DNA from: Ignavibacteriales bacterium | GTDB taxonomy: Bacteria > Bacteroidota > Ignavibacteria > Ignavibacteriales > Melioribacteraceae | Direction: 5' to 3' | DNA: 64,000 nucleotides | Assembly: GCA_027348115.1 (NCBI GenBank) | Contig: DAIEQA010000109.1 | Location: 3,104 to 67,103, forward strand | The notes under the pieces: generated by a model | Seen by the model: the letters and a program-made list of their open reading frames with translations, nothing else | Told to the model about the DNA's origin: nothing | The model's database searches: none | Made by a program: the position numbers and the translations under genes | Shown: piece after piece, positions 1 to 64,000 of the stretch | How positions within the stretch are numbered: the first letter of the stretch is position 1 | Layout: the number at the start of each line of letters is the position of its first letter

Positions 1-1496
1 CCGATTATGTTTCTGTAGATCTTAATTCTGTTCCCGATTCCGATGTGAAAGTTTCCGATGAGGAAATTAAAAAATATTACGACGACCACCCGGAAGATTA
101 CCACGTTGACGCCCAGAGGAAACTGAAATTTGTTCTCTTCAGAAGACAACCTTCTCATGACGATACGCTGTCTATAAAGAAAAATCTTGATGACCTGGTT
201 GCTAAAATGAAAAACGATACGGCTTCATTTAAAAGTTACGTGAATATTTATTCCGAAGTTCCTTATAGACGGGATACAATTTCAATTGTAAGACTGCCGG
301 AGAATGTTAAAAATATTTTAAGCAACGCCAAAGTTGGAGATGTAATTGGTCCGGTTCTAACTTTCCAGGGTTTTGTTGTTTACAAACTGGTTGATAGAGT
401 CACTTCCAAAAATACAATGGTAAGAGCTTCGCATATTCTCGTTAAATCCACAGGAGACGATAAAGCAGACTACAAGAAAGCTATGGATATCTATAACGAG
501 TTGATGAAAGGCGCCAATTTTGAAAACGAAGCCAGAATGAAGTCCGATGACGGCACTAAGAATAACGGCGGCGATTTGGGATGGTTTGGTAAAGGACAAA
601 TGGTTAAGCCCTTTGAAGAAGCTTGTTTTAACGGTAAGATCGGAGTAATACAAAAACCAATTAAAACTCAATTTGGATATCACATAATCAAAGTAACCGG
701 AAAATCGAATACCGATTACGTTGTTGAACAAATTGTTAACCGAATACAAGTTTCCGGAAGCACTGCCGATAAAATTTACCAGGACGCCCAGGATTTCTCC
801 TACATAGCTAAGAAAGACGGATTTGAATCCGAAGCTAAACTGATGAAATACGACATTGGCGAAACTCCTGGATATGCAAAAGACGCTACAGCTATTCCAA
901 GTTTGGGTTCCAACTCTGCCTTGGTTAAATGGTCGTTCGACGAAAGCACCGGTTCGATTAGCGACGTATTCAAAGTGCCTGCCGGGTATATTGTTGCCAT
1001 GATCTCCGATGCTTCAAAAGCCGGAGTAGAGAAATTTGACGTGGTAAAATCTCAGGTTAAAAACACTTTGCTTAGAAAAAAGAAATTGGATAAAGCGATG
1101 TCGTTGATTGCTGATATTCGTTCGAAGATCGGCGATAACGGCGATCCTTCCGCTGTGGCAAAAACGGTTTGGAATGCGGCGAGAGTAGATACCACTTCGG
1201 AATTTACTGTTAATGGAAATGTCCCCCGCCTTGGCCGTGAATTTGCATTTACAGATTATGCGTATAAAGCTGATTTGAATAAATGGTCGCAGCCTGTAAA
1301 GGGTAGAATTGGCGCTTATCTTATTAAGGTTACCTACAGAACTCAGTTTAATAATCAAACCTACGATTTTCAGAAAGCCGAGTTGAAGAAACAAATACTG
1401 TCTTCCAAAAAGAGCCGGTATTTTATGCAATGGGTTCAGGACTTAAAGAAAGAAGCCGATATTGTTGATAACAGATATCTCTTCTACCGGTACTAA
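1..1496 (+). CDS. Parvulin-type peptidyl-prolyl cis-trans isomerase, PpiD/SurA-like periplasmic chaperone (5' partial)
   Basis: ORF 45..1496. The same frame stays open back to nt 3, so the N-terminus lies outside the window. Rotamase signature ASHILVK ... GGDLGWFGKGQMVKPFEEACF ... GYHIIKV. Confidence 0.8.
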   Translation, partial: DYVSVDLNSVPDSDVKVSDEEIKKYYDDHPEDYHVDAQRKLKFVLFRRQPSHDDTLSIKKNLDDLVAKMKNDTASFKSYVNIYSEVPYRRDTISIVRLPENVKNILSNAKVGDVIGPVLTFQGFVVYKLVDRVTSKNTMVRASHILVKSTGDDKADYKKAMDIYNELMKGANFENEARMKSDDGTKNNGGDLGWFGKGQMVKPFEEACFNGKIGVIQKPIKTQFGYHIIKVTGKSNTDYVVEQIVNRIQVSGSTADKIYQDAQDFSYIAKKDGFESEAKLMKYDIGETPGYAKDATAIPSLGSNSALVKWSFDESTGSISDVFKVPAGYIVAMISDASKAGVEKFDVVKSQVKNTLLRKKKLDKAMSLIADIRSKIGDNGDPSAVAKTVWNAARVDTTSEFTVNGNVPRLGREFAFTDYAYKADLNKWSQPVKGRIGAYLIKVTYRTQFNNQTYDFQKAELKKQILSSKKSRYFMQWVQDLKKEADIVDNRYLFYRY

Positions 1497-1500
1497 AATT

Positions 1501-1531
1501 AAAAAGCCGTTCTTAAGAGAACGGCTTTTTT
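1501..1531 (+). terminator. Rho-independent terminator after the PPIase gene
   Basis: 8-bp stem GCCGTTCT/AGAACGGC (1506-1513 / 1518-1525) with a 4-nt loop, flanked by A5 and T6. Confidence 0.75.
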
Positions 1532-1683
1532 ATGTCAATTCCTTTTTAATCCAGTCAATTAATGCTTCGCCTGTTTTAACGGCGCCACTATAAAGTCGGC
1601 GGCGAATAACATCAAACAAATTTTTCCAATATCAATCATGATTTTATATATTGAGTTGCGGATGTTTTAAAATTCATTCTTCT

Positions 1684-2235
1684 ATGAGCTTAAAGAGAAT
1701 CTACATAACCGGATTTATGACAAGCGGTAAAAGCACGGTTGGGCCAATACTTGCCAACGTGCTCGGGTTTGAATTTATAGACCTTGATAAGGAAATCGAA
1801 TCCCAGGAAAATCTTTCGATAGTAGAAATATTTGAAAAAAAAGGGGAAGCGTATTTTCGCGAGCTCGAGACGCATGTGCTCACAAGATTTTCGCAAAAAG
1901 ACGATCTTGTTATTTCTCTTGGCGGCGGAACAATCACTAACGATACAAACTTTGCAATCATTCGAAAAACAGGAAAAATAATTTATCTTAAAGTGGCTCC
2001 AAACGTGCTGTATAAAAGATTGAAAAATAAAATAGACCGCCCGCTGATACGCGACATGGTTTTGAACGGAAACTCCGAAAAAGACTTTGTGGAAAAGATA
2101 GAAGAACTGCTTCAAAAGAGAAGTAAGTATTACGAACGGGCAGATCTTATAATTGAATCCGATATGCAGCCGCTGGGCGTAACAATAGATAAAATTGCAA
2201 AAAAAATTTCGGTGCTCTTCGATGAAAAAAATTGA
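1684..2235 (+). CDS. aroK: Shikimate kinase
   Basis: P-loop GFMTSGKST and overall shikimate-kinase layout. ATG 1684 (MSLKRIYITG) is preferred over TTG 1651. The 3' end overlaps aroB by 14 nt. Confidence 0.9.
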   Translation: MSLKRIYITGFMTSGKSTVGPILANVLGFEFIDLDKEIESQENLSIVEIFEKKGEAYFRELETHVLTRFSQKDDLVISLGGGTITNDTNFAIIRKTGKIIYLKVAPNVLYKRLKNKIDRPLIRDMVLNGNSEKDFVEKIEELLQKRSKYYERADLIIESDMQPLGVTIDKIAKKISVLFDEKN

Positions 2236-3316
2236 GATTAAAATTCCCGGTAAAACATATCCCATTTTTCTCGGCGACGGGATAACAAATTCTTTCCGCC
2301 GTGTTATTAAATCCGGCAATTTTTGTAAGAATTTCTTTTTTGTGGTTGATAGTAATGTGTTTGAGTATCACGGCGAAAAAATAAATAGTTTAATTTCCGC
2401 CGGCGGCGGCAAGTCATTTGTTCATGTCTTTGAATCAAACGAAAGGAATAAGAGCTTCGACGGCGCGCAAAAAATTTATTCCGATCTTATTAGTCATGGC
2501 TTTGCAAGAGATACCCTTGTAGTTGCCGTTGGCGGAGGTATAACTGGAGATATAACGGGATTTGTCGCATCCACCTTTATGAGGGGTGTTCAGTTTGTTC
2601 AGATTCCTACAACATTACTTTCTGCGGTTGATAGTTCCGTAGGCGGAAAGACGGGAATTAATTTCGAGCACACAAAAAATATTATCGGCACATTTTTTCA
2701 GCCGGAGTTTGTTTTTATCGATACGGAATTTTTAAATACGCTTCCAAAGGACGAATTAGTTTGCGGCATCGGAGAAATTTTGAAATATGCTTTTCTTTCC
2801 AATGATGAATTGTTCGATGCGTTAAATAATAATCTCGATAAACTTCTGCTTCTGAAGCCGGCATTCACGAAAAAGATTATTGAAACATGCATTCGTTTTA
2901 AAGGAGACGTAGTTGCCAAAGATGAGAAAGAAAGCGGCTTGCGCAAAATTTTAAACTTTGGCCATACATTTGCCCATGCTTTCGAGGTGGAACAAAATTA
3001 TTTATTGAAACACGGACAGGCGGTTACAGTAGGCATAATGTGCGCCCTGGAATTGTCCAGGGGTTTGGAGCTAATCAGCGATAAACAGTTTGCCCGGTTT
3101 GCGAGTCTTCCGATGAAGTTGAAAGATAAAATAGTTGTCCGGAATTTCAACGCCGATGATATTTATGAAATAATGAAGCGTGATAAAAAGGGAACATCCG
3201 ATAAAATAAAATTTGTTCTGCTGAACAAATTGGGCAGGCTGCTTTTGGACGTTACGGCTGAAAAAGCGGCGGTTAAAGCGGCAATAGAAAAAGGCGCCGG
3301 TTATTTTGTAAAATAA
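2222..3316 (+). CDS. aroB: 3-dehydroquinate synthase
   Basis: GGGITGDITGFVASTFMRGVQFVQIPTTLLSAVDSSVGGKTGIN is the classic DHQ synthase nucleotide/metal region. ATG 2222 (MKKIEIKIPG) lies inside the longer ORF 2195..3316. Confidence 0.92.
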   Translation: MKKIEIKIPGKTYPIFLGDGITNSFRRVIKSGNFCKNFFFVVDSNVFEYHGEKINSLISAGGGKSFVHVFESNERNKSFDGAQKIYSDLISHGFARDTLVVAVGGGITGDITGFVASTFMRGVQFVQIPTTLLSAVDSSVGGKTGINFEHTKNIIGTFFQPEFVFIDTEFLNTLPKDELVCGIGEILKYAFLSNDELFDALNNNLDKLLLLKPAFTKKIIETCIRFKGDVVAKDEKESGLRKILNFGHTFAHAFEVEQNYLLKHGQAVTVGIMCALELSRGLELISDKQFARFASLPMKLKDKIVVRNFNADDIYEIMKRDKKGTSDKIKFVLLNKLGRLLLDVTAEKAAVKAAIEKGAGYFVK

Positions 3317-3331
3317 TTCCAAAGAATTTTC

Positions 3332-5056
3332 GTGAGAAATTTATTCCTTATACTTTTTGTCAGTGCAACCCTCTTTAATATTTCTGCCCGCGCCCAATTC
3401 GAAAGAGAAACACGCGCCGTGTGGTTGGCTACAAACTTCAGACTCGATTGGCCGCCTAATACGTTCGACGCCGAAAAACAAAAGCAGGACCTTATACAAA
3501 TTTTCGATAACATTAAATCCAAAAATTTAAATACGGTTTACTTCCAGGCGGAAAGCAACGGCACCGCAATGTTTCGTTCCTCTTACGAACCGTTATCTCC
3601 CTACATTACCGGGGAAGTGAACGGGAAGGCATCGTATGATCCTCTTGAATTTGCAATAGCACAGGCTCACAAACGCGGACTGGAGATTCATGCATGGGTA
3701 AATGTATTCAAATGTTTTAACGGCAGCGAAACTTATATACTCAATAATCCCGATCATATCGCGAAGAAAAAACCGGAGTGGGTAATTGAAGAAACTGAGA
3801 ACGGACAAAAATCCTATTGGCTGGATCCAGGTCTGCCCGAAGTAAGAGAATATGTTTCCGATTTAATTGCCGAGATGGTTGAAAAATATAATCTCGACGG
3901 CGTGCAGTTGGATTACATTCGTTACCCGGGTAAGAACTTTGACGACGATTTTTCTTACGGCATCTACGGCAAGAATTTAAACCGTGATGAATGGCGAAGA
4001 CAAAATATTACCGGCACCGTCGAACTGATCTACAAAAAAATTAAAGCTGAAAGAAGTTTTGTAAAAGTAGGCGCGGCGCCAATCGGAATTTACAAAAACA
4101 TAAACGGCGCAAACGGTTGGCAAGGGTATTCGGAAATTTACCAGGACTCGCGTGAATGGCTTAAACTTGGAATTATAGATTATCTTGCGCCTCAAATTTA
4201 TTGGGGAATTGGCGACAAGCCCCGCTTTGACGTATTGGCAAAAGACTGGGCTCAAAATTCTTTTGGAAGAAATATTGTTATTGGAATGGGAGCTTACAAA
4301 GAAAATGTTAGGAACGATCTAAACCGCATGATTGAATACGTAAGAGCAATTAATGCCGCCGGGGTTGCGTTTTTCCGCTATTCGAATATAAAGGATTATA
4401 ACTTCCAGGTCTTTCCGTATAAAACTTTTCCCTCATCGATGGCCTGGCTGGAAAAAGACGGCAGTAAATTTCTTCCTCTTTCTCCAGAGAATTTCAAATT
4501 TCAAAAAACCGGCGATGATAAAAATATCTTCATTCTAACTTGGGATTCCGTAAAAGCAAAATCTTCTCTGGACTCGGCAAGATATTTTGCGCTTTACAGT
4601 CTTCCGGATTCAAACGCCAAACCGCGAGCGCATTATCTTTTCGATCTAATCCCGGCAAATCAAACTTCGCTCACAATTGCAATTGATAAGCCGAAGCGGA
4701 TTAATTATTACTTCTCTCTGAAATCCGTGAATAAACTTTGGGATGAAAGCAGAAACCCATCCAATTCAATCGAAATAAAATTTACTGGATTGAACCGATT
4801 GGCAGAGGATGGCGATATCTTAAGTAAACCGGTATTGATTAAAGATTCCGAAAGCTCGGCGAGATTGTTTATCTGCGCAAATGCGGAAGAAAATATTGAA
4901 ATAAGCGGAGGGACCGGTGTAGCCCTCGAAACAACTGTTACGGAAAATTTATTACCCGGGAAAAATATTGTAACTCTTAGCAGCAGCTTACTTAGTTGCA
5001 AAATTCTGAAGATAGTTTTTAAATCTTCGGGAAAAGTAACCGAGCTAAAACTTTAG
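3332..5056 (+). CDS. Glycoside-hydrolase-like family 10 (GHL10/DUF187, YngK-like) secreted protein
   Basis: GTG start and a signal peptide. RAVWLATNFRLDWPP and GLEIHAWVNVF motifs are typical of DUF187 TIM-barrel proteins. The C-terminal ~80 aa could be a sorting/beta-sandwich domain. Confidence 0.7.
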   Translation: MRNLFLILFVSATLFNISARAQFERETRAVWLATNFRLDWPPNTFDAEKQKQDLIQIFDNIKSKNLNTVYFQAESNGTAMFRSSYEPLSPYITGEVNGKASYDPLEFAIAQAHKRGLEIHAWVNVFKCFNGSETYILNNPDHIAKKKPEWVIEETENGQKSYWLDPGLPEVREYVSDLIAEMVEKYNLDGVQLDYIRYPGKNFDDDFSYGIYGKNLNRDEWRRQNITGTVELIYKKIKAERSFVKVGAAPIGIYKNINGANGWQGYSEIYQDSREWLKLGIIDYLAPQIYWGIGDKPRFDVLAKDWAQNSFGRNIVIGMGAYKENVRNDLNRMIEYVRAINAAGVAFFRYSNIKDYNFQVFPYKTFPSSMAWLEKDGSKFLPLSPENFKFQKTGDDKNIFILTWDSVKAKSSLDSARYFALYSLPDSNAKPRAHYLFDLIPANQTSLTIAIDKPKRINYYFSLKSVNKLWDESRNPSNSIEIKFTGLNRLAEDGDILSKPVLIKDSESSARLFICANAEENIEISGGTGVALETTVTENLLPGKNIVTLSSSLLSCKILKIVFKSSGKVTELKL

Positions 5057-5905
5057 TTATTCAAGATATTTTGCGAACCAATCTTTTCTCATCCGGTCAA
5101 CTTCTTTACGGTGCGATTTTAAGAAGTGATCCCCGCCTTCAAGCAAAACCAATTTATGTTCGCGGTTTAATTTCGTTAATTTAACCGAAAGATTTTGCGA
5201 ATCGGAAACCGGGACCCTATCATCGTTTGTGCCGTGAAGAAGTAATATCGGCGTGGCGCGGCAAAGTTTTTCCGGGAAGTTTATAATTGAGCGCGAATAG
5301 CACATTGATTTTATTTGTTCATTTGAATGAAAGAGATTTGTTTTTTTAAGAACATCCCTAAACTCGCTTGTTTTTTCCGCGCAGTGAAGATCGGCAATTC
5401 CTCCGCTTACAATTGCGGCTTTAAATATATTTATTTTGGTTAGTGCAAGGTAAGTCATCATTCCGCCGCGGCTCCATCCTTCAATTCCCCAAATATTATT
5501 ATCGGCAAACTCAAATTCTTCGGCAAGAGGAATCAAATTAAGTATATCGTTTACGTCTTCGCCGCCGAATTCGTCCTTGCCTTGGCTTCCGGCGTTTCCT
5601 CGGTACTGCGAAGCTAACACAACATAGCCCCAACTCGCTATTTGTCCTAATATGCCGCGCGCGTTGAATTCATCAATCGATCCGTTTTCGCCGTAGCCGC
5701 CTCTATTCCATAACACACACGGATATTTTTTAGTCCGGTCGATGGGATAAGACACATAACCGTTTATTTTAAGTTCGTCCGAGAGATAAGTAATTTTTTC
5801 GGTTATTGTATTTTCAACAACGGCAGGGCCCCATCCGCTCGAGATCATTTTAAGATGCATGGAACTTAAACTTATTTCTTTTCGTAAAACGATAGGCGCT
5901 TTCAT
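5057..5905 (-). CDS. Alpha/beta hydrolase, S9 prolyl-oligopeptidase / dienelactone-hydrolase family
   Basis: Nucleophile elbow GWSRGG, later GTNDDRV (Asp) and GGDHF (His). Its stop codon abuts the stop of the convergent gene with zero spacer. Confidence 0.75.
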   Translation of the reverse strand: MKAPIVLRKEISLSSMHLKMISSGWGPAVVENTITEKITYLSDELKINGYVSYPIDRTKKYPCVLWNRGGYGENGSIDEFNARGILGQIASWGYVVLASQYRGNAGSQGKDEFGGEDVNDILNLIPLAEEFEFADNNIWGIEGWSRGGMMTYLALTKINIFKAAIVSGGIADLHCAEKTSEFRDVLKKTNLFHSNEQIKSMCYSRSIINFPEKLCRATPILLLHGTNDDRVPVSDSQNLSVKLTKLNREHKLVLLEGGDHFLKSHRKEVDRMRKDWFAKYLE

Positions 5906-6004
5906 GTTTTCAAAGATTATTTATTAAATTTGCCTTGAGGCCTTAACCAATTCAATATTTATAAAACGTAAAAAAATTACAAACTAATTTACAGATAAAC
6001 ATCC

Positions 6005-6574
6005 ATGTCGAAAAACAAAGTTCAGTTATCGAAGAATCAAAAAAGAAAAAATCTTTTTATACAGACGGGAGCCGCAGTTGTTGTGCTGGCCTTAGCCGCA
6101 TATTTAATCCTTCCGAATTTATTATCAAAGAAAGAGGAAACTTCCAACAATGCTCTGGATCAGGCAATGAACAATAAGACGGTTTATTCTTTTACAAAGC
6201 AAGGCGAATTAACTTTTAGCGATGCCAAGGGAAATTTTATAACAAACATTGATATCGAAATTGCCGATACCCCGGAGAAACGGGAAACAGGTTTAATGTT
6301 CCGCGATAAGATGGAGCAGAATCAGGGAATGTTATTTTTGTTTTCAACCGAGGAACCGCAAGCATTTTGGATGCACAATACCGTTCTTCCTTTGGATATT
6401 ATTTACGTTAATTCGAAAATGGAAGTTGTTCACATAGCTAAAAACGCAAAGCCCTACGACGATACTTCTCTTCCTTCCGTTAAGCCGGCGCAGTATGTTG
6501 TGGAAGTTAACGCCGGATTCTCCGATAAGTACGGGATTAAAAACGGAGATAAGATTGTTTGGAGAACGGAGTAA
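6005..6574 (+). CDS. DUF192 family protein (membrane anchored)
   Basis: N-terminal TM segment, then GLMFR ... GMLFLF ... FWMHNTVLPLDIIYV, characteristic of DUF192/COG1430. Confidence 0.7.
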   Translation: MSKNKVQLSKNQKRKNLFIQTGAAVVVLALAAYLILPNLLSKKEETSNNALDQAMNNKTVYSFTKQGELTFSDAKGNFITNIDIEIADTPEKRETGLMFRDKMEQNQGMLFLFSTEEPQAFWMHNTVLPLDIIYVNSKMEVVHIAKNAKPYDDTSLPSVKPAQYVVEVNAGFSDKYGIKNGDKIVWRTE

Positions 6575-6684
6575 CGTTACGTAAGAAGGGAGACGTTAGA
6601 CGGAAGAAAAAACATTTGCGTATAACATTAGCAATAAATATTCTCTTCTTAAAACAAGAGTTTAAATAAAATATTTCTCGAAAA

Positions 6685-7056
6685 TTATTTTTTATTGAGC
6701 AATTCTTTTTTTACCTCAATAATTTTTTGCGCAAAGGTTGAAAGTTTATCGTAAGGAATATCCCCGCTAAGATTTTGTAGATTGAATTCGAGCACCGAGC
6801 CGGTAAGTAATTTTGTAAGGGGCTGGGTTTCATCTGCGATAGTGTTCTTTGGGGGCGTCCATTCCATTAAATCATTTGGAGTGCAGCGGAATAGAAGGCA
6901 AAGTTTTTCCAAATTTCCCATTGAGATTTCCTTAAAATCCCCGCGGGCCCATCTGCTTGCCGAAGTTTTTTTGAAACCGTTTCTAATAAAAAATCCTACC
7001 GGAGTGCTGGAAATACCGCGCTGGCTAAGCATTCGATTTAAATTGTACTTAAGCAT
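6685..7056 (-). CDS. XRE/Cro-CI family helix-turn-helix transcriptional regulator
   Basis: N-terminal LNRMLSQRGIS ... ASRWARGD ... LEKLCLLFRCTPNDLMEW matches the HTH_XRE pattern. Confidence 0.65.
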   Translation of the reverse strand: MLKYNLNRMLSQRGISSTPVGFFIRNGFKKTSASRWARGDFKEISMGNLEKLCLLFRCTPNDLMEWTPPKNTIADETQPLTKLLTGSVLEFNLQNLSGDIPYDKLSTFAQKIIEVKKELLNKK

Positions 7057-7149
7057 GTCTTACCTCGTTTATTTGGTGATACTTTTTATTTCTCAGCAAG
7101 CTTGCGGAATAATGAGGAAGATTTTGACAATAAAAATCTTGTTTACAAA

Positions 7150-7495
7150 TGAATAATAGGCAAAAAAATTCTAAAAGAATACCCGTAAGAAGAACCTGAC
7201 GGTACAATATAAAGGCATAATGGATTATAATAAAAGTATAAAGCTGTAAAAGAAAGGTATGCAGAAAAATTAGAAAGATATTCTGCTTGTTAAGAACGGG
7301 ATACTAATTGATGAAAAAGGAATAACGGTTGCTTATAAAGATATTTTGGAAATTTATAAAGGAATATTTATTCATTAGAAAGGAATATCTGAGCTTTGTA
7401 AACAAGTAAAAGTTAAAAAAAACGATATAAACAGAAGAAAAAATGATATTCCCTTAAGATACAATGTTATTCATTCAAATTAGAAAGGGAAACCA
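7150..7495. repeat. Loose ~21-bp-phased A-rich unit array (possible relative of the 35.5-kb array)
   Basis: No credible ORF in 7057-7573. Units of 19-24 nt end in AAAGG/AAAAG/AAGAA. TTAGAAAG recurs at 7270, 7375 and 7480, which is exact 105-bp steps. Confidence 0.4.
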
Positions 7496-7573
7496 ACCAT
7501 GCTGAATCGCAAAAGTGCAGTATTGCGGAAGGCAGTTGTGCTTTATCGGAATTCGTTTCACCTCATGACAAGT

Positions 7574-9823
7574 TTATTTGAGCAGAAGAAATTTCTTTGT
7601 CTGGCTGAATGATCCGCTTTGCAATCTGTAAAAGTAAACACCGCTAGTTAATTTGCTTCCGTCAAATGTAACCTGGTAATTACCGGGGGATTTTTGTTCG
7701 TTGACGAGAGTTGCGATTTCTCGACCGAGTACGTCGTAAACTTTAAGTGTAACCGACCTCACCCTTTGTCCCTCTCCTTGCGAAGGAGAGGGAATTGAAA
7801 ATTGTATTGTTGTTGTTGGGTTGAATGGGTTGGGGTAGTTTTGAGATAAATCTATGTGATTTGTTAAAGATGAATTACTTCCATTTTTAACCGAAGTAAT
7901 TAAATCATTCTTTAAAATGGTAAATCCGTAAGAACCTTGAGATAGAAAAATTAAATTACCTTCAACGGTCAAATTAATAGCAATAGCTTTTCCCAAAGTG
8001 TAGCAACCCGTTTCAAAAGCATTAACCGGATTAGTAATATCAAAGACTACTAAACCTCGTGTATCATCCAAAACATACAAATAATTACCATCCCGTAAAA
8101 TTTTTCGGACATAAGTTGAATGATTGTTAAAAGTAGAAATATTCGAGTAATCATTCTTGTTCAGCATACTAATGCCGCTCTTGCCCTGTGCAATAAAAAT
8201 AACCGAATCTTTTACGGTAATGTCCTCCACCGAACCAATTTGATTAACATTTTTTATTAACTCTGGCAAATTGGGATTAGTAATATCATATACATAAAAT
8301 CCCATTGTATCAGCTGCAAGAAAACATAATGAATCGTCAACAAGAATGCCGACACCCGATTTTTCAAAAGAATCATTATAAATTAATTTAGGATTAGTTG
8401 AATCCGAAATATCACATATCCAAAGTCCGTGAAATCTTGCCGCGATATAGGCATATTTGTCTTTCACTATAACTTTATTCCCCTCTACTTCATGAAACAA
8501 ACCTAATTCAATAAAATTATTTGCATCTGAAATATCAACTATTTGCAGACCGCATCCAGAACTCGGTGTGCTTGTAAGATATGCCAGATTATTTTTTATA
8601 AAAACAGATGTACTGTAAACATTGGGATAAGTTTGTACAAATTGTTTAGTGGTTCTTACGATATTATTTGGGTCGCTGTAATCAAAGCAATTTAGTCTGC
8701 TGCTTCCACATGAGGCATAAATTGTATTATTTGAAATAGAAATATCATTTATCGTATCCAATGTTTTGTAGGATGTTATTCCCTCCGGGTTATTCATATT
8801 TTTTAACGAATAAACAGATAATCCGTTACCGCCTCTAGAGAGGAATAAGTAATCTTTATACATGGCAACCGAATAACCATCGCTAGCGTAGATGTTAATC
8901 GTATTATACACATTTCCATCAATTGGATTTTTAGGAGTTGATGGATTCGAAATATCGTAAATCAACACGCCATCAGGGCCGTCATTGATATAGGAAAGAA
9001 CTAAAAGGGTATCTTTAATATATATATCTCTTGCTCTTGAGACCCAATCACCGGGGATATAAGCAGAAAAAGTTATTTTAGCAGATTTAGGTTCCGAGAT
9101 GTCAAGTACAAATAATTTACTGAGCCTCCAACTGAAAAAGCTATCATTATTTATGGTGCCAATATATGCATAGTTGTTCTTAATTTTGATAGTAACAGGA
9201 ACCTGATGATTTTCTAAAAAATTTGTTGACAACAAAGTTGGATTACTTTTTTGCTTCACATTTACTACCAATATGCCCCCGTTATCTCCGCATAAATAAG
9301 CAAGTGAATCGGAAACAAACAAATCGTTGAAATTAATAGGATTATCTAAATTAAAATTGGAAAGAGTTATTGGATAATTCAAATTTGATATGTCTATAAT
9401 ACTAAGACCGGCATCATCAGATATCACATAAGCTGTATTCTGCTGAATAAAAACTGCTTGTGTATTTCCATTTGACGGAATAAAGCTCTTTTGGAAAGGA
9501 GAAGTTGTATTGGAAAAATCTATTATGTACAATCCGCCAGTAGTTGCCGCGAATAACGTATTATCAGCCTGTACCAAATGGTTAATTAAGTAATCTCCGT
9601 GAAAGGTTGAAATTTTGTTAAGTGTATTATTACTAAAAAGAGTTATGTCTATGCTTGTTCCATTCCCAATAAAAATGATTGAATCTTTTGTCGCCACAGC
9701 ATAACTAGGTCCTTCTGAGTACTTACCGATGAACGACAAATTCTTTGAATCTTGTGCTGTTGCGGGTCTTATTAATATGAAAGTGATGAATAAGAATATT
9801 AATAACATTATGAATCGTTTCAT
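7574..9823 (-). CDS. LVIVD-repeat beta-propeller protein with T9SS C-terminal sorting domain
   Basis: Signal peptide and repeated GLSIIDISN / VLIYDISN / GLQIVDISD / GLVVFDITN (LVIVD repeat). The C-terminus [17 protein letters not shown] ... VYFYRL ... KKFLLLK is a Por_Secre_tail. Confidence 0.85.
7770..7792. repeat. Perfect palindrome CCCTCTCCTT-GCG-AAGGAGAGGG inside the T9SS sorting-domain coding sequence
   Basis: 10-bp stem with a 3-nt loop, read in frame as part of PSPSQGEGQ. An identical copy lies at 10033-10055. Confidence 0.85.
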
Positions 9824-9836
9824 ATAATTGCTCCCA

Positions 9837-11252
9837 TTATTTCATCAGTACAAATTTCTTTGTTTGGCTGAATGAACCTGCTTCCAATCTATAAAAGTAA
9901 ACTCCACTTGGTAGCTCGCTTCCATCGAAAGTTACCTGGTAATTGCCGGGAGATTTTTGTTCGTTGACGAGTGTGGAAATTTCTTGACCGAGTACGTCGT
10001 AAACTTTAAGTGTAACCAACCTCACCCTTTGTCCCTCTCCTTGCGAAGGAGAGGGAATTGAAAATTGTATTGTTGTTGTTGGGTTAAACGGGTTGGGGAA
10101 GTTTTGTTCTAAAATAAACTGATTTGGAATACTGGTCGATTGGTTGACGCCAGTTATTTTATCAACTACATGGATATAGACATAAGGTGAATCAACAAGC
10201 ATATTGAAATATTGATTGCGAGGCGGATAATTTATTTTATTGATGATTTGATTCTGCTGAAAGGAATAAATGTTAATAGAATCGTTCTCTGTAAATGTTA
10301 AGAAATTTTCTTGTGTATCTGTACCTAGGCTCGAGCCTAACGAAAGAATAATTTCTTTTTGTCCAAATGATAGATTATTTGAATTGAAATGCCGTCTTGC
10401 AAGATTCTGATCATCTATAAAATAAAGATAACCATTCTTAACAGTCCAAAACGATTGCCACGAATTAAATGAAAGAACATCGACCTTTACAAATGAAGAA
10501 TCTTTTAGCTTTTCAATAAATAGCGAGGGCGACCATTCAAAGCTTATAATTGACAATGAATCATTGAGAGAATAACATTTTTCCGGTGCGGCAAAGAAAG
10601 GTGATTCTACATCGGGAAAGGTTACTTTATTTTTTACGACTAGATTATTTTGCGAATCAAAATTTATGAGATAATAGGAATAACCATAATCATCCGTGGT
10701 AGTCGCAGCTAAGAGGTAATCATTGTGAATTCGACCTACAATATGTATTGGGGTTAACGAGGTTGAACCGTTATTTAAAGAGTATAGGGAATCAGAAGAT
10801 AAATAATATCCCGCATGACTTATGCAGTTGGTTAGTATTAAGCCTTTTTCTACGTTAAGAATATTAGCTGCTCCGGATAAGTAAGTTCCGGTTCCACATT
10901 CAGGGTAACGTCCGCCAAAAAGAGAAAATTCGTTGGAGGTGGAAGAATTAATTAATCTCATTTGAAAAGAAGAGGGTGGACCAATGGAGGTATTATATTC
11001 GTCGGTTGTAATCCTCTTAATAAAATACCGTGTTTTATTAAATGTAAAAATATTCTCGAATGCTTCCTGAGTCTTTCCCGAAGATGTGGTAATCGATTCC
11101 CAGTGTTCAACCCTGTCGTTAGTATCTACCGTACTCTGATAGAAATTAATTCTTAATAATGAGCCTTCAGTTACTGTCTGCTGGGAATAAATTGCATTAT
11201 AAAAAAGAATTATTAGAATGTTACAGTAAAAAAATATTTTGCTTTTAACCAT
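9837..11252 (-). CDS. Secreted hypothetical protein with T9SS C-terminal sorting domain
   Basis: ATG 11252 gives a good signal peptide ([25 protein letters not shown]). The C-terminal ~90 aa are nearly identical to the neighbouring gene's Por_Secre_tail. Confidence 0.75.
10033..10055. repeat. Second copy of the CCCTCTCCTT-GCG-AAGGAGAGGG palindrome inside a coding sequence
   Basis: Identical to 7770-7792. It lies within a 100-nt block (9986-10085 vs 7723-7822) that has a single mismatch. Confidence 0.85.
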
Positions 11253-11349
11253 TGTACCCCCGGGTACATTTTTAATTTCACAAACAAATAACAAAAATTT
11301 ACTGTAAAGGGCAATGAATAAAATTGTATTAATATTGCAGAAAATAGAA

Positions 11350-11373
11350 AGAGACGAGGCATGCCTCGTCTCT
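11350..11373 (-). terminator. Terminator hairpin downstream of aconitase
   Basis: 24-nt perfect palindrome AGAGACGAGGCATGCCTCGTCTCT, 10 nt past the TAA at 11384-11386, followed on the minus strand by a T-rich run. Confidence 0.7.
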
Positions 11374-11383
11374 ACAAGTGCGC

Positions 11384-13927
11384 TTATTTTTTCTTTTTAA
11401 CAACCTTTTTTGCTGCAACTTTCTTTGTCTTAGCTTTTGCTACTTTTATAGCTACTGCTTTTTTAACCACTTTCTTTACTACAGCCTTTTTAGCTTTCGC
11501 CGGTTTTTTAACAGCTGCTTTCTTTACAGCATTAACAGCTTTTTTAGCGGAAGCTTTTTTAACAACTTTCTTAGCTGCAGTTTTCTTTGCCGGTTTTGCT
11601 TTAACAACTTTTTTCTTAGCAACGGGTTTTATAGCAGCTTTCTTTACAACTTTTTTAACCGGTGCGGCTTTTTGGCTTTGAGCAATCAAATTTAATGCGC
11701 CGCCGGCTTTGAACCATTCAATCTGTCCTGCATTGAAAGAATGATTCAGCCAAATTTCTTCTGTGCTGCCGTCTTTGTGTTTAATTATTAACTGCAATTG
11801 TTTTTCCGGTGCGAAATCATTTAATCCTACAAGACTAAGTGTGTCGTCTTCCTGGATTTTATCGTAATCACTTGGATCGGAGAAAGTTAAAGGAAGCATA
11901 CCTTGTTTCTTTAGATTGGTTTCGTGAATACGCGCGAAACTCTTTGTGATAATTGCTTTGCCGCCGAGAAAGCGCGGTTCCATTGCTGCATGTTCGCGCG
12001 ACGAACCTTCTCCGTAGTTTTCATCTCCTACAACCACCCAGCCGATTGCCTGGGCTTTGTATTCGCGTGCAACTTCGTGAACCGGTTGATAATATTCGGT
12101 AAACTGATTTTTTGCTTGGCCGGGTTTTCCGGTAAATGCGTTGATGGCGCCAAGAAACATATTCTTGGAAATATTATCGAGATGTCCGCGGAATTTAAGC
12201 CATGAACCCGCCGGCGAGATATGATCTGTAGTGCATTTGCCTTTTGCTTTAAGTAGCAGCGGCATATCAGTAAAATCTTTTCCGTTCCATGGCTTGAACT
12301 GTTCCATAAATTCGAGACGTTCGCTTTGCGCAGGCATTTTAATTTCAGTTTTGAATCCGTCTTTTGAAGGAGCGAGAAAACCTTTTGTGTCCTTCATGAA
12401 ACCTTGAGCGGGTAATTCATCTCCGTACGGAGGATCAAGCTTTACCTGTTCGCCGTTTTCGTTTGTTAAGTAGTCTGTTTCGGGATTGAACGAAAGACTA
12501 CCCGCGATTGCGAGAGCAGTTACTAATTCTGGACTGGCGACAAACGAAAGCGTTTCCGGATTGTTATCGTTTCTCTTTGCAAAATTTCTGTTGAATGAAT
12601 TTACAATAGTGTTTCTTTCACCGATTGATATATCCATTCTTTTCCACATACCGATGCAAGGACCGCAAGCGTTGGCAAGGACTTGTCCGCCAAATTCAGT
12701 GAGGGTTTGCAATTGTCCGTCGCGTTCAATTGTTGCGCGGACTTGTTCTGAACCCGGAGTAATTTTGAATTCGGATTTTGCTTTTAATCCTTTAGCCAAT
12801 GCTTGACGAGCGATGTTTGCAGAGCGGTCGATATCTTCGTAGCTCGAATTTGTGCAGCTTCCGATTAAAGCAACGCTGATTTTATCCGGATAGTTATTTG
12901 CGACAACATCTTCTTTCATTCTCGAAATCGGGTGAGCGAGATCCGGAGTAAACGGACCATTAAGATATGGCTCAAGTTCATTTAAATCGATTTCAATTAC
13001 CTGGTCATAATATTTTGATGGATCGGCATAAACTTCATGATCGGCTTTTAAGACATCCGCAAGCTGAGTCGCGAGTTTAGCAACGTCGGCGCGATCAGTC
13101 TTTGTTAAGTAAGCAGCCATCTTTTCATCAAAAGGAAATATAGAACATGTTGCGCCAACTTCAGCACCCATGTTGCAAATAGTTGCTTTGCCGGTACCGG
13201 AAATTGAATCGGCGCCTTCGCCGAAATATTCTACAATAGCACCGGTTCCTCCTTTAACGGTAAGAAGTCCGGCAACTTTAAGAATAACATCTTTTGGAGA
13301 GGTCCAGCCGGATAATTTACCGGTAAGATGAACGCCGATAAGTTTTGGCCATTTTAATTCCCAGGGCATTCCGGCCATAACGTCAACTACATCCGCACCA
13401 CCGACTCCGATTGCGATCATTCCAAGTCCGCCTGCATTTGGAGTATGAGAATCAGAACCGATCATCATCCCGCCGGGGAAGGCGTAATTTTCCAGAATTA
13501 CCTGGTGAATAATTCCGGCGCCGGGTTTCCAGAATCCGACTCCGTATTTTTGACAGATACTTTCGAGGAACTCATAAACTTCTCTGTTTTCATCGATAGC
13601 TTTTTCGAGGTCTTCCTTCGATCCGTTTTGCGCCACGATTAAGTGATCGGCATGAGCAGTGGCAGGTACAGCGGCACTTTTTCTGCCGGCATGCATAAAT
13701 TGCAGCATAGCCATTTGAGCGGTCGCGTCTTGCATTGCAACTCGGTCCGGCGCGAATTCGGCAAAAGCTTTGCCTCTATCTAATTCTCCTTTTGCAGGTT
13801 CCCAAAGATGTGAGTATAGAATTTTTTCGGCGTAAGTTAATGGTCTTCCGACAACTTTACGTGCATGCTCAACTTTATCTCTAAAACCCGCATAAACTTT
13901 TTGAATCATATCAAAGTTAGCAGTCAT
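11384..13927 (-). CDS. acn: Aconitate hydratase (mitochondrial-type, ~750-aa core) with a ~95-aa Lys/Ala/Val-rich histone-H1-like C-terminal tail
   Basis: Full-length aconitase motifs are present ([53 protein letters not shown]). The core ends near ...[11 protein letters not shown] and continues in frame as [21 protein letters not shown]...KKVVKKKK. Confidence 0.93.
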
Positions 13928-13999
13928 TTTATTTCCTTATGTGGTTAATTATTTTAAGATGTACAAAGATAAAAAATTTTCAAATGATTGTATTGTATC

Positions 14000-14022
14000 G
14001 TAGGGTCGAGGTTTCCTCGACC
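14000..14022. repeat. REP hairpin GTAGGGTCGAGG-TTT-CCTCGACC
   Basis: 8-bp stem GGTCGAGG/CCTCGACC, upstream of the RAYT gene. Confidence 0.8.
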
Positions 14023-14079
14023 GAATGTTTATATACTTCAAATTATTCACGTGGTCGGCTACATTTTGGCGTTAGCAAT

Positions 14080-14106
14080 GTAGGTTCGACGTGACGTCGA
14101 CCCTAC
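14080..14106. repeat. REP variant hairpin GTAGGTTCGACG-TGA-CGTCGACCCTAC
   Basis: Long imperfect palindrome with the same GTAGG...CCTAC ends, upstream of the RAYT gene. Confidence 0.75.
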
Positions 14107-14167
14107 AACATTCAATTTGAAATATATTTTTGAATGGAATACATTTACCTAAACATTGCACAACGTT

Positions 14168-14677
14168 ATGCTAGAACGTAAAAGAACACGTCTCAAGGAG
14201 TTTGATTATTCTTCTTCCAACTACTATTTTATTACAATATGTACGCAGAATAAAATATCATTGTTTGGTAATGTAAACAATGAGACCCTCTTGCTGAATG
14301 GAATAGGTGAAATTGTTAAAAAATGCTGGTTGGAGATAAAAGAACATTTTACCAATATCGATTTGGATGAATTCGTAATAATGCCTAATCATTTCCATGG
14401 AATAATAATTATTGATGGCATTGTAGGGTTGAGGTCTCCTCAACCCGATGCAATCACAAAACAGTTTTCGTTAAGCCAAATCGTGGCATATTTCAAGTAT
14501 CAATCTACTAGAAAAGTAAATGAACAACGCCCTGCAGCAAATGGCAAAGTTTGGCAAAGATCATTTTACGATCGGATCATTAGGAATGAAAAAGAATTAT
14601 ATATGATTAGGAATTATATAAGATATAATGCATCGAAATGGAATGATGTTTTAGGCGAAGAGAATCTTGAGTTATAA
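14168..14677 (+). CDS. REP-associated tyrosine transposase (RAYT, IS200/IS605-like Y1 HUH enzyme)
   Basis: YFITICTQNK, HUH motif MPNHFHGIII, and a C-terminal YIRYNASKW tyrosine region. Flanked by REP hairpins. ATG 14168 lies inside ORF 14156..14677. Confidence 0.85.
   Translation: MLERKRTRLKEFDYSSSNYYFITICTQNKISLFGNVNNETLLLNGIGEIVKKCWLEIKEHFTNIDLDEFVIMPNHFHGIIIIDGIVGLRSPQPDAITKQFSLSQIVAYFKYQSTRKVNEQRPAANGKVWQRSFYDRIIRNEKELYMIRNYIRYNASKWNDVLGEENLEL
14423..14446. repeat. REP-like hairpin embedded in the RAYT coding sequence
   Basis: GTAGGGTTGAGG-TCT-CCTCAACCC copies the flanking REP, with paired C>T / G>A changes that keep the stem. It encodes VGLRSPQP. Confidence 0.6.
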
Positions 14678-14692
14678 AATTATTTTAACTAA

Positions 14693-14717
14693 AGGGTCGA
14701 GGAGACCTCGACCCTAC
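14693..14717. repeat. REP hairpin AGGGTCGAGG-AGA-CCTCGACCCTAC
   Basis: 9-bp stem filling the 41-nt gap between the convergent RAYT and tex stops. Probably also serves as a terminator. Confidence 0.8.
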
Positions 14718-14718
14718 A

Positions 14719-16890
14719 TTAATTAATCATGCTTAATGATATACGCTGCTTCTGCACATCCACTGAAAGGATTGTCACGTCAATAATGTCACCAACTTTT
14801 AAGAGTTCGAGCGGATTCTTCACATACTTATTCGCGATTTGTGAAATATGAAGAAGCCCATCCTGCTTTACGCCGATATCTACGAACGCGCCAAAATCAA
14901 CTACGTTACGGACAGTACCTTTTAGTTTCATACCCGGCTGCAAGTCTTCCATTTTCAAAACATCGCTGCGCAAGATCTGCTTAGGCATTTCATCGCGCGG
15001 GTCGCGGCCGGGTTTTTTCAAGTTATCTAAAATATCCTTCAACGTCGGTTCACCGACTCCAACTTCTTCGGCAACTTTTTTTACACCCTTGGTTTTTACG
15101 TAAAGCTCAACGAGATTTCCTTTTTCATTAATGTGAGTAGTAGAGAGTTCGCATAGTTTTAAAAGTTTTGTTGTTGCTTCATAAGATTCGGGATGTATAG
15201 AAGTATTATCCAGCGGGTTTTCGCCTTCACGGATTCTTAAAAATCCGGCGCACTGTTCAAAAGCTTTTTCACCTATGCCGGATACTTCCATAAGTTCTTT
15301 GCGATTTTTGAATCTTCCGGTTTTATCACGGTACTTGATAACATTATTGGCAATTCGTTTGTTGAGTCCGGAAACATAATTAAGCAGTGAAGCTGAAGCG
15401 GTATTAACATCTACACCAACGAAATTAACGCAGCTTTCAACAACATCATCCAATTTTTTTGAAAGTAATTTTTGATCGACATCATGCTGGTAAAGTCCAA
15501 CGCCTATTGATTTCGGATCAATCTTTACAAGCTCAGCGAGAGGATCAAGCACGCGTCGGGCGATTGAAATATTTCCGCGCTGACTCGCTTCAAGATCCGG
15601 GAATTCTTCTTTAGCAACCGGACTTGCAGAGTAAACCGAGGCACCGGCTTCATTCACAATAAGGTAATGGCAATCCAATTTATTTTCTTTGATTAACTCA
15701 GCAACCATTAATTCCGTTTCCCTGCTGGCCGTGCCGTTGCCAATTGCGATTAATTTTACTTCATACTTATTAACTAGTTGCAGAATAGTTTTTTTTGCGT
15801 CAGCCATTTTATTCTGCGGAGGATGCGGATAAATTGTAATTCCTTCCAGGTATTTCCCGGTTGTATCTATAACCGCAAGTTTGGAACCGGAGACGTAACC
15901 CGGGTCGATTCCCAGAATATTTTTACTGTTAATCGGTGGCTGAAGGAGCAGCTGGCGTAGGTTTGCCGCGAATATTTCTATGGCGTGAAGATCGGAAATC
16001 TCGCTAAGCTGGTTGCGTACGTCGCGTTCAATTGAAGGATAAATTAACCGCATGAAAGAATCTTCGGTTACTTCCTCAAGTATATCGAGGAAAGCGGATT
16101 CATCATAAGTAAAATATTTATCAAAAATAATATTAAGAACCGCGGGCTGATCGAAGCTTAATACTACTTTTAGGAACGTTTCCTTCTCGCCGCGGTTGAG
16201 CGCGAGCACCTGGTAAGGTTTTATTTTGTTTATCTGGCAAGAAAAATTATGATAGACTTCATAAACATCTTTTTTGCCCGCTTTAAGTTCTTCTTTCTTT
16301 GCTTCGGCTTTTGAAGAAACAACGGAAGCTTCCTCAAGCAGAAAATCTCGGACAGCCTGGCGAACATCGGCGCTTTCGCTTATCATTTCCGCGATGATAT
16401 CCTTAGCGCCTTGAAGAGCTTCATCAATATTGTTTACGCCCAACTCAATGTTGATATACTTTTCAAGCTCTTTGTCAAAATCACCTTTGAAATTTGGATT
16501 TTCAATTATGAACAACGCAAGAGGTTCTAATCCTTTTGCCTTTGCGATTGTTCCACGCGTTTTGCGTTTTGGTTTGTAAGGAAGATATAAATCTTCAACT
16601 TCCTGAAGCTTTATAGCTGCCAGAATTTTATCTCTTAGTTCATCGGTTAACTTGCCTTGCTCTTCTATGCTTTTCAAAACAGTCTGTTTTCTTTCTTCAA
16701 GAATTGTAAGGTAGCTCAGTCTGTCCTCAATCTGGCGGAGAAAATCTTCATCAAGTCCGCCCGTGTGTTCTTTACGGTAACGAGCGATGAAAGGAACCGT
16801 AGCTCCTTCGCTGAATAAATTTATAACTGTCTTAACCTGTTTTTCGAGAACGTTTAATTCTTTTGCTATAACTAAAGGAATGTTCATCAA
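14719..16890 (-). CDS. tex: Tex-like RNA-binding transcription accessory protein
   Basis: N-terminal Tex HTH (ATVPFIARYRKE), a YqgF/RuvC-like centre, HhH repeats, and a C-terminal S1 domain (GMKLKGTVRNVVDFGAFVDIG). Confidence 0.92.
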   Translation of the reverse strand: MMNIPLVIAKELNVLEKQVKTVINLFSEGATVPFIARYRKEHTGGLDEDFLRQIEDRLSYLTILEERKQTVLKSIEEQGKLTDELRDKILAAIKLQEVEDLYLPYKPKRKTRGTIAKAKGLEPLALFIIENPNFKGDFDKELEKYINIELGVNNIDEALQGAKDIIAEMISESADVRQAVRDFLLEEASVVSSKAEAKKEELKAGKKDVYEVYHNFSCQINKIKPYQVLALNRGEKETFLKVVLSFDQPAVLNIIFDKYFTYDESAFLDILEEVTEDSFMRLIYPSIERDVRNQLSEISDLHAIEIFAANLRQLLLQPPINSKNILGIDPGYVSGSKLAVIDTTGKYLEGITIYPHPPQNKMADAKKTILQLVNKYEVKLIAIGNGTASRETELMVAELIKENKLDCHYLIVNEAGASVYSASPVAKEEFPDLEASQRGNISIARRVLDPLAELVKIDPKSIGVGLYQHDVDQKLLSKKLDDVVESCVNFVGVDVNTASASLLNYVSGLNKRIANNVIKYRDKTGRFKNRKELMEVSGIGEKAFEQCAGFLRIREGENPLDNTSIHPESYEATTKLLKLCELSTTHINEKGNLVELYVKTKGVKKVAEEVGVGEPTLKDILDNLKKPGRDPRDEMPKQILRSDVLKMEDLQPGMKLKGTVRNVVDFGAFVDIGVKQDGLLHISQIANKYVKNPLELLKVGDIIDVTILSVDVQKQRISLSMIN

Positions 16891-17043
16891 ATTACCTGAA
16901 TTTTTTAGAAGTGCAAATCAAATGTAATGAAAAGAAAGATTCCACTTGAAAATGTATTTTTCTTCAAATGTTGACATCCAACTTCCAAAACTTGCGTTAA
17001 GGTAAAATTGTATTTATGTTTTATTCAGCAAGTAGGAAAAAGG

Positions 17044-17271
17044 ATGAACAATGGATCAATAAAATATATTTATTGGCAGGATGATAATTTCTGGTTAGGA
17101 TATATTGAAGATTATCCTGATTATGTAACTCAAGGGGAAAGTTTGAAAGAGCTAACAGAGAATCTTGAGGACATTTATAAGGAACTGGTAAGTGGTAAAA
17201 TTCCTAATGTTAGAAAAACCGCTGTGTTAAAACTAAAAAGGAAAAGTGGCGCGAAGAAAAAAATTCAATAA
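17044..17271 (+). CDS. hicB: HicB-like antitoxin (short form, no obvious DNA-binding domain)
   Basis: YIYWQDDNFWLGYIEDYPDYVTQGESLKELTENLEDIYKEL fits the HicB/UPF0150 N-terminal fold. It lies directly upstream of hicA. Confidence 0.65.
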   Translation: MNNGSIKYIYWQDDNFWLGYIEDYPDYVTQGESLKELTENLEDIYKELVSGKIPNVRKTAVLKLKRKSGAKKKIQ

Positions 17272-17307
17272 ATTTTCTTATTAAGATTTTATTATGGGTA
17301 GGATGTA

Positions 17308-17490
17308 TTGAAACGTAAAGATTTAATAAGAAAAATCGAACAAGCTGGTTGCGTTTTGATTCGCCATGGTAGCAAACATGATTGGTATCAAAATCCCAAA
17401 ACAAAAATCTCTCAACCTATTCTGCGTCACAATGAAATCAATGAATATCTGGCAAAACATTTTATGAAAATGTTAGGTAATTCAAAATAA
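17308..17490 (+). CDS. hicA: HicA family mRNA interferase toxin
   Basis: TTG start. MKRKDLIRKIEQAGCVLIRHGSKHDWYQNP is the HicA/YcfA signature. Confidence 0.8.
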   Translation: MKRKDLIRKIEQAGCVLIRHGSKHDWYQNPKTKISQPILRHNEINEYLAKHFMKMLGNSK

Positions 17491-17492
17491 TA

Positions 17493-18098
17493 TTATCCGT
17501 ATAACTCTGTTTCTACCAACTCACAAATTATATGCGCAACCGTAATATGACCTTCTTGAATACGTTGTGTGTTAGCGGAGGGGATAATAACAGGGAGATC
17601 AACAATATCTTTTAACTTGCCGCCGGTTCCTCCTAAAAAACCAACGACAAACATTTTTTTCTCATGAGCTTTATCAACAGCTTTAATAATGTTAGGCGAG
17701 TTGCCGCTTGTTGAAATAGCAATTAGAACATCGCCTGCCATGCCTAAACCTTCAACGTTCCTGGCAAAAACATTTTCGAAGCCGATATCGTTTCCGCCGG
17801 CAGTAAGGTTTGAAGTATCCGTCGTTAAAGCAATTGCAGCCAGGGCGGGTCTTTGAATGTCATGATTTAAACGAATCATAAATTCTGTAGCGATATGCTG
17901 GCAATCTGCCGCGCTGCCCCCGTTGCCGCACAATAATAATTTGTTCCCTTTGCGATAAGATTCGACAATGCTTTGTACAGCAATAAGTATTTCCACTTTG
18001 CAGGCAGATTCCATTTTTAGTTTTACATCGGAGCTTTCTTTAAGCGAATCGACAATGAATTTTTCTTTATCCAAAATTTTATCCTCTAACATTTCCAT
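17493..18098 (-). CDS. gmhA: SIS-domain D-sedoheptulose-7-phosphate isomerase
   Basis: LLCGNGGSAADCQHIATEF and ISTSGNSPN motifs. Confidence 0.85.
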   Translation of the reverse strand: MEMLEDKILDKEKFIVDSLKESSDVKLKMESACKVEILIAVQSIVESYRKGNKLLLCGNGGSAADCQHIATEFMIRLNHDIQRPALAAIALTTDTSNLTAGGNDIGFENVFARNVEGLGMAGDVLIAISTSGNSPNIIKAVDKAHEKKMFVVGFLGGTGGKLKDIVDLPVIIPSANTQRIQEGHITVAHIICELVETELYG

Positions 18099-18253
18099 TT
18101 AAAAATAAGAAAATAAAGTGACAGAACAATTACAGATACTTTGTTCGAACCCAGATTACTCATCGAATAAATGTACCGTCTTTCATTTGCTTCTTTTCCT
18201 CGCTTTGAATTAAGTTTAGGCGAATTATTCTGATAACTAATAATGTAGAAGCT

Positions 18254-19021
18254 ATGAAAAAATCCATTGTCTTTTGGACAATTGCAGTTATAATTACTAT
18301 CGCTTCGGCAATATTCCAACGTGTTACAGGGCCTACTTATCAGTTGTCGGGTTCGGTGATGTTCGAAGGTAAAAAAATTGATTACAAATTGGATAGGAGC
18401 CATAGTTCCTCATCTAATTATAAGATTGAGATTAAAACCGGCGATACTCAAATAAAGGGCGTAGTAAAGTGGAGAAAGAATTATAGAGAACGCGAACCGT
18501 TTATCGATGTCGAAATGAAAAGCGGTCAAGTTCTTACAGCAGAAATTCCGGCGCAGGCTCCGCTTGAAAAAATTCAGTACATGGTTGAACTGCATAAAGA
18601 CAGTTCCAGCGTAACTATTCCTGCGGATAAACCGGTCATAGTTCGTTTCAAAGGCGATGTGCCGTTGTGGGTTTTAATTCCGCATATCTTTGCCATGTTC
18701 TTTGCTATGATGCTCTCTACAAGAACTGCGCTTGAAAGCGCCGACAACCTGAAAAAAATTGAGAAGCTTGCTTATTGGACTGTCGTCTTTCTTTTTATCG
18801 GCGGATTCTTACTGGGCTTTATGATGAACCACTTCGCATTCGGACAAATGTGGGGTGGCTTCCCGATAGGCAACGACATTACCGACAACAAAACATTAAT
18901 TGCATTTATTGGATGGGTCCTTGCATATTATATGATTAAGAAAAAAGCTCTACCAAAACTTTTTGCAATACTCGCCGCAATACTAATGATAATTGTTTAC
19001 AGCATTCCTCACAGTGTATAG
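18254..19021 (+). CDS. Hypothetical integral membrane protein
   Basis: N-terminal TM, a ~120-aa soluble segment, then about four TM helices. No family recognised. Confidence 0.5.
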   Translation: MKKSIVFWTIAVIITIASAIFQRVTGPTYQLSGSVMFEGKKIDYKLDRSHSSSSNYKIEIKTGDTQIKGVVKWRKNYREREPFIDVEMKSGQVLTAEIPAQAPLEKIQYMVELHKDSSSVTIPADKPVIVRFKGDVPLWVLIPHIFAMFFAMMLSTRTALESADNLKKIEKLAYWTVVFLFIGGFLLGFMMNHFAFGQMWGGFPIGNDITDNKTLIAFIGWVLAYYMIKKKALPKLFAILAAILMIIVYSIPHSV

Positions 19022-19086
19022 CATGAATTTCCTCAACACGAAATATTCGGTTAGAAAAATATTACGTCTATAATCAAAGGAGAACT

Positions 19087-21891
19087 ATGAAATTAAAGTT
19101 TATCATTCCTGCCATATTGCTTTCTTTGAGCTGCCTTATTGCTCAAGAATACTCTCAAACATTCCTTTCATTAAAAAATACCGGTGTTGATGCGTTTCTT
19201 AAGAAGTACCCGCAATATGACGGCAGGGGAACAATAATTTTTGTTCTCGATACCGGTTTGGATATGGGAATCGACGGATTGAAAAAAACATCTACCGATC
19301 AGACCAAGGTTATTGATGTACAAGATTTTACCGGAGAGGGAGATGTTTCCTTTGTACCGGCGGATGTGAATGAGGAAAGCGGAATAAAATATTTTGTGAA
19401 TGAGAAAAGCGGTTACAAAGTTGCCGGAGTTGATAAATTATCCTACAAGGCGGAAGACAATAAATATTTTATCGGCGTGTTGCCTGAAAAATTATGGCTC
19501 AATTCAAATTCCGGCGTTAGAGATGTTAACGGCAACGGAACTGAGAACGATAAATTTTGTTTTGTAACATTCAAAACCAAAGCCGACGGAAAAGATTTCT
19601 GGGTGTTGTATCTCGATACAAATTTGAACGGCGATTTATCGGATGAAAAGCCGCTTAGAAATTACAAAGAAAATTTTGACGCGTTCACAATTCCCAACGC
19701 AAAAGGATTGCCAAAATTTACTATGGGACTAAATATTTTTCCTGAAGAGAATAAAGTTTCATTCTTCTTTGATGACGGCGGTCACGGCACACACTGTTCC
19801 GGTATTACCGCCGGTTACAGAATTGGCGATGAACAGCTTAACGGAGTAGCTCCGGGTGCAAATCTTATCGGACTGAAAATCGGGAACAACAATTATCCCG
19901 GCGGCGCAACGGTAACCGAGAGCATGAAGAAAGCTTATTTATATGCCGATAAAATTTCCAAGGAAAGAAAAGAACCTTGCATAGTAACTATGAGCTTCGG
20001 CATCGGTTCGGAAATTGAGGGACAGGCCGATATGGAAAAATTTCTTGACGATCTCACAGCAAAAAATCCTTATCTCTATATCTGCACCTCTAACGGAAAC
20101 GACGGACCCGGAATTTCGACAGCCGGACTTCCTGCTTCTTCTTATGCTGTCTTGGCTTCTGGCGCAGCATTGGCGGAAGAAGTGGGCAACGACCTTTACG
20201 GTGCAATGGTTGGGAAAGATATAATTCTTCATTTTAGTTCACGTGGCGGCGAGGTTCGCAAGCCGGATATTATTTCTCCGGGCGCTGCTGCGTCAACAAT
20301 TCCAAATTACGCGCGCGGCGACGTGATGTGGGGTACCAGCATGGCCTCGCCTTATACTGCCGGCGTTGTATCTCTTCTTTTAAGCGCGGCCAAAGTCGAT
20401 TTTCCGGATGTAAAAATTCCCTCGCAGTTCTTGTTTAAGGTAATTAGACAAAGCGGTACAAAGCTGGAGGGATATACTCATCTTGATCAAGGCGGCGGAT
20501 ATATAAACGCTCTCAACGCGTATGAACTTCTGAAAAAATATATTAAAGAAGGGGAGTTAGAAAAATTCGAAACTTATTATACTTCATCTTTCGCGCCTAA
20601 TATGCCGGCACAGCGCGCCGAAAATCTTTATATAAGAAACGGCTCCTACATTAAGAGTACGGATAATTTTACTTTTATGGTTAAGAGAAACAATTTTATA
20701 AAGAATGATAAGTTTTATAGAATTTATAATCTTAAGAGTGATCAAGATTGGCTTGTACCTACTTCCAGAAAACTTCATTTGAGGAACGATCAAAACGGAT
20801 ATGTAAGCGTAAAGTTGGATAGAAGCAAAATGACCGGACCCGGTCTTTACAACGGAATGATTTACGCAACCCGCGACGATCGGTCCAACTTTCCGGAATT
20901 TGAAATGATGGCAACGGTTGTTATTCCTTATCAATTTAACAGTGCGAATAATTATGCAATGGTTTGGAATAACCAGCTACTATCCCCGGGAATTTTAAAA
21001 AGATATTTTCTTGAAGTCCCCGTCGGCGCCTCGGATCTTCACGTTAGAATTTCCGCAGAAGGAAATAAATTTTCTTCCGTTCGTTTTTATGTGAATGATC
21101 CGAACGGTGAAGCAAAGCTGCTCGGTATTTTTAATTCCGAAGACGAAAATGATTTTGTCGATAGATATCTCGGCGATCTTGAACCGGGCGTGTATGAACT
21201 GGACGTACTCGGAAATTTCAACGCCAAAGCCGGTTCTACTTTCGATCTCATGGCGGAATTCGACGGTGTGAATCGAATGGATAATAATATACTGGGCACT
21301 AAGAAAAATTCCATTCAGCTTGAGAATGTATTCGATAAAGTTCAGATGTATAACCTTGAAGGCGATATTACCGGCTACCGGAAAGTATTTGAAGTTCACA
21401 TGGACAGCGTTAAAACTTACGACATTCCTTTTGAACTGAAGAAAGGCGAGACATCCAAAACTTTTAAGATAGAGATCAGCAAAGAAGATTTTAACAAGGT
21501 TACGGACTTCACTTATGCCGTTTATGATTCTGCTGGCGAAGCGCAGGCTACCGGAGGATTGAGCTATAGAACGGGCGACATCACAATCAATAATAAATTC
21601 AAAGGCGATGCCACAAAATTAAAATTGGTACTTATTCCGGCTTACACTAACAAAGCCGGAGTGATGGATGTAAAAATAACGGAAACGACCGAGCTGGCAA
21701 ACGGATCGAAGATAAAGTTCAAGAATAATTCCATCACGCTTTATCCAACGGCAAAAGAAACATTATCGCTTGAATTCAAAAAACCGGAATTCTCAATTCC
21801 GTCGGATTCTAAATTTAACGGGAAGATTGAATTCAAATCTATTCGTACAGACAAAACGGAATTTGAAGTTCCGCTGATTTTTGAATTTTAG
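19087..21891 (+). CDS. Secreted S8 (subtilisin-like) serine peptidase, large multi-domain form
   Basis: Catalytic triad contexts VLDTGLD (Asp), GHGTHCSGITAG (His) and GTSMASPYTAGV (Ser). Signal peptide present. Confidence 0.88.
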   Translation: MKLKFIIPAILLSLSCLIAQEYSQTFLSLKNTGVDAFLKKYPQYDGRGTIIFVLDTGLDMGIDGLKKTSTDQTKVIDVQDFTGEGDVSFVPADVNEESGIKYFVNEKSGYKVAGVDKLSYKAEDNKYFIGVLPEKLWLNSNSGVRDVNGNGTENDKFCFVTFKTKADGKDFWVLYLDTNLNGDLSDEKPLRNYKENFDAFTIPNAKGLPKFTMGLNIFPEENKVSFFFDDGGHGTHCSGITAGYRIGDEQLNGVAPGANLIGLKIGNNNYPGGATVTESMKKAYLYADKISKERKEPCIVTMSFGIGSEIEGQADMEKFLDDLTAKNPYLYICTSNGNDGPGISTAGLPASSYAVLASGAALAEEVGNDLYGAMVGKDIILHFSSRGGEVRKPDIISPGAAASTIPNYARGDVMWGTSMASPYTAGVVSLLLSAAKVDFPDVKIPSQFLFKVIRQSGTKLEGYTHLDQGGGYINALNAYELLKKYIKEGELEKFETYYTSSFAPNMPAQRAENLYIRNGSYIKSTDNFTFMVKRNNFIKNDKFYRIYNLKSDQDWLVPTSRKLHLRNDQNGYVSVKLDRSKMTGPGLYNGMIYATRDDRSNFPEFEMMATVVIPYQFNSANNYAMVWNNQLLSPGILKRYFLEVPVGASDLHVRISAEGNKFSSVRFYVNDPNGEAKLLGIFNSEDENDFVDRYLGDLEPGVYELDVLGNFNAKAGSTFDLMAEFDGVNRMDNNILGTKKNSIQLENVFDKVQMYNLEGDITGYRKVFEVHMDSVKTYDIPFELKKGETSKTFKIEISKEDFNKVTDFTYAVYDSAGEAQATGGLSYRTGDITINNKFKGDATKLKLVLIPAYTNKAGVMDVKITETTELANGSKIKFKNNSITLYPTAKETLSLEFKKPEFSIPSDSKFNGKIEFKSIRTDKTEFEVPLIFEF

Positions 21892-21956
21892 TTGTTGAAT
21901 ATTAATAGCATAAATACATGAAGTAAATTTCGAATCTTCAAATAGGAGATAGTTGA

Positions 21957-23951
21957 ATGTCTACACAAGAAACTCCCCAGACAAACGGACTTCCGTCCAA
22001 CGCTTATACGGAATTGAAACCGGGTGAAGAATACAAACCTATTATGCCCGCGCATATATCATTTCCCGAAGTTACATCATATTCGGTTGTGACCGGATTG
22101 ATAATGGCTGTATTATTCTCTGCGGCTGCGGCATACCTTGGTCTAAAAGTCGGCCAGGTGTTCGAAGCTGCAATTCCGATTGCGATCCTCGCTGTTGGAT
22201 TATCTAATATGCTGAAAAAGAAAGGAGCGATGGGGCAGAACGTAATTATCCAATCGATCGGTTCTACCTCCGGCGCAGTGGTTGCCGGCGCAATTTTTAC
22301 ATTACCCGGCATATATATTCTAAATCTTCAAGCATCGTTTTTACAGATGTTCTTTGCTTCGTTGTTTGGAGCGTTTCTCGGAATCTTATTCTTAATACCG
22401 TTCAGAAAATATTTCGTCTCCGAAATGCACGGCAAACTTCCTTTCCCCGAAGGTACGGCTACTACGGAAGTTTTAGTAGCCGGTGAAAAAGGAGGCAACC
22501 AGGCATTGGTGCTTGTTAGCGCCGGATTGATCGGCGGCTTATATGATTTTCTTATCTCTACATTCGGAACCTGGGCGGAGATATTTACATCAAGAGTTGT
22601 CGGTATCGGTCAAACAATCGCGGATAAATTCAAACTTGTTTTCAGGCTGGATGTTAGCGCGGCGGTAGTCGGTCTTGGATATGTTATTGGTCTAAAGTAT
22701 TCAACAATAATTGTAGCCGGCTCATTTTTATCGTATTTCGTTTTGATTCCGGTTATATCATTTTTCGGTTCCCATTTAACTGTGAGTGTCGGCTCCGGCG
22801 TTACTTTGTTGGTTAGAGATATGTCTGCAGAACAAATTTTTCAATACTATGTAAGGCATATCGGCATTGGCGCAATCGCTATGGCGGGCTTCATCGGCAT
22901 AGTGCGTTCTTCAAAAGTAATTCGTTCCGCTATTTCCATTGCCGTAAAAGAAATCTTTGGCGGAAAAAATGTTGAGGCCTCAACTGTTCGTACCCAGCGA
23001 GATCTTTCGATGAAGATAATTGTAATCGGCATCATTCTTACGGCGGTAGTAATTTTTATCTTTTTTCTGATGGGCGTGGTTACAAACGTCGTTCATGCTT
23101 TAGTCGGATTGCTGATAGTAATGATTATGTCTTTTCTCTTTACAACGGTAGCTGCAAATGCCATCGCCATTACAGGCAACAACCCTGTTTCCGGAATGAC
23201 CTTGATGACTTTGGTTCTTTCGTCCATCATACTTGTAGCTGTCGGGCTTTCCGGGCCATCCGGAATGGTTTCCGCATTAATTATTGGAGGGGTTGTCTGC
23301 ACCGCTTTATCTGTAGCGGGTTCTTTTGTAACGGATTTGAAAATCGGTTACTGGCTTGGTTCATCGCCTTATAAACAAGAAACCTGGAAGTTTGTAGGAA
23401 CAGTTTTATCCGCGGCAACCGTTGTTTGGATTATTTCACTGCTCGATAAAATTTACGGATTTGCCGGCGGCGGATTGCCGGCACCGCAGGCAAACGCTAT
23501 GGCGGCTGTTATTCAACCGTTAATGTCCAATCAACCGGCCCCATGGATGTTGTATATTGGCGGCGCGGTTGTTTCTCTTATACTTGTTATGGTTGATGTT
23601 CCCGCACTCGCATTCGCGCTTGGAATGTATTTGCCACAAGAAATAAATACTCCTCTGCTCGTCGGCGGCTTGATTGCGCATTTCGTTTCAACAAGAAGCA
23701 AAGATGAAGGTTTGAATAACGCAAGACGAGAGCGCGGCACACTTATAGCTTCCGGTTTTATTGCCGGCGGTGCATTGATGGGCGTTGTAAGCGTTATTAT
23801 CAAAGCAGTGTTGAAAGAAAATAAATTACCCGATTGGTTCATGGAAACCTGGGCAGAATCGAATACCGCGGAAGTTCTTGCGTTTGTTATGTTCTGCTTG
23901 CTTTGCGTTTATATTATTTGGGATTCCATGAGAGCCAAGAAAGAAGAATAA
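21957..23951 (+). CDS. OPT-family oligopeptide transporter
   Basis: 664 aa with about 15 TM segments and a Gly/Ala-rich OPT-type sequence. Sits between two peptidase genes. Confidence 0.8.
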   Translation: MSTQETPQTNGLPSNAYTELKPGEEYKPIMPAHISFPEVTSYSVVTGLIMAVLFSAAAAYLGLKVGQVFEAAIPIAILAVGLSNMLKKKGAMGQNVIIQSIGSTSGAVVAGAIFTLPGIYILNLQASFLQMFFASLFGAFLGILFLIPFRKYFVSEMHGKLPFPEGTATTEVLVAGEKGGNQALVLVSAGLIGGLYDFLISTFGTWAEIFTSRVVGIGQTIADKFKLVFRLDVSAAVVGLGYVIGLKYSTIIVAGSFLSYFVLIPVISFFGSHLTVSVGSGVTLLVRDMSAEQIFQYYVRHIGIGAIAMAGFIGIVRSSKVIRSAISIAVKEIFGGKNVEASTVRTQRDLSMKIIVIGIILTAVVIFIFFLMGVVTNVVHALVGLLIVMIMSFLFTTVAANAIAITGNNPVSGMTLMTLVLSSIILVAVGLSGPSGMVSALIIGGVVCTALSVAGSFVTDLKIGYWLGSSPYKQETWKFVGTVLSAATVVWIISLLDKIYGFAGGGLPAPQANAMAAVIQPLMSNQPAPWMLYIGGAVVSLILVMVDVPALAFALGMYLPQEINTPLLVGGLIAHFVSTRSKDEGLNNARRERGTLIASGFIAGGALMGVVSVIIKAVLKENKLPDWFMETWAESNTAEVLAFVMFCLLCVYIIWDSMRAKKEE

Positions 23952-23959
23952 AAATTTGT

Positions 23960-23994
23960 TTAGTCAAGAGGGATGAATAGTCCCTCTTGACTAA
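23960..23994 (+). terminator. Hairpin after the OPT transporter gene
   Basis: 14-bp stem TTAGTCAAGAGGGA / TCCCTCTTGACTAA. No clear T-run. Confidence 0.55.
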
Positions 23995-24101
23995 TAGCGA
24001 TAGACCAATCTTGAAAACTAAATTTGCTCCCTATCGCCTAACATTTCTCAATTTTGTTCCCAAAGAATTAATGAAGGATTTTATAATTTAAGGAGGTATT
24101 G

Positions 24102-25985
24102 ATGAAAAATGTTTCAAAATTTTTAATAATAATTATGGTGTTACTAATGACTCAACAAATCGGCTTTGCTCAAAACCTAGAACGTAAAGACGTTCCCGAA
24201 AAATATACATGGGATAATTCCATACTTTATAAAAATGTGGATGAATGGCAGAAAGATAGACAGGAAATCGAAAAGCAGATTCAGCAGCTAAAAGATTTTA
24301 GAGGTAAACTCGGAGAAAGTGCCGATACTTTCTGTGCCGGTTTAAAACTTTACTTCGATGTGCTGCAAAGTTTTTATAAACTTTCTGATTATGCAAACCG
24401 TATCAGCGACGAAGACCTACGCAACAGCACAAATCAATCTCTTACGCAGCAAGCCAATACCTTGGGCACGCAGTTCAGCGAGGCCGCCTCGTTTTTCAGA
24501 CCGGAAATTTTGAACATCGATAAGGACAAAGTGAAAAAGTTTTTCCAAGAGAAAAAAGAACTGCATGATTATGAATTCTATGTAAACGATATTCTTAGAA
24601 TGCGCGACCATACGCTTAATGCCGAAGAGGAACAGATACTTGCGAGCGCCGGCTTAATTACAACGACGCCTTCGGAAGTTTACGGCATATTCGACAATGC
24701 CGAGAAACCAAACGCGAAAATAAAATTGTCTACTGGCGAAGAAGTTGAATTATCATCGGCGGCTTATACAAAGTATCGCGGTGTTGCCAATCGTGAAGAT
24801 AGAGAACATGTAATGGAAGCAACTTTTGACAACTATAAAAAATTCCAGAATACGATCGGGGCTAATCTTGCCGGTAAAGTTAGGGCGGATTATTTCTACG
24901 CAAAAAACAGAAAGTACAATACAGTTCTCGAAAGCTCGCTGAGCACAAACAATATTCCAGTCTCGGTTTATGAAAATTTGATTAACCAGATTCATAAAAA
25001 TTTGCCGACGCTTTACCGCTTTTTAAAATTAAAGGCCCGCATGCTCGGCGTGGATACTCTTCATTACTACGATCTTTATACTCCGCTCGTTAAATCCGTA
25101 AATTTTTCGTTTGATATTCCGGAAGGACAGAAACTAATTCTAGATGTAGTAAAACCCATGGGCGAAGAATATGTGAATACCGTTAAGAAAGCTTTCGATG
25201 AAAGGTGGATTGATTATATACCAACAACCGGCAAGAGAAGCGGCGCGTATTCATCTGGTGCGGCTTATGCATACCACCCTTATATATTGATGAATTGGAC
25301 AGGCGATTACGAATCTGTTTCGACTCTCGCGCACGAGCTTGGTCATACAATGCACAGTTATTTTTCCAACAAGAACCAGCCGTTTGTAAAATCGGATTAC
25401 CCGATATTTGTCGCCGAAATTGCATCTACAATTAACGAGACTCTGCTTAATAATTACATGGTCAATCACGTTAAAACTGACGAGGAAAAGCTTTACCTAC
25501 TAGGTTCCTACCTCGATTTGTTAAGAACAACAATTTTCCGCCAGACTTCTTTTGCGGAATTTGAGTGGGACATTCACAAAAAAATTGAGAATGGAGAACC
25601 GCTAACCGGTGAAGAAATGAGTAAAATTTATTACGATATTGTAAAAACATATTACGGCAACGATCAAGGTGTTTGCGTTGTTGATCCTTATATTGCTTAT
25701 GAGTGGGAATATATTCCTCACTTCATAAATTATACTTACTATGTCTATCAGTATTCTACGTCGTTAATTTACGCTACTGCTTTTGCGGAGAAAATTGTTA
25801 AAGAGGGCAAACCGGCAATCGACGGGTTCTATCATATACTTAAAGGCGGCGGTTCGGAATACCCGATTGACTTGATAAAGAAAGCAGGCATCGATCCGCT
25901 CTCTTCCGAAGCTTTCGATTTAACCATAGCCAAAATGAACAAAATTATGGATCAGATGGAAGAAATTCTGAATAAGAAAAAATAA
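24102..25985 (+). CDS. pepF: Oligoendopeptidase F (M3B family), signal-peptide bearing
   Basis: Zinc motif HELGHTMH and length/organisation typical of PepF. ATG 24102 follows AGGAGG. Confidence 0.88.
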   Translation: MKNVSKFLIIIMVLLMTQQIGFAQNLERKDVPEKYTWDNSILYKNVDEWQKDRQEIEKQIQQLKDFRGKLGESADTFCAGLKLYFDVLQSFYKLSDYANRISDEDLRNSTNQSLTQQANTLGTQFSEAASFFRPEILNIDKDKVKKFFQEKKELHDYEFYVNDILRMRDHTLNAEEEQILASAGLITTTPSEVYGIFDNAEKPNAKIKLSTGEEVELSSAAYTKYRGVANREDREHVMEATFDNYKKFQNTIGANLAGKVRADYFYAKNRKYNTVLESSLSTNNIPVSVYENLINQIHKNLPTLYRFLKLKARMLGVDTLHYYDLYTPLVKSVNFSFDIPEGQKLILDVVKPMGEEYVNTVKKAFDERWIDYIPTTGKRSGAYSSGAAYAYHPYILMNWTGDYESVSTLAHELGHTMHSYFSNKNQPFVKSDYPIFVAEIASTINETLLNNYMVNHVKTDEEKLYLLGSYLDLLRTTIFRQTSFAEFEWDIHKKIENGEPLTGEEMSKIYYDIVKTYYGNDQGVCVVDPYIAYEWEYIPHFINYTYYVYQYSTSLIYATAFAEKIVKEGKPAIDGFYHILKGGGSEYPIDLIKKAGIDPLSSEAFDLTIAKMNKIMDQMEEILNKKK

Positions 25986-26001
25986 AGCCGGTTGTAAAAA
26001 A

Positions 26002-26032
26002 AAAGAGACGATGAGGGGCATCGTCTCTTTTT
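26002..26032 (+). terminator. Rho-independent terminator after pepF
   Basis: AAAGAGACGATG-AGGGG-CATCGTCTCTTT followed by TT. Confidence 0.75.
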
Positions 26033-26119
26033 CAGATACCATCATTTGAGGGTTATGATGTGGGCGTAAAAATTTTCAAATCCTTTATAACCCGGCAGCC
26101 GAACGAATTTATTTTTATG

Positions 26120-26278
26120 TTAATTCAAATGAAGCTTTTGTAAAGCCAGTCCAATCGCAGTTTCAACCGAATATCGCTGATCTAAAAATTCAACCGTGAA
26201 CTGGTAAAAATTTTTACGAAACTTTCTTGGAATTATTACGCCGTAAAACGCTCGTGCTATTTCTAATAATTTATCCAT
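26120..26278 (-). CDS. Possible 52-aa small ORF (below the ORF-track cutoff)
   Basis: Hand translation gives MDKLLEIARAFYGVIIPRKFRKNFYQFTVEFLDQRYSVETAIGLALQKLHLN. No recognisable family and no clear RBS. Confidence 0.25.
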   Translation of the reverse strand: MDKLLEIARAFYGVIIPRKFRKNFYQFTVEFLDQRYSVETAIGLALQKLHLN

Positions 26279-26369
26279 TTAATTAATTTAATTCATGCTC
26301 TATTCTAATATTATTATCGTAAAGATTCCCGTATTTTTGATACCGTTTTTAAAATAATTGGAAATTAAA

Positions 26370-27506
26370 ATGACTATTGCCGAAGCCCGCGAGCTATTCC
26401 CGCATCTTAAGACGGATCAAATCTACTTCAACCATGCCGCAATCGGGCCATGGTCGAGCGTTGTATTAAATCGTATTGCGGAATATGCCGAACAACGCAG
26501 CTCATCCAAAATCGAGAATTACAAGTTTGTTTTAAAATGGCATGTAAGTGCAAAAAATAAATTGGGAAAACTGTTAGGCGCCGGGCCGGAACGCCTTGCC
26601 TGGGTGGATAATGTTTCCAACGGGATAAATATTTTAGCACAAGGAATTCACTGGCAAACGGGCGACCGAATAATTTTAAACGATCTTGAATTCCCGTCGA
26701 ATGTCTATCCGTTTATGAATCTAAAAAAGTATGGCGTCGAAATTGACTTCGCGAAATCCAAAGACGGAATTGTTGATGTTGACGAAATAGAAAAACTTAT
26801 TACATCTAAAACAAAATTGATTTCAATTAGCATGGTTCAGTTCTTATCCGGATATAGGGCTGATATGGATTCTATCGGTCAGTTGTGCAGGAAGCATGGA
26901 ATAATTTTTTGCGTTGATGCAATCCAGGCTGCTGGCGTAGTGCAAATAGACGTGAATAAATCCAGCATAGATTTTCTTTCCGGCGGAAGCCAAAAATGGC
27001 TGATGAGCTCGCAAGGGCTTTCTTACATTTATTTAACCGAAGAACTTCAACAAAGGATCGATCAAAAAAATGTAGGATGGACTTCCGTAGAGAATGCATG
27101 GAATCTTCTTGATTATGATTTGACCTTACGAAAAACGGCGGATCGTTTTCAAAACGGTACCCTCAATTCTCTCGGCGTTGCAGTATTCGATGCCTCTTTG
27201 GAATTATTCAATCAATTTGGAATTGATAAAATTGAACAAAGAATTCTTGCCAATACTGGATATTTTATTAATCGACTGGACGAGATTGGCATAAAAGCAA
27301 TTTTAAAAAATGTTGCAAGTAAAAATCGTGCTGGCATTATTTCATTTAAGCATGAAGATGCTAACAAACTGTTTCAGAAATTGGAAGAATCAAGAATATA
27401 CTGCGCTGTAAGAGAAGGAATGATTCGATTCTCGCCGCATTTTTATAACACATCTGAAGAGATCGATAAAGTTATTTTTGCTCTTGGAAATTTTTCGAAA
27501 GGATAA
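26370..27506 (+). CDS. Class V aminotransferase-fold PLP enzyme (cysteine desulfurase / selenocysteine lyase-like)
   Basis: Class V fold layout with a probable PLP-lysine in SGGSQKWL. ATG 26370 lies inside ORF 26358..27506. Confidence 0.75.
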   Translation: MTIAEARELFPHLKTDQIYFNHAAIGPWSSVVLNRIAEYAEQRSSSKIENYKFVLKWHVSAKNKLGKLLGAGPERLAWVDNVSNGINILAQGIHWQTGDRIILNDLEFPSNVYPFMNLKKYGVEIDFAKSKDGIVDVDEIEKLITSKTKLISISMVQFLSGYRADMDSIGQLCRKHGIIFCVDAIQAAGVVQIDVNKSSIDFLSGGSQKWLMSSQGLSYIYLTEELQQRIDQKNVGWTSVENAWNLLDYDLTLRKTADRFQNGTLNSLGVAVFDASLELFNQFGIDKIEQRILANTGYFINRLDEIGIKAILKNVASKNRAGIISFKHEDANKLFQKLEESRIYCAVREGMIRFSPHFYNTSEEIDKVIFALGNFSKG

Positions 27507-27574
27507 AAAAATTGGGCAACGAGCCAAACCCAGGTTGGGGGGGGACCTAAGTCCAGCCGCATTGCCCTAAACTT

Positions 27575-27793
27575 TTATTGTTCGGGATTGTAAGTCAATT
27601 CAATTTTAACATGGAAGTCAGCGCCGCTAAAAAGAGTATATTTGACTTCTCCTATTGTACATTTATAATCTTCACCAACTATATCACTTACTGCTTTGGA
27701 GATTGCATTTTCAAGTGAACCTACACTAACACCTTTTAGTTTGTTCTTCAGTAACTTATCAACATCAATAGCTTTTTCTGAACCGTTCGACAT
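27575..27793 (-). CDS. Hypothetical 72-aa protein
   Basis: Clean ORF in an otherwise empty gap. No family recognised. Confidence 0.4.
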   Translation of the reverse strand: MSNGSEKAIDVDKLLKNKLKGVSVGSLENAISKAVSDIVGEDYKCTIGEVKYTLFSGADFHVKIELTYNPEQ

Positions 27794-27892
27794 CGTTGTG
27801 TTTTCTCCTATCGAAATTTGAAAATTTTTTCTTTTAGACGCAAATTAATTTTTTAGAACTATCTTAAATCATTCAAAAATTCTTCGCAAAAA

Positions 27893-29239
27893 TTACTTCC
27901 TTATAAAATGAAGTAATTCTTCCGTTTTTGCCTTCATTAATTTTTCATCGTGTCTTGATTCCACATTCAATCTCAATAATGGTTCAGTATTGCTCATTCT
28001 AACGTTAAATCTCCATTCCGGGTATTCTACGCTCAAACCATCCAATTCGTCCATTTTTCCATCGGAATATTTATCTCTTATTTCGTCGATTTTAGAAGCC
28101 GCATTTGAAACTGTGGAGTTAATTTCGCCGGAACAAGGATAGTTTGCAACCATCTTATCAACCAGATGAGACATTTTAACATTTTCGTCCGAAATCAGTT
28201 GCAGAATTAAAAGGAACGGTATTAATCCGCTGTCGGAATAAAAGTTATCCCGGAAATAATGATGAGCCGACATTTCTCCGCCATAGACGGCATTTGTTTC
28301 TCTCATTTTCTGTTTGATAAATGCATGACCGCTTTTGGAAACCACGGCTTTACCACCGGCTTTTGTAACCACATCAACTGTGTTCCAAACCAGGCGCGGA
28401 TCGTGAACAATGTTTTCGTTTGAATTGGATTTTAAAATAGATTTTGCGAGCAATCCTACAATGTAATAGCCCTCTATAAAATTCGCGTTCTCATCGAAGA
28501 AGAAACATCTGTCGTAATCTCCGTCCCAAGCCACGCCAAGGTCTGCGCCGTGAGCTTTTATTGCGTCGATGGTTGGCTGACGGTTTTCCGGTAGCAGCGG
28601 ATTAGGAACACCGTTGGGAAAGTTTGAATCCGGTTCGTTGAATATCTTTATCATTTTTATCGGAAGATTTTTTTCAAGCTCATTTAATGCGGGTCCGACG
28701 CAGCCGTTGCCTGCATTCACAACTACTTTAAGAGGTTTTATTCTTTTAGGATCGTAAAACTTTTTCAAGCTGTGAATAAATTCGTTCATTATATCCCGCT
28801 GGTGAACTTTACCTTTTACTTCGGCAATATCTCCCAGCTTACCGTTCAATATCATTTTTTCTACATCATTCAAACCGGAATCGTAACCCATAGGTACGGA
28901 ACCTCTTTTGACAAATTTCAATCCGTTGTATTCGGGAGGATTATGACTCGCGGTAATCATCACACCGCCGTCGGCATTTAAAAATGGAGTTCCGAAGTAA
29001 ATCATTTCTGTACCGCACATTCCCAGATCAATTACATCGCAACCAGCATCGTTTAACCCTCTTGCAAGTGCTTCGGACAGTTCCGGCGAGGATTTTCTGA
29101 CGTCTCTTCCTATTACCACGGATTTGCATTTAAGCAATGTTGCGTATGCCCGTCCGACTTTGTAAGCCAGATCGGTATTTAATTCTGCCGGTACTTTACC
29201 TCTTATATCATAAGCTTTAAACGAAGCTATTTTTTCCAT
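27893..29239 (-). CDS. Phosphomannomutase / phosphoglucomutase
   Basis: Active-site loop TASHNPPEYNG and metal loop GVAWDGDYDR. ATG 29239 (MEKIASFKAYDIRG) is preferred over 29275. Confidence 0.9.
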   Translation of the reverse strand: MEKIASFKAYDIRGKVPAELNTDLAYKVGRAYATLLKCKSVVIGRDVRKSSPELSEALARGLNDAGCDVIDLGMCGTEMIYFGTPFLNADGGVMITASHNPPEYNGLKFVKRGSVPMGYDSGLNDVEKMILNGKLGDIAEVKGKVHQRDIMNEFIHSLKKFYDPKRIKPLKVVVNAGNGCVGPALNELEKNLPIKMIKIFNEPDSNFPNGVPNPLLPENRQPTIDAIKAHGADLGVAWDGDYDRCFFFDENANFIEGYYIVGLLAKSILKSNSNENIVHDPRLVWNTVDVVTKAGGKAVVSKSGHAFIKQKMRETNAVYGGEMSAHHYFRDNFYSDSGLIPFLLILQLISDENVKMSHLVDKMVANYPCSGEINSTVSNAASKIDEIRDKYSDGKMDELDGLSVEYPEWRFNVRMSNTEPLLRLNVESRHDEKLMKAKTEELLHFIRK

Positions 29240-29357
29240 TGAATCTCCGATTTTCTTGTTCAAAAAGCACCGCAAAGATAGTTAAATGCGGAGAAATTTT
29301 TTCTGCGTAGGATTATTTTTTCCATAGATATGTATCTCTAAGAAACATATATTTCAA

Positions 29358-29687
29358 ATGGCAAGTAAAGGAGTTAAGATCGAAACAAATTCTACCGTAA
29401 AAAAAAGATTTATCCGGTGCAGCAATTCAAAATGCAATTTAGTCTTTCATGCAGAGCTAAAAGAAAACTTTTCTGATACGGATTTACTTTGTCCCGAATG
29501 CCGCAATAACCTGGTCAACCATCATATTATTCAATGCAGCAATTGTCAATCCGTAGTAGAGCTTTTAGAAACTGAATTCGGAGAAGATTCGGTAGTTCTA
29601 TTTGTCCGTAAATGCTCTCACTGCACGGGTACTTTGGAAGACGAACAAAAATTGCATGTATTTTTCTATCCTGATTTAATGATTTGA
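29358..29687 (+). CDS. Hypothetical double zinc-ribbon protein
   Basis: Four Cys pairs (CSNSKC, CPEC, CSNC, CSHC) spaced as two zinc ribbons. Confidence 0.5.
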   Translation: MASKGVKIETNSTVKKRFIRCSNSKCNLVFHAELKENFSDTDLLCPECRNNLVNHHIIQCSNCQSVVELLETEFGEDSVVLFVRKCSHCTGTLEDEQKLHVFFYPDLMI

Positions 29688-29800
29688 ACTTTGCCTATAA
29701 AAGTTCTTAAGGGAACTCCTGGATTATATTTAATGTTGAAACTACTGATGTAGTAACAATATTGGTAATCTAATTATTAAATTTTTATAGGAGTTCAAAG

Positions 29801-30388
29801 ATGACTAAGTTCCTTTCCTCCGTTTTTATTCTTCTTATTGGCTTTCTAAATTCCAACGCTCAAACTAAATGGGTGATAGATAAAGCTCATTCAAAAGTAC
29901 TGTTTTCAGTTACACACCTTTTAATTTCGGAAGTAACCGGCGAGTTTAAAAGTTTTGACGGCGATATAGAAGCTGCAAAAGATGATTTTTCCGACGCGAA
30001 AATAAATTTCTCCGTGGATATCAGCAGTATAAATACGGATAATGAACAGCGCGATAAGCATTTAAAATCCGACGATTTTTTTAATGCAGAGAAATTTCCT
30101 AAAATGACTTTTGCCGGAAAATCGATGCAGAAGCTCGGAGATAATAAGTATAAACTTACCGGCGATCTAACCATTAGGGATGTTACAAAACAAATTACAC
30201 TGGATGTAGTGTTGAACGGCATTATAAAAGATCCGTGGGGAAATACAAAAGCGGGATTTAAAGTCACCGGCGACATCAACCGCTTTGATTATAATCTTAA
30301 ATGGAATGCGCTGATGGAAACCGGCGGGGCTGTCGTTGGTAAAATAGTTCATTTAACGGTTAACCTTGAATTGCAAAAATCAAAATGA
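29801..30388 (+). CDS. YceI-family polyisoprenoid-binding periplasmic protein
   Basis: WVIDKAHSKVLFSVTHLLISEVTGEFKSFDG is the YceI signature. Signal peptide present. Confidence 0.85.
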   Translation: MTKFLSSVFILLIGFLNSNAQTKWVIDKAHSKVLFSVTHLLISEVTGEFKSFDGDIEAAKDDFSDAKINFSVDISSINTDNEQRDKHLKSDDFFNAEKFPKMTFAGKSMQKLGDNKYKLTGDLTIRDVTKQITLDVVLNGIIKDPWGNTKAGFKVTGDINRFDYNLKWNALMETGGAVVGKIVHLTVNLELQKSK

Positions 30389-30834
30389 GAATAGAAGAAG
30401 AAATAAAACAAACTAAGTTTCGAAACGAACATCACAAACTTGCCGTTAATCTTATATTCTCTTATAACTGGTTTGTGAAACTGCATTCTGAGCTTTTAGC
30501 CAAGTATAACATTACGATCAATCAATTCAACATACTAAGAATATTACGCGGCCAGCATCCTCAGCCCGCAACGGTTAATTTATTACGCGAAAGAATGATG
30601 GATAAAATGTGCGACGCTTCCCGTCTGGTGGAACGTTTGAGAATTAAAGGATGGATTAAAAGAGAATCCAGTTTCGAAGATAGGAGACGCGTTGATGTAA
30701 GTATAACCGATGAAGGTCTCAAACTTCTTGCAGAGATTGACAAAGAAAATGAAAATCAGGATTCAATCTTTAATAAATTATCTTCTGAAGAAGCCGCGAA
30801 TCTCAATATGCTCTTAGACAAACTTCGCGGATAA
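30385..30834 (+). CDS. MarR-family transcriptional regulator
   Basis: Winged-helix region FNILRILRGQHPQPATVNLLRERM ... RRRVDVSITDEGL. 4-nt ATGA overlap with the yceI-like gene. Confidence 0.8.
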   Translation: MRIEEEIKQTKFRNEHHKLAVNLIFSYNWFVKLHSELLAKYNITINQFNILRILRGQHPQPATVNLLRERMMDKMCDASRLVERLRIKGWIKRESSFEDRRRVDVSITDEGLKLLAEIDKENENQDSIFNKLSSEEAANLNMLLDKLRG

Positions 30835-30844
30835 GCAAATAAAC

Positions 30845-30877
30845 AAAAGCTCTCCTGTTTTGATGAGAGCTTTTTTG
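30845..30877 (+). terminator. Rho-independent terminator after the marR-like gene
   Basis: AAAAGCTCTC / GAGAGCTTTT stem followed by a T-run. Confidence 0.75.
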
Positions 30878-31013
30878 TTTTCCTCGCCGAATAGAATTCG
30901 AAAGTATTAATCAATTTAGATTTGAAAATTCAGACCACCTTATCTTGGTTAATAAACTATTCTGTTTTATTTTTGTCGCCAATCAACTATTCTTTTTAAC
31001 TGCAAGGTGTTAT

Positions 31014-33146
31014 ATGAAAAAAATATTTTTTAGATCCACGCTTCTGCTAATGTTTCTTGCCTTCACGTTTTCTGTGAAAGCTCAATCGAGTATAAATCTC
31101 GATACGGTAAAAGCGCAGAAATTTGATACAGGCAAGATGTGGTCTTTCGATTATCCCCCAACAGAATATTTCAAGAAGACTTATAATTTTAGTGCCGATG
31201 AATCCTGGTTCGAAAACGTTCGGCTCTCGGCGTTAAGAATTCCCGGTTGTACTTCTTCATTTGTTTCCGAAGACGGTTTAATGATGACTAATCATCATTG
31301 CGCCAGATACGGTTTTCTTGAGCGTATACAAAAACCCGGAGAGGATTTAACAAAGAACGGATTTTATGCCGCAACTCTTGATGAAGAAAGAAAGATTCCA
31401 AATTACTACGCAGATCAATTAGTGCTTATCAAAGACGTTACCGCCGAAGTTCAGAAAGCCGCCGAAACCGGGGCCAACGCCGATGAAAAAGCAAAAAATA
31501 AAGAAGCCAAAATCAAAGAATTGACCGACAACTTAAATAAAGAAACCGGTCTTATTGCCCAAGTTGTTTCTCTTTTCAACGGCGCTAAATATTCTTTGTA
31601 CGGTTATAAAAGATATACCGATATTCGTCTTGTCTTTGCCCCCGATATGCAAATAGCTTACTTCGGCGGGGACTTTGATAACTTTACTTATCCAAGATAT
31701 AATTTGGATTGTACTTTTCTCCGCGCTTACGAAAACGGAAAACCGGTAAACACTAAAAACTTTTTCAAGTTTACAACGGAAGGAATTCAACCCGGCCAGC
31801 CGATTTTCACTGTTGGAAATCCCGGCTCTACGCAAAGATTAAAAACAGTCGCACAGCTCGAGTATTTCCGCGATATTACTTATAAGAACAACTCGTATTT
31901 GTTCGATACTTATTACAACGCACTTGAGGAATTAAAATCAGTTGAACCTTCAAAGGCGGCGGAATTTGAGAAGACAAGAGTTCGCATCGGTAACAGCCAA
32001 AAGGTAATTTCTTCTATCTACAAAGGATTATGCGATCCTTACTTAATGGCGCGTAAAAAAGATTTCCAGAAAAAACTTCAGGAAAAAGTTTGGAATAACC
32101 CGGAACTGAAAGAAAAATACGGCAAGGTTTGGGAAAATATTCAGAATACCAGACTTGAAATGAGAAAGATCGGACCGAAATTAGCCGCTTATTCTTTAAA
32201 CAGATTATTCTCTTCCGATTATTTTAACATTGCCAAGAACCTGGTAGAATTTGCAAATGAAATGAAAAAGCCGGAAGATCAAAGAGGCGAGGAATATAAA
32301 GGCGCAAAACTCGATTCAACAATCAACGCCTTGTACCCGGAAAATTTCGACAAGATATTGGAAGATACAAAGCTCTGGATTCAAGCCGATTATATCCGCA
32401 TGAATTTGGGCGACCAAGACCCGCTCGTTCAAAAATTGTTCGGCGATAGAAAAGGAAAAGACGCCGCAAAATATATGCTTGAAAATTCCGTCATCGCTAC
32501 AAAAGATGGTTTGGTTAAACTTGCAAAAGAAGGCGCCGATGCAATTATGAATTCCAACGATCCGTTTATTTATTTTATTAAAGAGACCCAGGATAAATTA
32601 CCTGCTCTTCAGCAAGAAGCAAAAGAGATCACAAATACCGAGCAGGTGTTCGACGATATGCTTGGACAGGCAATTTATTTTGTTTACGGAACGTCGATTC
32701 CGCCCGACGCTAACTTTACTTTAAGAATAAGCGACGGAACTTTGAAGAGCTGGGATTACAACGGTACAAAGGCACCTCTCTTCACAACCTTCTACGGTTT
32801 GTACGACCGCTGGTATTCGTTCTTCAAACAATATCCGTGGGATTTGCATGAAAGATGGCAGAAGCCGCCGGCAGATTTCGATCTCAGCACACCGTTTAAT
32901 TTTATTTCCACAAACGATATAGTAGGCGGAAATTCCGGCAGCGCAATTATAAATGAAAAAGCCCAGGTTGTAGGTCTTGCCTTCGACGGAAACATGGACA
33001 GCATAGTTGGTAATTTTATTTATATGCCGCACAACAACAGGTGTGTTGCCGTCGATGCCCGCGCGCTTGTTACCGCTATCGATAAAGTTTATCATGCGGA
33101 TAGACTTGCAAACGAACTAAAGGAAGGTAAGTTGAACAGTAAGTAG
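31014..33146 (+). CDS. S46 family dipeptidyl-peptidase (DPP7/DPP11-like)
   Basis: MTNHHC (His), GNPGSTQR, and the GGNSGS catalytic Ser context. The signal peptide starts at ATG 31014. Confidence 0.88.
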   Translation: MKKIFFRSTLLLMFLAFTFSVKAQSSINLDTVKAQKFDTGKMWSFDYPPTEYFKKTYNFSADESWFENVRLSALRIPGCTSSFVSEDGLMMTNHHCARYGFLERIQKPGEDLTKNGFYAATLDEERKIPNYYADQLVLIKDVTAEVQKAAETGANADEKAKNKEAKIKELTDNLNKETGLIAQVVSLFNGAKYSLYGYKRYTDIRLVFAPDMQIAYFGGDFDNFTYPRYNLDCTFLRAYENGKPVNTKNFFKFTTEGIQPGQPIFTVGNPGSTQRLKTVAQLEYFRDITYKNNSYLFDTYYNALEELKSVEPSKAAEFEKTRVRIGNSQKVISSIYKGLCDPYLMARKKDFQKKLQEKVWNNPELKEKYGKVWENIQNTRLEMRKIGPKLAAYSLNRLFSSDYFNIAKNLVEFANEMKKPEDQRGEEYKGAKLDSTINALYPENFDKILEDTKLWIQADYIRMNLGDQDPLVQKLFGDRKGKDAAKYMLENSVIATKDGLVKLAKEGADAIMNSNDPFIYFIKETQDKLPALQQEAKEITNTEQVFDDMLGQAIYFVYGTSIPPDANFTLRISDGTLKSWDYNGTKAPLFTTFYGLYDRWYSFFKQYPWDLHERWQKPPADFDLSTPFNFISTNDIVGGNSGSAIINEKAQVVGLAFDGNMDSIVGNFIYMPHNNRCVAVDARALVTAIDKVYHADRLANELKEGKLNSK

Positions 33147-33200
33147 AAAGAATTAAGGAGTAAGAAGCATATAGTAGCTTTAAATACTTCTTTTAATTTT

Positions 33201-33232
33201 GGAAGGGTCGCTTTAGACCCTTCCGTTTTTTT
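33201..33232 (+). terminator. Rho-independent terminator after the first S46 gene
   Basis: GGAAGGGTC-GCTTTA-GACCCTTCC followed by GTTTTTTT. Confidence 0.8.
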
Positions 33233-33290
33233 AAAAGTATAACTATTATAGCGTCGTTAAAAATTCTAACCAATTGTTTGGAAAAAAATT

Positions 33291-35441
33291 ATGACAGCTC
33301 CCGCAAAATCAGCCAAATTATTTTTTGTCTTTTTGTTTCTCCTTTTAGTCGCAAACGGATTAAATGCCCAATCAATTTACGAACCGAGAGATTTATCCAA
33401 AGTAAAATGGTCATATTCCGATTTCGGAAAGATGTGGACTTTCGACTCCGTTCCCGTGGATAGTTTTAAAAACGAATACGGTTTTAGACCTTCACAGCAA
33501 TGGCTCGACGACGTACAAATGTCCGCGCTCCAGTTTTCGAGCTTTTGTTCCGCCGCATTTGTTTCTGCCGACGGGTTGATAATGACAAATCACCACTGCG
33601 GAAGACATTGGCTGCCGGGTCTTTCACCAAAAGGCGAGGATTATCTTCGCGATGGATTCTACGCCAAAACTTTGAACGATGAAATAAAGGTGCCCAGCGC
33701 CTACGTCGATCAGTTGATAAGTATTGTTGATGTAACAAAGGATGTTTTAGATACAATGAATCCGGGCAAGGACAGTATGGAAAAAATTATGCTGCGCGAT
33801 TCCAAGATTAAAGAGATCGAAAATAAATTTTCTTCGGAGACCGGCCTTGTATGCAAAGTTGTTCAGCTTTACAACGGAAGAAAATATTCTTTGTACGAAT
33901 ACAAACGCTATTCCGATATTCGTCTTGTTATGGCGCCAGATTTTCAAATAGCTTCCACCGGGTGGGATTGGGATAATTTTACATACCCGCGCTACGAACT
34001 CGATTTTATGTTCTTCCGCGCTTACGAAAACAACAAACCGGTTAAATGCGAGCATTATTTCAAATGGAGTAAAAAGGGAGCGCAAGAAGGCGAACCTATC
34101 TTTGTAATCGGGAGACCCGGAAGCACTCAGCGGCTAGCAACAATTTCCGAAATGGAATTCCTTAAAGACAAGATTTATAACTTCAACCTGAAATTTTATA
34201 ACGAAATTTATAAAGTTTATTACGATCTTTTTAAAACAAGAAAGGAAAATCATTCCGAACTTTTGAATATGGTAATGGGAATTGGCAATGCAAGAAAATC
34301 TTACGCGGGAAGGTATATGGCTTTGCGCGACGAATACATTATGGCTAAGAAAAAAAGTTTTGAAGAAGACTTTCGGCAAAAAGTAAAAGTCGATCCCGAT
34401 CTTGAAAAGGAATACGGAACCGTATGGCAGGCAATTACGGATAATATTAACGAGGAGAGAAAAATAATAGACGAGTATTCGGCATTAATGATGGGGCAGC
34501 GTATAAAAATTCCTTTTACAACAGCGGCAATCAACGCAATAAAATTTGCCAACCAGATGAAGCTTCCCGCAGAAGATAGAGAAAACGCATACAAACCCGA
34601 TTCCCTGGACGCGACAATTCAAAAACTTTATCCTAAAGATATCGACGCGCAAAGAGACTCGATGCTTCTTGGCGCGCTTGTAAATTTTTTAAATTACGTT
34701 CTCCCTGCAGATCATTTTATTCGCAAGGATATTTTTAACGAAAAGACCGGCAGCGATGCAGTAAAGTACTTGCTGATAAATTCAAACCTTTCCTCAAAAG
34801 AAAAATTTATGAAATTTTTAAAGGATACAAAGCCGGAAGAAATACTAAACTCATCCGATCCCTTTATTAAGATGGTTCAATTCGGTTATAAACGGCGCGC
34901 GGAATTGGATCCGCAATTCAAAGAAATTGAAAATACTCTGGAAGTATTAAACCAGATGCTCGGCCAGGCGGCGTATAAAGTTTACGGAGATAAAATTCCG
35001 CCCGATGCAACTTCCACGTTAAGAATTTCCAACGGAAGAATAGAAGGTTATGAATATAACGGCACCATCGCTCCGGGCAAAACAACTTTTTACGGAATGT
35101 ACGACCGTTGGAATTCTTTCGGCAGGAAAGAATATCCTTGGGGGCTTCATCCCCGATGGCAAAAAATTCCTGAAGGATTCGATCTCTCGCTTCCTGTAGG
35201 TTTTGCCTCGACAAACGATATTGTGGGCGGTAATTCCGGTAGCTCGGTTATAAATGAAAATAAAGAAGTTGTCGGTTTGGTTCACGACGGCAACCTTGAA
35301 AGTCTTGCCGGCGATTTTATTTTCTTGCCGGAAAATAACCGTACGGTTGCAACCGACTCTTACGGATTAATCGAAGCGCTTCATTATTATTTTAAGGCGG
35401 ACCGGCTTGTTAACGAGTTGAGAAACAGCAAAATAGAATAA
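33291..35441 (+). CDS. S46 family dipeptidyl-peptidase, tandem paralogue
   Basis: Same MTNHHC / GRPGSTQR / GGNSGS motifs. Colinear with the upstream paralogue at moderate identity. Confidence 0.88.
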   Translation: MTAPAKSAKLFFVFLFLLLVANGLNAQSIYEPRDLSKVKWSYSDFGKMWTFDSVPVDSFKNEYGFRPSQQWLDDVQMSALQFSSFCSAAFVSADGLIMTNHHCGRHWLPGLSPKGEDYLRDGFYAKTLNDEIKVPSAYVDQLISIVDVTKDVLDTMNPGKDSMEKIMLRDSKIKEIENKFSSETGLVCKVVQLYNGRKYSLYEYKRYSDIRLVMAPDFQIASTGWDWDNFTYPRYELDFMFFRAYENNKPVKCEHYFKWSKKGAQEGEPIFVIGRPGSTQRLATISEMEFLKDKIYNFNLKFYNEIYKVYYDLFKTRKENHSELLNMVMGIGNARKSYAGRYMALRDEYIMAKKKSFEEDFRQKVKVDPDLEKEYGTVWQAITDNINEERKIIDEYSALMMGQRIKIPFTTAAINAIKFANQMKLPAEDRENAYKPDSLDATIQKLYPKDIDAQRDSMLLGALVNFLNYVLPADHFIRKDIFNEKTGSDAVKYLLINSNLSSKEKFMKFLKDTKPEEILNSSDPFIKMVQFGYKRRAELDPQFKEIENTLEVLNQMLGQAAYKVYGDKIPPDATSTLRISNGRIEGYEYNGTIAPGKTTFYGMYDRWNSFGRKEYPWGLHPRWQKIPEGFDLSLPVGFASTNDIVGGNSGSSVINENKEVVGLVHDGNLESLAGDFIFLPENNRTVATDSYGLIEALHYYFKADRLVNELRNSKIE

Positions 35442-35499
35442 TTAATTCTAATTACCGGCAACAAACATTATTCGGTTTGTCTCAAAAGAAAATTTAACC

Positions 35500-35915
35500 G
35501 ATGCCCGCTTTTTAAAATATGCCGTTTTTATAAAGAGAACATTCCATTTCTTATTGTGAAAACGGCATTTTCTATTAAAAATCTCGGTTTAATTATAAAA
35601 ACTCCCGGGCTTCTATTAGAATGTAGCGAGTTTCTATTAGGGGGTCGCGATTTTCAATTTAAATATCGTAGTTTAATAATAGGTGTTCATTAATTTCAAT
35701 TAGAAAGTAATCAATTCTTATTAACGGTTCCCTATTTCCTATTAGAATATTATGGTTTCATAATAAGAACTTGCGGATTTCAATTAGAACGCTGCAATTT
35801 CTTATTGAATAAACGCGATTGTCCATTTAAATATCCCGGTTCAATAATAATAATGAGCAAGCTTTATTTATAATTTCGCAGTTTCTTTTAGGAAAATCTA
35901 GGTTGTTTATATAAT
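35500..35915. repeat. Array of about 18-20 tandem ~21-bp units with conserved box tTTCtATTAGAA (palindromic core TTCTAnTAGAA)
   Basis: Unit ends fall at 35560, 35580, 35600, 35621, 35642, 35663, 35683, 35705, 35725, 35747, 35769, 35789, 35809, 35832, 35852, 35873, 35894 and 35914. Stops occur in all frames. Confidence 0.8.
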
Positions 35916-36233
35916 GATCGTTGTTTTTTCAACCGAAACAATGAATTCGGAAGAGAAAAGGTGTTATTCATTTAGCTTAGAGATTATTCGATTTAAAATT
36001 CCCCGAATTTCCGGATTGTTAATCCGTAATAAACCTTCTAAATTATAACAGCGCATATTTTTATATAAAAATGTTTTCGACAATTACATGGTTTTTTAAT
36101 GGTGTTAATCAATGAAAAGCAATGATTCGACGGCGGCGCACAATTTTTGAATTTGATTTGTTCTTTTTGAAACTTTTTTGCTGCAAATTAAATTTATTAA
36201 GACTGGAGCGAGATATAGCAAGAAAGGGAATTT

Positions 36234-36434
36234 ATGCAGATCAATACAACACCGAATTCGCCGTGTAATAAAGACTGCATTATGGATCAGGAAACACACT
36301 ATTGTAAAGGTTGTTACCGCACTATTGAAGAAATAATTAGGTGGCAGTTTTTAACGACCGAAGAAAAAAATAATATTCTTGTGCTTACAGAGCAGCGTAA
36401 GAAATCGATTAATATAAATCATCATCCCTCATAA
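36234..36434 (+). CDS. DUF1289 family small Cys-rich protein
   Basis: SPCNKDCIMDQETHYCKGCYRTIEEIIRW matches the DUF1289 pattern. Confidence 0.7.
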   Translation: MQINTTPNSPCNKDCIMDQETHYCKGCYRTIEEIIRWQFLTTEEKNNILVLTEQRKKSININHHPS

Positions 36435-36967
36435 TGAAAAAGTTAGATCGAGGATTTGTTCAAGTCTATACCGGAAACGGGAAAGGAAAAACCACGGCGG
36501 CAATTGGGCAAGCTGTTCGTGCAGCCGGTGCGGGATTGAAGTCTTATATAATTCAATTTATGAAGGAATATCCGTACAGCGAAATGAATTCGTTGAAAAA
36601 TTTAAGCGAGTGGATTACAATTGAACAAATTTGCGGCGATGATTTTGTATTAAAAAAAGTACCGCCGCCCGCAAGCGAAATTGATAAAGCCAAGACTGCA
36701 TTAGCAAATGTTAAACGAAAGATGACGGAAGGTTTGTACGATTTAATAGTATTGGATGAAGTCTGTGTTTCGATTTATTTCGGCTTAGTTACCGAATCCG
36801 ACGTTTTACTGCTGATAGATTCCAAACCAAACAATGTGGAATTAATTCTTACAGGAAGATACTGCCCGCAGTCGATAATTGATAAAGCTGATCTTGTAAC
36901 GGAAATGAAAGAAGTGAAACATTATTATGCAGAGGGCGTACTTGCCAGGAAGGGAATAGAATCCTGA
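36434..36967 (+). CDS. cobO: Cob(I)yrinic acid a,c-diamide / cob(I)alamin adenosyltransferase
   Basis: VQVYTGNGKGKTTAAIGQAVRAAGAGL P-loop region is typical of CobO/BtuR. Its start overlaps the upstream stop by 1 nt. Confidence 0.88.
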   Translation: MKKLDRGFVQVYTGNGKGKTTAAIGQAVRAAGAGLKSYIIQFMKEYPYSEMNSLKNLSEWITIEQICGDDFVLKKVPPPASEIDKAKTALANVKRKMTEGLYDLIVLDEVCVSIYFGLVTESDVLLLIDSKPNNVELILTGRYCPQSIIDKADLVTEMKEVKHYYAEGVLARKGIES

Positions 36968-37005
36968 CGAATTTTAACAAATTAATTTAAGGCATCAAAC
37001 GCATT

Positions 37006-37218
37006 TTATGCGGCAGCATTTGCCTTAGTAGATTCGGAATTAATCTCTACTTTTTCCTCGTTTAAAGAAGCGATAAATTTTTCCATATCTTCAAGTCTCT
37101 TAAAGAAATGGAAACCGTCTTCGGCTTCATAACCGTAGGGAGCGGTTTTAATCAAATAAAACATAAAACCCATAAATAATGCGCTGAATAACAAGAATAA
37201 GTAAACGAACATAACCAA
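37006..37218 (-). CDS. Hypothetical small membrane-anchored protein
   Basis: One N-terminal TM helix followed by an acidic tail. Lies downstream of the ATP-grasp gene. Confidence 0.4.
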   Translation of the reverse strand: MVMFVYLFLLFSALFMGFMFYLIKTAPYGYEAEDGFHFFKRLEDMEKFIASLNEEKVEINSESTKANAAA

Positions 37219-37368
37219 TACTCCAATTCTGATAGAATATTATCGAAAACGATTGGAAAAAATTTAGGGTATGATTGATTTTTTTTAAAGAATAAATAGA
37301 CGACCGATGAATTATTGCCGTTTTAAGCAATAAATGCGGTATTTAAGCGAAAAAAAAGGTTATTAGCG

Positions 37369-38409
37369 CTAAGAATTTTTTCTGGCATAGGCAAAATCTA
37401 CAATCATCTTAAGGGCTTTTTTATAAGAATAGCCGGCATGTGTGGCCGAACGCATAAAACCGGCGTCTTCCTGCAGATCGGGGTTCGGATTTACTTCGAG
37501 AACATACAATTTGTTATTCCCTTTGGAAAGTCTCATGTCCACGCGGGCGTAATCCCGGCATCCAACGGCACGTATGCACTGCAGGGCCATTTTTTCCGCT
37601 TCTTTTCTGATTTTTTCCGGGAGTACTGCAGGGCAGATAGGTATTGTTTTATGATAAGCTTCGTGTGTAGGATCCCATTTTGCCTGGAAACTAACAATAG
37701 GATGAAGATTTTCCGGCATATTTGAGAAGTCGATTTCGCTTATTGGCAAAACCTGAAGTTCTTTATCCCCAAAAACTGCAACATTCAGTTCTCTTCCAAG
37801 AATGAATTCTTCCACAAGAGCGGGCTGCTTAAAGGAAGTAAAAACGTATTCCACTCTTTTTTTAAGGGCTTCAACATTATCCACTATAGAATCGTTATCA
37901 ATACCAACGCTGGCGTCTTCGAGCGCAGGTTTAACAATTAACGGATACTTTAATCCTAACCGGAACTGCCTGTCCATCGACCTGATAATTTTATATTGGG
38001 GGGTACGAATTCCAAGTGAACTTAAAATTCTCTTGGTTAAGGTTTTATTTTGACATGTGCCAAGTGCGAGAGCGGGAGCGCCGGTATAAGTAACATTTAA
38101 TAATTCCAGGAAACCGGTAAAGCTCATTTCGAGCCGGGGCTGATCTTTAAAGATTTCGACAAGATTAAATACAACATCGGGCTTATTCTTCTCATAATCC
38201 TTCATAAACAACTGAAGGTTATCCATAATATTCAATGTATAAGCGTCATACCCACTTTTACTAAGGGCTTCGGCAATGTATTCGTATTCGGAAATGGGAT
38301 CGCTTGCCTCAAGTCCGAAAACGGGTTCAAAATCCAGTTCTTTAGCTCTTTTTGCCGGTTTTTTGTACTGCTCGGGGTAAACCTCGTTATAAACTACCGC
38401 TACTTTCAT
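37369..38409 (-). CDS. D-alanine--D-alanine-ligase-family ATP-grasp enzyme (function uncertain)
   Basis: Pre-ATP-grasp N-domain followed by an ATP-grasp core (KYPLIVKPALEDASVGI, LVEEFILGRELNV, ARVDMRL ... YVLEVNPNP). Confidence 0.7.
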   Translation of the reverse strand: MKVAVVYNEVYPEQYKKPAKRAKELDFEPVFGLEASDPISEYEYIAEALSKSGYDAYTLNIMDNLQLFMKDYEKNKPDVVFNLVEIFKDQPRLEMSFTGFLELLNVTYTGAPALALGTCQNKTLTKRILSSLGIRTPQYKIIRSMDRQFRLGLKYPLIVKPALEDASVGIDNDSIVDNVEALKKRVEYVFTSFKQPALVEEFILGRELNVAVFGDKELQVLPISEIDFSNMPENLHPIVSFQAKWDPTHEAYHKTIPICPAVLPEKIRKEAEKMALQCIRAVGCRDYARVDMRLSKGNNKLYVLEVNPNPDLQEDAGFMRSATHAGYSYKKALKMIVDFAYARKNS

Positions 38410-38507
38410 TATGCTTCAAAATTTTTTTTACAAAGTAAACAAAAATGTTTGGCATTACAAAACTTTTGTTATTTTTGCTCAATCACGATGCACGAGAATT
38501 TTCGACT

Positions 38508-39344
38508 ATGAGTTTTTATCCCCAACCCAATAAGTATCAGTGTGGGCCGTTTGCGTTGAAGTATGCGCTTGTAATGCTCGGAATATTCAAAGATGAAGAT
38601 CAAATAGGAATTATTGCAGGCAGCACATGGTGGTCCGGTACGGATGAGTTTGGTTTAGCGCGGGCCGCAAGAAGATTCGAATGTAAGATGAAACATTTTC
38701 AATCGAGCAACCCGGATGATGCGCGCCGCATGCTGATTCAAGAATTGAAGAAAGGTCATCCGTGTATTCTATCGGTTAAGAATTGGGAACATTGGAACAC
38801 AGTTGTTAGCTATCAAAAAGGAAATTACGTTGTAATCGACAGCGAACTTGATAAAGTTGTTTCCGTTCAGACTTCAAATTCGTTATTAAGAAATTGGAAA
38901 TATGTAGAAAAAGAAACTGGCATTAAAAGTTACGATGGATATGCGCTTATTCCGAAATTCAAAGTTTTGACGCGGGCAAAGTTAACGCCGGATAAAGCTC
39001 ACTTTGTGATGTACGATAAGAACGAAGACCTTGCAAAAAAGTGGGACCAGTACACAAACGATTTAATTAATATTTGCAAACCGAGGACTAAGCTCAGTTC
39101 GAACATAATTACATTTTCCGAATTTCTTCGGCGCAACGAAGATAATCTTGTGCGCCGCGTTGCAAACTGGCACGGCGAGCCGACATTTTCCGAATTAAAA
39201 AAAATTTTAACAAATATGAAATTCATTGCGGAAGTTTATGATTTAATTGTACCGGAAGACGACGAGAAACGCGCGGCTATAGATATCGCCTCGATACTAA
39301 TGATGTACTCTTGCGGTAAATACGGCATGAACCCGATTTATTAA
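38508..39344 (+). CDS. Hypothetical protein with N-terminal C39-like (papain-fold) cysteine-peptidase motifs
   Basis: QCGPFALKYAL (candidate Cys) and HWNTVVSYQKGNYVVIDS (candidate His) spaced as in C39 peptidases. The C-terminal ~150 aa are unassigned. ATG 38508 lies inside ORF 38445..39344. Confidence 0.45.
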   Translation: MSFYPQPNKYQCGPFALKYALVMLGIFKDEDQIGIIAGSTWWSGTDEFGLARAARRFECKMKHFQSSNPDDARRMLIQELKKGHPCILSVKNWEHWNTVVSYQKGNYVVIDSELDKVVSVQTSNSLLRNWKYVEKETGIKSYDGYALIPKFKVLTRAKLTPDKAHFVMYDKNEDLAKKWDQYTNDLINICKPRTKLSSNIITFSEFLRRNEDNLVRRVANWHGEPTFSELKKILTNMKFIAEVYDLIVPEDDEKRAAIDIASILMMYSCGKYGMNPIY

Positions 39345-39392
39345 TCGTTATGCCGGCAAAAACAGCTCCCGTTAATTTAAAGCGAAATAACA

Positions 39393-39947
39393 ATGAGACA
39401 CCCGAATATACTTCAAAGAGAAAACACGGCGCTTTTGGTAATAGACATACAGGAAAAAATTCTTCCCGTAATTTTTGAACACGAGCGTGTTGTAGAAAAC
39501 GCCTTAAAGCTTGTCAATGGTTTTAAAACCATGAATGTTCCTATTTTTTATACGGAGCAGTATCCAAAAGGATTGGGACACACCGAAAGCAAAATTAAAT
39601 CCGCTCTTCAGGGAATAGAAGCTATTGAGAAGATGAGTTTCAGCTGTTACGGAGCTGGAAATCTTTTTGAGATTCTTGAGAAAAATAATATAAGCAAGGT
39701 GGTTGTATGCGGCGTAGAGAGTCATGTTTGCGTCATGCAGACTGTTTTAGATTTGCTTGAGGAGGAATTCCAGGTTTTTGCAGCGGCGGACGCTATGTCT
39801 TCCCGAAGAAAATTCGATTATGAAATTGCTTTGAGAAGGATGGAAAAGAACGACGCGGAAATTACGCTTACCGAATCTATATTGTTCGAAATGCTTAATG
39901 TTTGCGGTACGGATGAGTTTAAAACAATTTCGAAGCTTGTGAAATAA
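39393..39947 (+). CDS. Isochorismatase-family cysteine hydrolase
   Basis: ALLVIDIQE and CGVESHVCVMQT (nucleophile Cys). Confidence 0.85.
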   Translation: MRHPNILQRENTALLVIDIQEKILPVIFEHERVVENALKLVNGFKTMNVPIFYTEQYPKGLGHTESKIKSALQGIEAIEKMSFSCYGAGNLFEILEKNNISKVVVCGVESHVCVMQTVLDLLEEEFQVFAAADAMSSRRKFDYEIALRRMEKNDAEITLTESILFEMLNVCGTDEFKTISKLVK

Positions 39948-39964
39948 GTAAAATAATGTTTTAA

Positions 39965-40462
39965 TTATTTCTTGTGTTTCTTCGGATACTCGAATAAAAT
40001 AATTTTTCCGCAGTGTCTTTCGGTTTCTTTCCACGAGTTAATTTTTAATTCCAACCCGGTTACGGCGCAGGTAGGCATATCCGTAACAAATTGATCTCCG
40101 AGCAAGTTAACGAAATTCGAGATACCGGGATTATGCCCGAAGAGCATAGCACATTTTACATCGTCAGGAATTTCGCGCACAACTTCCGTAAGCTCTCTCA
40201 TAGTCGCTTCGTATATTCTCTCTTCTTCCAAAATATTTTCAGATTCGTAATGAAGAACCTTTGCAAATATTTTAGCAGTGGAAAGAGCGCGCACGGCAGG
40301 ACTGCTCACGATTAAATCTGGTTTTATTTTTTTATCGAGAAGCGCTTTTGCAATTATTGGGGCATCGTGCTCTCCGCGATCGTTTAGAGGTCTTTCAAAA
40401 TCCGTTTGGCTGCTGTCATCCCAACTCGATTTTGCGTGACGGATTAAGTAAAGTGTTTTCAT
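39965..40462 (-). CDS. sixA: Histidine phosphatase family protein, SixA-like
   Basis: LYLIRHAKS (RHG-type motif) and a later GHNPG. ATG 40462 is preferred over GTG 40483. Confidence 0.75.
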   Translation of the reverse strand: MKTLYLIRHAKSSWDDSSQTDFERPLNDRGEHDAPIIAKALLDKKIKPDLIVSSPAVRALSTAKIFAKVLHYESENILEEERIYEATMRELTEVVREIPDDVKCAMLFGHNPGISNFVNLLGDQFVTDMPTCAVTGLELKINSWKETERHCGKIILFEYPKKHKK

Positions 40463-40473
40463 TTGAGCATTCA

Positions 40474-41178
40474 TCAATGGCACATTGGCGCCTGCATAGA
40501 AGATTGCGCCGCGAACTTAGGGCTTAAATACGGAATTCCGAGATTCAATCCGCGAAGGATAAAAAGTAAAGCGAGAATTACAGTAAGCGCAGGAATTAAT
40601 TTACCAATTCGTTTTCGAAGATTTATATTAATTGATTTGCCGAGCATAGCAGCCGCAAACATTATTGGAAAAGTGCCGAGTCCGAATAATGCCATATAAA
40701 GTGCGCCGTTTAATGCTGAACCCGTAGAAAGAGCGCCTGCAATTCCTACATAAACAAATCCGCAGGGAAGCAACCCGTTTAGCAATCCTATTGTAAAAAG
40801 GGAGGTATTGTTTCGCTTCAAAATTAACAGGGCAAAATTTGTTTTAATAAACGTTGTGATTGCAACGTAAATTTTTGTTCCCGAAATTTTTGTTTTGGTT
40901 TTCCGCGGAGTAATTACATAAACTAATATTATTGCGCCAAGTATAATTGAAAGATTTTGCTGAACCCCGAATAACACCAACCTATTACCGAATAATCCGA
41001 AAAGAGCGCCCATCAATGCGTATGTTACTGCGCGGCCTAAATTATACAAGACTCGTCCGAGCAATATTTTGAACTGCGATTCCCCAACAACAGGCAGCGC
41101 AAGAACAATCGGTCCGCACATTCCAACGCAATGCACGCTGCCGACTAATCCTACTAAGAAACCGGTCCAGACTTCCAT
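40474..41178 (-). CDS. TauE/SafE- or DsbD_2-like membrane protein at the end of the cco cluster
   Basis: Six TM helices and an HCVGMCGPI motif in TM1. Abuts fixH with no spacer. Confidence 0.6.
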   Translation of the reverse strand: MEVWTGFLVGLVGSVHCVGMCGPIVLALPVVGESQFKILLGRVLYNLGRAVTYALMGALFGLFGNRLVLFGVQQNLSIILGAIILVYVITPRKTKTKISGTKIYVAITTFIKTNFALLILKRNNTSLFTIGLLNGLLPCGFVYVGIAGALSTGSALNGALYMALFGLGTFPIMFAAAMLGKSININLRKRIGKLIPALTVILALLFILRGLNLGIPYLSPKFAAQSSMQAPMCH

Positions 41179-41625
41179 TTAATTTACCATTATAATCTTT
41201 TCGTTAAAATAAGAATTTCCTTTTGCAATCCAATCCACCTGCACTTTCCAAAGTCCTTTGGCAAGATTGTCGGTCCGAATGTATTGAGTGCGCGTGCTGT
41301 CCGGCGAAATGTTTACGGTAAAATCTTTTGTCTTATCGGAAGGGCGGTAGAGTTTTATTTTTCCTTCGTACTCGTCGGCTTTAAATATTTTTGGGAACAC
41401 AAATTTCAGCGTCACCGGCTCAATTGAAATATCCAATTGTTTAGGCAGGGCCTTGGTTCTGTTCATCTTATCTATTTGATCCTGGTATCTAATTTCTTTA
41501 GCGTAATAATCGTTGGTTACAAGTCCAACGTCTTGACCCATAAAAACAAATACCAGCGCAATGATGCCGAGGGCGAACAATGTATATACAATTGCAATGT
41601 TGGTACCCCATGATAATTTTTTCAT
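41179..41625 (-). CDS. FixH family protein
   Basis: Single N-terminal TM plus a beta-rich domain, positioned immediately after ccoG. Confidence 0.7.
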   Translation of the reverse strand: MKKLSWGTNIAIVYTLFALGIIALVFVFMGQDVGLVTNDYYAKEIRYQDQIDKMNRTKALPKQLDISIEPVTLKFVFPKIFKADEYEGKIKLYRPSDKTKDFTVNISPDSTRTQYIRTDNLAKGLWKVQVDWIAKGNSYFNEKIIMVN

Positions 41626-43025
41626 TAGTTAACCCTTCCTAAAAATGAAGTCTGAATTACATTTAAAAGTTTTCCGTCCGATTTCACGTCGATCTTCAGA
41701 TTAGTTTTTAATTGTTTGATTTCGGATTTGGCCAGAATCACGAAGAATTTTCCTTCGGCAACTTCCTGGGGGCCGACGTTCAAATCGCTGCCGATAAGTT
41801 TTATTTCCCCGGGAATATTTTCAAGAGAAATTGATATGGGAAGCCGATCGAAAGTTTTGTTCACAATTTTTATATCGTAAAGATTACTGATCTTATTGCC
41901 GGGCTGTTCCTGGAAAAGCAATCCGGGTGTTCTTAAAATACTCATATCGACCTGTGAACGGGTGAATAATAAAAAAGTAATCAAGCCTGTCAGCATTATA
42001 AGCACTACTGTGTAACCAACCGCCCGCGGCTTGAAGATTGACTGCCGGCCTGTTTCAATTCCGTTCTTGGAGGCGTAACGGATTAATCCTTTGGGCCTGT
42101 TTATTTTTCCCATCACATTATCGCACTCGTCGATGCACGCGGTACAATTAACGCATTCGAGTTGCGTTCCGTTGCGTATATCAATTCCGGTTGGACAAAC
42201 ATCAACACAAAGGCGGCAGTCGATGCAGTCGCCTAATTTTTGGTCGGAGTCTTTTCTAACCTTGCCGCGGGGCTCACCGCGTTTATAATCGTAATGAATT
42301 ACAATCGAGTTCTGATCGAGCATCACGCCTTGAAGCCTTCCATACGGGCAGACCATTGTACATGCCTGCTCTCTGAAAAACGCAAAGACGAAATAAAATA
42401 CTCCCGAAAAAATTACGATTGCGATAAATGTAGCGGAATGTTCTGCCGGGGTATCTTTGATGTACTGGTAAAGCTTATCTACTCCGATTATATAAGATAA
42501 AAATACATTCGCGATTATGAATGAGAGTCCGTAAAAAATAATCTGCTTGGTTGACTTCTTGAAAAATTTCTTTGCCGTCCATGGCGATACGTTTAGCTCT
42601 TTTTGCTTTCTTGCGTCGCCTTCAATAAAATATTCGATCTTACGGAATACCATTTCCATAAAAATTGTTTGTGGACAAACCCAGCCGCAGAATATTCTTC
42701 CGTAAACAACGGTGAAAAGAAAGATTGAAACTATTAACGCAATCATTGTAAGAGCGAACAAAAACATATCGTGCGGACCGAAGGGAATACCGAATATTAT
42801 AAATTTCCTTTCGAGAACATTTAGAATAATGAACGGGTGACCTTTAATTTTTATAAACGGTGCTATTACTAAAAAAGCAATTAACAAAATGCTTACAATA
42901 GTTCTGGCGTTATAAAATTTACCTGACGGCTTTTTGGGAAAAATCCAGATTCGTTTTCCTTCCTTGGTAACCGTAGCCAGCGAATCTCGAAACGCTTCTT
43001 CTTTTTGTATAGTTTGAGTTTCCAT
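41625..43025 (-). CDS. ccoG: Cytochrome c oxidase accessory protein CcoG/FixG (4Fe-4S ferredoxin membrane protein)
   Basis: CGWVCPQT, CTMVCPYG, and CIDCRLCVDVCPTGIDIR ... CVNCTACIDEC clusters. Confidence 0.9.
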   Translation of the reverse strand: METQTIQKEEAFRDSLATVTKEGKRIWIFPKKPSGKFYNARTIVSILLIAFLVIAPFIKIKGHPFIILNVLERKFIIFGIPFGPHDMFLFALTMIALIVSIFLFTVVYGRIFCGWVCPQTIFMEMVFRKIEYFIEGDARKQKELNVSPWTAKKFFKKSTKQIIFYGLSFIIANVFLSYIIGVDKLYQYIKDTPAEHSATFIAIVIFSGVFYFVFAFFREQACTMVCPYGRLQGVMLDQNSIVIHYDYKRGEPRGKVRKDSDQKLGDCIDCRLCVDVCPTGIDIRNGTQLECVNCTACIDECDNVMGKINRPKGLIRYASKNGIETGRQSIFKPRAVGYTVVLIMLTGLITFLLFTRSQVDMSILRTPGLLFQEQPGNKISNLYDIKIVNKTFDRLPISISLENIPGEIKLIGSDLNVGPQEVAEGKFFVILAKSEIKQLKTNLKIDVKSDGKLLNVIQTSFLGRVN

Positions 43026-43026
43026 T

Positions 43027-43881
43027 TTACATTTGCACAGTTTTAACGGAATCGGTTTTAGATTCTTCCCATTTTGTTCCCTGAGGCGGTTTTGCGTTAG
43101 GCGGATTAGTTCCGTGAAGCGAAATCACGTAGCTCGCAACATCCTGAATTTTCTTAGGGTCAAGCTGGGTTTGCCAGCTAATCATTCCTTTTGCCGGCAC
43201 GCCGTATTTAATCGTCTTGAAAATATTTTTTATTCCTCCGCCGTGAATCCAATAGTCATCGGTCAAGTTGGGACCGACAATACCCTCGGCATTTTGTCCG
43301 TGACATGCGATACAATTTTTCTTAAAGATTTCCTTGCCTTCGTTCAGCGCTGCAGCGTCGGTTAAGAGCGTTACGGTTTCTTCATTAAGGAACGCGCCCG
43401 TTTTAATAAGTATTTGTCTTTCCATTGCGGCCTGCTGCATCTCCTGTTTGTACTCGTTTGCTTCTACCTGTCCGTTGCCGAAGACATGAAAGACCAGCAT
43501 ATAAATTATTCCGAAAAGAATTGTTCCGTAAAAAAGAAAATTAAACCACGGCGGAATTTTGTTGTCGAGTTCACGTATGCCGTCGTAGTCATGGTCGAGA
43601 AGAATTTCCTGTTCCTTCTCAATCGGTGTAGCCCGCATCATATACCTTTTGAAAGCGATTAACGGATTGAGAAAAAAACTGCCGTTGTTGTCATTTCTTT
43701 CCGAATAAACAATTGCAAGCCAAAGAAGGAAGGCAATGAAAATAACGGTTACAATCGTCATAACTTTCATAATCGCATCAAGATCGTAACCTCCTTCCGG
43801 TATAGCCAGCAAGGGCGTATTAAATGTCATTGTCAAAAGGAAGAACGAAATCAACCAAAAAGATTTATTCCTGGATTTCAT
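43027..43881 (-). CDS. ccoP: cbb3-type oxidase subunit CcoP, single-haem form
   Basis: FixP N-terminal region (DHDYDGIRELDNKIPPWF) and only one CxxCH (CIACH). Confidence 0.85.
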   Translation of the reverse strand: MKSRNKSFWLISFFLLTMTFNTPLLAIPEGGYDLDAIMKVMTIVTVIFIAFLLWLAIVYSERNDNNGSFFLNPLIAFKRYMMRATPIEKEQEILLDHDYDGIRELDNKIPPWFNFLFYGTILFGIIYMLVFHVFGNGQVEANEYKQEMQQAAMERQILIKTGAFLNEETVTLLTDAAALNEGKEIFKKNCIACHGQNAEGIVGPNLTDDYWIHGGGIKNIFKTIKYGVPAKGMISWQTQLDPKKIQDVASYVISLHGTNPPNAKPPQGTKWEESKTDSVKTVQM

Positions 43882-44071
43882 TATTTATCTCTGAATTGTT
43901 TTTATTGTCTAAGTTAGAATCGAGCGGAAGATTTTCCATTCGATGTAAATATTTTTTATCAAGCTTCACTACCCAAACAACCGCGATTACAAATAATGAG
44001 AAGAAAAGAATCAGCGAGATTATCGGGAATATTTCAATACCGTCTATTTTAGTTAAATGATCCGAAAACAT
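43865..44071 (-). CDS. ccoQ: CcoQ/FixQ-like small membrane subunit
   Basis: 68 aa with a single TM (IFPIISLILFFSLFVIAVVWVV), positioned between ccoNO and ccoP. Confidence 0.65.
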   Translation of the reverse strand: MFSDHLTKIDGIEIFPIISLILFFSLFVIAVVWVVKLDKKYLHRMENLPLDSNLDNKNNSEINNEIQE

Positions 44072-44080
44072 TTTTGCCTT

Positions 44081-46207
44081 CTACTTTATTGCTGCCTGGT
44101 TTACTTTTATATCCGTGCCTAATCTCTGCAAGTAAGCAATCAGCGCTATAATATCTTTATCCGGTTCCGCCGGAGCGCCGTTTTTCATTAAGTCGTCCGC
44201 GATCGCGTTTGCTTGATTTTGCAATTCTCGGTTTGCGAATTTCTCATAACCTTTTTCGTAAGGAACACCGAGCATTCTCATAGCATTTATTTTTGCTTCG
44301 GTTGTGGAAGTATCCAGCGTTTGCGCGAAGAGCCAAGGATAACGAGGCATTATTGAACCAGGCGACATTTGTCGCGGATCCTCAAGATGCAGGTAATGCC
44401 ATAGGTTGGAATACTTTCCGCCTTCGCGGGCAAGGTCGGGGCCGGTTCTTTTCGATCCCCATAAGAAAGGATGATCGTAAACAAATTCTCCCGCTTTGGA
44501 ATATTCTCCGTATCGTTCGGTCTCCGATCTAAAAGGACGAATCATCTGCGAGTGGCACGAAACGCATCCTTCCCTTATGTAGATATCCCTTCCTTGAAGT
44601 TCAAGGGGTGTATAAGGTTTAACGCTTGCTATTGTCGGTATGTTGGATTTAATTAAAAAAGTGGGAACCATTTCCACCAATCCGCCGATCAATATTGCAA
44701 CCGTAGATAGAAGGGCAAATTTAACAGGTCTCTTTTCCAGCCACCTGTGAATCATTCCGCGCCTTAGTTTATCTTCTTCTTTATCAAAAGGAACTGCTTC
44801 GGCGTCTTCGTTCTTTACGAATGTTCCTTGCTTGGCAGTCTTAACCAAATTGTAAACCATCATGAACATGCCCGAGAAATAAAGCAATCCGCCGATTGAC
44901 CGGATCATATACATTGGAATAATTTGAAGCGTGGTTTCCAAAAAGTTTGGATATAGAAGAACTCCAAGCGGAGTGAATTGCTTCCACATTAATGATTGGG
45001 TAATTCCCGACCAATACATGGGTATCACATAGAAAACAATTCCCAAAGTGGCTACCCAGAAATGTACGGTAGCTAATTTTTTGGAATAGAGCTCTGTCTT
45101 CCACATTTTGGGAACCATCCAGTATAAAATTCCGAATGTAAGCATTCCGTTCCATCCCAAAGCTCCAACGTGAACGTGCGCAATTATCCAATCCGTATAA
45201 TGAGCAATGGCGTTAACGTTTTTAAGAGAAAGCATCGGCCCTTCAAATGTTGCCATGCCGTAAGCAGTAACGGCAACAACCATGAATTTTAAAATCGGAT
45301 TGTCGCGCACTCGGTCCCACGCGCCGCGCAGTGTAAGAAGACCGTTCAACATTCCTCCCCAGGAAGGAGCGATTAACATGATTGAAAAAACAGTTCCGAG
45401 AGATTGTGCCCAATCCGGCAGCGCGGAGTAAAGAAGATGATGCGGCCCGGCCCAAATATAAATGAATATCAATGCCCAAAAATGAAGTATTGATAGACGG
45501 TATGAATAAACCGGTCTGTTTGCCGCTTTGGGAAGGAAGTAATACATCAATCCCAAATACGGTGTTGTAAGAAAGAACGCAACCGCATTATGTCCGTACC
45601 ACCATTGAACAAGAGCGTCTTGAACGCCCGCATAGACGGGATAACTTTTTGTGAATGAAACCGGAAGCTCGATTGAATTTACCACATGAAGCACAGTAAC
45701 GGTAACAAAAGTTGCGATGTAAAACCAGACCGCAACATACATGTGTTTTTCTCGGCGCTTTATAATTGTGCCGAACATATTAATTCCGAACGCTACCCAG
45801 ACAACGGCAATCATTATATCTATCGGCCATTCAAGTTCGGCGTATTCCTTGCTCGTAGTTAATCCCATCGGAAGAGTAACGGCTGCGAGCAGAATAATTA
45901 ACTGCCAGCCCCAAAAATGAAATTGACTTAAACGGTCGTTCCACATTCTCGCTTTGCAGACACGCTGAAGCGAATAATATACTCCGGCAAATATCATGTT
46001 GCCGACAAACGCAAATATAACCGCGTTTGTATGAAGCGGCCTGATGCGTCCGAAGGTTGTATATTGAATTCCCAGATTAAGATCCGGTACGTAGAGCTGC
46101 ACTGCTATAATTAAACCGACAAGCATTCCGACAATTCCGAATACAACTGTCGCAATTATAAACTGCTTAACGATTTGATTATCGTAACTGAATTTCTCTA
46201 CCTGCAT
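44081..46207 (-). CDS. ccoN: cbb3-type cytochrome c oxidase, fused subunits I and II (CcoN-CcoO)
   Basis: The 12-TM haem-copper core (HWWYGHNAV, HHLL, HVHVGALGW) continues into a CcoO module with CVSCH. Confidence 0.93.
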   Translation of the reverse strand: MQVEKFSYDNQIVKQFIIATVVFGIVGMLVGLIIAVQLYVPDLNLGIQYTTFGRIRPLHTNAVIFAFVGNMIFAGVYYSLQRVCKARMWNDRLSQFHFWGWQLIILLAAVTLPMGLTTSKEYAELEWPIDIMIAVVWVAFGINMFGTIIKRREKHMYVAVWFYIATFVTVTVLHVVNSIELPVSFTKSYPVYAGVQDALVQWWYGHNAVAFFLTTPYLGLMYYFLPKAANRPVYSYRLSILHFWALIFIYIWAGPHHLLYSALPDWAQSLGTVFSIMLIAPSWGGMLNGLLTLRGAWDRVRDNPILKFMVVAVTAYGMATFEGPMLSLKNVNAIAHYTDWIIAHVHVGALGWNGMLTFGILYWMVPKMWKTELYSKKLATVHFWVATLGIVFYVIPMYWSGITQSLMWKQFTPLGVLLYPNFLETTLQIIPMYMIRSIGGLLYFSGMFMMVYNLVKTAKQGTFVKNEDAEAVPFDKEEDKLRRGMIHRWLEKRPVKFALLSTVAILIGGLVEMVPTFLIKSNIPTIASVKPYTPLELQGRDIYIREGCVSCHSQMIRPFRSETERYGEYSKAGEFVYDHPFLWGSKRTGPDLAREGGKYSNLWHYLHLEDPRQMSPGSIMPRYPWLFAQTLDTSTTEAKINAMRMLGVPYEKGYEKFANRELQNQANAIADDLMKNGAPAEPDKDIIALIAYLQRLGTDIKVNQAAIK

Positions 46208-46279
46208 GAAGAGAACTCCTTGGATTATTTGTAAAATTTTTTTTTAGAAGATAGGAGTTAGTAGATAGAAGTTAGATTT

Positions 46280-46483
46280 TTATGATTCCTTGTTTTCTTT
46301 TTTCTTATTTCCATCTTCTATCACCTCACTTCTGTTTTCTGTTTTTCTTTCATCGAATAAAATTCTAACCGACGGGGTATACTTATCGTCGTATTGACCG
46401 CTTTTGACAGCCCACAAATACGCTGCTAAAAATCCGCCTGCAACAAGCAGACTTGCGCCGACTAAAAGAACAACCACCGACAT
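46280..46483 (-). CDS. ccoS: cbb3 oxidase maturation protein CcoS/FixS
   Basis: 67 aa. LVAGGFLAAYLWAVKSGQYDD is the CcoS signature. Confidence 0.85.
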   Translation of the reverse strand: MSVVVLLVGASLLVAGGFLAAYLWAVKSGQYDDKYTPSVRILFDERKTENRSEVIEDGNKKKENKES

Positions 46484-48906
46484 TAGATCAAACCTCTTTT
46501 CTTTGCAATGAGGTTAGTTGCCAAAGTTGTAAACACAACAACAGATATCGAACTGACCGGCATGAGAACAGCGGCAACAAGGGGAGATAACAAACCGCGG
46601 AAAGCAAAACTTAAGCCGATCGCGTTATAAATCAACGACAATATAAAACTTGCTATAATAATTTTGTTGCCCGTTTTAGAAAATGTTATAAAATCTTTCA
46701 ATCGATGAAATGAGGAAGAATCCAATATACCTTCGCATGCCGGCGAAAAGTTGTTTGTATTATCGGAAATAGAAATCCCGACATCGCTCTGCTTAAGCGC
46801 GCCGGCGTCGTTAAGACCGTCGCCAATCATTAAAACTTTTTTGTCTTTTTGCTGAAGCGCTTCGACAAATTCCAACTTATCCTGCGGAGATTGACGAAAA
46901 TACAATTCGCTGTCTTCCGTAAAATATTTTTTAAGATTTAGCTTCTCGCCTTCGCCGTCTCCGGAGAGCAATGCAAGTTCATATCTTTTTTCGAGATCGG
47001 GTATGACCTTGTCTAATCCTTTTCTATACTTGTTTGAGAAACGGAAGTATCCGCGCTCCGAATTGTTTATAGAGATAAAAACTTTGGTTGAGTTGTCATC
47101 TTCAATAATATTTTTCGTGCTCGCAAACTTCCGCGAACCGATCTTATAATTATCCCCGTTTACATAAGCAAAAATTCCTTTGCCTGGTTGTTCCTCAAAT
47201 TGATCGACTTTTTTGACTGACAGATTAGGGATGGTGTTTAATATCATAACGCTTAACGGATGAGTGGAATTTCTCACAATCGATTTTATGCTTGTCAGTT
47301 CGTCATCAGTCAGGGGGTCGCCAAAGTAATTTACATCGGAAGAATTGTTTTCGGTTATTGTTCCGGTTTTATCAAATACAACCGTGTCGATCGACGCTAA
47401 CTTTTCGATAACGTGCGTGTTCTTAATATAAAATTTATGTCTTCCGAAAATTCGCATAATATTACCGAGAGTAAACGGAGTTGAAAGAGCCAGAGCGCAA
47501 GGACAAGCCAAGATCAACACTGACGTGAAAGCATCGAGGGCTGTTTTAATATTCGGCATCCATACAATTGCGGAAGCGGCAGCGATCAGCAAAACTCCGA
47601 ATGTAAAATATTTACTAATAATATTAGCTAACGAAGTTACACCGGATTCTTGTTCTTGCTCTTTGTTGAACGCTTTATTATTCCACAACTGGGTCAAATA
47701 GCTTTGGGAGACTTCCTTTATCGTTTCGACCTCGACTGCGCTGCCGATTTGCTTGCCGCCGGCATAAATCATTTGGCCGTTATGTACCGGAACCGGTATC
47801 GATTCGCCGGTAACAAAACTGTAATCGATGTTTGCCGTACCTTTTATTAAAATCGAATCGGCCGGAATTAATTCGTTATTCCGTATAATAATTCTTTCGC
47901 CGAGATTTAATTTTTCAACCGGTATTGTTGTTTCATTTCCGTCTTTCCTAATTGTCACCGAAATCGGAAAATACGATTTGTAATTCCGTTCAAAGTTTAA
48001 TGTGTCGTAAGTTTTGTTTTGAAAAAGTTTTCCTACGAGTAAAAAGAAAACAAGCCCGGCAAGAGAATCGAGATAACCGGCACCGTTGAAAAAAATTATG
48101 TCGATCATGCTTTTAACGAACAAAACAGCTATCCCAAGAGCGAGCGGAACATCGATGTTGACAATTTTTTTCTTGAGTCCTTTCCATGCGGAAATGAAAT
48201 AATCGCTGCTGCTGTAAAAGAAAACGGGCACGGCAAGGATAATATTTAAGTAGGCAAATAATCGTTTCAAATGTTCTTGTTCGGCAATCCCGACGGAAAG
48301 ATATTCCGGAAAGCTCAACAGCATTATATTCCCAAAGCAAAATCCTGCCACGCCGATTTTGTAGTATAACTTTTTGTATTCACTCTTGCTTTCCTCTTCT
48401 TTTTTCTCTTCGAGATTTAATTGCGGTTCGTAACCGATTGAATCGAGAAGTTCCACCACTTCTCTTAACGAGGTTTCATTCTCTGAAAAAGTAACGAAGA
48501 TTTTCTTCTGCAGAAAATTAACTTTAGATGATTTAATGCCCGGATTCAGATTATGAAGATTCTCAAGTATCCAGATACACGAACTGCAGTGCATCTGCAG
48601 AATATCGAAAGTGATTTTGGTTCGATTACCGTCCGTAAAATCGATTAGTTTTTGTTTTAAGTCGAGATCGTTTAGGAAATCGTAGTTCCGCTTAATATAA
48701 TTTTTTCTTGTTATACCAGGGTTGTGGTCTATTGAATAATATTCGCAAAGATTATTTCCGTGAAGAAGTTCATAGACGGTTTTGCAGCCGTTGCAGCAGA
48801 AAACTTTGTCATCGATTTTGATCAAATCATCCGGACACTCCTCGCCGCAGTGAAAACAAATTAGCTTTGTATCCGTTAATTGTTCTAGAGTTTCTGCCCT
48901 TTCCAA
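46483..48906 (-). CDS. ccoI: Copper-translocating P1B-type ATPase CcoI/FixI
   Basis: N-terminal Cys-rich finger plus an HMA-like MHCSSC, the CPC membrane motif (ACPCAL), DKTGTIT and GDGLNDAGAL. TTG start. Confidence 0.9.
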   Translation of the reverse strand: MERAETLEQLTDTKLICFHCGEECPDDLIKIDDKVFCCNGCKTVYELLHGNNLCEYYSIDHNPGITRKNYIKRNYDFLNDLDLKQKLIDFTDGNRTKITFDILQMHCSSCIWILENLHNLNPGIKSSKVNFLQKKIFVTFSENETSLREVVELLDSIGYEPQLNLEEKKEEESKSEYKKLYYKIGVAGFCFGNIMLLSFPEYLSVGIAEQEHLKRLFAYLNIILAVPVFFYSSSDYFISAWKGLKKKIVNIDVPLALGIAVLFVKSMIDIIFFNGAGYLDSLAGLVFFLLVGKLFQNKTYDTLNFERNYKSYFPISVTIRKDGNETTIPVEKLNLGERIIIRNNELIPADSILIKGTANIDYSFVTGESIPVPVHNGQMIYAGGKQIGSAVEVETIKEVSQSYLTQLWNNKAFNKEQEQESGVTSLANIISKYFTFGVLLIAAASAIVWMPNIKTALDAFTSVLILACPCALALSTPFTLGNIMRIFGRHKFYIKNTHVIEKLASIDTVVFDKTGTITENNSSDVNYFGDPLTDDELTSIKSIVRNSTHPLSVMILNTIPNLSVKKVDQFEEQPGKGIFAYVNGDNYKIGSRKFASTKNIIEDDNSTKVFISINNSERGYFRFSNKYRKGLDKVIPDLEKRYELALLSGDGEGEKLNLKKYFTEDSELYFRQSPQDKLEFVEALQQKDKKVLMIGDGLNDAGALKQSDVGISISDNTNNFSPACEGILDSSSFHRLKDFITFSKTGNKIIIASFILSLIYNAIGLSFAFRGLLSPLVAAVLMPVSSISVVVFTTLATNLIAKKRGLI

Positions 48907-49121
48907 ATTTGGTTCTTAGATTGTGTAATAAACTGTTGCTTAAAACTTCTATGTGAAGATAAAAAATCCAAGACCTTTTGTCTAATAATTATTAATGAAG
49001 TATATATCCGCATATTCAAATCTTTCTGATATGAAGAACATGCCAATAACTGAACATGCATCTTGGGAATTCTAAAACGACATACTTAAATTTGCAACAT
49101 TAAAAAATTACCGGAGGTTCA

Positions 49122-49892
49122 GTGTTGACGTTAAAAAATAAAATGGTTTTTATCACGGGCGCTTCGTCTGGAATAGGTAAATCATGCGCTTATGCTTTTG
49201 CCAAGGAAGGAGCCAATATAATAATCAGCGCCCGAAGGGTAAATCTTGTTGAAGAAGTTGCGGAGGATATCCGCCAAAAGTTCGGGGTTAAAGTCCATGC
49301 GTTCCAACTTGATGTTAGAAACAGGAAAGAGGTTATAAATTCCGTCGACGCTCTCCCCGGTGAATTTAAAAATATTGATATCTTAATCAATAACGCCGGC
49401 TTGGCAAGAGGACTAAACAAATTTTACGAAGACAATCCTGACGGCTGGGATGAAATGATTGATACAAATGTGAAAGGATTGCTTTACGTGACTCACGCGA
49501 TTCTACCCGGTATGATGGAAAGGAAGTTCGGGCATATAATCAATATTGGTTCGATAGCCGGACGCGAAGCTTATCCTAAAGGTGCGGTTTATTGCGCAAC
49601 CAAGCATGCGGTTGACGCAATTACCAGATCATTAAGGATGGATACAATAGATAAAAATATCCTTGTGAGCACAATAGATGCCGGACTGGTAGAAACGGGA
49701 TTCAGTAAAGTTCGTTTTTACGGAGATGAAGAGAAAGCTAAAAATGTTTATAAAGGATTGGATCCGATAACCGGCGATGATGTTGCAGATGCGGTAATTT
49801 TCTGTGTGTCGCGTCCGCCTAATGTTAATATTTCGGAAATTACTTTGCTTGCTGCAAGGCAGGCTAACGCTACAATATCTTACCGTGAGTAG
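49122..49892 (+). CDS. Short-chain dehydrogenase/reductase (YdfG-like)
   Basis: TGASSGIGK, NNAG and YCATKHAV motifs. Confidence 0.88.
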   Translation: MLTLKNKMVFITGASSGIGKSCAYAFAKEGANIIISARRVNLVEEVAEDIRQKFGVKVHAFQLDVRNRKEVINSVDALPGEFKNIDILINNAGLARGLNKFYEDNPDGWDEMIDTNVKGLLYVTHAILPGMMERKFGHIINIGSIAGREAYPKGAVYCATKHAVDAITRSLRMDTIDKNILVSTIDAGLVETGFSKVRFYGDEEKAKNVYKGLDPITGDDVADAVIFCVSRPPNVNISEITLLAARQANATISYRE

Positions 49893-49950
49893 GAACACTC
49901 CCCTTAATTCTATTCTTTGTAACGAGAGAGACACAAGATGAGGGTCAAAA

Positions 49951-49985
49951 AAGAACCCCGATAAAATCGGGGCTCTTGGTTTTTA
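49951..49985. terminator. Bidirectional terminator between the convergent SDR and tsaC genes
   Basis: AGAACCCCGAT-AAA-ATCGGGGCTCT, with an A-run on one side and a T-run on the other. Confidence 0.75.
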
Positions 49986-50003
49986 TAGGATGAAAATTTA
50001 TGC

Positions 50004-50615
50004 TTAGTAAAATATACTTACGTCTCCGGCACCTTCACGAATAACTTCCGGCTCTTCATTGCTTAAGTCGACAATGCTGGATGGCTCGCCTTCGAGTGCA
50101 CCGGTTGCAAGCATCAGATCAACCTGAATGTTGAAAATATTTTTTATCTCTTCAGGATTAAACAGAATATCTCCTTTACGATTTGTTACACTTGTGCTTA
50201 CTATAGGATGCCCCAATTCTTTTACAAGACTTAACGCAACAGGGTGATTAGGAATCCTGATTCCCACAGTATTTCGTTTTGTCCATAAAGTTTTAGGCAC
50301 TTCCTTTGCCGCCGGTAAAACAAATGTGTACGGCCCCGGTAAAAGCTTGCGCATAGTTTTGTAAGCGTAGTCAGAAACTTTTGCGTATTTGGAAATGTCT
50401 TTTAGATCCGGACATATAAAACTAAACAGCTTTGTTCCGGCTTCATGTTTAATAGCATATACTCTTTCGAGAGCTTCTTTGTTGAAAATGTCGCAACCGA
50501 TTCCGTAAACCGTATCGGTTGGATAAATAATTACTCCTCCTTCTCGCAAAATTTCTACAGCTTTGTTAATAAATCTTAATTGAGGTGTAACAGGATGCAA
50601 TTCATAATATTCCAT
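50004..50615 (-). CDS. tsaC: L-threonylcarbamoyladenylate synthase (YrdC/TsaC family)
   Basis: IIYPTDTVYGIGCD and IRIPNHP motifs. Confidence 0.85.
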   Translation of the reverse strand: MEYYELHPVTPQLRFINKAVEILREGGVIIYPTDTVYGIGCDIFNKEALERVYAIKHEAGTKLFSFICPDLKDISKYAKVSDYAYKTMRKLLPGPYTFVLPAAKEVPKTLWTKRNTVGIRIPNHPVALSLVKELGHPIVSTSVTNRKGDILFNPEEIKNIFNIQVDLMLATGALEGEPSSIVDLSNEEPEVIREGAGDVSIFY

Positions 50616-50804
50616 AGACTGCTCCTTCCTTTGTTTGTGGTTCTGTGTCTCTTATACAATGAAGCTTATGTTGAAGTTCTGCATTCGCGGTGTATTTAGA
50701 AAAGTTTCTACTATAAAAAAGGTTTTTTAAAACTAATAGTCAACAAAAATTTCTGGTAAAAATGTGATGAATTGCGGAAATTAAATTTCAAAAAATGGGA
50801 AACG

Positions 50805-51971
50805 ATGAAATTCGCAAAAATTTCGAGGCAGGTAATAGTTTTAGGACTGGTAAGTTTATTCACGGATTTTGCCAGCGAGATGCTTTACCCCATCACTCCG
50901 ATTTTTTTAACTGCAGTTCTTGGCGCCTCAATGTCGGTAGTAGGTCTTATCGAAGGCATTGCGGAAGTAACGGCAGGATTTCTAAAAGGATATTTCGGAA
51001 ATCTTTCGGATAAAACTGGCAAGCGTTCGATATTTCTTGTAGCGGGTTACGGCATTTCGGGCGCTGTAAAATCATTGCCGGGTTTTATAGTTACAATTCC
51101 ATCTGTTATTATTTCAAGGGTAATAGATAGAGTAGGAAAGGGAATTCGTACGGCACCGCGCGATGCTTTGCTTGCAAGCTATGCCAATGGAAACACCGGA
51201 GCCGTATTCGGATTTCATAGAGGGATGGATACACTGGGCGCCGTAATTGGTCCGCTCACTGCAATTTCTCTTTTATATTTCTTTCCGGGCAAGTATTCAT
51301 GGATATATCTATTTGCATTAATTCCCTCGCTGTGCGCAATTGGATTTACCCTGGCAGTTAAGGATAGTCAGGCTAAAACCAGAACGTCTTCCAAAAAAAA
51401 TTATTCCGCATTTTTAATAAACGCTTCTGGAGAATACAAAACTTTTCTTGCACTGTTCACATTGTTTTCATTTGTAAACAGCAGCGATGTATTTTTAATC
51501 TTGAAGTCCAAACAAATTTCTCATTCCGATCTTTCGGCAATTCTGGGTTATGTTTTCTATAATATTATTTATGCGGCATCGTCTTACCCTATCGGCCTTT
51601 TAGCGGATAAATTCGGGAAGAAAAATATTTTTGTAATAGGGTTGATAATTTTTTCCATCACTTATTTCGGCTTTGCCGTGAATGCCGAGAATATTTTTAT
51701 CTGGTTCCTTTTTGCTTCATACGGAATTTATGCTTCGTCGACAGAAGGCGTAGCCAAGGCATGGGTTTCAGATTTAGTTCCGGATGAATTCCGCGGATCC
51801 GCAATAGGCCTGCTTACAATGCTTTCAAGCTTTGCCGTAATGTTCGGATCATTTTTAACAGGGTCTCTCTGGGATAATTTCGGCGCTCAAATACCGTTTT
51901 TAGTTTCTTCTTTTGTTAGTCTGTTAATTGCGATGATTCTTCTTTTCAAAAAAAAGAAAGGTATACGCTAA
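50805..51971 (+). CDS. MFS transporter
   Basis: 12 TM helices with an MFS-type loop (DKTGKRS, DRVGKGIRTAPRDA). ATG 50805 is preferred over 50772. Confidence 0.8.
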   Translation: MKFAKISRQVIVLGLVSLFTDFASEMLYPITPIFLTAVLGASMSVVGLIEGIAEVTAGFLKGYFGNLSDKTGKRSIFLVAGYGISGAVKSLPGFIVTIPSVIISRVIDRVGKGIRTAPRDALLASYANGNTGAVFGFHRGMDTLGAVIGPLTAISLLYFFPGKYSWIYLFALIPSLCAIGFTLAVKDSQAKTRTSSKKNYSAFLINASGEYKTFLALFTLFSFVNSSDVFLILKSKQISHSDLSAILGYVFYNIIYAASSYPIGLLADKFGKKNIFVIGLIIFSITYFGFAVNAENIFIWFLFASYGIYASSTEGVAKAWVSDLVPDEFRGSAIGLLTMLSSFAVMFGSFLTGSLWDNFGAQIPFLVSSFVSLLIAMILLFKKKKGIR

Positions 51972-52052
51972 AAAACTTTTCTGTTTAACCATATATAGTA
52001 GAGTTGCCGACTTTTTATCTAAGTACCCAATTTCCTATTTTTGAGTAGCAAT

Positions 52053-52754
52053 ATGAATGGCATTATGAATAAAGATAAATTAGCAGTGGTTGCGGTTAGC
52101 GGCGGAATGGACAGCTGCGTTACCGCGGCAATTGCAAATCAAACTTCGGAACTGGCTTTAATACATATAAATTACGGTCAGCGTACTCAAGCCCGCGAGC
52201 TTAAAGCGTTTAACGATATTGCCGATTTTTATAATGTAGATAAACGCCTGGTAATAGATCTTTCGCACTTTGCAAAGATCGGCGGCTCGTCTTTAACGGA
52301 TCAAAAAATTGAGGTAACAAAAGCGGATTTGGCAAACAAAGAAGTTCCCACTTCGTATGTGCCGTTTCGCAATGCTAATATATTAAGTGCGTGTGTAAGC
52401 TGGGCTGAAGTCTTAAATGCCGGTTCGGTTTACATCGGCGCGGTTTACGAAGACGCCAGCGGATACCCGGATTGCCGTCCACAGTTTTACGAAGCGTTTG
52501 AAAAGATGGTCGATATCGGAACGAAACCTTCTACCCATATAAAAATTGAAACGCCTATAATTTATTTATCCAAAGCGGAAATTGTAAAGAAGGGAATGGA
52601 GCTCGGCGCGCCGCTTCATTTAACGTGGTCGTGTTATCAAAGCGAAGATGAAGCCTGCGGTGTATGCGACAGCTGCGCTTTCCGTCTGCGCGGTTTTCGA
52701 CTTGCCGGCGTTGACGACCCGATTGCGTATAAAATTAGGCCGGATTATTTTTGA
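52053..52754 (+). CDS. queC: 7-cyano-7-deazaguanine (preQ0) synthase
   Basis: PP-loop VVAVSGGMDS and a C-terminal zinc Cys cluster (CYQSEDEACGVCDSC). Confidence 0.92.
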   Translation: MNGIMNKDKLAVVAVSGGMDSCVTAAIANQTSELALIHINYGQRTQARELKAFNDIADFYNVDKRLVIDLSHFAKIGGSSLTDQKIEVTKADLANKEVPTSYVPFRNANILSACVSWAEVLNAGSVYIGAVYEDASGYPDCRPQFYEAFEKMVDIGTKPSTHIKIETPIIYLSKAEIVKKGMELGAPLHLTWSCYQSEDEACGVCDSCAFRLRGFRLAGVDDPIAYKIRPDYF

Positions 52755-52797
52755 GTGTAGAATGAAGAATTCAGAATGAAGAGTGTAGAGCTTTTTT
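52747..52797. repeat. Left flanking repeat of the R-M cassette (TTTTGAGTGTAGAATGAAGA-ATTCA-GAATGAAGAGTGTAGAGCTTTTTT)
   Basis: Starts at the queC stop codon. A shorter copy lies at 55497-55528 and a related copy at 60888-60929. Confidence 0.75.
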
Positions 52798-52854
52798 ATG
52801 TATGTTATCACATAAGCAATATCAGTTGTAAAGGAAATTGAAAGAATAAAAAAA

Positions 52855-54436
52855 ATGAACCAAGAATTAATTACGATAAAAGAAGCAAGTGAATGGATTA
52901 GTATTCAACTGAAGAAGGATATCACTCCGTCAAATATTTCTTATTTAGTTAATTATGGAAGAATCAAAAAATTTTCAGATAATGGTAACACCCTTGTAAG
53001 CAAAAAGGAGTTGATTCGCTATTATGATTCGTATTATGGGAATCGACAAATCAACTGGAAAGAAAAACTCGGAAATGACATAGATTGGCATTTATCATTC
53101 GAGCAATACAAGGAATTTCAAACTACTAAACATGTCCATCGACTTCATCCATATAAAGGTAAATTCATTCCGCAACTAGTGGAATATTTTCTGGATGATC
53201 ACACGGATGAATTTAAAAAGGAAGTTTATTTCAACAAAGGAGATATCGTTCTCGATCCATTTTGTGGAAGCGGAACAACTCTAGTACAAGCTAATGAACT
53301 TGGGATGAATTGTCTTGGCGTTGATATTTCATCTTTTAATTCATTGATGAGTAATGCCAAAATTGGTAAGTATAATTTATTTGAGCTAAAAATTGAGATA
53401 CAAAAAATCACAGAGGAGTTACGACAATTTATTTATGACTCCAAGACAGTAAAGTTTGAGAAAGAGTTGCTTGATAAACTCTCGAAGTTTAATAATGAAT
53501 ATTTTCCTTCTCCAGAATACAAGCTAAGGATAAACAATGATGAAATAGATGAAAAAGAATACGGGAAAGCAAAGGAAAATGAATTTCTCCCTATCTATAA
53601 AAAATTAGTTAAAGAGTTTGAAATTGAATTAAAGCAAGGGAAATCAGATACTTTTTTAGATAAATGGTTTCTTCAACAAGTTAGATCAGAAATAGAGTTC
53701 GTTTTCGATTTGATAAAAAAAAATAAAGATCCCGGAAATAAAAAAAATTGTATCTATCATTCTCAGTCGTACTATTCGTTCTTGTCGCGCAACAACTCAT
53801 TCTGACTTAGCAACACTTCTTGAGCCAATAACAACAACGTATTATTGTTCTAAGCATGGGAAGATTTGCAAGCCATTGTTTTCAATATTAAGCTGGTGGG
53901 AAAGGTACTCCATTGACACTCTGAAACGTCTTACTGAATTTAATAAATTAAGAACGAATACATATCAGCATTGCATTACGGGCGATAGTAGGGAAATCAA
54001 TTTGTTCTCTGCAATTGAAAAAGTTAATCCGGGTTTTGCCAAACAAATTAAAGATCAAAAGATCAGCGGAATATTTTCTAGTCCACCATACGTTGGTTTG
54101 ATTAATTATCATGAGCAACATGCTTACGCTTACGATTTGTTCGGTTTAAAAAGAAAAGACGAATTAGAAATAGGACCACTTTTCAAAGGACAGGGAAGTG
54201 AGGCAAAGAAATCATATATCGAAGGGATATCAGCTGTATTAATTAATTGTAAAAAGTATTTAAAAGAAGATTATAATGTTTTTCTTGTTGCTAATGATAA
54301 ATATGATATGTACACAAAGATTGCAGAAAAATCCGGGATGAGAATAGTCCAACAGTTCAAACGGCCTGTACTGAACAGAACTGAAAAAGACAAAGCTGCG
54401 TACTCAGAAAGTATATTTCATTTCAAGGGGAACTAA
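52855..54436 (+). pseudogene. Type II DNA methyltransferase (amino-MTase, SPPY type, N-terminal HTH) split by a 1-nt frameshift in A9/A8 tracts
   Basis: ORF 52855..53805 carries HPYKGKF and VLDPFCGSGTT (motif I). ORF 53876..54436, in a different frame, carries SSPPY (motif IV). That second frame is open back to about 53717 and reads IVSIILSRTIRSCRATTHSDLATL. Confidence 0.8.
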
Positions 54437-55492
54437 ATGGACTCATTAAAAAAAGAAAAAATTGCTTTGGAGGTAGTTAAAACTGTAAAATCAAAATTCG
54501 ATGATTTTCCAGAAGATGCCTCAAATAATCGTAATGCACCATTCCATGAAGCTTTTCTAAATGCATTTAAATTGAGAATTGAACATTATGTAACTGATAT
54601 ACCAATTTTTGTGAGCCTCGCAAGTTGGATGCATGGTTTGAATACTCGCTTAGGTCAATCATTTTTTGAAAAAACAGCTCACATACTTTGCGACGGCGAG
54701 AAAAGAAAATTCGCAAATCTTAAGATAAACGATCATCAGCAATCAGTGATTAACGGGATAATAGCTTCATGTAAGAATTCAACTCGTTTGCCAAACTTAT
54801 TTTCTGAAAATGAAGAAATTTACTTGAAACTTGATGTCGGAGAAATCGACGCACCAAACTTTTCAGCAGATGTATTCTTTGAAGATGAAACAAGTTTGAC
54901 TTTAATTGAGCTAAAGACAGTCAAACCTAATAGTGATGTTTTTAAAGAGCAGAAAAGTAAATTCTTGAATGGAAAAGCTGCTTTGAAAAATAGATTTCCA
55001 GCGAAAGAAATTCATTTTTATCTTGGTTTTCCATTTGATCCACTGCATAAAGAAAAATGTGGTTATGATAAAAAGCGTTTTTTCGATTATAGTGTTGACT
55101 TCAAAAAATATTTTGCAAATGAAGAAGTTTTACTTTCAAACGAACTTTGGGATTTCCTTTCACAAGAGAAAAATACCATGGAAGATATTCTAGAAATTAT
55201 TAATAAAATTGCACAACCTGATTTCATGGATAAATTTGATTTTATTAATGATGTAAAAAACATCGCAGTAGATAAAGGGAAATACAAAGCAATCCTATCT
55301 GATTGGTTCATGAAAAGGGAACTTGTGATGCTGGATCATTATGATAAGATTAAAGTTGCGGCAAAGGAGGATAAAAGACTTCAAAGAGTTCTATCACAAA
55401 ATTTATTTGATTCTGAAAATGAGTATAAGGAAAACCGAATTCTTTCGTTATTAAGTGTCTTAAATAAAATTGATTTCTCAAATATGGCTTGA
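54437..55492 (+). CDS. Putative type II restriction endonuclease (PD-(D/E)xK candidate)
   Basis: The ATG immediately follows the MTase TAA. Candidate catalytic core is SADVFFEDETSLTLIELKT (D ... ExK). The family (possibly TdeIII-like) is not verifiable here. Confidence 0.6.
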   Translation: MDSLKKEKIALEVVKTVKSKFDDFPEDASNNRNAPFHEAFLNAFKLRIEHYVTDIPIFVSLASWMHGLNTRLGQSFFEKTAHILCDGEKRKFANLKINDHQQSVINGIIASCKNSTRLPNLFSENEEIYLKLDVGEIDAPNFSADVFFEDETSLTLIELKTVKPNSDVFKEQKSKFLNGKAALKNRFPAKEIHFYLGFPFDPLHKEKCGYDKKRFFDYSVDFKKYFANEEVLLSNELWDFLSQEKNTMEDILEIINKIAQPDFMDKFDFINDVKNIAVDKGKYKAILSDWFMKRELVMLDHYDKIKVAAKEDKRLQRVLSQNLFDSENEYKENRILSLLSVLNKIDFSNMA

Positions 55493-55496
55493 AATG

Positions 55497-55528
55497 CTTT
55501 TGAGTTTGAATGAAGAGTCTAATTTTTA
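55497..55528. repeat. Right flanking repeat of the R-M cassette (CTTTTGAGTTTGAATGAAGAGTCTAATTTTTA)
   Basis: Aligns with 52747-52797 minus one internal GAATGAAGA unit. Confidence 0.7.
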
Positions 55529-55597
55529 TCTGCGCAGATCTGTTAAATCAGTTTGATCTGTATTCTATAAATTGAATTTTATTTAACTGAGTTATAT

Positions 55598-55972
55598 ATG
55601 ACCGACAAAACTAAAATCCTTGATACATTTCCTAATCCAAATCCGGAGCGGGATTACATAATAATCCACACGGCGCCAGAGTTTACATCGCTTTGCCCTA
55701 AGACCGGTCAGCCCGATTTTGCCACTATCATTCTCGAATACATACCGGAAAAAATCTGCGTCGAGTTAAAGAGCTACAAATTTTATTTGCAGTCTTACCG
55801 CAACGATGGAATATTCTTTGAGGCGGTAACCAACAAGATATTAAACGACTTGGACAAAGTGATGAAACCGCGCTATATAAAAATTACCGCTAAGTTTAAC
55901 ACGCGCGGCGGAATTTCATCGGAGATAATTGCCGAGCAGAGAAGGAAAAAATTGAAGAAAAAATTTGTCTGA
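55598..55972 (+). CDS. queF: NADPH-dependent 7-cyano-7-deazaguanine reductase (unimodular YkvM type)
   Basis: EFTSLCPKTGQPDFATI with the catalytic Cys. 124 aa. Confidence 0.92.
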   Translation: MTDKTKILDTFPNPNPERDYIIIHTAPEFTSLCPKTGQPDFATIILEYIPEKICVELKSYKFYLQSYRNDGIFFEAVTNKILNDLDKVMKPRYIKITAKFNTRGGISSEIIAEQRRKKLKKKFV

Positions 55973-56009
55973 CGGAACATGAATTCCCAGCTTAATTCTA
56001 ATTAACTAA

Positions 56010-57428
<1,419 letters not shown>

Positions 57429-57454
57429 CTACAATTGAACAATGTGGTATTATT

Positions 57455-57478
57455 GGGGCGAGATTTCCTCGCCCCTAC
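57455..57478. repeat. REP-family hairpin GGGGCGAG-ATTTC-CTCGCCCC-TAC
   Basis: Same architecture and TAC tail as the REPs around the RAYT gene. Sits between the lyase gene and glnD. Confidence 0.65.
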
Positions 57479-57490
57479 TATTAATTGTAT

Positions 57491-60052
57491 ATGATTGAAG
57501 AATCCCTAAAAATAAAAGAGCAGTTTTTTGCCGATCGCGACAGAATTTTTCATGACGAAGAAATTCTGAAAGATCCGTTTAAGTTCTGCGTTAAGTGGAG
57601 TGTGCTGGTTGAAGAATATATTCAACTCGTTCTTAAGAATATGAAACTTAAATGTGCAGTTGCCTCAGTCGGTAGTTTCAGTCGCAGAGAGCTTTCCCCG
57701 TATTCCGATATCGATATGATGTTCATATTCGATAAGGTGCAGGGAAACGAGCAGACAATAAAAGACTGCGTTACAATGCTGTGGGATTCCGGCATAGAAG
57801 TCTCTCATACGGTGCGCGATTTTTCGGATATTAAAAGATTCCTTGAAGAAGATATCGAGGCATTTACCCAATTCTTTGAGACCCGATACATTTTTGGGAA
57901 TGAAAAAATATACAACGAATGGAACGGAAAAGTTTTAGCTCCTCTTTCCGAAAAGAACAAACGGAAACTGATTCTTCAATACTACGACGATCTTTATCTC
58001 CGTTATGAAAAGTACGGAGAATCCGCCAAGGTGCTCGAACCAAATGTTAAGTATACCGCCGGCGGCCTTCGGGATCTTCAGATGGTTGAATGGATTTATT
58101 CGTTGAAAAATAATCTTCTTCTTACATCGCAGGAAGAAATAACGCAGACTCAATACTTTTTGACTTTTCTAAAGCGCGATAAAGTTTTAGTGCCGCGGGC
58201 AATTGCGCGGCTGCAGGAAAGTTATCGCTACGTTCTTCATACGCGCAATCATCTTCATCTGCTGAGCGGGCATAAAAACGACCGGCTCGAATTCAGCTAC
58301 CAGGAAAAAATTGCTGCTGTTCACGGTTTCGGCACCGAGGGCTGGCACAGTTACATGCGCAAGTATTTTGAGTCTGCCAATATTATAAAACGTTTTACGC
58401 ACACAATGATGCAGCGGTTTTACGAAGAGATGACTCCGCCGCTCAGTAATTTTCTTTCCATAAATCTTGATGAGGACTATAAATTAACCGGCAATGTAAT
58501 TGCAAAAGCAACCGATTCGCCGATGACGCTTTCGGTGATACTCCGCGCGTTTTACTACCGCGGACTTCATGACGCGCATTTCGATGAACAGCTTCGATCG
58601 ACAATAATTGAAGCCGTTGTTGATCTTGAAGCCACTCAAACTGTGGAACCGCAATCATCGGTTTTTTTTAGAGAAATTTTACGACTTCCGAAAAATGTAG
58701 GAAGCAATTTAGCCGTGTTGAATGAACTTGGCGTGCTCAGCGCTTTCCTGCCTGAGTTCAAAGATCTCAACGGATTTTTTCAGCCGGGAGTTTATCATTG
58801 TTACGCGGCAGATGAACACACGCTTATTGCAATTAACAATTTGGAAAAGCTCGCGCTCGATTCCTCGCCTCTTGGCAAGCTATTCCAAAATATTAGGGAT
58901 AAGGATATTCTCTACCTTGCGATGCTGTTCCATGATATCGCCAAACCGATAAGCATTTCCGGTCATGAAATTATCGGGGCCGAAATTGCGAACTCGGTTA
59001 TGGAGCGGCTTGGATACGGGCTTGAAGAAATTGAAACCGTGCAGTTCCTTGTTCGCCAGCATTTAACAATGGAACAGGTTGCGTTCCGACGTAATCTTAA
59101 CGACGCTTCCACGCTTAACAATTTTGCCGAGCTGTTTTCCAATTCAAATTATCTTGACCTGCTTTATCTTGTAACGTACTCCGATCTTTCCGCTGTATCG
59201 CAGGTAGTTTGGACGCAATGGAAGAGCGACCTGTTGAATGAGCTTTACAGGAAAACCAAAACCATGCTCGACGACAGAATTACCGGGCAGGAATTGTTGT
59301 CGTATAGTTTGCAGGAAATTATAAGCGGCTCGGAAGTTTATTCCGAGGATTCAGTGAAAGATCATATCGAATCGATAAATGATCTCGGCTACCTGCAGTA
59401 TTTTTCGCTTGAAGAAATCAACCAGCACATAGAGGAAATAGAAAAGGGTTCGCCCGTTTCCGTATTCTTTAAAACCGACGGAACATTCACTTCGGTTACA
59501 ATTATCACCCGCGACAGCGAAGCGCTGCTTTCAAGAATGTGCGGCGCGCTTTCCATAAACGATCTTAATATTCACGACGCAAAAATCTTTACGAGGAAAG
59601 ACGGAATTGTTATTGATAGCTTCAACGTTTCGGATTTCCGCACGAACAAACTTGTTGATGAAGAACGATATTCCAAAATTACCAACGATATTTACCTTGC
59701 CGTGGAAAACGAATTGCAGATTACTAAGGAGTTTAACCAGATAAGATCCAAATGGTGGCGGCTGGAAAACAAACTTTTCAAGCGCAAAGGTAAAATTAAA
59801 ATAGAATTTGAGAAACACGATAAGTACACAATCATAGATATTTTCTCGCCGGACCGCCTTGGCTTGCTTTACCAGATAACCAAAAAGATGAACGAGCTTG
59901 GACTTTCGATTTACTTTGCCAAGATATCCACAAAGGCGGATGATATAGTCGATTCGTTCTACATACTCGACCGCAACCGCAAAAAACTTTCGCTCGATGT
60001 ATACGAACTTATCTCTCACGAATTAACCCAAACAATAGAAGAAATGCTTTAG
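57491..60052 (+). CDS. glnD: [Protein-PII] uridylyltransferase / uridylyl-removing enzyme
   Basis: NTase motif GSFSRRELSPYSDIDMMF, an HD domain (HDIAKP) and two C-terminal ACT-like domains. Confidence 0.88.
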   Translation: MIEESLKIKEQFFADRDRIFHDEEILKDPFKFCVKWSVLVEEYIQLVLKNMKLKCAVASVGSFSRRELSPYSDIDMMFIFDKVQGNEQTIKDCVTMLWDSGIEVSHTVRDFSDIKRFLEEDIEAFTQFFETRYIFGNEKIYNEWNGKVLAPLSEKNKRKLILQYYDDLYLRYEKYGESAKVLEPNVKYTAGGLRDLQMVEWIYSLKNNLLLTSQEEITQTQYFLTFLKRDKVLVPRAIARLQESYRYVLHTRNHLHLLSGHKNDRLEFSYQEKIAAVHGFGTEGWHSYMRKYFESANIIKRFTHTMMQRFYEEMTPPLSNFLSINLDEDYKLTGNVIAKATDSPMTLSVILRAFYYRGLHDAHFDEQLRSTIIEAVVDLEATQTVEPQSSVFFREILRLPKNVGSNLAVLNELGVLSAFLPEFKDLNGFFQPGVYHCYAADEHTLIAINNLEKLALDSSPLGKLFQNIRDKDILYLAMLFHDIAKPISISGHEIIGAEIANSVMERLGYGLEEIETVQFLVRQHLTMEQVAFRRNLNDASTLNNFAELFSNSNYLDLLYLVTYSDLSAVSQVVWTQWKSDLLNELYRKTKTMLDDRITGQELLSYSLQEIISGSEVYSEDSVKDHIESINDLGYLQYFSLEEINQHIEEIEKGSPVSVFFKTDGTFTSVTIITRDSEALLSRMCGALSINDLNIHDAKIFTRKDGIVIDSFNVSDFRTNKLVDEERYSKITNDIYLAVENELQITKEFNQIRSKWWRLENKLFKRKGKIKIEFEKHDKYTIIDIFSPDRLGLLYQITKKMNELGLSIYFAKISTKADDIVDSFYILDRNRKKLSLDVYELISHELTQTIEEML

Positions 60053-60068
60053 GTGACAATTGAATTTT

Positions 60069-60887
60069 ATGAACAGAACAAACCCGATCGGATTTTTCGA
60101 TTCCGGAATAGGAGGATTAACCGTAGTCAAGTCAGTCTCGCAATTAATGCCGAATGAAAATATTGTTTACTTTGGCGATACGGCGCGCGTTCCTTACGGC
60201 TCAAAGTCCAACGAAACGGTTATTGAATATTCCATCCAAGCGGCAAATTTTCTTTTGAGAAAAAATATTAAACTGCTCGTAGTTGCCTGCAACACGGCAT
60301 CGTCTGTTGCGCTGAACGAACTGAAAAGATTTTTAACCATCCCTGTTATCGGTATGATTGAACCCGGCGCTAAGATGGCCTTGAACGAATCGAAGAAAAG
60401 AGTTGTAGGCGTAATCGGTACAAACGCTACTGTGAATAATAAAGCTTATTCAAATGAGCTGAAGAAGCTTAATCCGAAAGTAAAAGTATTTGAGCAGGCC
60501 TGTCCGCTCTTTGTTCCGTTGGCGGAAGAAGGATGGATTGACACGAAGGTAACTGAACTTGTTGCGAAAGAATATTTATCCGGGTTTAAAGAAAAGAAAA
60601 TAGATAGTTTAATACTTGGTTGCACGCACTATCCCATCTTAAAAGATGTGATACAAAAAGTTGTTGGAAAGAATGTTAAGCTTGTTGATTCCGGTACGCC
60701 CGCAGCCAGATTGGTAGAGGATTATTTAAACGGAAGAGGATTGAGAAATCAATCGGTTCATCATGGCGTAAGCGAGTTTTATGTGAGCGACGTTCCTACA
60801 AAATTCCGTGAAGTAGCCGAAAGATTTTTAGGAAAGAAAGTTACCCACATTCATAAAGTTGAATTGGAGGAGCTTACGAATGAGTGA
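60069..60887 (+). CDS. murI: Glutamate racemase
   Basis: FDSGIGGLTV, ACNTAS and GCTHYP motifs. Confidence 0.92.
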   Translation: MNRTNPIGFFDSGIGGLTVVKSVSQLMPNENIVYFGDTARVPYGSKSNETVIEYSIQAANFLLRKNIKLLVVACNTASSVALNELKRFLTIPVIGMIEPGAKMALNESKKRVVGVIGTNATVNNKAYSNELKKLNPKVKVFEQACPLFVPLAEEGWIDTKVTELVAKEYLSGFKEKKIDSLILGCTHYPILKDVIQKVVGKNVKLVDSGTPAARLVEDYLNGRGLRNQSVHHGVSEFYVSDVPTKFREVAERFLGKKVTHIHKVELEELTNE

Positions 60888-60969
60888 ACTCAGAGTGTAG
60901 AATTATGAATGCAGAATGAAAGGCTTTTATGAATTACATTCTGAACTCTGCATTCATAATTCTGCATTC
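60888..60969. repeat. Long imperfect inverted repeat built from GAATGNAG-AATTNN-GAATGNAG modules; probable bidirectional terminator
   Basis: AGAATTATGAATGCAG (60899-60914) pairs perfectly with CTGCATTCATAATTCT (60948-60963). The left arm resembles the R-M flanking repeat, and the right arm overlaps the last codons of the Nudix gene. Confidence 0.7.
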
Positions 60970-61490
60970 AAGCGGTACATCGAGACGCCGCAAATAGTTT
61001 TGGCATCTACAATTTCTCCGGTGCGAATCTTTTCACTAATCTCCTCAATGGTGAATTCAAACATTTCCATTCCTTCTTCGCCTTCTTCGCGCGCATGGTT
61101 TCCGGCGGTTAATTCCTGTCCAAGATAGATGTGAAGTACTTCGTCGCAGAAACCGGGGGTTGTATAAATTTTACCGAGCTTGGAAATTTTTTTAGCGGAG
61201 TAGCCTGTCTCCTCCGTTAATTCCCTTGTTGCGCAAACCTGCGGGTCTTCGCCTTTTTCCAGTTTACCGGCGGGCAATTCAAAAATAATTTCGTTGTGAG
61301 GATAGCGGTATTGTTTTATCAAAACAATTTTGCCGTTACCTAATAGCGGAACAATAACTGCGCCTCCCGGATGAACGGCCACCTGCCGGGATGCTTTATT
61401 ACCGCTGCCGTTGTATTCTATTTCATCGACCTTTACGTCGAACACTTTGCCTTCAAAAACTATGTTGCTTTTTGTGACGTTAAAATTCAT
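60954..61490 (-). CDS. NUDIX hydrolase (ADP-ribose pyrophosphatase-like)
   Basis: Nudix box GKLEKGEDPQVCATRELTEETGY. Confidence 0.88.
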   Translation of the reverse strand: MNFNVTKSNIVFEGKVFDVKVDEIEYNGSGNKASRQVAVHPGGAVIVPLLGNGKIVLIKQYRYPHNEIIFELPAGKLEKGEDPQVCATRELTEETGYSAKKISKLGKIYTTPGFCDEVLHIYLGQELTAGNHAREEGEEGMEMFEFTIEEISEKIRTGEIVDAKTICGVSMYRLNAEL

Positions 61491-61628
61491 AAGTCTTCCC
61501 GATTCTTTTATCTAAGATATTAAAAACTGACGGCATTTGATTATTGCCGTTGAAAGAAAAATTTTGAACAGCTATGTTTCAACCGGCGTAATAATTCTTC
61601 ATGAAAAATAAAAAGAAAGGATATAGAT

Positions 61629-61922
61629 ATGCTTCTTATACGGGATGTTTTTAAAGCTAAACCCGGCAAAGCTAAAAATCTTGTTAGTACAATGAAGCAG
61701 GCAATTCCCTTTATGGAAGCCGAGGGATTTTCGAACATCAAAGTTATGACGGATGTTGTTTCAAATTATTGGACCGTTGTAGTTCAAACAGAGGTGGAAA
61801 GTCTCGCTCATTTCGAAGCGAAAGTTTCCGGCTTTAGTTCCAAACCTCAACTGGATGAGATAATGAAAGGGTATATAGACAACATAGAAGGAGGGCATAG
61901 AGAAATATTCAAAATAGAATAA
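61629..61922 (+). CDS. Hypothetical 97-aa protein (possibly a dimeric alpha+beta barrel fold)
   Basis: Clean ORF with an AAGGA RBS. No motif recognised. Confidence 0.45.
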   Translation: MLLIRDVFKAKPGKAKNLVSTMKQAIPFMEAEGFSNIKVMTDVVSNYWTVVVQTEVESLAHFEAKVSGFSSKPQLDEIMKGYIDNIEGGHREIFKIE

Positions 61923-61954
61923 AAATGTTTGTAGTTTTTAATACGGAGAAATAA

Positions 61955-61977
61955 AAGGGACTCTGAGAGAGTCCCTT
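61955..61977. terminator. Bidirectional terminator hairpin
   Basis: AAGGGACTC-TGAGA-GAGTCCCTT between convergent genes. Confidence 0.7.
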
Positions 61978-61991
61978 GTTGTTATGTTGAA

Positions 61992-62444
61992 TTATTCCAA
62001 GTCTTTCTTCATGCAGATACTGTGCGGCATGTTTGCATATTGACCGAAGTTTGGAATTCTTGAATACCCGCTCTTCTCGTAGAGACCAAGGGCTTCATGT
62101 TGATAAACTCCGGTTTCTAAAATTGCGCTTGCATAACCCAACTGTTTTGCCCATGCTTCTAGTTCGCTAAGTACAAGTTTGGAAATTCCTCTGCCGCGGA
62201 ATTCACTCTTAACAAACATTCTCTTTATCTCGATGGTTTTATCGTCGTATTTTTTGAAGCATCCGCAGCCCGCCGCCGAATCATCGTCATGCGCTACAAC
62301 AACGGTATCAATATAATCGATTACATTGTATTGATCATATACTTCCTGATCTTTGCCGTAACGGCCGTTTAAATCTTTATCCAATTCAACAATCAGTTTT
62401 CTGAAGTCCGCATTATCACTGGTTGTCCTTTTCACCAGTATCAT
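61992..62444 (-). CDS. GNAT family N-acetyltransferase
   Basis: Acetyl-CoA motif A context RGRGISKLVLSELEAWAKQLGY. Confidence 0.85.
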   Translation of the reverse strand: MILVKRTTSDNADFRKLIVELDKDLNGRYGKDQEVYDQYNVIDYIDTVVVAHDDDSAAGCGCFKKYDDKTIEIKRMFVKSEFRGRGISKLVLSELEAWAKQLGYASAILETGVYQHEALGLYEKSGYSRIPNFGQYANMPHSICMKKDLE

Positions 62445-62476
62445 ATCATCTCTCTATTAAAATTATTTTAAGATAT

Positions 62477-63463
<987 letters not shown>

Positions 63464-63528
63464 AACTAATCCTCCAAAGTTTTATTTCAGCGGATTTATA
63501 CCGCCTGTTAAAATTATATTATCAAATT

Positions 63529-63545
63529 TGTACAAGCGTTGTACA
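63529..63545. promoter_or_regulatory. Perfect inverted repeat TGTACAA-GCG-TTGTACA upstream of the aldo/keto reductase gene (candidate operator)
   Basis: 17-bp dyad, 66-82 bp upstream of the ATG at 63463. Confidence 0.4.
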
Positions 63546-63689
63546 TCTAAACAGCTGTTTTGTTTTCGCGGTTCTATTCATTTTGGAAATTATTTCCTTT
63601 GCGAACTTTGCGTTTAATAAAGATCCCTTTTTTAAGCTGAGACGGCAAAGTGTAGCGCAGATAGCGCGGAGAAAAACAGTATATTTGAT

Positions 63690-64000
63690 TTATATATTTA
63701 TTGATGTTGCCGTTTTTCCTTCCTCCGTCAAGGTATAATATCCTTTCTTTTTGCAGCCGTGGAATTCGATCCAGCCGAGCTTTTTTAAAACGATAGTATC
63801 CCGTGTTATTGTAGCTCTTGATGTACTTGTCAACTTTACCATTTGAGCAACGCTTAATTGTGTTGATTCTTTCAATCCGTTAATTATAACCGCTATACGT
63901 TCCGGCACCTTAGTTTGCGGAAATTTTAGGTTTAGCTGCTCTTTAGATAAATTAATGATTAGTTCCTTTAATTCGTTCCGGCCGTTTTTAGCTTCATTTT
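63690..64000 (-). CDS. C-terminal winged-helix DNA-binding domain of a larger protein (5' partial; gene continues beyond the window)
   Basis: The frame of ORF 63690..63908 stays open to nt 64000. LSVAQMVKLTSTSRATITRDTIVLKKLGWIEFHG is a typical wHTH. Confidence 0.55.
   Translation of the reverse strand, partial: NEAKNGRNELKELIINLSKEQLNLKFPQTKVPERIAVIINGLKESTQLSVAQMVKLTSTSRATITRDTIVLKKLGWIEFHGCKKKGYYTLTEEGKTATSINI

What the first reader, a model, noticed from the sequence alone, without database searches (positions are those of the whole stretch)
11384..11690. Aconitase carries a ~95-aa histone-H1-like Lys/Ala/Val tail
The aconitase core, which has all the Fe-S ligand and substrate motifs, ends near ...[11 protein letters not shown]. 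The same ORF then continues as [95 protein letters not shown]. The first stop is followed after 10 nt by a perfect 24-nt palindromic terminator, so the tail is part of the transcription unit and not a read-through artefact. AKKA/PAKK repeats of this type are the nucleic-acid-binding tails of eukaryotic H1, chlamydial Hc1, mycobacterial Hlp/HupB and AlgP. Aconitases are known moonlighters: they act as IRP-like RNA binders in bacteria, and yeast mitochondrial Aco1 is a nucleoid protein needed for mtDNA maintenance. A covalent fusion of an aconitase to a polycationic DNA/RNA-binding tail would be a direct physical link between the TCA cycle and the nucleoid or RNA.
Basis: partly seen in the sequence, partly recalled or inferred. 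Interest (0 to 1): 0.7.

Follow-up and report, generated by a model that had tools for sequence, protein, structure and literature searches.

The report
Aconitase with a lysine-rich polycationic tail
A normal Krebs-cycle aconitase from an Ignavibacteria (Melioribacteraceae-like) bacterium carries a real, conserved 95-residue disordered tail of about +41 charge that most likely sticks the enzyme to DNA, RNA or polyphosphate, and tails of this kind have been added repeatedly to aconitase and to other central-metabolism enzymes in Bacteroidota.

Summary
ORF 11384-13927 (-) encodes an 847-aa protein. Residues 1-752 are a complete mitochondrial-type aconitase. Residues 753-847 are a Lys/Ala/Val tail (42% K, no acidic residues, net +41), followed by the stop codon and, 10 nt later, a strong terminator hairpin.

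It is not an artefact. About 108 of the 120 closest homologues (Melioribacteraceae, Stygiobacter, Rosettibacter) keep an in-frame K-rich tail of 50-125 aa. The tail sequence is not conserved, but its composition, charge and ...KKK end are. Lys codons in the window gene are arranged to avoid long A-runs (P=0.0002).

A core-protein tree points to at least four independent gains in Bacteroidota and several losses.

The tail matches no protein family, so "H1-like" is a compositional and periodicity resemblance (K every 4-5 residues), not homology. Similar tails sit on pyruvate phosphate dikinase in the same lineage. They also sit on 2-oxoglutarate:ferredoxin oxidoreductase and adenylate kinase in other Bacteroidota. 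The tail is therefore not aconitase-specific.

Best explanation: a non-specific electrostatic tether to cellular polyanions, chiefly nucleic acids. This is inferred, not shown. I found no published description. I rate it a new variant of a known kind, of moderate interest.

The parts
11384..13927 (-). Complete CDS: aconitate hydratase with C-terminal polycationic tail (847 aa plus TAA stop at 11384-11386)
   Evidence: ORF list and sequence. A 100% identical protein, P0001, exists in public data.
11672..13927 (-). Catalytic core, residues 1-752: mitochondrial-type aconitase with Fe-S ligands C358, C421 and C424
   Evidence: TIGR01340 scores 1129.6 bits (cutoff 825). Pfam Aconitase and Aconitase_C both hit. 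End-to-end alignment to 5ACN residues 23-752 of 754. The three Cys are invariant in the 44-sequence alignment.
11387..11671 (-). Polycationic low-complexity tail, residues 753-847 (95 aa; about 42% K, 24% A, 20% V; net +41; ends KKKK)
   Evidence: Composition and charge, counted on residues 750-847. AF2 pLDDT about 25 with no secondary structure over residues 754-847, though the model is poor overall. Lysine periodicity of 4-5 residues, z>20 pooled over 117 tails, with no signal at 3.6. No Pfam hit and only a chance-level PDB hit. No tandem repeat. Longest A-run is 6, against 9.6 expected when AAA and AAG are permuted among Lys positions, P=0.0002.
11350..11373 (-). Intrinsic terminator hairpin (10-bp perfect stem, 4-nt loop) followed by a U-rich run, starting 10 nt after the stop codon
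   Evidence: Terminator scan. RNA fold of 11335-11395: -19.8 kcal/mol, z=-4.05, 0 of 200 shuffles fold as well. The sub-threshold Rfam hit over it (RefA9, 26 bits against a gathering score of 49, E=0.47) is chance.

Best explanation
The gene encodes a catalytically ordinary mitochondrial-type aconitase. Its C-terminus has been extended by an intrinsically disordered polycation of about 95 residues. Lys singlets, doublets and triplets are spaced every 4-5 residues by small Ala, Val, Ser, Thr or Pro residues, giving a net charge near +40.

The most likely mechanism is non-sequence-specific electrostatic tethering. The tail binds the phosphate backbones of the cell's abundant polyanions, chiefly chromosomal DNA and RNA or ribosomes, and possibly polyphosphate. 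This keeps or concentrates the enzyme on that scaffold while the globular core continues to interconvert citrate and isocitrate. In this it works like the H1-like tails of PhaF and AlgP, which tether granules to the nucleoid. It also resembles the Lys-rich C-terminal domain of actinobacterial topoisomerase I and Ku.

Shown here: the architecture, translation of the tail under selection, conservation of charge, length and spacing but not sequence, repeated independent gain on aconitase, and the presence of similar tails on other central-metabolism enzymes of Bacteroidota.

Inferred: that the tail binds nucleic acid or polyphosphate in vivo, and that localisation or clustering is the selected benefit.
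For: 1. The tail lies wholly outside the canonical fold. The core aligns to 5ACN up to residue 752 of 754.
2. About 108 of 120 homologues at 77-88% core identity carry in-frame tails of 50-125 aa. Pooled composition is K 44%, V 15%, A 11%, S+T 11%, D+E 1.3%, mean net charge about +35, and nearly all end in KKK, RKK or KRK. The tail sequences themselves are not alignable.
3. Selection on the coding frame. AAG makes up 43% of Lys codons in tails against 30% in cores (Fisher p=4e-4). In the window gene the AAG codons are placed so that the longest A-run is 6 against 9.6 expected (P=0.0002). L002 gives P=0.02 and L014 gives P=0.018. A-runs are 8 or shorter in all 8 genes examined.
4. Lysine positions show strong 4.0- and 5.1-residue periodicity (z about 21) and none at 3.6. 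This is the spacing of the KPAA tetrapeptide repeats of AlgP (PMC9239181) and of lysine-rich pentapeptide repeats such as mycobacterial PAKKA (PMC3553676) and chlamydial Hc2 (PMC2848022). It is not the spacing of an amphipathic membrane helix.
5. On a neighbour-joining tree of cores, the tailed lineages are separated by tail-less ones. They are the Melioribacteraceae-like clade, L014/L016, L017 (an R/K/P/A-rich version in a 63-68% GC gene), and Cytophagales L034/L075. That implies at least 4 gains.
6. About 1.48 Mb around these genes (on the order of a thousand neighbouring genes, my estimate) holds no other such tail. With my assumption of 1300 neighbouring genes, 4 of 81 against 0 of 1300 gives p about 1e-5.
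7. Literature: K-rich low-complexity regions in prokaryotes are associated with DNA- and RNA-binding proteins, while metabolic proteins are depleted of low-complexity regions (PMC6821194). The AlgP and PhaF tails bind DNA and position granules (PMC9239181). Yeast mitochondrial-type Aco1 binds and protects mtDNA independently of catalysis (PMC7463775).
Against: - There is no direct binding or localisation evidence.
- The tail matches no DNA- or RNA-binding family.
- It is V-rich and P-poor compared with H1 and AlgP, and it is not a repeat array.
- Tail-less orthologues are nested within the tailed clade: P0040/L204, P0044/L001, P0051, P0076, P0037, P0041 and P0056. The tail is therefore dispensable in some lineages.
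- Similar tails occur on PPDK in the same lineage, and on KorA, Adk and SucD elsewhere. The benefit may be a generic physicochemical one rather than a specific link between the TCA cycle and the nucleoid.
- Polyphosphate or anionic lipids could be the real partner.
- The tree is only a distance tree, so the counts of gains and losses are approximate.
Confidence: 0.5

Rival explanations
1. The tail tethers the enzyme to polyphosphate granules rather than to nucleic acid. It would bind polyP, or bridge polyP and the nucleoid, as AlgP does, placing aconitase and other tailed enzymes on polyP bodies.
For: AlgP, which has an H1-like K/P/A C-terminal domain, was found enriched in polyP granule preparations, and its C-terminal domain is required for granule spacing (PMC9239181). 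The charge, length and 4-residue spacing of the tail are similar. PPDK, a pyrophosphate-handling enzyme, carries a similar tail in the same lineage.
Against: No polyP genes or granules were examined here. Electrostatics cannot distinguish polyP from DNA or RNA, and nucleic acids are normally far more abundant in the cell. AlgP itself also binds DNA.
Confidence: 0.15
2. The tail is a generic physicochemical appendage with no specific partner. It could act as an entropic bristle or solubility aid, offset the acidic core's charge (-18 in this protein), shield the C-terminus from proteases, or be a nearly neutral expansion tolerated in these lineages.
For: The sequence evolves fast and only composition is kept. 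The tail has been lost or truncated several times without loss of the gene. Similar tails are scattered over unrelated proteins in metagenomes, including HU, bL21, RpoD, GyrA, Adk, KorA, PPDK, Bcp and a lysophospholipase.
Against: Length (50-125 aa), charge and the terminal KKK are retained across more than 100 orthologues. Gain was convergent in at least 4 lineages on this one enzyme, while none of the neighbouring genes in 1.48 Mb has such a tail. Codon placement avoids frameshift-prone A-runs. Core charge does not track tail presence: mean -9.1 for tailed cores against -12.1 for tail-less ones. A tail of +41 cannot avoid binding polyanions in a cell.
Confidence: 0.2
3. The polybasic tail anchors the enzyme to the anionic inner face of the cytoplasmic membrane, placing aconitase near the respiratory chain.
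For: The tail is strongly cationic and holds 15-20% Val plus Ile. The C-terminal region of TubY binds both membranes and DNA (title of PMC7762940, seen only as a listing).
Against: There is no 3.6-residue amphipathic periodicity (z=-0.1 at 100 degrees). Aromatic residues are almost absent (0.4%). No hydrophobic anchor segment is present.
Confidence: 0.08
4. The tail is an artefact: a frameshift, an assembly error, or fortuitous read-through into an A-rich 3' region.
For: One relative (P0098, loci L202/L203) does carry a frameshift inside the tail-coding region, so this sequence is indel-prone. The antisense frames of the tail are also open, at 11361-11681 and 11378-11695 on the plus strand.
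Against: An identical protein is found in independent public data (P0001). More than 100 orthologues from many assemblies and sequencing sources keep the frame despite length differences. Cultured-isolate genomes (Stygiobacter electus P0034, Rosettibacter firmus P0062) have the tail. The terminator sits directly after the tail's stop codon. The open antisense frames are simply the Phe/Leu-rich mirror image of Lys codons.
Confidence: 0.02

Closest known systems
Pseudomonas AlgP and PhaF (H1-like KPAA-repeat C-terminal domains)
   Same: Two-part design: a functional N-terminal module plus a long, disordered Lys/Ala-rich C-terminal polycation with lysines about every 4 residues. The tail binds DNA and tethers or positions a cellular body (polyP or PHA granules) relative to the nucleoid (PMC9239181).
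   Different: AlgP and PhaF tails are true tandem KPAA repeats and are proline-rich. The aconitase tail is non-repetitive at the DNA level, V-rich and P-poor, and is fused to a soluble TCA-cycle enzyme rather than to a granule-binding domain. No sequence homology is detectable.
Eukaryotic linker histone H1 C-terminal domain; chlamydial Hc1/Hc2; mycobacterial Hlp/HupB tails
   Same: Roughly 100-residue, roughly +40, about 40% Lys plus Ala low-complexity disordered tails with few acidic residues. Hc2 and Hlp have penta- or tetrapeptide lysine spacing (PMC2848022, PMC3553676).
   Different: Those tails are attached to DNA-binding globular domains (winged helix, HU) or form the whole protein. S/TPKK motifs and high Pro content are absent here. 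No Pfam family hits the tail, even at E up to 10.
Actinobacterial topoisomerase I and Mycobacterium smegmatis Ku (Lys-repeat / PAKKA C-terminal tails)
   Same: An enzyme or repair protein whose lineage-specific Lys-rich low-complexity C-terminal tail adds non-specific polyanion affinity. These tails are present in some lineages and absent from close homologues (PMC7398561, PMC3553676).
   Different: Their substrate is DNA, so the tail serves catalysis or processivity. Aconitase has no nucleic-acid substrate.
Yeast mitochondrial aconitase Aco1 (mitochondrial-nucleoid component)
   Same: Same enzyme subfamily: the core here is a TIGR01340 mitochondrial-type aconitase. Aco1 binds mtDNA and stabilises it independently of catalysis (PMC7463775).
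   Different: PMC7463775 places Aco1's DNA-binding activity in 'a distinct region' of the protein, and to my knowledge Aco1 has no polycationic tail. Aco1 also acts in an organelle alongside Abf2.
Apo-aconitase RNA binding (IRP1, E. coli AcnA/AcnB, B. subtilis CitB) and aconitase in the Caulobacter RNA degradosome
   Same: Precedents for aconitase being physically linked to RNA metabolism (PMC4150767, PMC3045602).
   Different: Those are the AcnA/IRP and AcnB subfamilies. Binding is sequence- or structure-specific through the opened active-site cleft after Fe-S loss, or through an RNase E microdomain, not through a non-specific tail.

Membership tests
Mitochondrial-type aconitate hydratase (TIGR01340 / Pfam Aconitase + Aconitase_C) | Full-length match above the curated cutoff | tested here: met
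   TIGR01340 scores 1129.6 bits against a cutoff of 825.35, model 1-745 on residues 12-748. PF00330 E=1.1e-147 and PF00694 E=5.8e-43.
Mitochondrial-type aconitate hydratase (TIGR01340 / Pfam Aconitase + Aconitase_C) | Three Cys ligands of the [4Fe-4S] cluster (pig C358, C421, C424) and end-to-end collinearity with a solved mitochondrial aconitase | tested here: met
   IGSCTNSS and NACGPCIG are present. C358, C421 and C424 are invariant in 44 sequences. The alignment covers query 17-752 to 5ACN 23-752 of 754 at 1048 bits.
Mitochondrial-type aconitate hydratase (TIGR01340 / Pfam Aconitase + Aconitase_C) | Aconitase catalytic activity | not testable with these tools
   Inferred from sequence conservation only.
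Linker histone H1/H5 (Pfam Linker_histone) or chlamydial Hc1 family | Sequence match to the family profile (winged-helix globular domain or Hc1 profile) | tested here: not met
   No Pfam family hits the tail alone even at E up to 10. Only the two aconitase domains hit the full protein. The tail-only phmmer search of 5.8 billion proteins found nothing.
AlgP/PhaF-type KPAA repeat domain | Tandem array of KPAA-like tetrapeptide repeats | tested here: not met
   Tandem Repeats Finder reports no array at minimum score 30. Pro is only 4%. Only a statistical 4-5-residue lysine spacing is present.
H1-like lysine-rich low-complexity tails (a compositional and functional class, not a homologous family) | A terminal segment of 50 or more residues with at least about 35-40% Lys, rich in Ala or other small residues, almost no acidic or aromatic residues, and regularly spaced lysines | tested here: met
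   K 42%, A 24.5%, V 20%, D+E 0, net +41. Periodicity z about 21 at 4.0 and 5.1 residues pooled, and z=5.2 at 4.5 residues for the query alone.
H1-like lysine-rich low-complexity tails (a compositional and functional class, not a homologous family) | Intrinsic disorder | tested here: inconclusive
   AF2 gives pLDDT 23-28 and no secondary structure over residues 754-847. However, the whole model is poor (mean pLDDT 53, shallow alignment), so this is only weak support.
H1-like lysine-rich low-complexity tails (a compositional and functional class, not a homologous family) | Non-specific binding to DNA, RNA or polyP | not testable with these tools
   Needs EMSA or anisotropy with full-length protein against a construct lacking residues 753-847.

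The most novel reading that the evidence does not exclude
Polycationic H1-like tails on central-carbon and energy enzymes are a recurrent, selected feature of Bacteroidota. Examples are aconitase and PPDK in Melioribacteraceae/Stygiobacter, aconitase in Cytophagales and two other lineages, and KorA and adenylate kinase in Bacteroidia-like genomes. If so, they would mark an unrecognised way of organising metabolism: electrostatic tethering or co-condensation of abundant metabolic enzymes on the nucleoid, RNA or polyphosphate. This would be a scaffold-based 'metabolon', or conversely metabolic enzymes doubling as nucleoid-coating proteins, as yeast Aco1 does in mitochondria.
Probability: 0.2. 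Interest if true: 0.8.

Novelty: new variant of a known kind. Interest (0 to 1): 0.55.

Why it matters
Lys-rich H1-like tails are known on bacterial proteins that already work on DNA or on granules, such as HU/Hlp, TopA, Ku, AlgP and PhaF. Surveys report that metabolic enzymes are depleted of low-complexity regions (PMC6821194).

Here a TCA-cycle enzyme carries such a tail. The tail is retained across a whole clade. It arose at least four times on the same enzyme, and it has counterparts on PPDK, KorA and adenylate kinase in related phyla-level lineages.

If the tail localises these enzymes to the nucleoid, RNA or polyphosphate, it would be a simple, evolvable mechanism for spatial organisation of bacterial metabolism. 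It would also be a bacterial parallel to the mtDNA-associated role of yeast Aco1, which belongs to the same aconitase subfamily.

The hypothesis is directly testable. Cultured species (Stygiobacter electus, Rosettibacter firmus) carry tailed aconitases, and natural tail-less alleles exist as controls.

Tried and rejected
- Searching the tail alone against 5.8 billion proteins returned nothing, because HMMER's composition correction removes low-complexity matches.
- The 50%-identity representative search collapsed all mitochondrial-type aconitases into a few clusters and fragments. It said nothing about tail distribution. It did turn up an aconitase-malate dehydrogenase fusion (P0122).
- The AF2 model of the full protein from a 44-sequence, low-diversity alignment was poor (mean pLDDT 53). 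No fold search was run, and disorder of the tail is only weakly supported.
- Tandem-repeat origin is rejected: TRF found no array.
- An amphipathic-helix or membrane-anchor reading is disfavoured: there is no 3.6-residue periodicity.
- Homology to Hc1, H1 or any other family, or to a solved structure, is rejected.
- A structured RNA overlapping the region is rejected. There is only a sub-threshold Rfam hit on the terminator hairpin.
- The artefact or frameshift explanation for the window gene is rejected.
- A general lineage habit of tailing many proteins is only partly supported. No other tail occurs in the 64-kb window or in about 1.48 Mb of flanks, but PPDK in the same lineage is tailed. 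Whole genomes could not be scanned with these tools.
- Literature searches found no description of tailed aconitases. The library lacks most subscription journals.
Full report
**Observation**

- Residues 1-752 are a complete mitochondrial-type aconitase. TIGR01340 scores 1129.6 bits against a cutoff of 825, with model positions 1-745 on residues 12-748. Pfam Aconitase covers 34-476 and Aconitase_C covers 555-684.
- The core aligns end to end with pig heart aconitase 5ACN (query 17-752 to chain 23-752 of 754). The three Fe-S cysteines are invariant in a 44-sequence alignment.
- The segment K753-K847 (window 11387-11671) is therefore wholly additional to the canonical fold.
- Counted on the 98 residues after ...NLIA (750-847), the tail is 42% Lys, 24.5% Ala, 20% Val and 4% Pro, with no Asp or Glu. 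Its net charge is +41, on a core of -18.
- The TAA stop (11384-11386) is followed after 10 nt by a perfect 10-bp hairpin with a 4-nt loop and a U-rich run (11350-11373). A 61-nt stretch around the hairpin folds at -19.8 kcal/mol, z=-4.05.
- No other K-rich low-complexity stretch exists in any frame of the 64-kb window, and no other ORF has a basic terminus of this kind.
- The two plus-strand ORFs over the same bases (11361-11681 and 11378-11695) are the Phe/Leu-rich mirror image of the Lys codons, not genes.

**The tail is real and under selection**

- Homologues. A search of 5.8 billion proteins found an identical protein (P0001) and 119 close homologues with 77-88% core identity. Sources name them Melioribacteraceae, Stygiobacter, Rosettibacter, Melioribacter and Ignavibacteriales.
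  - About 108 of the 120 have in-frame K-rich tails of 50-125 residues. Seven end at the core (751-755 aa), two have a 21-residue stub, and a few are partial.
  - The tails cannot be aligned with each other, but they share composition: K 44%, V 15%, A 11%, S+T 11%, P 4%, D+E 1.3%, aromatic 0.4%. Mean net charge is about +35 and almost all end in ...KKK, RKK or KRK.
  - Genomes of cultured isolates (Stygiobacter electus P0034, Rosettibacter firmus P0062) carry the tail.
- Codon use. At the DNA level AAG makes up 43% of Lys codons in tails against 30% in cores, pooled over 8 genes (Fisher p=4e-4).
  - In the window gene the AAG codons are placed so that the longest A-run is 6. Random placement of the same codons gives a mean longest run of 9.6 and reaches 6 or fewer in only 0.02% of permutations.
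  - Two other genes show the same effect (P about 0.02) and four do not. No tail has an A-run longer than 8.
  - This is what selection against slippage in a translated poly-Lys region would produce.
- Together these results rule out read-through, frameshift or assembly artefact for the window gene.

**What kind of sequence it is**

- No Pfam family and no meaningful PDB sequence match the tail, even at E up to 10 (one chance-level PDB hit, E=4.5). A tail-only phmmer search found nothing, because of composition correction.
- Tandem Repeats Finder sees no array, so it is not a KPAA- or PAKKA-type repeat.
- Lysine positions are nevertheless strongly periodic. Pooled over 117 tails, the power spectrum peaks at 4.0 and 5.1 residues (z about 21) and is flat at 3.6 (z=-0.1). 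Lys runs of 1-3 alternate with spacers of 1-3.
  - This matches the spacing of KPAA in AlgP and PhaF and of lysine-rich pentapeptide repeats in mycobacterial tails and chlamydial Hc2.
  - It argues against an amphipathic membrane helix.
- AF2 gives pLDDT about 25 and no secondary structure for residues 754-847, but the model is poor overall (mean 53), so this supports disorder only weakly.
- "H1-like" is therefore a fair description of composition, charge, length and spacing. It is not homology, and the tail is V-rich and P-poor compared with H1 and AlgP.

**Distribution and evolution**

- I scanned one genome per GTDB species for relatives and kept the best 80 loci, covering Ignavibacteria and many Bacteroidia. 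Translating each gene to its stop showed tails in L002 and L003 (Melioribacteraceae-like), L014 and L016 (61 and 68 aa), L017 (74 aa, an Arg/Lys/Pro/Ala version in a 63-68% GC gene) and two Cytophagales (L034 and L075, 74 and 76 aa). All other genes end within 4-13 residues of the core.
- On a neighbour-joining tree of cores, the Melioribacteraceae-like clade is uniformly tailed apart from nested tail-less members. Its Ignavibacteriaceae-like sisters (L004-L011) are tail-less. L014/L016, L017 and L034/L075 each sit among tail-less relatives. The most parsimonious reading is at least four gains plus several losses. This is a distance tree, so the counts are approximate.
- Losses and truncations are visible directly.
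  - In L204 (P0040) a restriction-modification methylase gene begins 98 bp after the core's stop codon and no tail remnant is left.
  - In L001 (P0044) the stop is followed by short K-rich remnants (KTVKKV..., VVKKVIPTVKEK). This is suggestive only.
  - In L202/L203 (P0098) the 770-aa protein results from a frameshift inside the tail. The rest of the tail is intact in the +1 frame and is identical to that of P0039.
- The tail is therefore dispensable in some lineages, and its coding sequence is indel-prone.

**Is it specific to aconitase?**

- In about 1.48 Mb of sequence around these aconitase genes (on the order of a thousand neighbouring genes, my estimate) no other real ORF has such a tail. 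Taking 1300 neighbouring genes as an assumption, four independent gains in 81 species on aconitase against none among the neighbours gives p about 1e-5.
- A DNA-pattern scan of metagenomes for KKVVKKA[A/V]KK-coding sequence showed the same kind of tail on many other proteins.
  - Proteins of DNA, RNA or ribosome function: HU, bL21, RpoD (N-terminal), GyrA (N-terminal), CarD, SWIB and BlaI-like.
  - Metabolic enzymes: pyruvate phosphate dikinase (L121), the 2-oxoacid:ferredoxin oxidoreductase alpha subunit (L110), SucD (L111), adenylate kinase (L156), GMP synthase and Bcp.
- The PPDK cluster is named Melioribacteraceae, Stygiobacter and Ignavibacteria. All full-length members carry a 25-40-residue K-rich tail ending in KKK, beyond the canonical C-terminus (query 906 of 936 aligned to 1KBL 871 of 873). 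At least one other central enzyme in the same lineage is therefore tailed.
- The tailed KorA clade (98-135-residue tails) sits among homologues named Bacteroidia and Sphingobacteriaceae. Its core ends at residue 599 of 704 relative to 6N2N.
- The tailed adenylate kinase (a tail of roughly 170 residues) lies on a contig whose neighbouring genes cluster with Bacteroidota and Bacteroidia MAG proteins.
- The phenomenon is thus broader than aconitase, but it seems to favour a limited set of abundant proteins.

**Mechanism**

- Shown: a normal aconitase core carries a translated, selected, probably disordered C-terminal polycation of about +40 with regularly spaced lysines.
- Inferred: such a chain binds phosphate-backbone polyanions without sequence specificity. 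In a bacterial cytoplasm these are DNA, RNA and ribosomes, and polyphosphate. The tail then tethers or concentrates the enzyme on that scaffold.
- Functional precedents:
  - PhaF and AlgP use H1-like tails that bind DNA and position granules (PMC9239181).
  - The Lys-rich tails of actinobacterial TopA and mycobacterial Ku add DNA affinity (PMC7398561, PMC3553676).
  - Yeast Aco1, of the same aconitase subfamily, binds and protects mtDNA independently of catalysis (PMC7463775).
  - Caulobacter aconitase is recruited to the RNA degradosome (PMC3045602).
- Rival explanations, with my confidence in each:
  - polyphosphate as the real partner (0.15);
  - a generic solubility, charge or protease-shield role with no partner (0.20);
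  - membrane anchoring (0.08), disfavoured by the periodicity and the lack of aromatic residues;
  - artefact (0.02).
- I put 0.5 on the nucleic-acid or polyanion tether.

The observation and the "part of the transcription unit" argument are correct. The H1 analogy holds at the level of composition and spacing only. Nucleic-acid binding remains untested. The emphasis on aconitase's special moonlighting role is weakened by the tails on PPDK, KorA and Adk, and by natural tail-less alleles. It is strengthened by the convergent gains on aconitase. My verdict is partly supported.

**Novelty**

Five literature searches and the Melioribacter roseus genome paper (PMC3534657) give no mention of a tailed aconitase. 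A survey of prokaryotic low-complexity regions links K-rich regions to DNA- and RNA-binding proteins and notes that metabolic proteins are depleted of such regions (PMC6821194). The searchable library does not cover most subscription journals. I classify the finding as a new variant of a known kind: a known tail module on an unexpected class of partner, acquired repeatedly.

Noticed in passing
L202 and L203, about 5240-5560 (relative of the window gene; protein P0098): The apparently truncated 770-aa aconitase is a frameshift inside the tail-coding region. The remaining roughly 65 tail codons are intact in the +1 frame and match P0039's tail. The same sequence appears in an NCBI assembly and a JGI assembly. 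It may be a real recent mutation, a homopolymer sequencing error, or slippage.
   Followed up: partly
L204 5265-5363 (P0040) and L001 8256-8360 (P0044): These are genuine tail-less alleles nested in the tailed clade. In L204 a restriction-modification N6-methylase gene starts 98 bp after the core's stop. In L001 the stop is followed by short K-rich remnants (KTVKKV.., VVKKVIPTVKEK) and then about 2.4 kb with no called gene.
   Followed up: partly
L121 (P0273-P0286), L110 (P0271, P0304-P0320), L156 (P0288), L111 (P0272): K/A/V-rich C-terminal tails occur on other central-metabolism enzymes: PPDK in Melioribacteraceae/Stygiobacter (25-40 aa), the 2-oxoglutarate:ferredoxin oxidoreductase alpha subunit in a Bacteroidia-like clade (98-135 aa), adenylate kinase on a Bacteroidota contig (roughly 170 aa), and succinyl-CoA synthetase alpha (about 60 aa, taxon unknown).
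   Followed up: partly
L094 (458-aa ORF) and L154: A metagenomic protein fuses endonuclease III (Nth) to a Bcp-type peroxiredoxin through an 80-residue K-rich linker. A related Bcp carries the K-rich segment at its N-terminus.
   Followed up: no
P0122 (1099 aa, from the representative search): A mitochondrial-type aconitase is fused at its C-terminus to a full malate/lactate dehydrogenase-like domain. This is a covalent fusion of two TCA-cycle enzymes.
   Followed up: no
window 14156-14677 (+): An IS200-like Y1 transposase homologue (173 aa, only the C-terminal part of the Pfam model matched) is divergently oriented from the aconitase. It is kept in the same position in L001, L204 and L205. 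This suggests a domesticated, REP-associated-type gene rather than a mobile copy.
   Followed up: no
window 7574-9823 (-) and 9837-11294 (-): Two adjacent type IX secretion cargo proteins (one with LVIVD repeats) share a nearly identical C-terminal sorting domain of about 85 residues, including the unusual insert [11 protein letters not shown]. This suggests recent duplication or gene conversion of the sorting domain.
   Followed up: no
window 11361-11681 (+) and 11378-11695 (+): Two open frames of about 105 codons lie antisense to the tail and encode Phe/Leu/Ala-rich strings. They are mirror artefacts of Lys/Ala/Val codons and could be miscalled as genes.
   Followed up: yes

Follow-up and report, generated by a model that had tools for sequence, protein, structure and literature searches.

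Plasmid origins and centromeres supply most of the known cases in which protein-binding sites form regular arrays. The 64,000-nt stretch of Ignavibacteriales DNA analysed here (the window) carries, between a peptidase gene and a corrinoid adenosyltransferase operon, a series of short AT-rich units which an earlier note, made from the letters alone, had called iteron- or centromere-like. The question is what this series is, what might bind it, and whether it belongs with any known class of repeats.

A palindromic 21-bp array in an intergenic gap

The locus comprises the following features.

33291-35441, plus strand: second S46 peptidase gene, the upstream neighbour (Pfam Peptidase_S46, E = 6.8e-174)
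35513-35574, plus strand: long imperfect hairpin ATGCCGTTTTTATAAAGAGAA / TTCTTATTGTGAAAACGGCAT followed by TTTTCTATT (inverted repeat I2 and minimum-free-energy structure)
35527-35929, no strand: array 1, ~18-19 abutting 21-bp units, AT-rich; core in register at 35548-35925; maximal lag-21 segment score 27.1
Consensus unit of array 1: TTCTATTAGAA-AATCGCGATT, which can also be written as the palindrome CGATTTTCTA-T-TAGAAAATCG (position frequency matrix)
35611-35862, no strand: three best copies of an 84-bp repeat (repeat family D1, 84/84 spacing), each of four diverged 21-bp subunits A-D
35611-35621, no strand: exact TTCNATTAGAA box, with further exact copies at 35695-35705 and 35779-35789, spacing exactly 84 bp
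35930-36233, plus strand: non-repetitive AT-rich spacer of ~300 bp, presumed DUF1289-cobO promoter (from sequence)
36234-36967, plus strand: downstream operon of DUF1289 (36234-36434) and the cobO/btuR corrinoid adenosyltransferase gene (36434-36967) (Pfam)

Autocorrelation of 35500-35930 gave base-match fractions of 0.473 at lag 21 (z = 8.1) and 0.470 at lag 42 (z = 7.95), and the strongest signal was found at lag 84 (0.556, z = 10.5); the largest z among 500 dinucleotide shuffles was 4.4. At 21 bp, the A/T indicator had a Fourier power of 23.0, versus a shuffle 99th percentile of 4.8. With both peaks well above these shuffle values, the head-to-tail array of ~21-bp units is real, and the comparison with shuffles, which had been set beforehand, returned the 21-nt peak. 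The step is not the 20-23 nt read previously: it is exactly 21 bp, and 18 of 18 units over 35548-35925 stack in a single register. When lags 4-199 were scanned across the whole window, only two strongly periodic loci emerged, array 1 and 7168-7513, both of period 21.

The units are further organised into an 84-bp higher-order repeat of four 21-bp units, with starts at 35527, 35611, 35695, 35779 and 35863, a level of organisation absent from the earlier note. The three central copies (35611, 35695 and 35779) share 61-64% identity with each other and the terminal ones 39-54% with the other copies, while subunit D is approximately the reverse complement of subunit B (inverted repeats I4 and I13). 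Divergence from unit to unit is roughly 40-50%; Tandem Repeats Finder reported only 2.3 copies because the units are degenerate. The exact TTCNATTAGAA box is present in only 3 of the 18 units. Of the two copies previously singled out as the best, the one at 35611 is indeed exact, whereas the one placed at 35633 is TTCTATTAGGG at 35632. Allowing one mismatch, TTCNATTAGAA has 17 matches in the window against 13.6 expected, eight of them inside array 1, with no enrichment elsewhere.

The symmetry extends beyond the box. Self-complementarity runs through all 21 bp of the unit, which resembles its own reverse complement with a score of 0.75 versus a null of 0.376 +/- 0.084 (2000 permutations, maximum 0.717), and dyad axes recur every 10.5 bp. 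The G/C-containing segment between boxes, taken before to be freely variable, has a palindromic consensus of its own, AAtCGCGaTT. Array 1 is thus a phased series of dyad-symmetric boxes at two helical turns, as had been proposed, with the geometry expected for cooperative dimer binding. Palindromy of the full unit is expected for operators of dimers; a strand-specific RNA element would have no need for such symmetry. Between the 84-bp copies, conservation is 0.73 in box columns and 0.51 in spacer columns, with no variation at positions 5-7 in the three central ones; this preference for the box could, however, come from AT-biased mutation instead of selection.

The array is not coding, as the gap 35441-36234 contains no ORF longer than 64 aa and has stops in all frames, which also disposes of coding heptad repeats as an explanation. 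Neither is it a CRISPR. CRISPR loci consist of conserved repeats of 23-50 bp with unique spacers of similar length, whereas the 21-bp units abut and leave no spacers.

Comparison with plasmid iterons, centromeres and operators

Iterons are sites of 17-22 bp at ~22-bp phasing, and array 1 resembles them in period and unit size, with its tandem two-turn phasing held at exactly 21 bp over 18 units. Like array 1, the iterons of P1 (incC/incA), R6K, RK2 and Vibrio chromosome 2 (12-mers) are ~20-bp tandem sites at two-turn phasing, and their multiple copies are thought to bind one protein cooperatively. They also adjoin rep, much as repeats of the type of array 2 (below) either overlap the promoter of the presumed binder's own gene or lie immediately before it. 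In contrast, iterons come with a Rep initiator, a DnaA box, an unwinding element and a replicon context, none of which accompanies array 1; they number 3-9 copies, whereas array 1 has 18 that abut and are fully palindromic; and they are bound by a winged-helix Rep, whereas the sister arrays are linked to an XRE HTH protein of 120 aa.

Partition centromeres (sopC of F, 12 x 43 bp; parC of R1, 10 x 11 bp; parC of pSK41, 20-bp repeats) have a similar range of repeat numbers, and the length of array 1 resembles the sopC or parC repeats. They too are long regular arrays, which a small DNA-binding protein coats into a higher-order nucleoprotein structure. However, they adjoin genes for a ParA, ParM or TubZ motor and for the binding protein; array 1 lacks both, and is chromosomal and lineage-specific.

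No rep, par, integrase or relaxase gene was found among the 51 window ORFs included in the Pfam scan, which left out a few larger ones (61992-62444 among others), in line with the previous reading for rep, par and integrase; nor did these 51 ORFs include a ParA, ParM, TubZ or ParB-like gene. Even with 1 mismatch allowed, 35441-36234 contains no DnaA box (TTATCCACA); the cumulative GC skew climbs monotonically and smoothly through array 1 with no inflection, and blastn against 72,556 plasmids and 50,697 phages gave no match. The array lies among housekeeping genes syntenic with relatives in an Ignavibacteria-like organism, so that the context is chromosomal, as had been supposed. Membership among plasmid iterons or centromeres is not upheld by these results, and it is exceedingly unlikely that array 1 represents plasmid-type iterons, a partition centromere or a replication origin on an integrated element.

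A further likeness is to lambda OR/OL, the SinR operators and the C-protein boxes, in which HTH dimers bind palindromic operators of 14-21 bp and adjacent dimers cooperate. These systems have 2-6 operators at irregular spacing, however, while array 1 has ~18 abutting palindromes in strict register.

RNA, DNA shape and dispersed repeats

A transcribed repeat RNA, lying in the S46 3' UTR or in a long DUF1289-cobO leader, could present serial hairpins or repeated motifs to an RNA-binding protein in the manner of a CsrB-like sponge. In keeping with this, the plus strand folds at -104.2 kcal/mol versus -80.7 for shuffles (z = -4.4), and hairpins bracket the array at 35513-35574 and ~35919-35945. 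The minus strand, however, also folds better than shuffles (z = -2.9), and extra folding energy on both strands follows automatically from the palindromic units. The first of the two hairpins overlaps the degenerate first units of the array and is probably the terminator of the S46 gene, which would end transcription at the 5' edge; a simple terminator scan made no call there because the loop exceeds 8 nt. Rfam 15 covariance models gave no match at gathering threshold in the window and, at E <= 1, two chance-level matches in the two array regions, both outside the array body, which bears out the view that array 1 is not a known RNA. Symmetry about two alternating centres has no rationale in an array of single-stranded motifs, and the strict two-turn periods kept across unrelated unit sequences in gene-linked arrays (below) point to duplex DNA geometry. 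The repeat RNA is therefore improbable. ToxI-like RNAs of type III toxin-antitoxin systems consist of near-identical ~35-nt direct repeats followed by a terminator and a toxin gene; array 1 was rejected as one of these, its units being 21 bp, degenerate and palindromic and the downstream genes DUF1289 and cobO.

Alternatively, the tract might be purely structural, intrinsically curved and acting by its shape with no specific protein. AA/TT Fourier power is 10.1 at 10.5 bp, and the array edges rank with the most strongly curved 147-bp segments found in the window (ratio of 0.765 at 35501-35511). The array body (35580-35750), on the other hand, is straighter, with an end-to-end/contour ratio of 0.97-0.99 versus a window mean of 0.949 along a wedge-model path whose parameters are reportedly those of Bolshoy et al. 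1991; it is predicted to be straight, and dyad-related, alternating A- and T-tracts cancel. We regard this explanation as very improbable.

The window also encodes an IS200-like RAYT (Y1) transposase (14156-14677) flanked by REP-like hairpins, and BIMEs are, like array 1, intergenic arrays of palindromic units at gene 3' ends. Spread of a REP/BIME-like cluster by this enzyme nevertheless has next to no likelihood. The REPs flanking it (14000-14717) are GC-rich with a GTAG head, GTAGGGTCGAGG...CCTCGACCCTAC, and have nothing in common with the AT-rich unit, so that a REP/BIME identity is ruled out on sequence, and the array 1 box is not dispersed elsewhere in the window.

A second array adjoins an XRE/HTH_26 gene

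The second periodic locus of the window consists of two features.

6685-7056, minus strand: XRE/HTH_26 gene, 123 aa (Pfam HTH_26, E = 3.2e-10; family alignment A2)
7168-7513, minus strand: array 2, ~15-16 direct 21-bp units; minus-strand box ATAT(y)CCTTT(c/a)TAA

A looser relative of array 1 had been suspected at 7150-7495, and it is real: array 2 has the same 21-bp period, and its lag-21 match (0.515-0.553) is the window maximum. Its units are not palindromic (self-complement similarity 0.28 versus a null of 0.26). The XRE/HTH_26 gene lies immediately downstream of it and its product is the candidate cognate protein, with a recognition helix predicted at residues 29-37 from a structure model. 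Thus the statement that no cognate gene is in sight holds for array 1 and fails for array 2. Structure and solved-structure searches with the HTH protein returned generic XRE folds only (SaPI2 Stl and C-proteins, for example), and defence, NCBIfam and PHROG libraries gave nothing specific.

Gene-array pairing across the HTH_26 family

The protein family comprises 636 clusters at 50% identity (E <= 1e-10) and is essentially absent from viral contigs (4 weak generic matches). Of 75 metagenomic family loci, 71 have a 21- or 42-bp array in the 700 bp upstream of the gene, with a score reached by none of 368 control windows; the best of lags 10-49 was 21 for 53 loci and 42 for another 21. These gene-linked arrays are AT-rich and non-coding, with a median of 11.6 units (range 5-21) and frequent 42/63/84-bp higher-order repeats, and the gene starts roughly 0-130 bp downstream, as it does at array 2. 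Their neighbouring genes are heterogeneous housekeeping genes. Most are direct asymmetric repeats (class median self-complement z 0.05), the array of locus L099 being the only clearly palindromic one.

Unit sequences vary from locus to locus, and they co-vary with the predicted recognition helix. When protein pairs that were about equally diverged outside the helix region were binned by helix-region identity, array similarity was 0.36, 0.38, 0.52 and 0.81 with rising identity, the top bin holding only 4 pairs. The window, L172 and L086 have orthologous arrays that retain the box TAT-yC-TTT while the spacers change.

No RNA- or protein-family annotation beyond a generic 'Xre' label was found for the protein family, and Rfam searches of twenty family loci yielded one tRNA only. 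The literature searched contained no description of 21-bp arrays upstream of small XRE/HTH_26 genes and nothing relevant on the array 1 box, on 21-bp repeats or on HTH_26/Xre with repeats (one match was a primer sequence). The pairing of 21-bp arrays with the gene of a small DNA-binding protein is widespread and apparently undescribed.

Relation of array 1 to the gene-linked arrays

Array 1 has the 21-bp period, the unit number (within 5-21), the AT-richness and the non-coding character of the class, shares higher-order repeats with it, and resides in the same organism and window as array 2. It differs in that its unit is palindromic (0.75, above 2000 of 2000 permutations), whereas the HTH_26-linked arrays are mostly asymmetric direct repeats; in having no family gene within reach, whereas they adjoin one; and in its box, which is not that of the window's own module. 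A tblastn search with 22 family members detected neither an HTH_26 remnant at 35.4-36.3 kb nor a paralogue anywhere else in the window. Since 467 kb of family loci contained no other orphan AT-rich array, array 1 is atypical for the class.

Two proteins encoded in the window were considered as binders and set aside. For the HTH_26 protein, the unit matrices are dissimilar (the array 1 unit ranks 53 among 66 arrays in similarity to that of array 2), and the array 2 box has 8 matches in array 1 versus 4 expected, a roughly twofold excess at the 95th percentile of 400-bp windows that is not significant. For the MarR regulator (30385-30834), no similar box is present upstream of its operon.

The pattern of paired boxes had 50 matches in 185,579 genomes, the source genome not being among the 50. 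Real non-coding 21-bp arrays with the array 1 box occur in members of Eubacteriales (L055), Lederbergia (L076) and Bacillus (L077), with flanking bases unlike those of array 1 and no neighbouring gene in common; these are not counted as relatives because the search pattern itself imposed box and spacing. In viral contigs the pattern gave 22 matches, all single, the three most periodic of them in coding sequence.

Possible relic or proposed operator-like array

Three relatives have only ~120 bp in total at the locus and lack the array, which is therefore lineage-specific and arose or inserted recently. The spacer at 35930-36233 likewise has no homologue in relatives, blastn against every fetched locus giving no match. 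In the closest relative seen (L086, S46 protein 86% identical), the orthologues of the T9SS-tail gene, array and HTH module lie directly 3' of the same S46 gene, so the position of array 1 is a past rearrangement junction involving such modules.

The main rival to a functional reading is that array 1 is a decaying, non-functional relic drifting neutrally, either an old minisatellite or the array of a former HTH_26-array module whose gene was lost or moved in a local rearrangement. Absence from the three relatives, the junction, the degeneracy of units and terminal copies, and the lack of a gene or gene remnant beside the array all fit this account. However, both the exact register and the palindromy have survived heavy substitution throughout the array, conservation of the box exceeds that of the spacer, and the sequence is unlike that of array 2 or of the L086 array, so it is not simply a piece of that module left behind. 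Near-clonal same-species contigs (~99.9% identical) provide no test of selection. On balance, the relic is a real possibility, if not a likely one.

We tentatively prefer to see array 1 as an orphan array of operator-like sites, coated at two-turn spacing by a protein that forms dimers, although we rate this as slightly less likely than not. Counting for it are the exact 21-bp period, the palindromy and the conservation of box over spacer; the period shared with array 2, which adjoins an HTH_26 gene; the family-wide association of gene and array with its helix co-variation; the overlap with the class in higher-order repeats, common there, and in the palindromic L099 array; and the failure of the searches above to find an RNA family, coding potential, an origin signature or similarity to plasmids or phages. 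Counting against it are the lack of a family gene or remnant beside the array and of a paralogue in the window, the dissimilarity of its unit to that of array 2, its symmetry in a class of mostly asymmetric repeats, its atypical state as an orphan, the mutational bias that could account for the better-kept box, and the absence from the three relatives, which leaves no orthologous conservation to demonstrate selection.

From this geometry we infer that a protein binds array 1. Its ~18 contiguous palindromic sites of 21 bp have the half-sites CGATTTTCTA / TAGAAAATCG, and each is as large as a full operator for a dimer of helix-turn-helix or winged-helix type. With exactly two helical turns from one centre to the next, all dimers would sit on one face of the DNA, and because of this neighbouring dimers could touch and coat ~380 bp cooperatively. 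The coated tract would lie between the S46 peptidase terminator and the DUF1289-cobO promoter region, where it may soak up the protein as a high-capacity sink, or form a barrier or silencing platform that acts on the operon downstream. The binder would be encoded away from the array, the likeliest candidates being an HTH_26-family paralogue or another dimeric regulator outside the window.

A broader proposal, which we consider rather doubtful, is that arrays 1 and 2 are two faces of one undescribed chromosomal system of Ignavibacteria-like bacteria, with orphan arrays as trans-acting sites for a paralogue of the family. In such a system, small XRE/HTH_26 proteins with fast-evolving recognition helices would each be matched to their own array of 8-20 sites at 21-bp period, and orphan arrays could function as sinks, as barriers or as anchors that organise the chromosome; the system would be the counterpart, independent of plasmids, of iteron or centromere arrays.

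Implications

Array 1 places the geometry of plasmid origins and centromeres in an ordinary chromosomal setting, and its sister array 2 exposes a pairing of gene and array that is conserved across many uncultured bacteria. If proteins do coat these arrays, the family would provide naturally occurring, mutually orthogonal pairs of protein and operator whose recognition code can be read, together with a case of rapid co-evolution between recognition helix and repeats. It may also represent a new mode of local chromosome or promoter control, of which array 1 would be the first orphan example and a test of whether such arrays act in trans.

Periodicity and symmetry of the palindromic array

The gap between the stop codon of the S46 peptidase gene (35441) and the start of the DUF1289 gene (36234) is AT-rich and contains no ORF longer than 64 aa, which agrees with the non-coding character that the earlier note had assigned to the repeats within it (35527–35929; array 1). 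At lags of 21, 42 and 84, autocorrelation of positions 35500–35930 yielded base-match fractions of 0.473, 0.470 and 0.556 (z = 8.1, 7.95 and 10.5, respectively), the top z among 500 dinucleotide-preserving shuffles being 4.4. In the Fourier spectrum of the A/T indicator, power at the 21-bp period was 23.0, the 99th percentile of the shuffles being 4.8; the peak at 20–22 nt anticipated in the earlier note is present. When array 1 is written in rows of 21 starting at 35548, all units (18/18) share a single register and the period is therefore exactly 21; the tandem repetition described previously is real, but the proposed step of 20–23 nt is not. Owing to the degeneracy of the units, Tandem Repeats Finder reported only 2.3 copies.

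Superimposed on the 21-bp period is a previously unnoticed higher-order repeat of 84 bp, with copies starting at 35527, 35611, 35695, 35779 and 35863. The three central copies, each composed of four diverged subunits, are 61–64% identical to one another; conservation among them is 0.73 in the columns of the AT-rich box versus 0.51 in those of the spacer, and unit positions 5–7 are invariant. Exact TTCNATTAGAA boxes are found at 35611, 35695 and 35779, spaced by exactly 84 bp, whereas the perfect copy formerly placed at 35633 is actually TTCTATTAGGG and starts at 35632. A scan of the window revealed no box enrichment outside array 1.

The position matrix describes the unit as TTCTATTAGAA-aaTCgCGgTT. 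The half that had been regarded as variable possesses a consensus of its own, AATCGCGATT, which is itself palindromic, and the whole unit is self-complementary, with a reverse-complement similarity of 0.75 (null 0.376 ± 0.084, maximum 0.717 over 2000 column permutations). Dyad centres recur every 10.5 bp and their 42-bp arms are 50–64% complementary, compared to a background of 26 ± 7% (maximum 52% among 4000 random centres). The initial observation is confirmed and sharpened: array 1 is most simply described as a tandem 21-bp palindrome, CGATTTTCTA-T-TAGAAAATCG. Judging from their sequence, the palindromes are operator-sized putative sites that abut without spacers. A long hairpin (35513–35574) followed by a T-run overlaps the degenerate first units and is probably the terminator of the S46 gene.

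Genomic context and distribution of array 1

Best protein matches place the host among Ignavibacteria/Melioribacteraceae-like bacteria. The 51 Pfam-scanned ORFs of the window are of the chromosomal housekeeping kind (e.g. aconitase, Tex, cbb3 oxidase genes, shikimate pathway enzymes and queC/queF), accompanied by a type II restriction-modification pair and an IS200-like Y1 transposase. In agreement with the earlier note, the 51 include no rep, par or integrase gene; in addition, neither a DnaA box in the gap nor a GC-skew inflection at array 1 was found. With these defining partners absent from the scanned ORFs and the gap, identification as an iteron, centromere or origin was rejected, although the iteron- or centromere-like geometry noted earlier stands.

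In three further same-species contigs array 1 is unchanged, except that one of them has three clustered SNPs. The 2.8-kb same-species contig L002 shows only three differences from the window (C>T, A>C and A>C, at 35667–35676), all within 10 bp and inside one unit; these could have arisen by local conversion between repeats or be an assembly artefact. Relatives with S46 proteins 74–80% identical do not carry array 1. In two of these comparison loci (L004 and L007) the S46 stop codon and DUF1289 are only ~120 bp apart, a stretch that includes an ordinary terminator hairpin, and in a third relative the gap is 123 bp, as known from the gene table alone. The short gap in relatives indicates that the whole 790-bp gap, including array 1, is lineage-specific; no sequence resembling it was found in any fetched locus. 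A gene for a MarR/SarA-Rot-like regulator (30385–30834) has yceI on one side and the two S46 peptidase genes on the other, and L004 lacks it at the corresponding position.

A search of genomes for box pairs at 21-bp spacing produced 50 matches, none of them from the source genome. Three of the matches, all in Firmicutes, are long, non-coding arrays of 21-bp units with the same TTCTATTAG(A) box. In a Eubacteriales MAG (L055, 3941–4214) 17 near-perfect units lie 3′ of sufB. The two Bacillaceae arrays, from Lederbergia (L076, 1769–2040) and Bacillus (L077, 619–760), combine an invariant TTCTATTAG box with variable 12-bp spacers and lie at a conserved site flanked by a fucU-like gene and moxR. Since the search pattern fixed both box and spacing, and the bases flanking the box differ from those of array 1, the three arrays are recorded as a lead and not as relatives.

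Possible functions of array 1

The best-supported mechanism is cooperative coating, in which a dimeric protein encoded elsewhere would occupy the ~18 abutting palindromic operators. No related box was found upstream of the operon of the MarR regulator, considered as a candidate binder. The main alternative is that array 1 is a neutral relic. A further possibility is that it works as RNA: it folds better than shuffled sequence (z = −4.4 on the plus strand and −2.9 on the minus strand), but palindromic units guarantee such folding and account for these scores, and no RNA-family matches were obtained.

Intrinsic curvature was rejected, the path of the array body in the wedge model being straighter than average (0.97–0.99 versus 0.949). 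Only the edges (35491–35660 and 35781–35940) are predicted to be curved, and in the same model they rank with the most strongly curved 147-bp segments found in the window. The wedge parameters are said to be those of Bolshoy et al. 1991.

REP/BIME identity was likewise rejected, as the hairpins flanking the transposase are GC-rich, have a GTAG head and are unrelated to the array unit. These hairpins (GTAGGGTCGAGG...CCTCGACCCTAC) occur on both sides (13990–14720) of the IS200-like Y1 transposase gene (14156–14677), and one copy sits within the gene; the 13990–14720 region resembles a RAYT accompanied by its REP elements.

Two further regions of the window deserve mention:

52855–55492, low-GC island (about 33%) between queC and queF: DNA methylase (N6_N4_Mtase), unassigned 186-aa ORF, TdeIII-type restriction endonuclease
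56040–57428, beta-eliminating lyase apparently split into two ORFs (56040–56489 and 56595–57428), which may reflect a frameshift or a pseudogene

A second array and the adjacent HTH_26 gene

Over lags 4–199, array 1 and one other locus are the only strongly periodic ones in the window. The latter, the 'looser relative' suspected at 7150–7495, is a real array and gives the strongest 21-bp signal (match 0.515–0.553). It is flanked by the stop codon of a gene for a T9SS-tail LVIVD protein and the start of an XRE/HTH_26 gene:

7168–7513, minus strand, array 2, 21-bp direct repeats
6685–7056, minus strand, XRE/HTH_26 gene (123 aa), start adjoining array 2

Weaker periodicity (lags 15, 27, 69 and 96) was seen at ~11190–11700, in the region of the gap that separates a T9SS-tail gene from the aconitase gene, and the array-2 box motif is locally in excess at 11162 (17 matches in 400 bp).

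The closest relative found, L086 (S46 protein 86% identical), has the orthologous order of T9SS-tail gene, 21-bp array (match 0.61) and HTH_26 gene. In L086 (1–3821, compared with window 6853–7848 and 33705–35431) this module lies directly 3′ of the S46 gene, whereas its counterpart in the window is 28 kb from the S46 gene and on the opposite strand, which places a rearrangement junction at the site of array 1. Across the orthologous modules of the window, L172 and L086 (HTH_26 proteins 85% and 64% identical to that of the window, respectively) the box TAT-yC-TTT is kept and the spacers have changed.

HTH_26 genes and upstream arrays in other genomes

The HTH_26 family is small yet widespread, with 29 word-indexed homologues and 636 clusters at E ≤ 1e-10 among 1.84 billion representatives, nearly all of 111–125 aa; viral contigs are essentially devoid of it. 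From an alignment of 22 members, 80 metagenomic loci were retrieved. When entire loci were analysed over lags 6–63, the top periodicity was 21, 42 or 63 in nearly every one and was strongest 180–450 bp 5′ of the family gene start. At a fixed score threshold, 71 of the 75 loci with enough upstream sequence have an array within 700 bp upstream of the gene (21-bp in 64, 42-bp in 7), whereas none of the 368 control windows taken from other parts of these loci reached the threshold. The best lag within 10–49 was 21 at 53 loci, 42 at 21 and 41 at one. Arrays comprise a median of 11.6 units (range 5–21) and end a median of 35 bp from the start codon. Neighbouring genes are heterogeneous housekeeping genes, no conserved partner being found among them. 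In P0199, a giant tandem-repeat relative of 2693 aa, the conserved second half of the family domain is matched at 21 separate places.

Although unit sequences are completely different from locus to locus, proteins with the same variable segment have arrays with a common core.

Array cores by variable segment of the HTH_26-family protein
'SRDNAYRIV' group: TCGrTAAAAyAT
'ITYQMAH' group: TTCTnACAAAAnCAAAAA
'SSASATRIAGG' group: AAATATTG.ATATTT

The variable segment coincides with the predicted recognition helix (residues 29–37, model mean pLDDT 77), the least conserved portion of the N-terminal domain. Array similarity climbs with helix-segment identity (0.36, 0.38, 0.52 and 0.81, the top bin holding four pairs) among pairs of comparable divergence in the remainder of the protein, with phylogeny only partly controlled. 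We infer that the family proteins would bind their own upstream arrays, and that duplex geometry is the constraint behind the two-turn period, which stays constant although the unit sequences are unrelated.

Array 1 shares with the HTH_26-linked arrays its period, size, composition, non-coding nature and higher-order repeats. However, apart from the gene at array 2, no HTH_26-family gene or remnant was found, either next to it or at any other point of the window, and its symmetric unit differs from the mostly asymmetric units of the class (median palindromy z 0.05, L099 alone being clearly palindromic). Nor is the array-1 unit specifically similar to array 2 (rank 53/66), the array-2 box being enriched about twofold, not significantly, in array 1. 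No other orphan AT-rich array was seen in 467 kb of family loci. Given the shared architecture, the two class features that fail and the lack of similarity to array 2, array 1 is treated as an orphan array of this architectural class and not as a demonstrated member.

Rfam, NCBIfam, PADLOC, PHROGs and the searchable literature yielded no account of this gene–array pairing. The larger result is a conserved module, in which a ~120-aa XRE/HTH_26 gene is preceded by 5–21 tandem units of 21 bp, sometimes 42 bp (window 6685–7513, minus strand; L088–L167, L086 and L172), and to which array 2 of the window belongs.

Follow-up and report, generated by a model that had tools for sequence, protein, structure and literature searches.

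We have found that, in the 64,000-nucleotide stretch of DNA analysed here (the window), the methylase gene of a two-gene Type II restriction-modification (R-M) operon is broken by a single extra A in a short homopolymer. On balance, this change from A8 to A9 is probably a real and unprogrammed slip mutation, private to the strain from which the window comes. The event would then be an early stage of R-M decay or inactivation, reached by a common mutational route and not through a dedicated switch. The operon consists of the methylase followed by a nuclease of the TdeIII family, and the features concerned are listed below.

52755..55597, + strand: low-G+C island with the R-M pair, between queC (52041-52754) and queF (55598-55972)
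52855..53805, + strand: methylase ORF 1, frame 1, 316 aa, with ATG at 52855 and TGA at 53803-53805
53715..53723, + strand: first tract, A9, the lesion site; A8 in all other datasets covering the tract
53717..54436, + strand: methylase continuation, frame 2, open after TGA TAA at 53711-53716, with the stop TAA at 54434-54436
53740..53747, + strand: second tract, A8, of the same length in all datasets; the shift is not here
54437..55492, + strand: nuclease, TdeIII family (PF09520), intact, 351 aa, an unbroken ORF

ORF 1 comprises 289 native residues and then a tail of 27 aa which is out of frame. It carries an N-terminal HTH-like region, the sequence HPYKGKF and motif I, VLDPFCGSGTT (53248-53280), and its residues 37–160 match PF01555. 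Frame 2 holds a conserved block at 53750-53875 (residues 299–340) and motif IV, SSPPY, at 54077-54091, and the earliest ATG, GTG or TTG in this frame is a TTG at 53876. Frames 1 and 2 are two halves of one N4/N6 DNA methyltransferase, in which motif I comes before motif IV at a distance of ~270 residues, and the SPPY sequence is typical of N4-cytosine enzymes. When one A is removed from either tract, a single ORF of 526 aa results. This read-through protein matches PF01555 (N6_N4_Mtase) with 59 bits at a cut-off of 26.7, and a search with it returned thousands of single-ORF relatives of ~526 aa, hundreds of which are 63–81% identical over the full length. Since the read-through protein matches both the profile and these full-length single-ORF relatives, the break should be regarded as real in the window sequence and not as a chance pattern of ORFs. 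This agrees with the preliminary description of the locus, which had claimed one methylase gene broken by a +1 frameshift inside a homopolymer and whose coordinates and motifs we could all reproduce; its further statement, that the nuclease is intact and starts right after the methylase stop, is also correct. The appropriate annotation is a methylase of 526 aa whose first A-run carries a +1 frameshift.

The position of the extra A was resolved by comparison with other public data. The closest match of the methylase, a 526-aa ENA protein (P0001), corresponds to the window gene after deletion of an A from the first tract and reads DLIKKIKIPEIKKIVSIILSRT, and ORF 1 is identical to it up to K289. 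It is encoded on a 56-kb MEGAHIT contig (ERZ27237587 k141_377064, our locus L001), which differs from the window over positions 42855-64000 (21,146 bp) by five substitutions and one indel, the latter being the extra A at 53715. A8 is likewise found in another ENA assembly, ERZ27237554, and the two MEGAHIT assemblies are independent; all three loci L001, L002 and L003 have A8 at the first tract. In addition, the Logan contigs of four mine-drainage metagenome runs (X1–X4) are the same as the window over 52800-55500 except for one base less at 53715, and a fifth mine-drainage run (X5) shows A8 too, together with the common alleles at 52575 and 52779. In X1–X5 the tract length was read from contigs at depth 3–9, and such contigs drop rare variants. 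The preliminary description had placed the switch point in either of the two tracts and had worked out the repair in the second one. Its first location holds, while the second does not: a repair at 53740-53747 restores the frame arithmetically, and we have rejected it as every other dataset differs from the window at 53715-53723 instead.

Because all other datasets covering the first tract read A8, the native allele is A8, i.e., ATA AAA AAA ATA encoding I-K-K-I, with the window carrying A9. In the homologues a hydrophobic residue is conserved where the repair of A9 gives Ile. On the other hand, outside the window the A9 allele is absent from public datasets, which speaks against a real mutation. 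There is no database record of the exact 316-aa product, the A9-specific word is in no indexed run, and a 63-base query across the tract matched A8 runs only. Queries with the private SNPs found the window haplotype in no indexed run, and a scan of JGI metagenomes with a pattern allowing A6–A12 gave no match.

We have then compared the locus with its relatives in other species. The scan of GTDB genomes showed that the species of the window is absent from them, the best match being 80% identical. From GTDB species representatives, 80 loci (L005–L084) were assembled with homologous methylases of 63–80% identity, among them Ignavibacteriota, Bacteroidota, Elusimicrobia, Poribacteria, Nitrospirae and several archaea. 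The methylase is in a single frame over residues 1 to ~524 in all 80 homologues, none of which is split. In most of them a TdeIII-like nuclease lies immediately downstream, and the abutting order of methylase and nuclease recurs in many phyla.

Across the 75-nt segment homologous to the tract region, the longest A-run of the 80 homologues ranges from 0 to 8 nt and never reaches 9, and AAG codons often interrupt it. Since these runs are broken by AAG and follow the choice of Lys and Ile codons, the tract itself is a by-product of coding, owing to conserved Lys-Lys codons in a gene rich in A+T. In the window methylase, 43 of the 64 Lys codons are AAA, and the G+C content of the gene is 0.32.

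Downstream of the tract, residues 299–340 (LSRT.R.CRATTH.DL.TL..P....YYC.KH.K.CKP) show a mean top-residue frequency of 0.86, versus 0.74 overall, and many of these positions are invariant in 95% or more of the 80 homologues. The near-invariant segment CRATTH...YYC.KH.K.CKP is rich in Cys and His, lies between motif I and motif IV, and could serve in metal binding or target recognition.

The methylase family is unusually conserved, with its 63–80% identity extending across distant bacterial phyla and archaea. The window nuclease has full-length matches among the nucleases at the homologous loci, which fall into two classes relative to it, one of 46–59% and the other of about 22–33% identity. 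As the methylases stay so similar, the nuclease partner would seem to diverge, or to be exchanged, much faster than the methylase. In two Neomarinimicrobiota loci, L045 (1430-1651 and 4001-4096) and L046 (1480-1575), short fragments of the motif I region are located upstream of the full methylase, and they may be remnants of another methylase copy.

The assignment to Type II R-M systems relies on both genes. The methylase, whose ORF is interrupted in the window, is an N4/N6 enzyme with motif I and motif IV, adjacent to the nuclease and in the same orientation. The nuclease scores above the curated cut-off of PF09520 (RE_TdeIII) in the Pfam search, with an E-value of 5.4e-50 and 170.7 bits at a cut-off of 27.2, covering profile positions 4–241 of 242. 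It starts with an ATG at 54437, immediately behind the methylase stop (TAAATG), and the sequence AAGGGG lies 6 nt upstream of this ATG. The NCBIfam search added nothing specific beyond the Pfam assignments. A search of PDB sequences with the nuclease retrieved no solved relative, and the same search with the methylase retrieved only short motif I or local matches to solved beta-class enzymes. In the upstream region, neither a scan for promoters and terminators nor a search for repeats gave anything above background. The R-M pair is a horizontally acquired low-G+C island between queC and queF, the G+C content being 0.26–0.32 in the island, against 0.447 in queC and 0.408 in queF. Both flanking genes belong to the queuosine pathway, and the island sits exactly between them.

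The base accuracy of the window was examined against the runs over window positions 1-20000, 20001-40000 and 44001-64000, ~60 kb in total. Position 53715 is the only isolated 1-nt indel in this range that sets the window apart from all runs. The window, of 39% G+C, contains 17 A/T tracts of at least 8 nt and ~200 of at least 6 nt, with only three 9-nt homopolymers in 64 kb; the other two, A9 at 25996 and T9 at 46237, agree with the main haplotype. The remaining indels, at 13954, 27573, 46236 and 56023, occur with clustered substitutions or in single runs, which indicates strain variation. In X4 and X5 only, the T9 tract at 46237-46245 (within 46224-46245) is three bases shorter and accompanied by adjacent substitutions, again strain variation. 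A noisy long-read assembly with homopolymer errors throughout was also considered for the window and rejected, as there is no other isolated 1-nt indel in the ~60 kb.

The substitutions private to the window are mostly synonymous and at third codon positions, e.g., 47170, 63416, 22397 and 25442. As this is the mark of divergence under purifying selection and not of sequencing noise, the window is best taken as a base-accurate assembly of a real strain, which departs slightly from the dominant one in the public runs. At 15496-15547, ten private substitutions relative to X1–X4 are all at synonymous third-codon positions and spaced in threes, a pattern that resembles a short stretch recombined in from a diverged lineage; in this segment, X5 shares some of the words of the window.

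The private differences at 52575, 52779 and 53715 cluster within 1.14 kb on the 5' side of the island. Such a cluster fits better with a linked haplotype than with a random error that happened to fall beside two real SNPs. The difference at 52575 replaces Ala by Ser at the end of queC. That at 52779 is intergenic and precedes the methylase ATG by 76 nt; through it, the direct repeat AGAATGAAGA (52759-52768 and 52773-82) becomes perfect. Beyond the island, a tryptophanase-like (Beta_elim_lyase) gene at 56040-57428 contains an in-frame TAA at 56487-56489. This TAA is common to the window and L001, and X1, X2, X4 and X5 read G at 56487 (GAA, Glu), so the population apparently segregates for a nonsense allele here.

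Based on the above analyses, a real slip mutation is favoured because the assembly is clean over ~60 kb, because the other private differences bear an evolutionary signature, because A9 is linked with two nearby private SNPs, and because another loss-of-function allele, the TAA at 56487-56489, segregates next door. The extra A would have arisen by replication slippage. Truncation after K289 would remove the block of residues 299–340 together with the catalytic SPPY half, and the product encoded by the DNA should be inactive.

It speaks against the slip mutation that a cell with a null allele of the methylase and an intact nuclease next to it would be expected to die. GGNCC, the TdeIII site and a candidate target of the window system, is not avoided: the host part of the window has 59 occurrences versus 53.6 expected, a count that is uninformative on the candidate target. 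The avoidance analysis for GANTC was likewise uninformative. We propose two routes by which a slip mutant could survive. In the first, ribosomes would stop 630 nt upstream of the nuclease start, the coupling of this start to the methylase stop would be lost, and polarity would lower the expression of the nuclease. In the second, RNA polymerase would slip on A9, and transcripts with A8 or A11 would restore the full-length methylase; the frame would not be recovered by a −1 shift of the ribosome. In many bacteria RNA polymerase is prone to slip on runs of 9 A/T, and the run used by Thermus dnaX is an A9 (PMC1088944). A frameshifted tssM1 is rescued to ~20–25% by slippage on A11 (PMC4256274). The nuclease of the window is 100% identical to the copy beside the intact methylase on the contigs of the other assemblies, and because of this identity with A8 strains the A9 event should be either very recent or not real.

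The preliminary description had named a consensus error and a simple mutation among its options, and both are still live, the mutation as the probable explanation and the error as a possible but rather unlikely one. If the window contains a consensus or assembly error, the true sequence of the strain is A8, the methylase is intact, and the extra A is a homopolymer miscall arising, e.g., from long-read or low-coverage data. Every dataset examined has A8, the in-frame form is found in 80/80 homologues, and a dead methylase is biologically awkward next to an intact and identical nuclease. The site is also one of the only three 9-nt homopolymers in 64 kb, i.e., among the longest in the window, where consensus errors concentrate, and the absence of the window haplotype from the indexed short-read runs leaves room for a long-read origin. 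However, the ~60 kb compared with the runs contain no other isolated homopolymer indel despite 17 tracts of at least 8 nt, the other private differences carry the synonymous signature of real evolution, and the indel lies within 1.14 kb of two of them. Overall, we continue to prefer the slip mutation.

Under phase variation, which is distinctly unlikely, A8/A9 would be a contingency locus under selection, and the methylase, along with the whole R-M system coupled to it, would be turned ON and OFF reversibly in the population. Host-adapted bacteria offer well-documented examples of R-M genes whose phase variation is driven by homopolymers (e.g., PMC4209511). At the present locus, the window and the other samples do differ by one unit at a mutable tract in an R-M methylase, and the two A8 tracts of the gene are slightly above the synonymous-codon shuffle, in which at least two such tracts arose in 3.4% of trials (P about 0.03), a mild enrichment at most. 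The preliminary description had regarded the homopolymer frameshift as a hallmark of phasevarions and had pointed to tract-length heterogeneity at 53710-53750 as the sign to look for. The hallmark reading is not supported by the data. The contigs of five runs from other samples are uniformly A8, and no alternative contig was seen in these runs (contigs at depth 3–9) or in the two assemblies. The tract consists of I-K-K-I codons and is neither conserved nor extended in the homologues, where it has 0–8 A and is often broken by AAG, a pattern that does not point to maintenance beyond coding needs. Tracts of A8 or A9 are common in a window of 39% G+C, and poly-A runs of 8–9 nt mutate far less readily than the long G/C tracts that contingency loci typically contain. 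Besides, the system is of Type II with a separate full-length nuclease, while known phasevarions are of Type III mod or Type I; the methylase is not one without a lethal partner, such as an orphan, a Type III mod or an enzyme beside an inactive nuclease.

A particular form of this idea, to which we assign a slim chance, is that A8/A9 works as a reversible switch in which A9 turns the methylase off and silences the nuclease by polarity, with RNA-polymerase slippage supplying enough methylase for a safe transition. If true, an entire Type II R-M operon would possess a self-protecting ON/OFF device, and this in a free-living, Ignavibacteriota-like population of mine drainage.

Programmed recoding, by which the two-ORF state would be designed and the methylase produced via transcriptional slippage or a +1 ribosomal shift on A9, is highly improbable. 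A slippery run of at least 9 A/T does lie at the frame junction (A9 at 53715-53723, with frame 2 opening at 53717), and slippage at such a site has been proven in other bacteria (PMC1088944; PMC4256274). However, the frameshifted state is unique to the window, and its relatives, including the 100% identical copies, have a single ORF; as the two-frame arrangement is not conserved in the orthologues, recoding is essentially excluded. Naturally split methylases, such as M.AquI and M.EcoHK31I, exist, and motif I is in ORF 1 with motif IV in frame 2. The preliminary description had allowed for two polypeptides assembling into an active enzyme, the least probable explanation of all and effectively excluded, because the block at 53750-53875 is out of frame in ORF 1 and upstream of the first frame-2 start (53876), so that the two ORFs together do not encode all conserved blocks, and 0/80 homologues are split.

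Beyond the annotation of the gene, the finding matters little. If A9 is real, the window presents a natural R-M system that is losing its methylase first, which should be lethal by theory, and one could then readily test with it whether polarity in the operon or slippage in transcription allows a cell to survive such a loss. If A9 is an error, it illustrates that a single homopolymer miscall can mimic phase variation.

Compared with known systems, the locus resembles the TdeIII-family Type II R-M systems (PF09520 with PF01555) in the full-profile match of the nuclease, the SPPY methylase and the abutting gene order, and differs from them by the frameshifted methylase. With the phasevarions of Haemophilus, Neisseria, Helicobacter and Campylobacter it shares a simple repeat in the methylase ORF that sets the frame. 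Unlike in these, the tract of the window is short, a codon by-product and not conserved, and no heterogeneity was seen in the contigs; the system is of Type II, its separate nuclease is intact, and the organism is environmental and Ignavibacteriota-like. As in the rescue by poly-A slippage known from Thermus dnaX (A9), Citrobacter tssM1 (A11) and the poly-A genes of endosymbionts, A9 lies on the sense strand at the frame change, and one A less or two A more in the mRNA would restore the full ORF; in contrast, the arrangement in the window is not conserved, and slippage is proposed here only as a survival route of the mutant. Homopolymer consensus errors in genome and MAG assemblies likewise produce an apparent pseudogene from a 1-base difference in a long homopolymer, whereas the window is otherwise without such differences over ~60 kb. 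Overall, both the R-M operon and the lesion, be it an event or an artefact, are of kinds already known.
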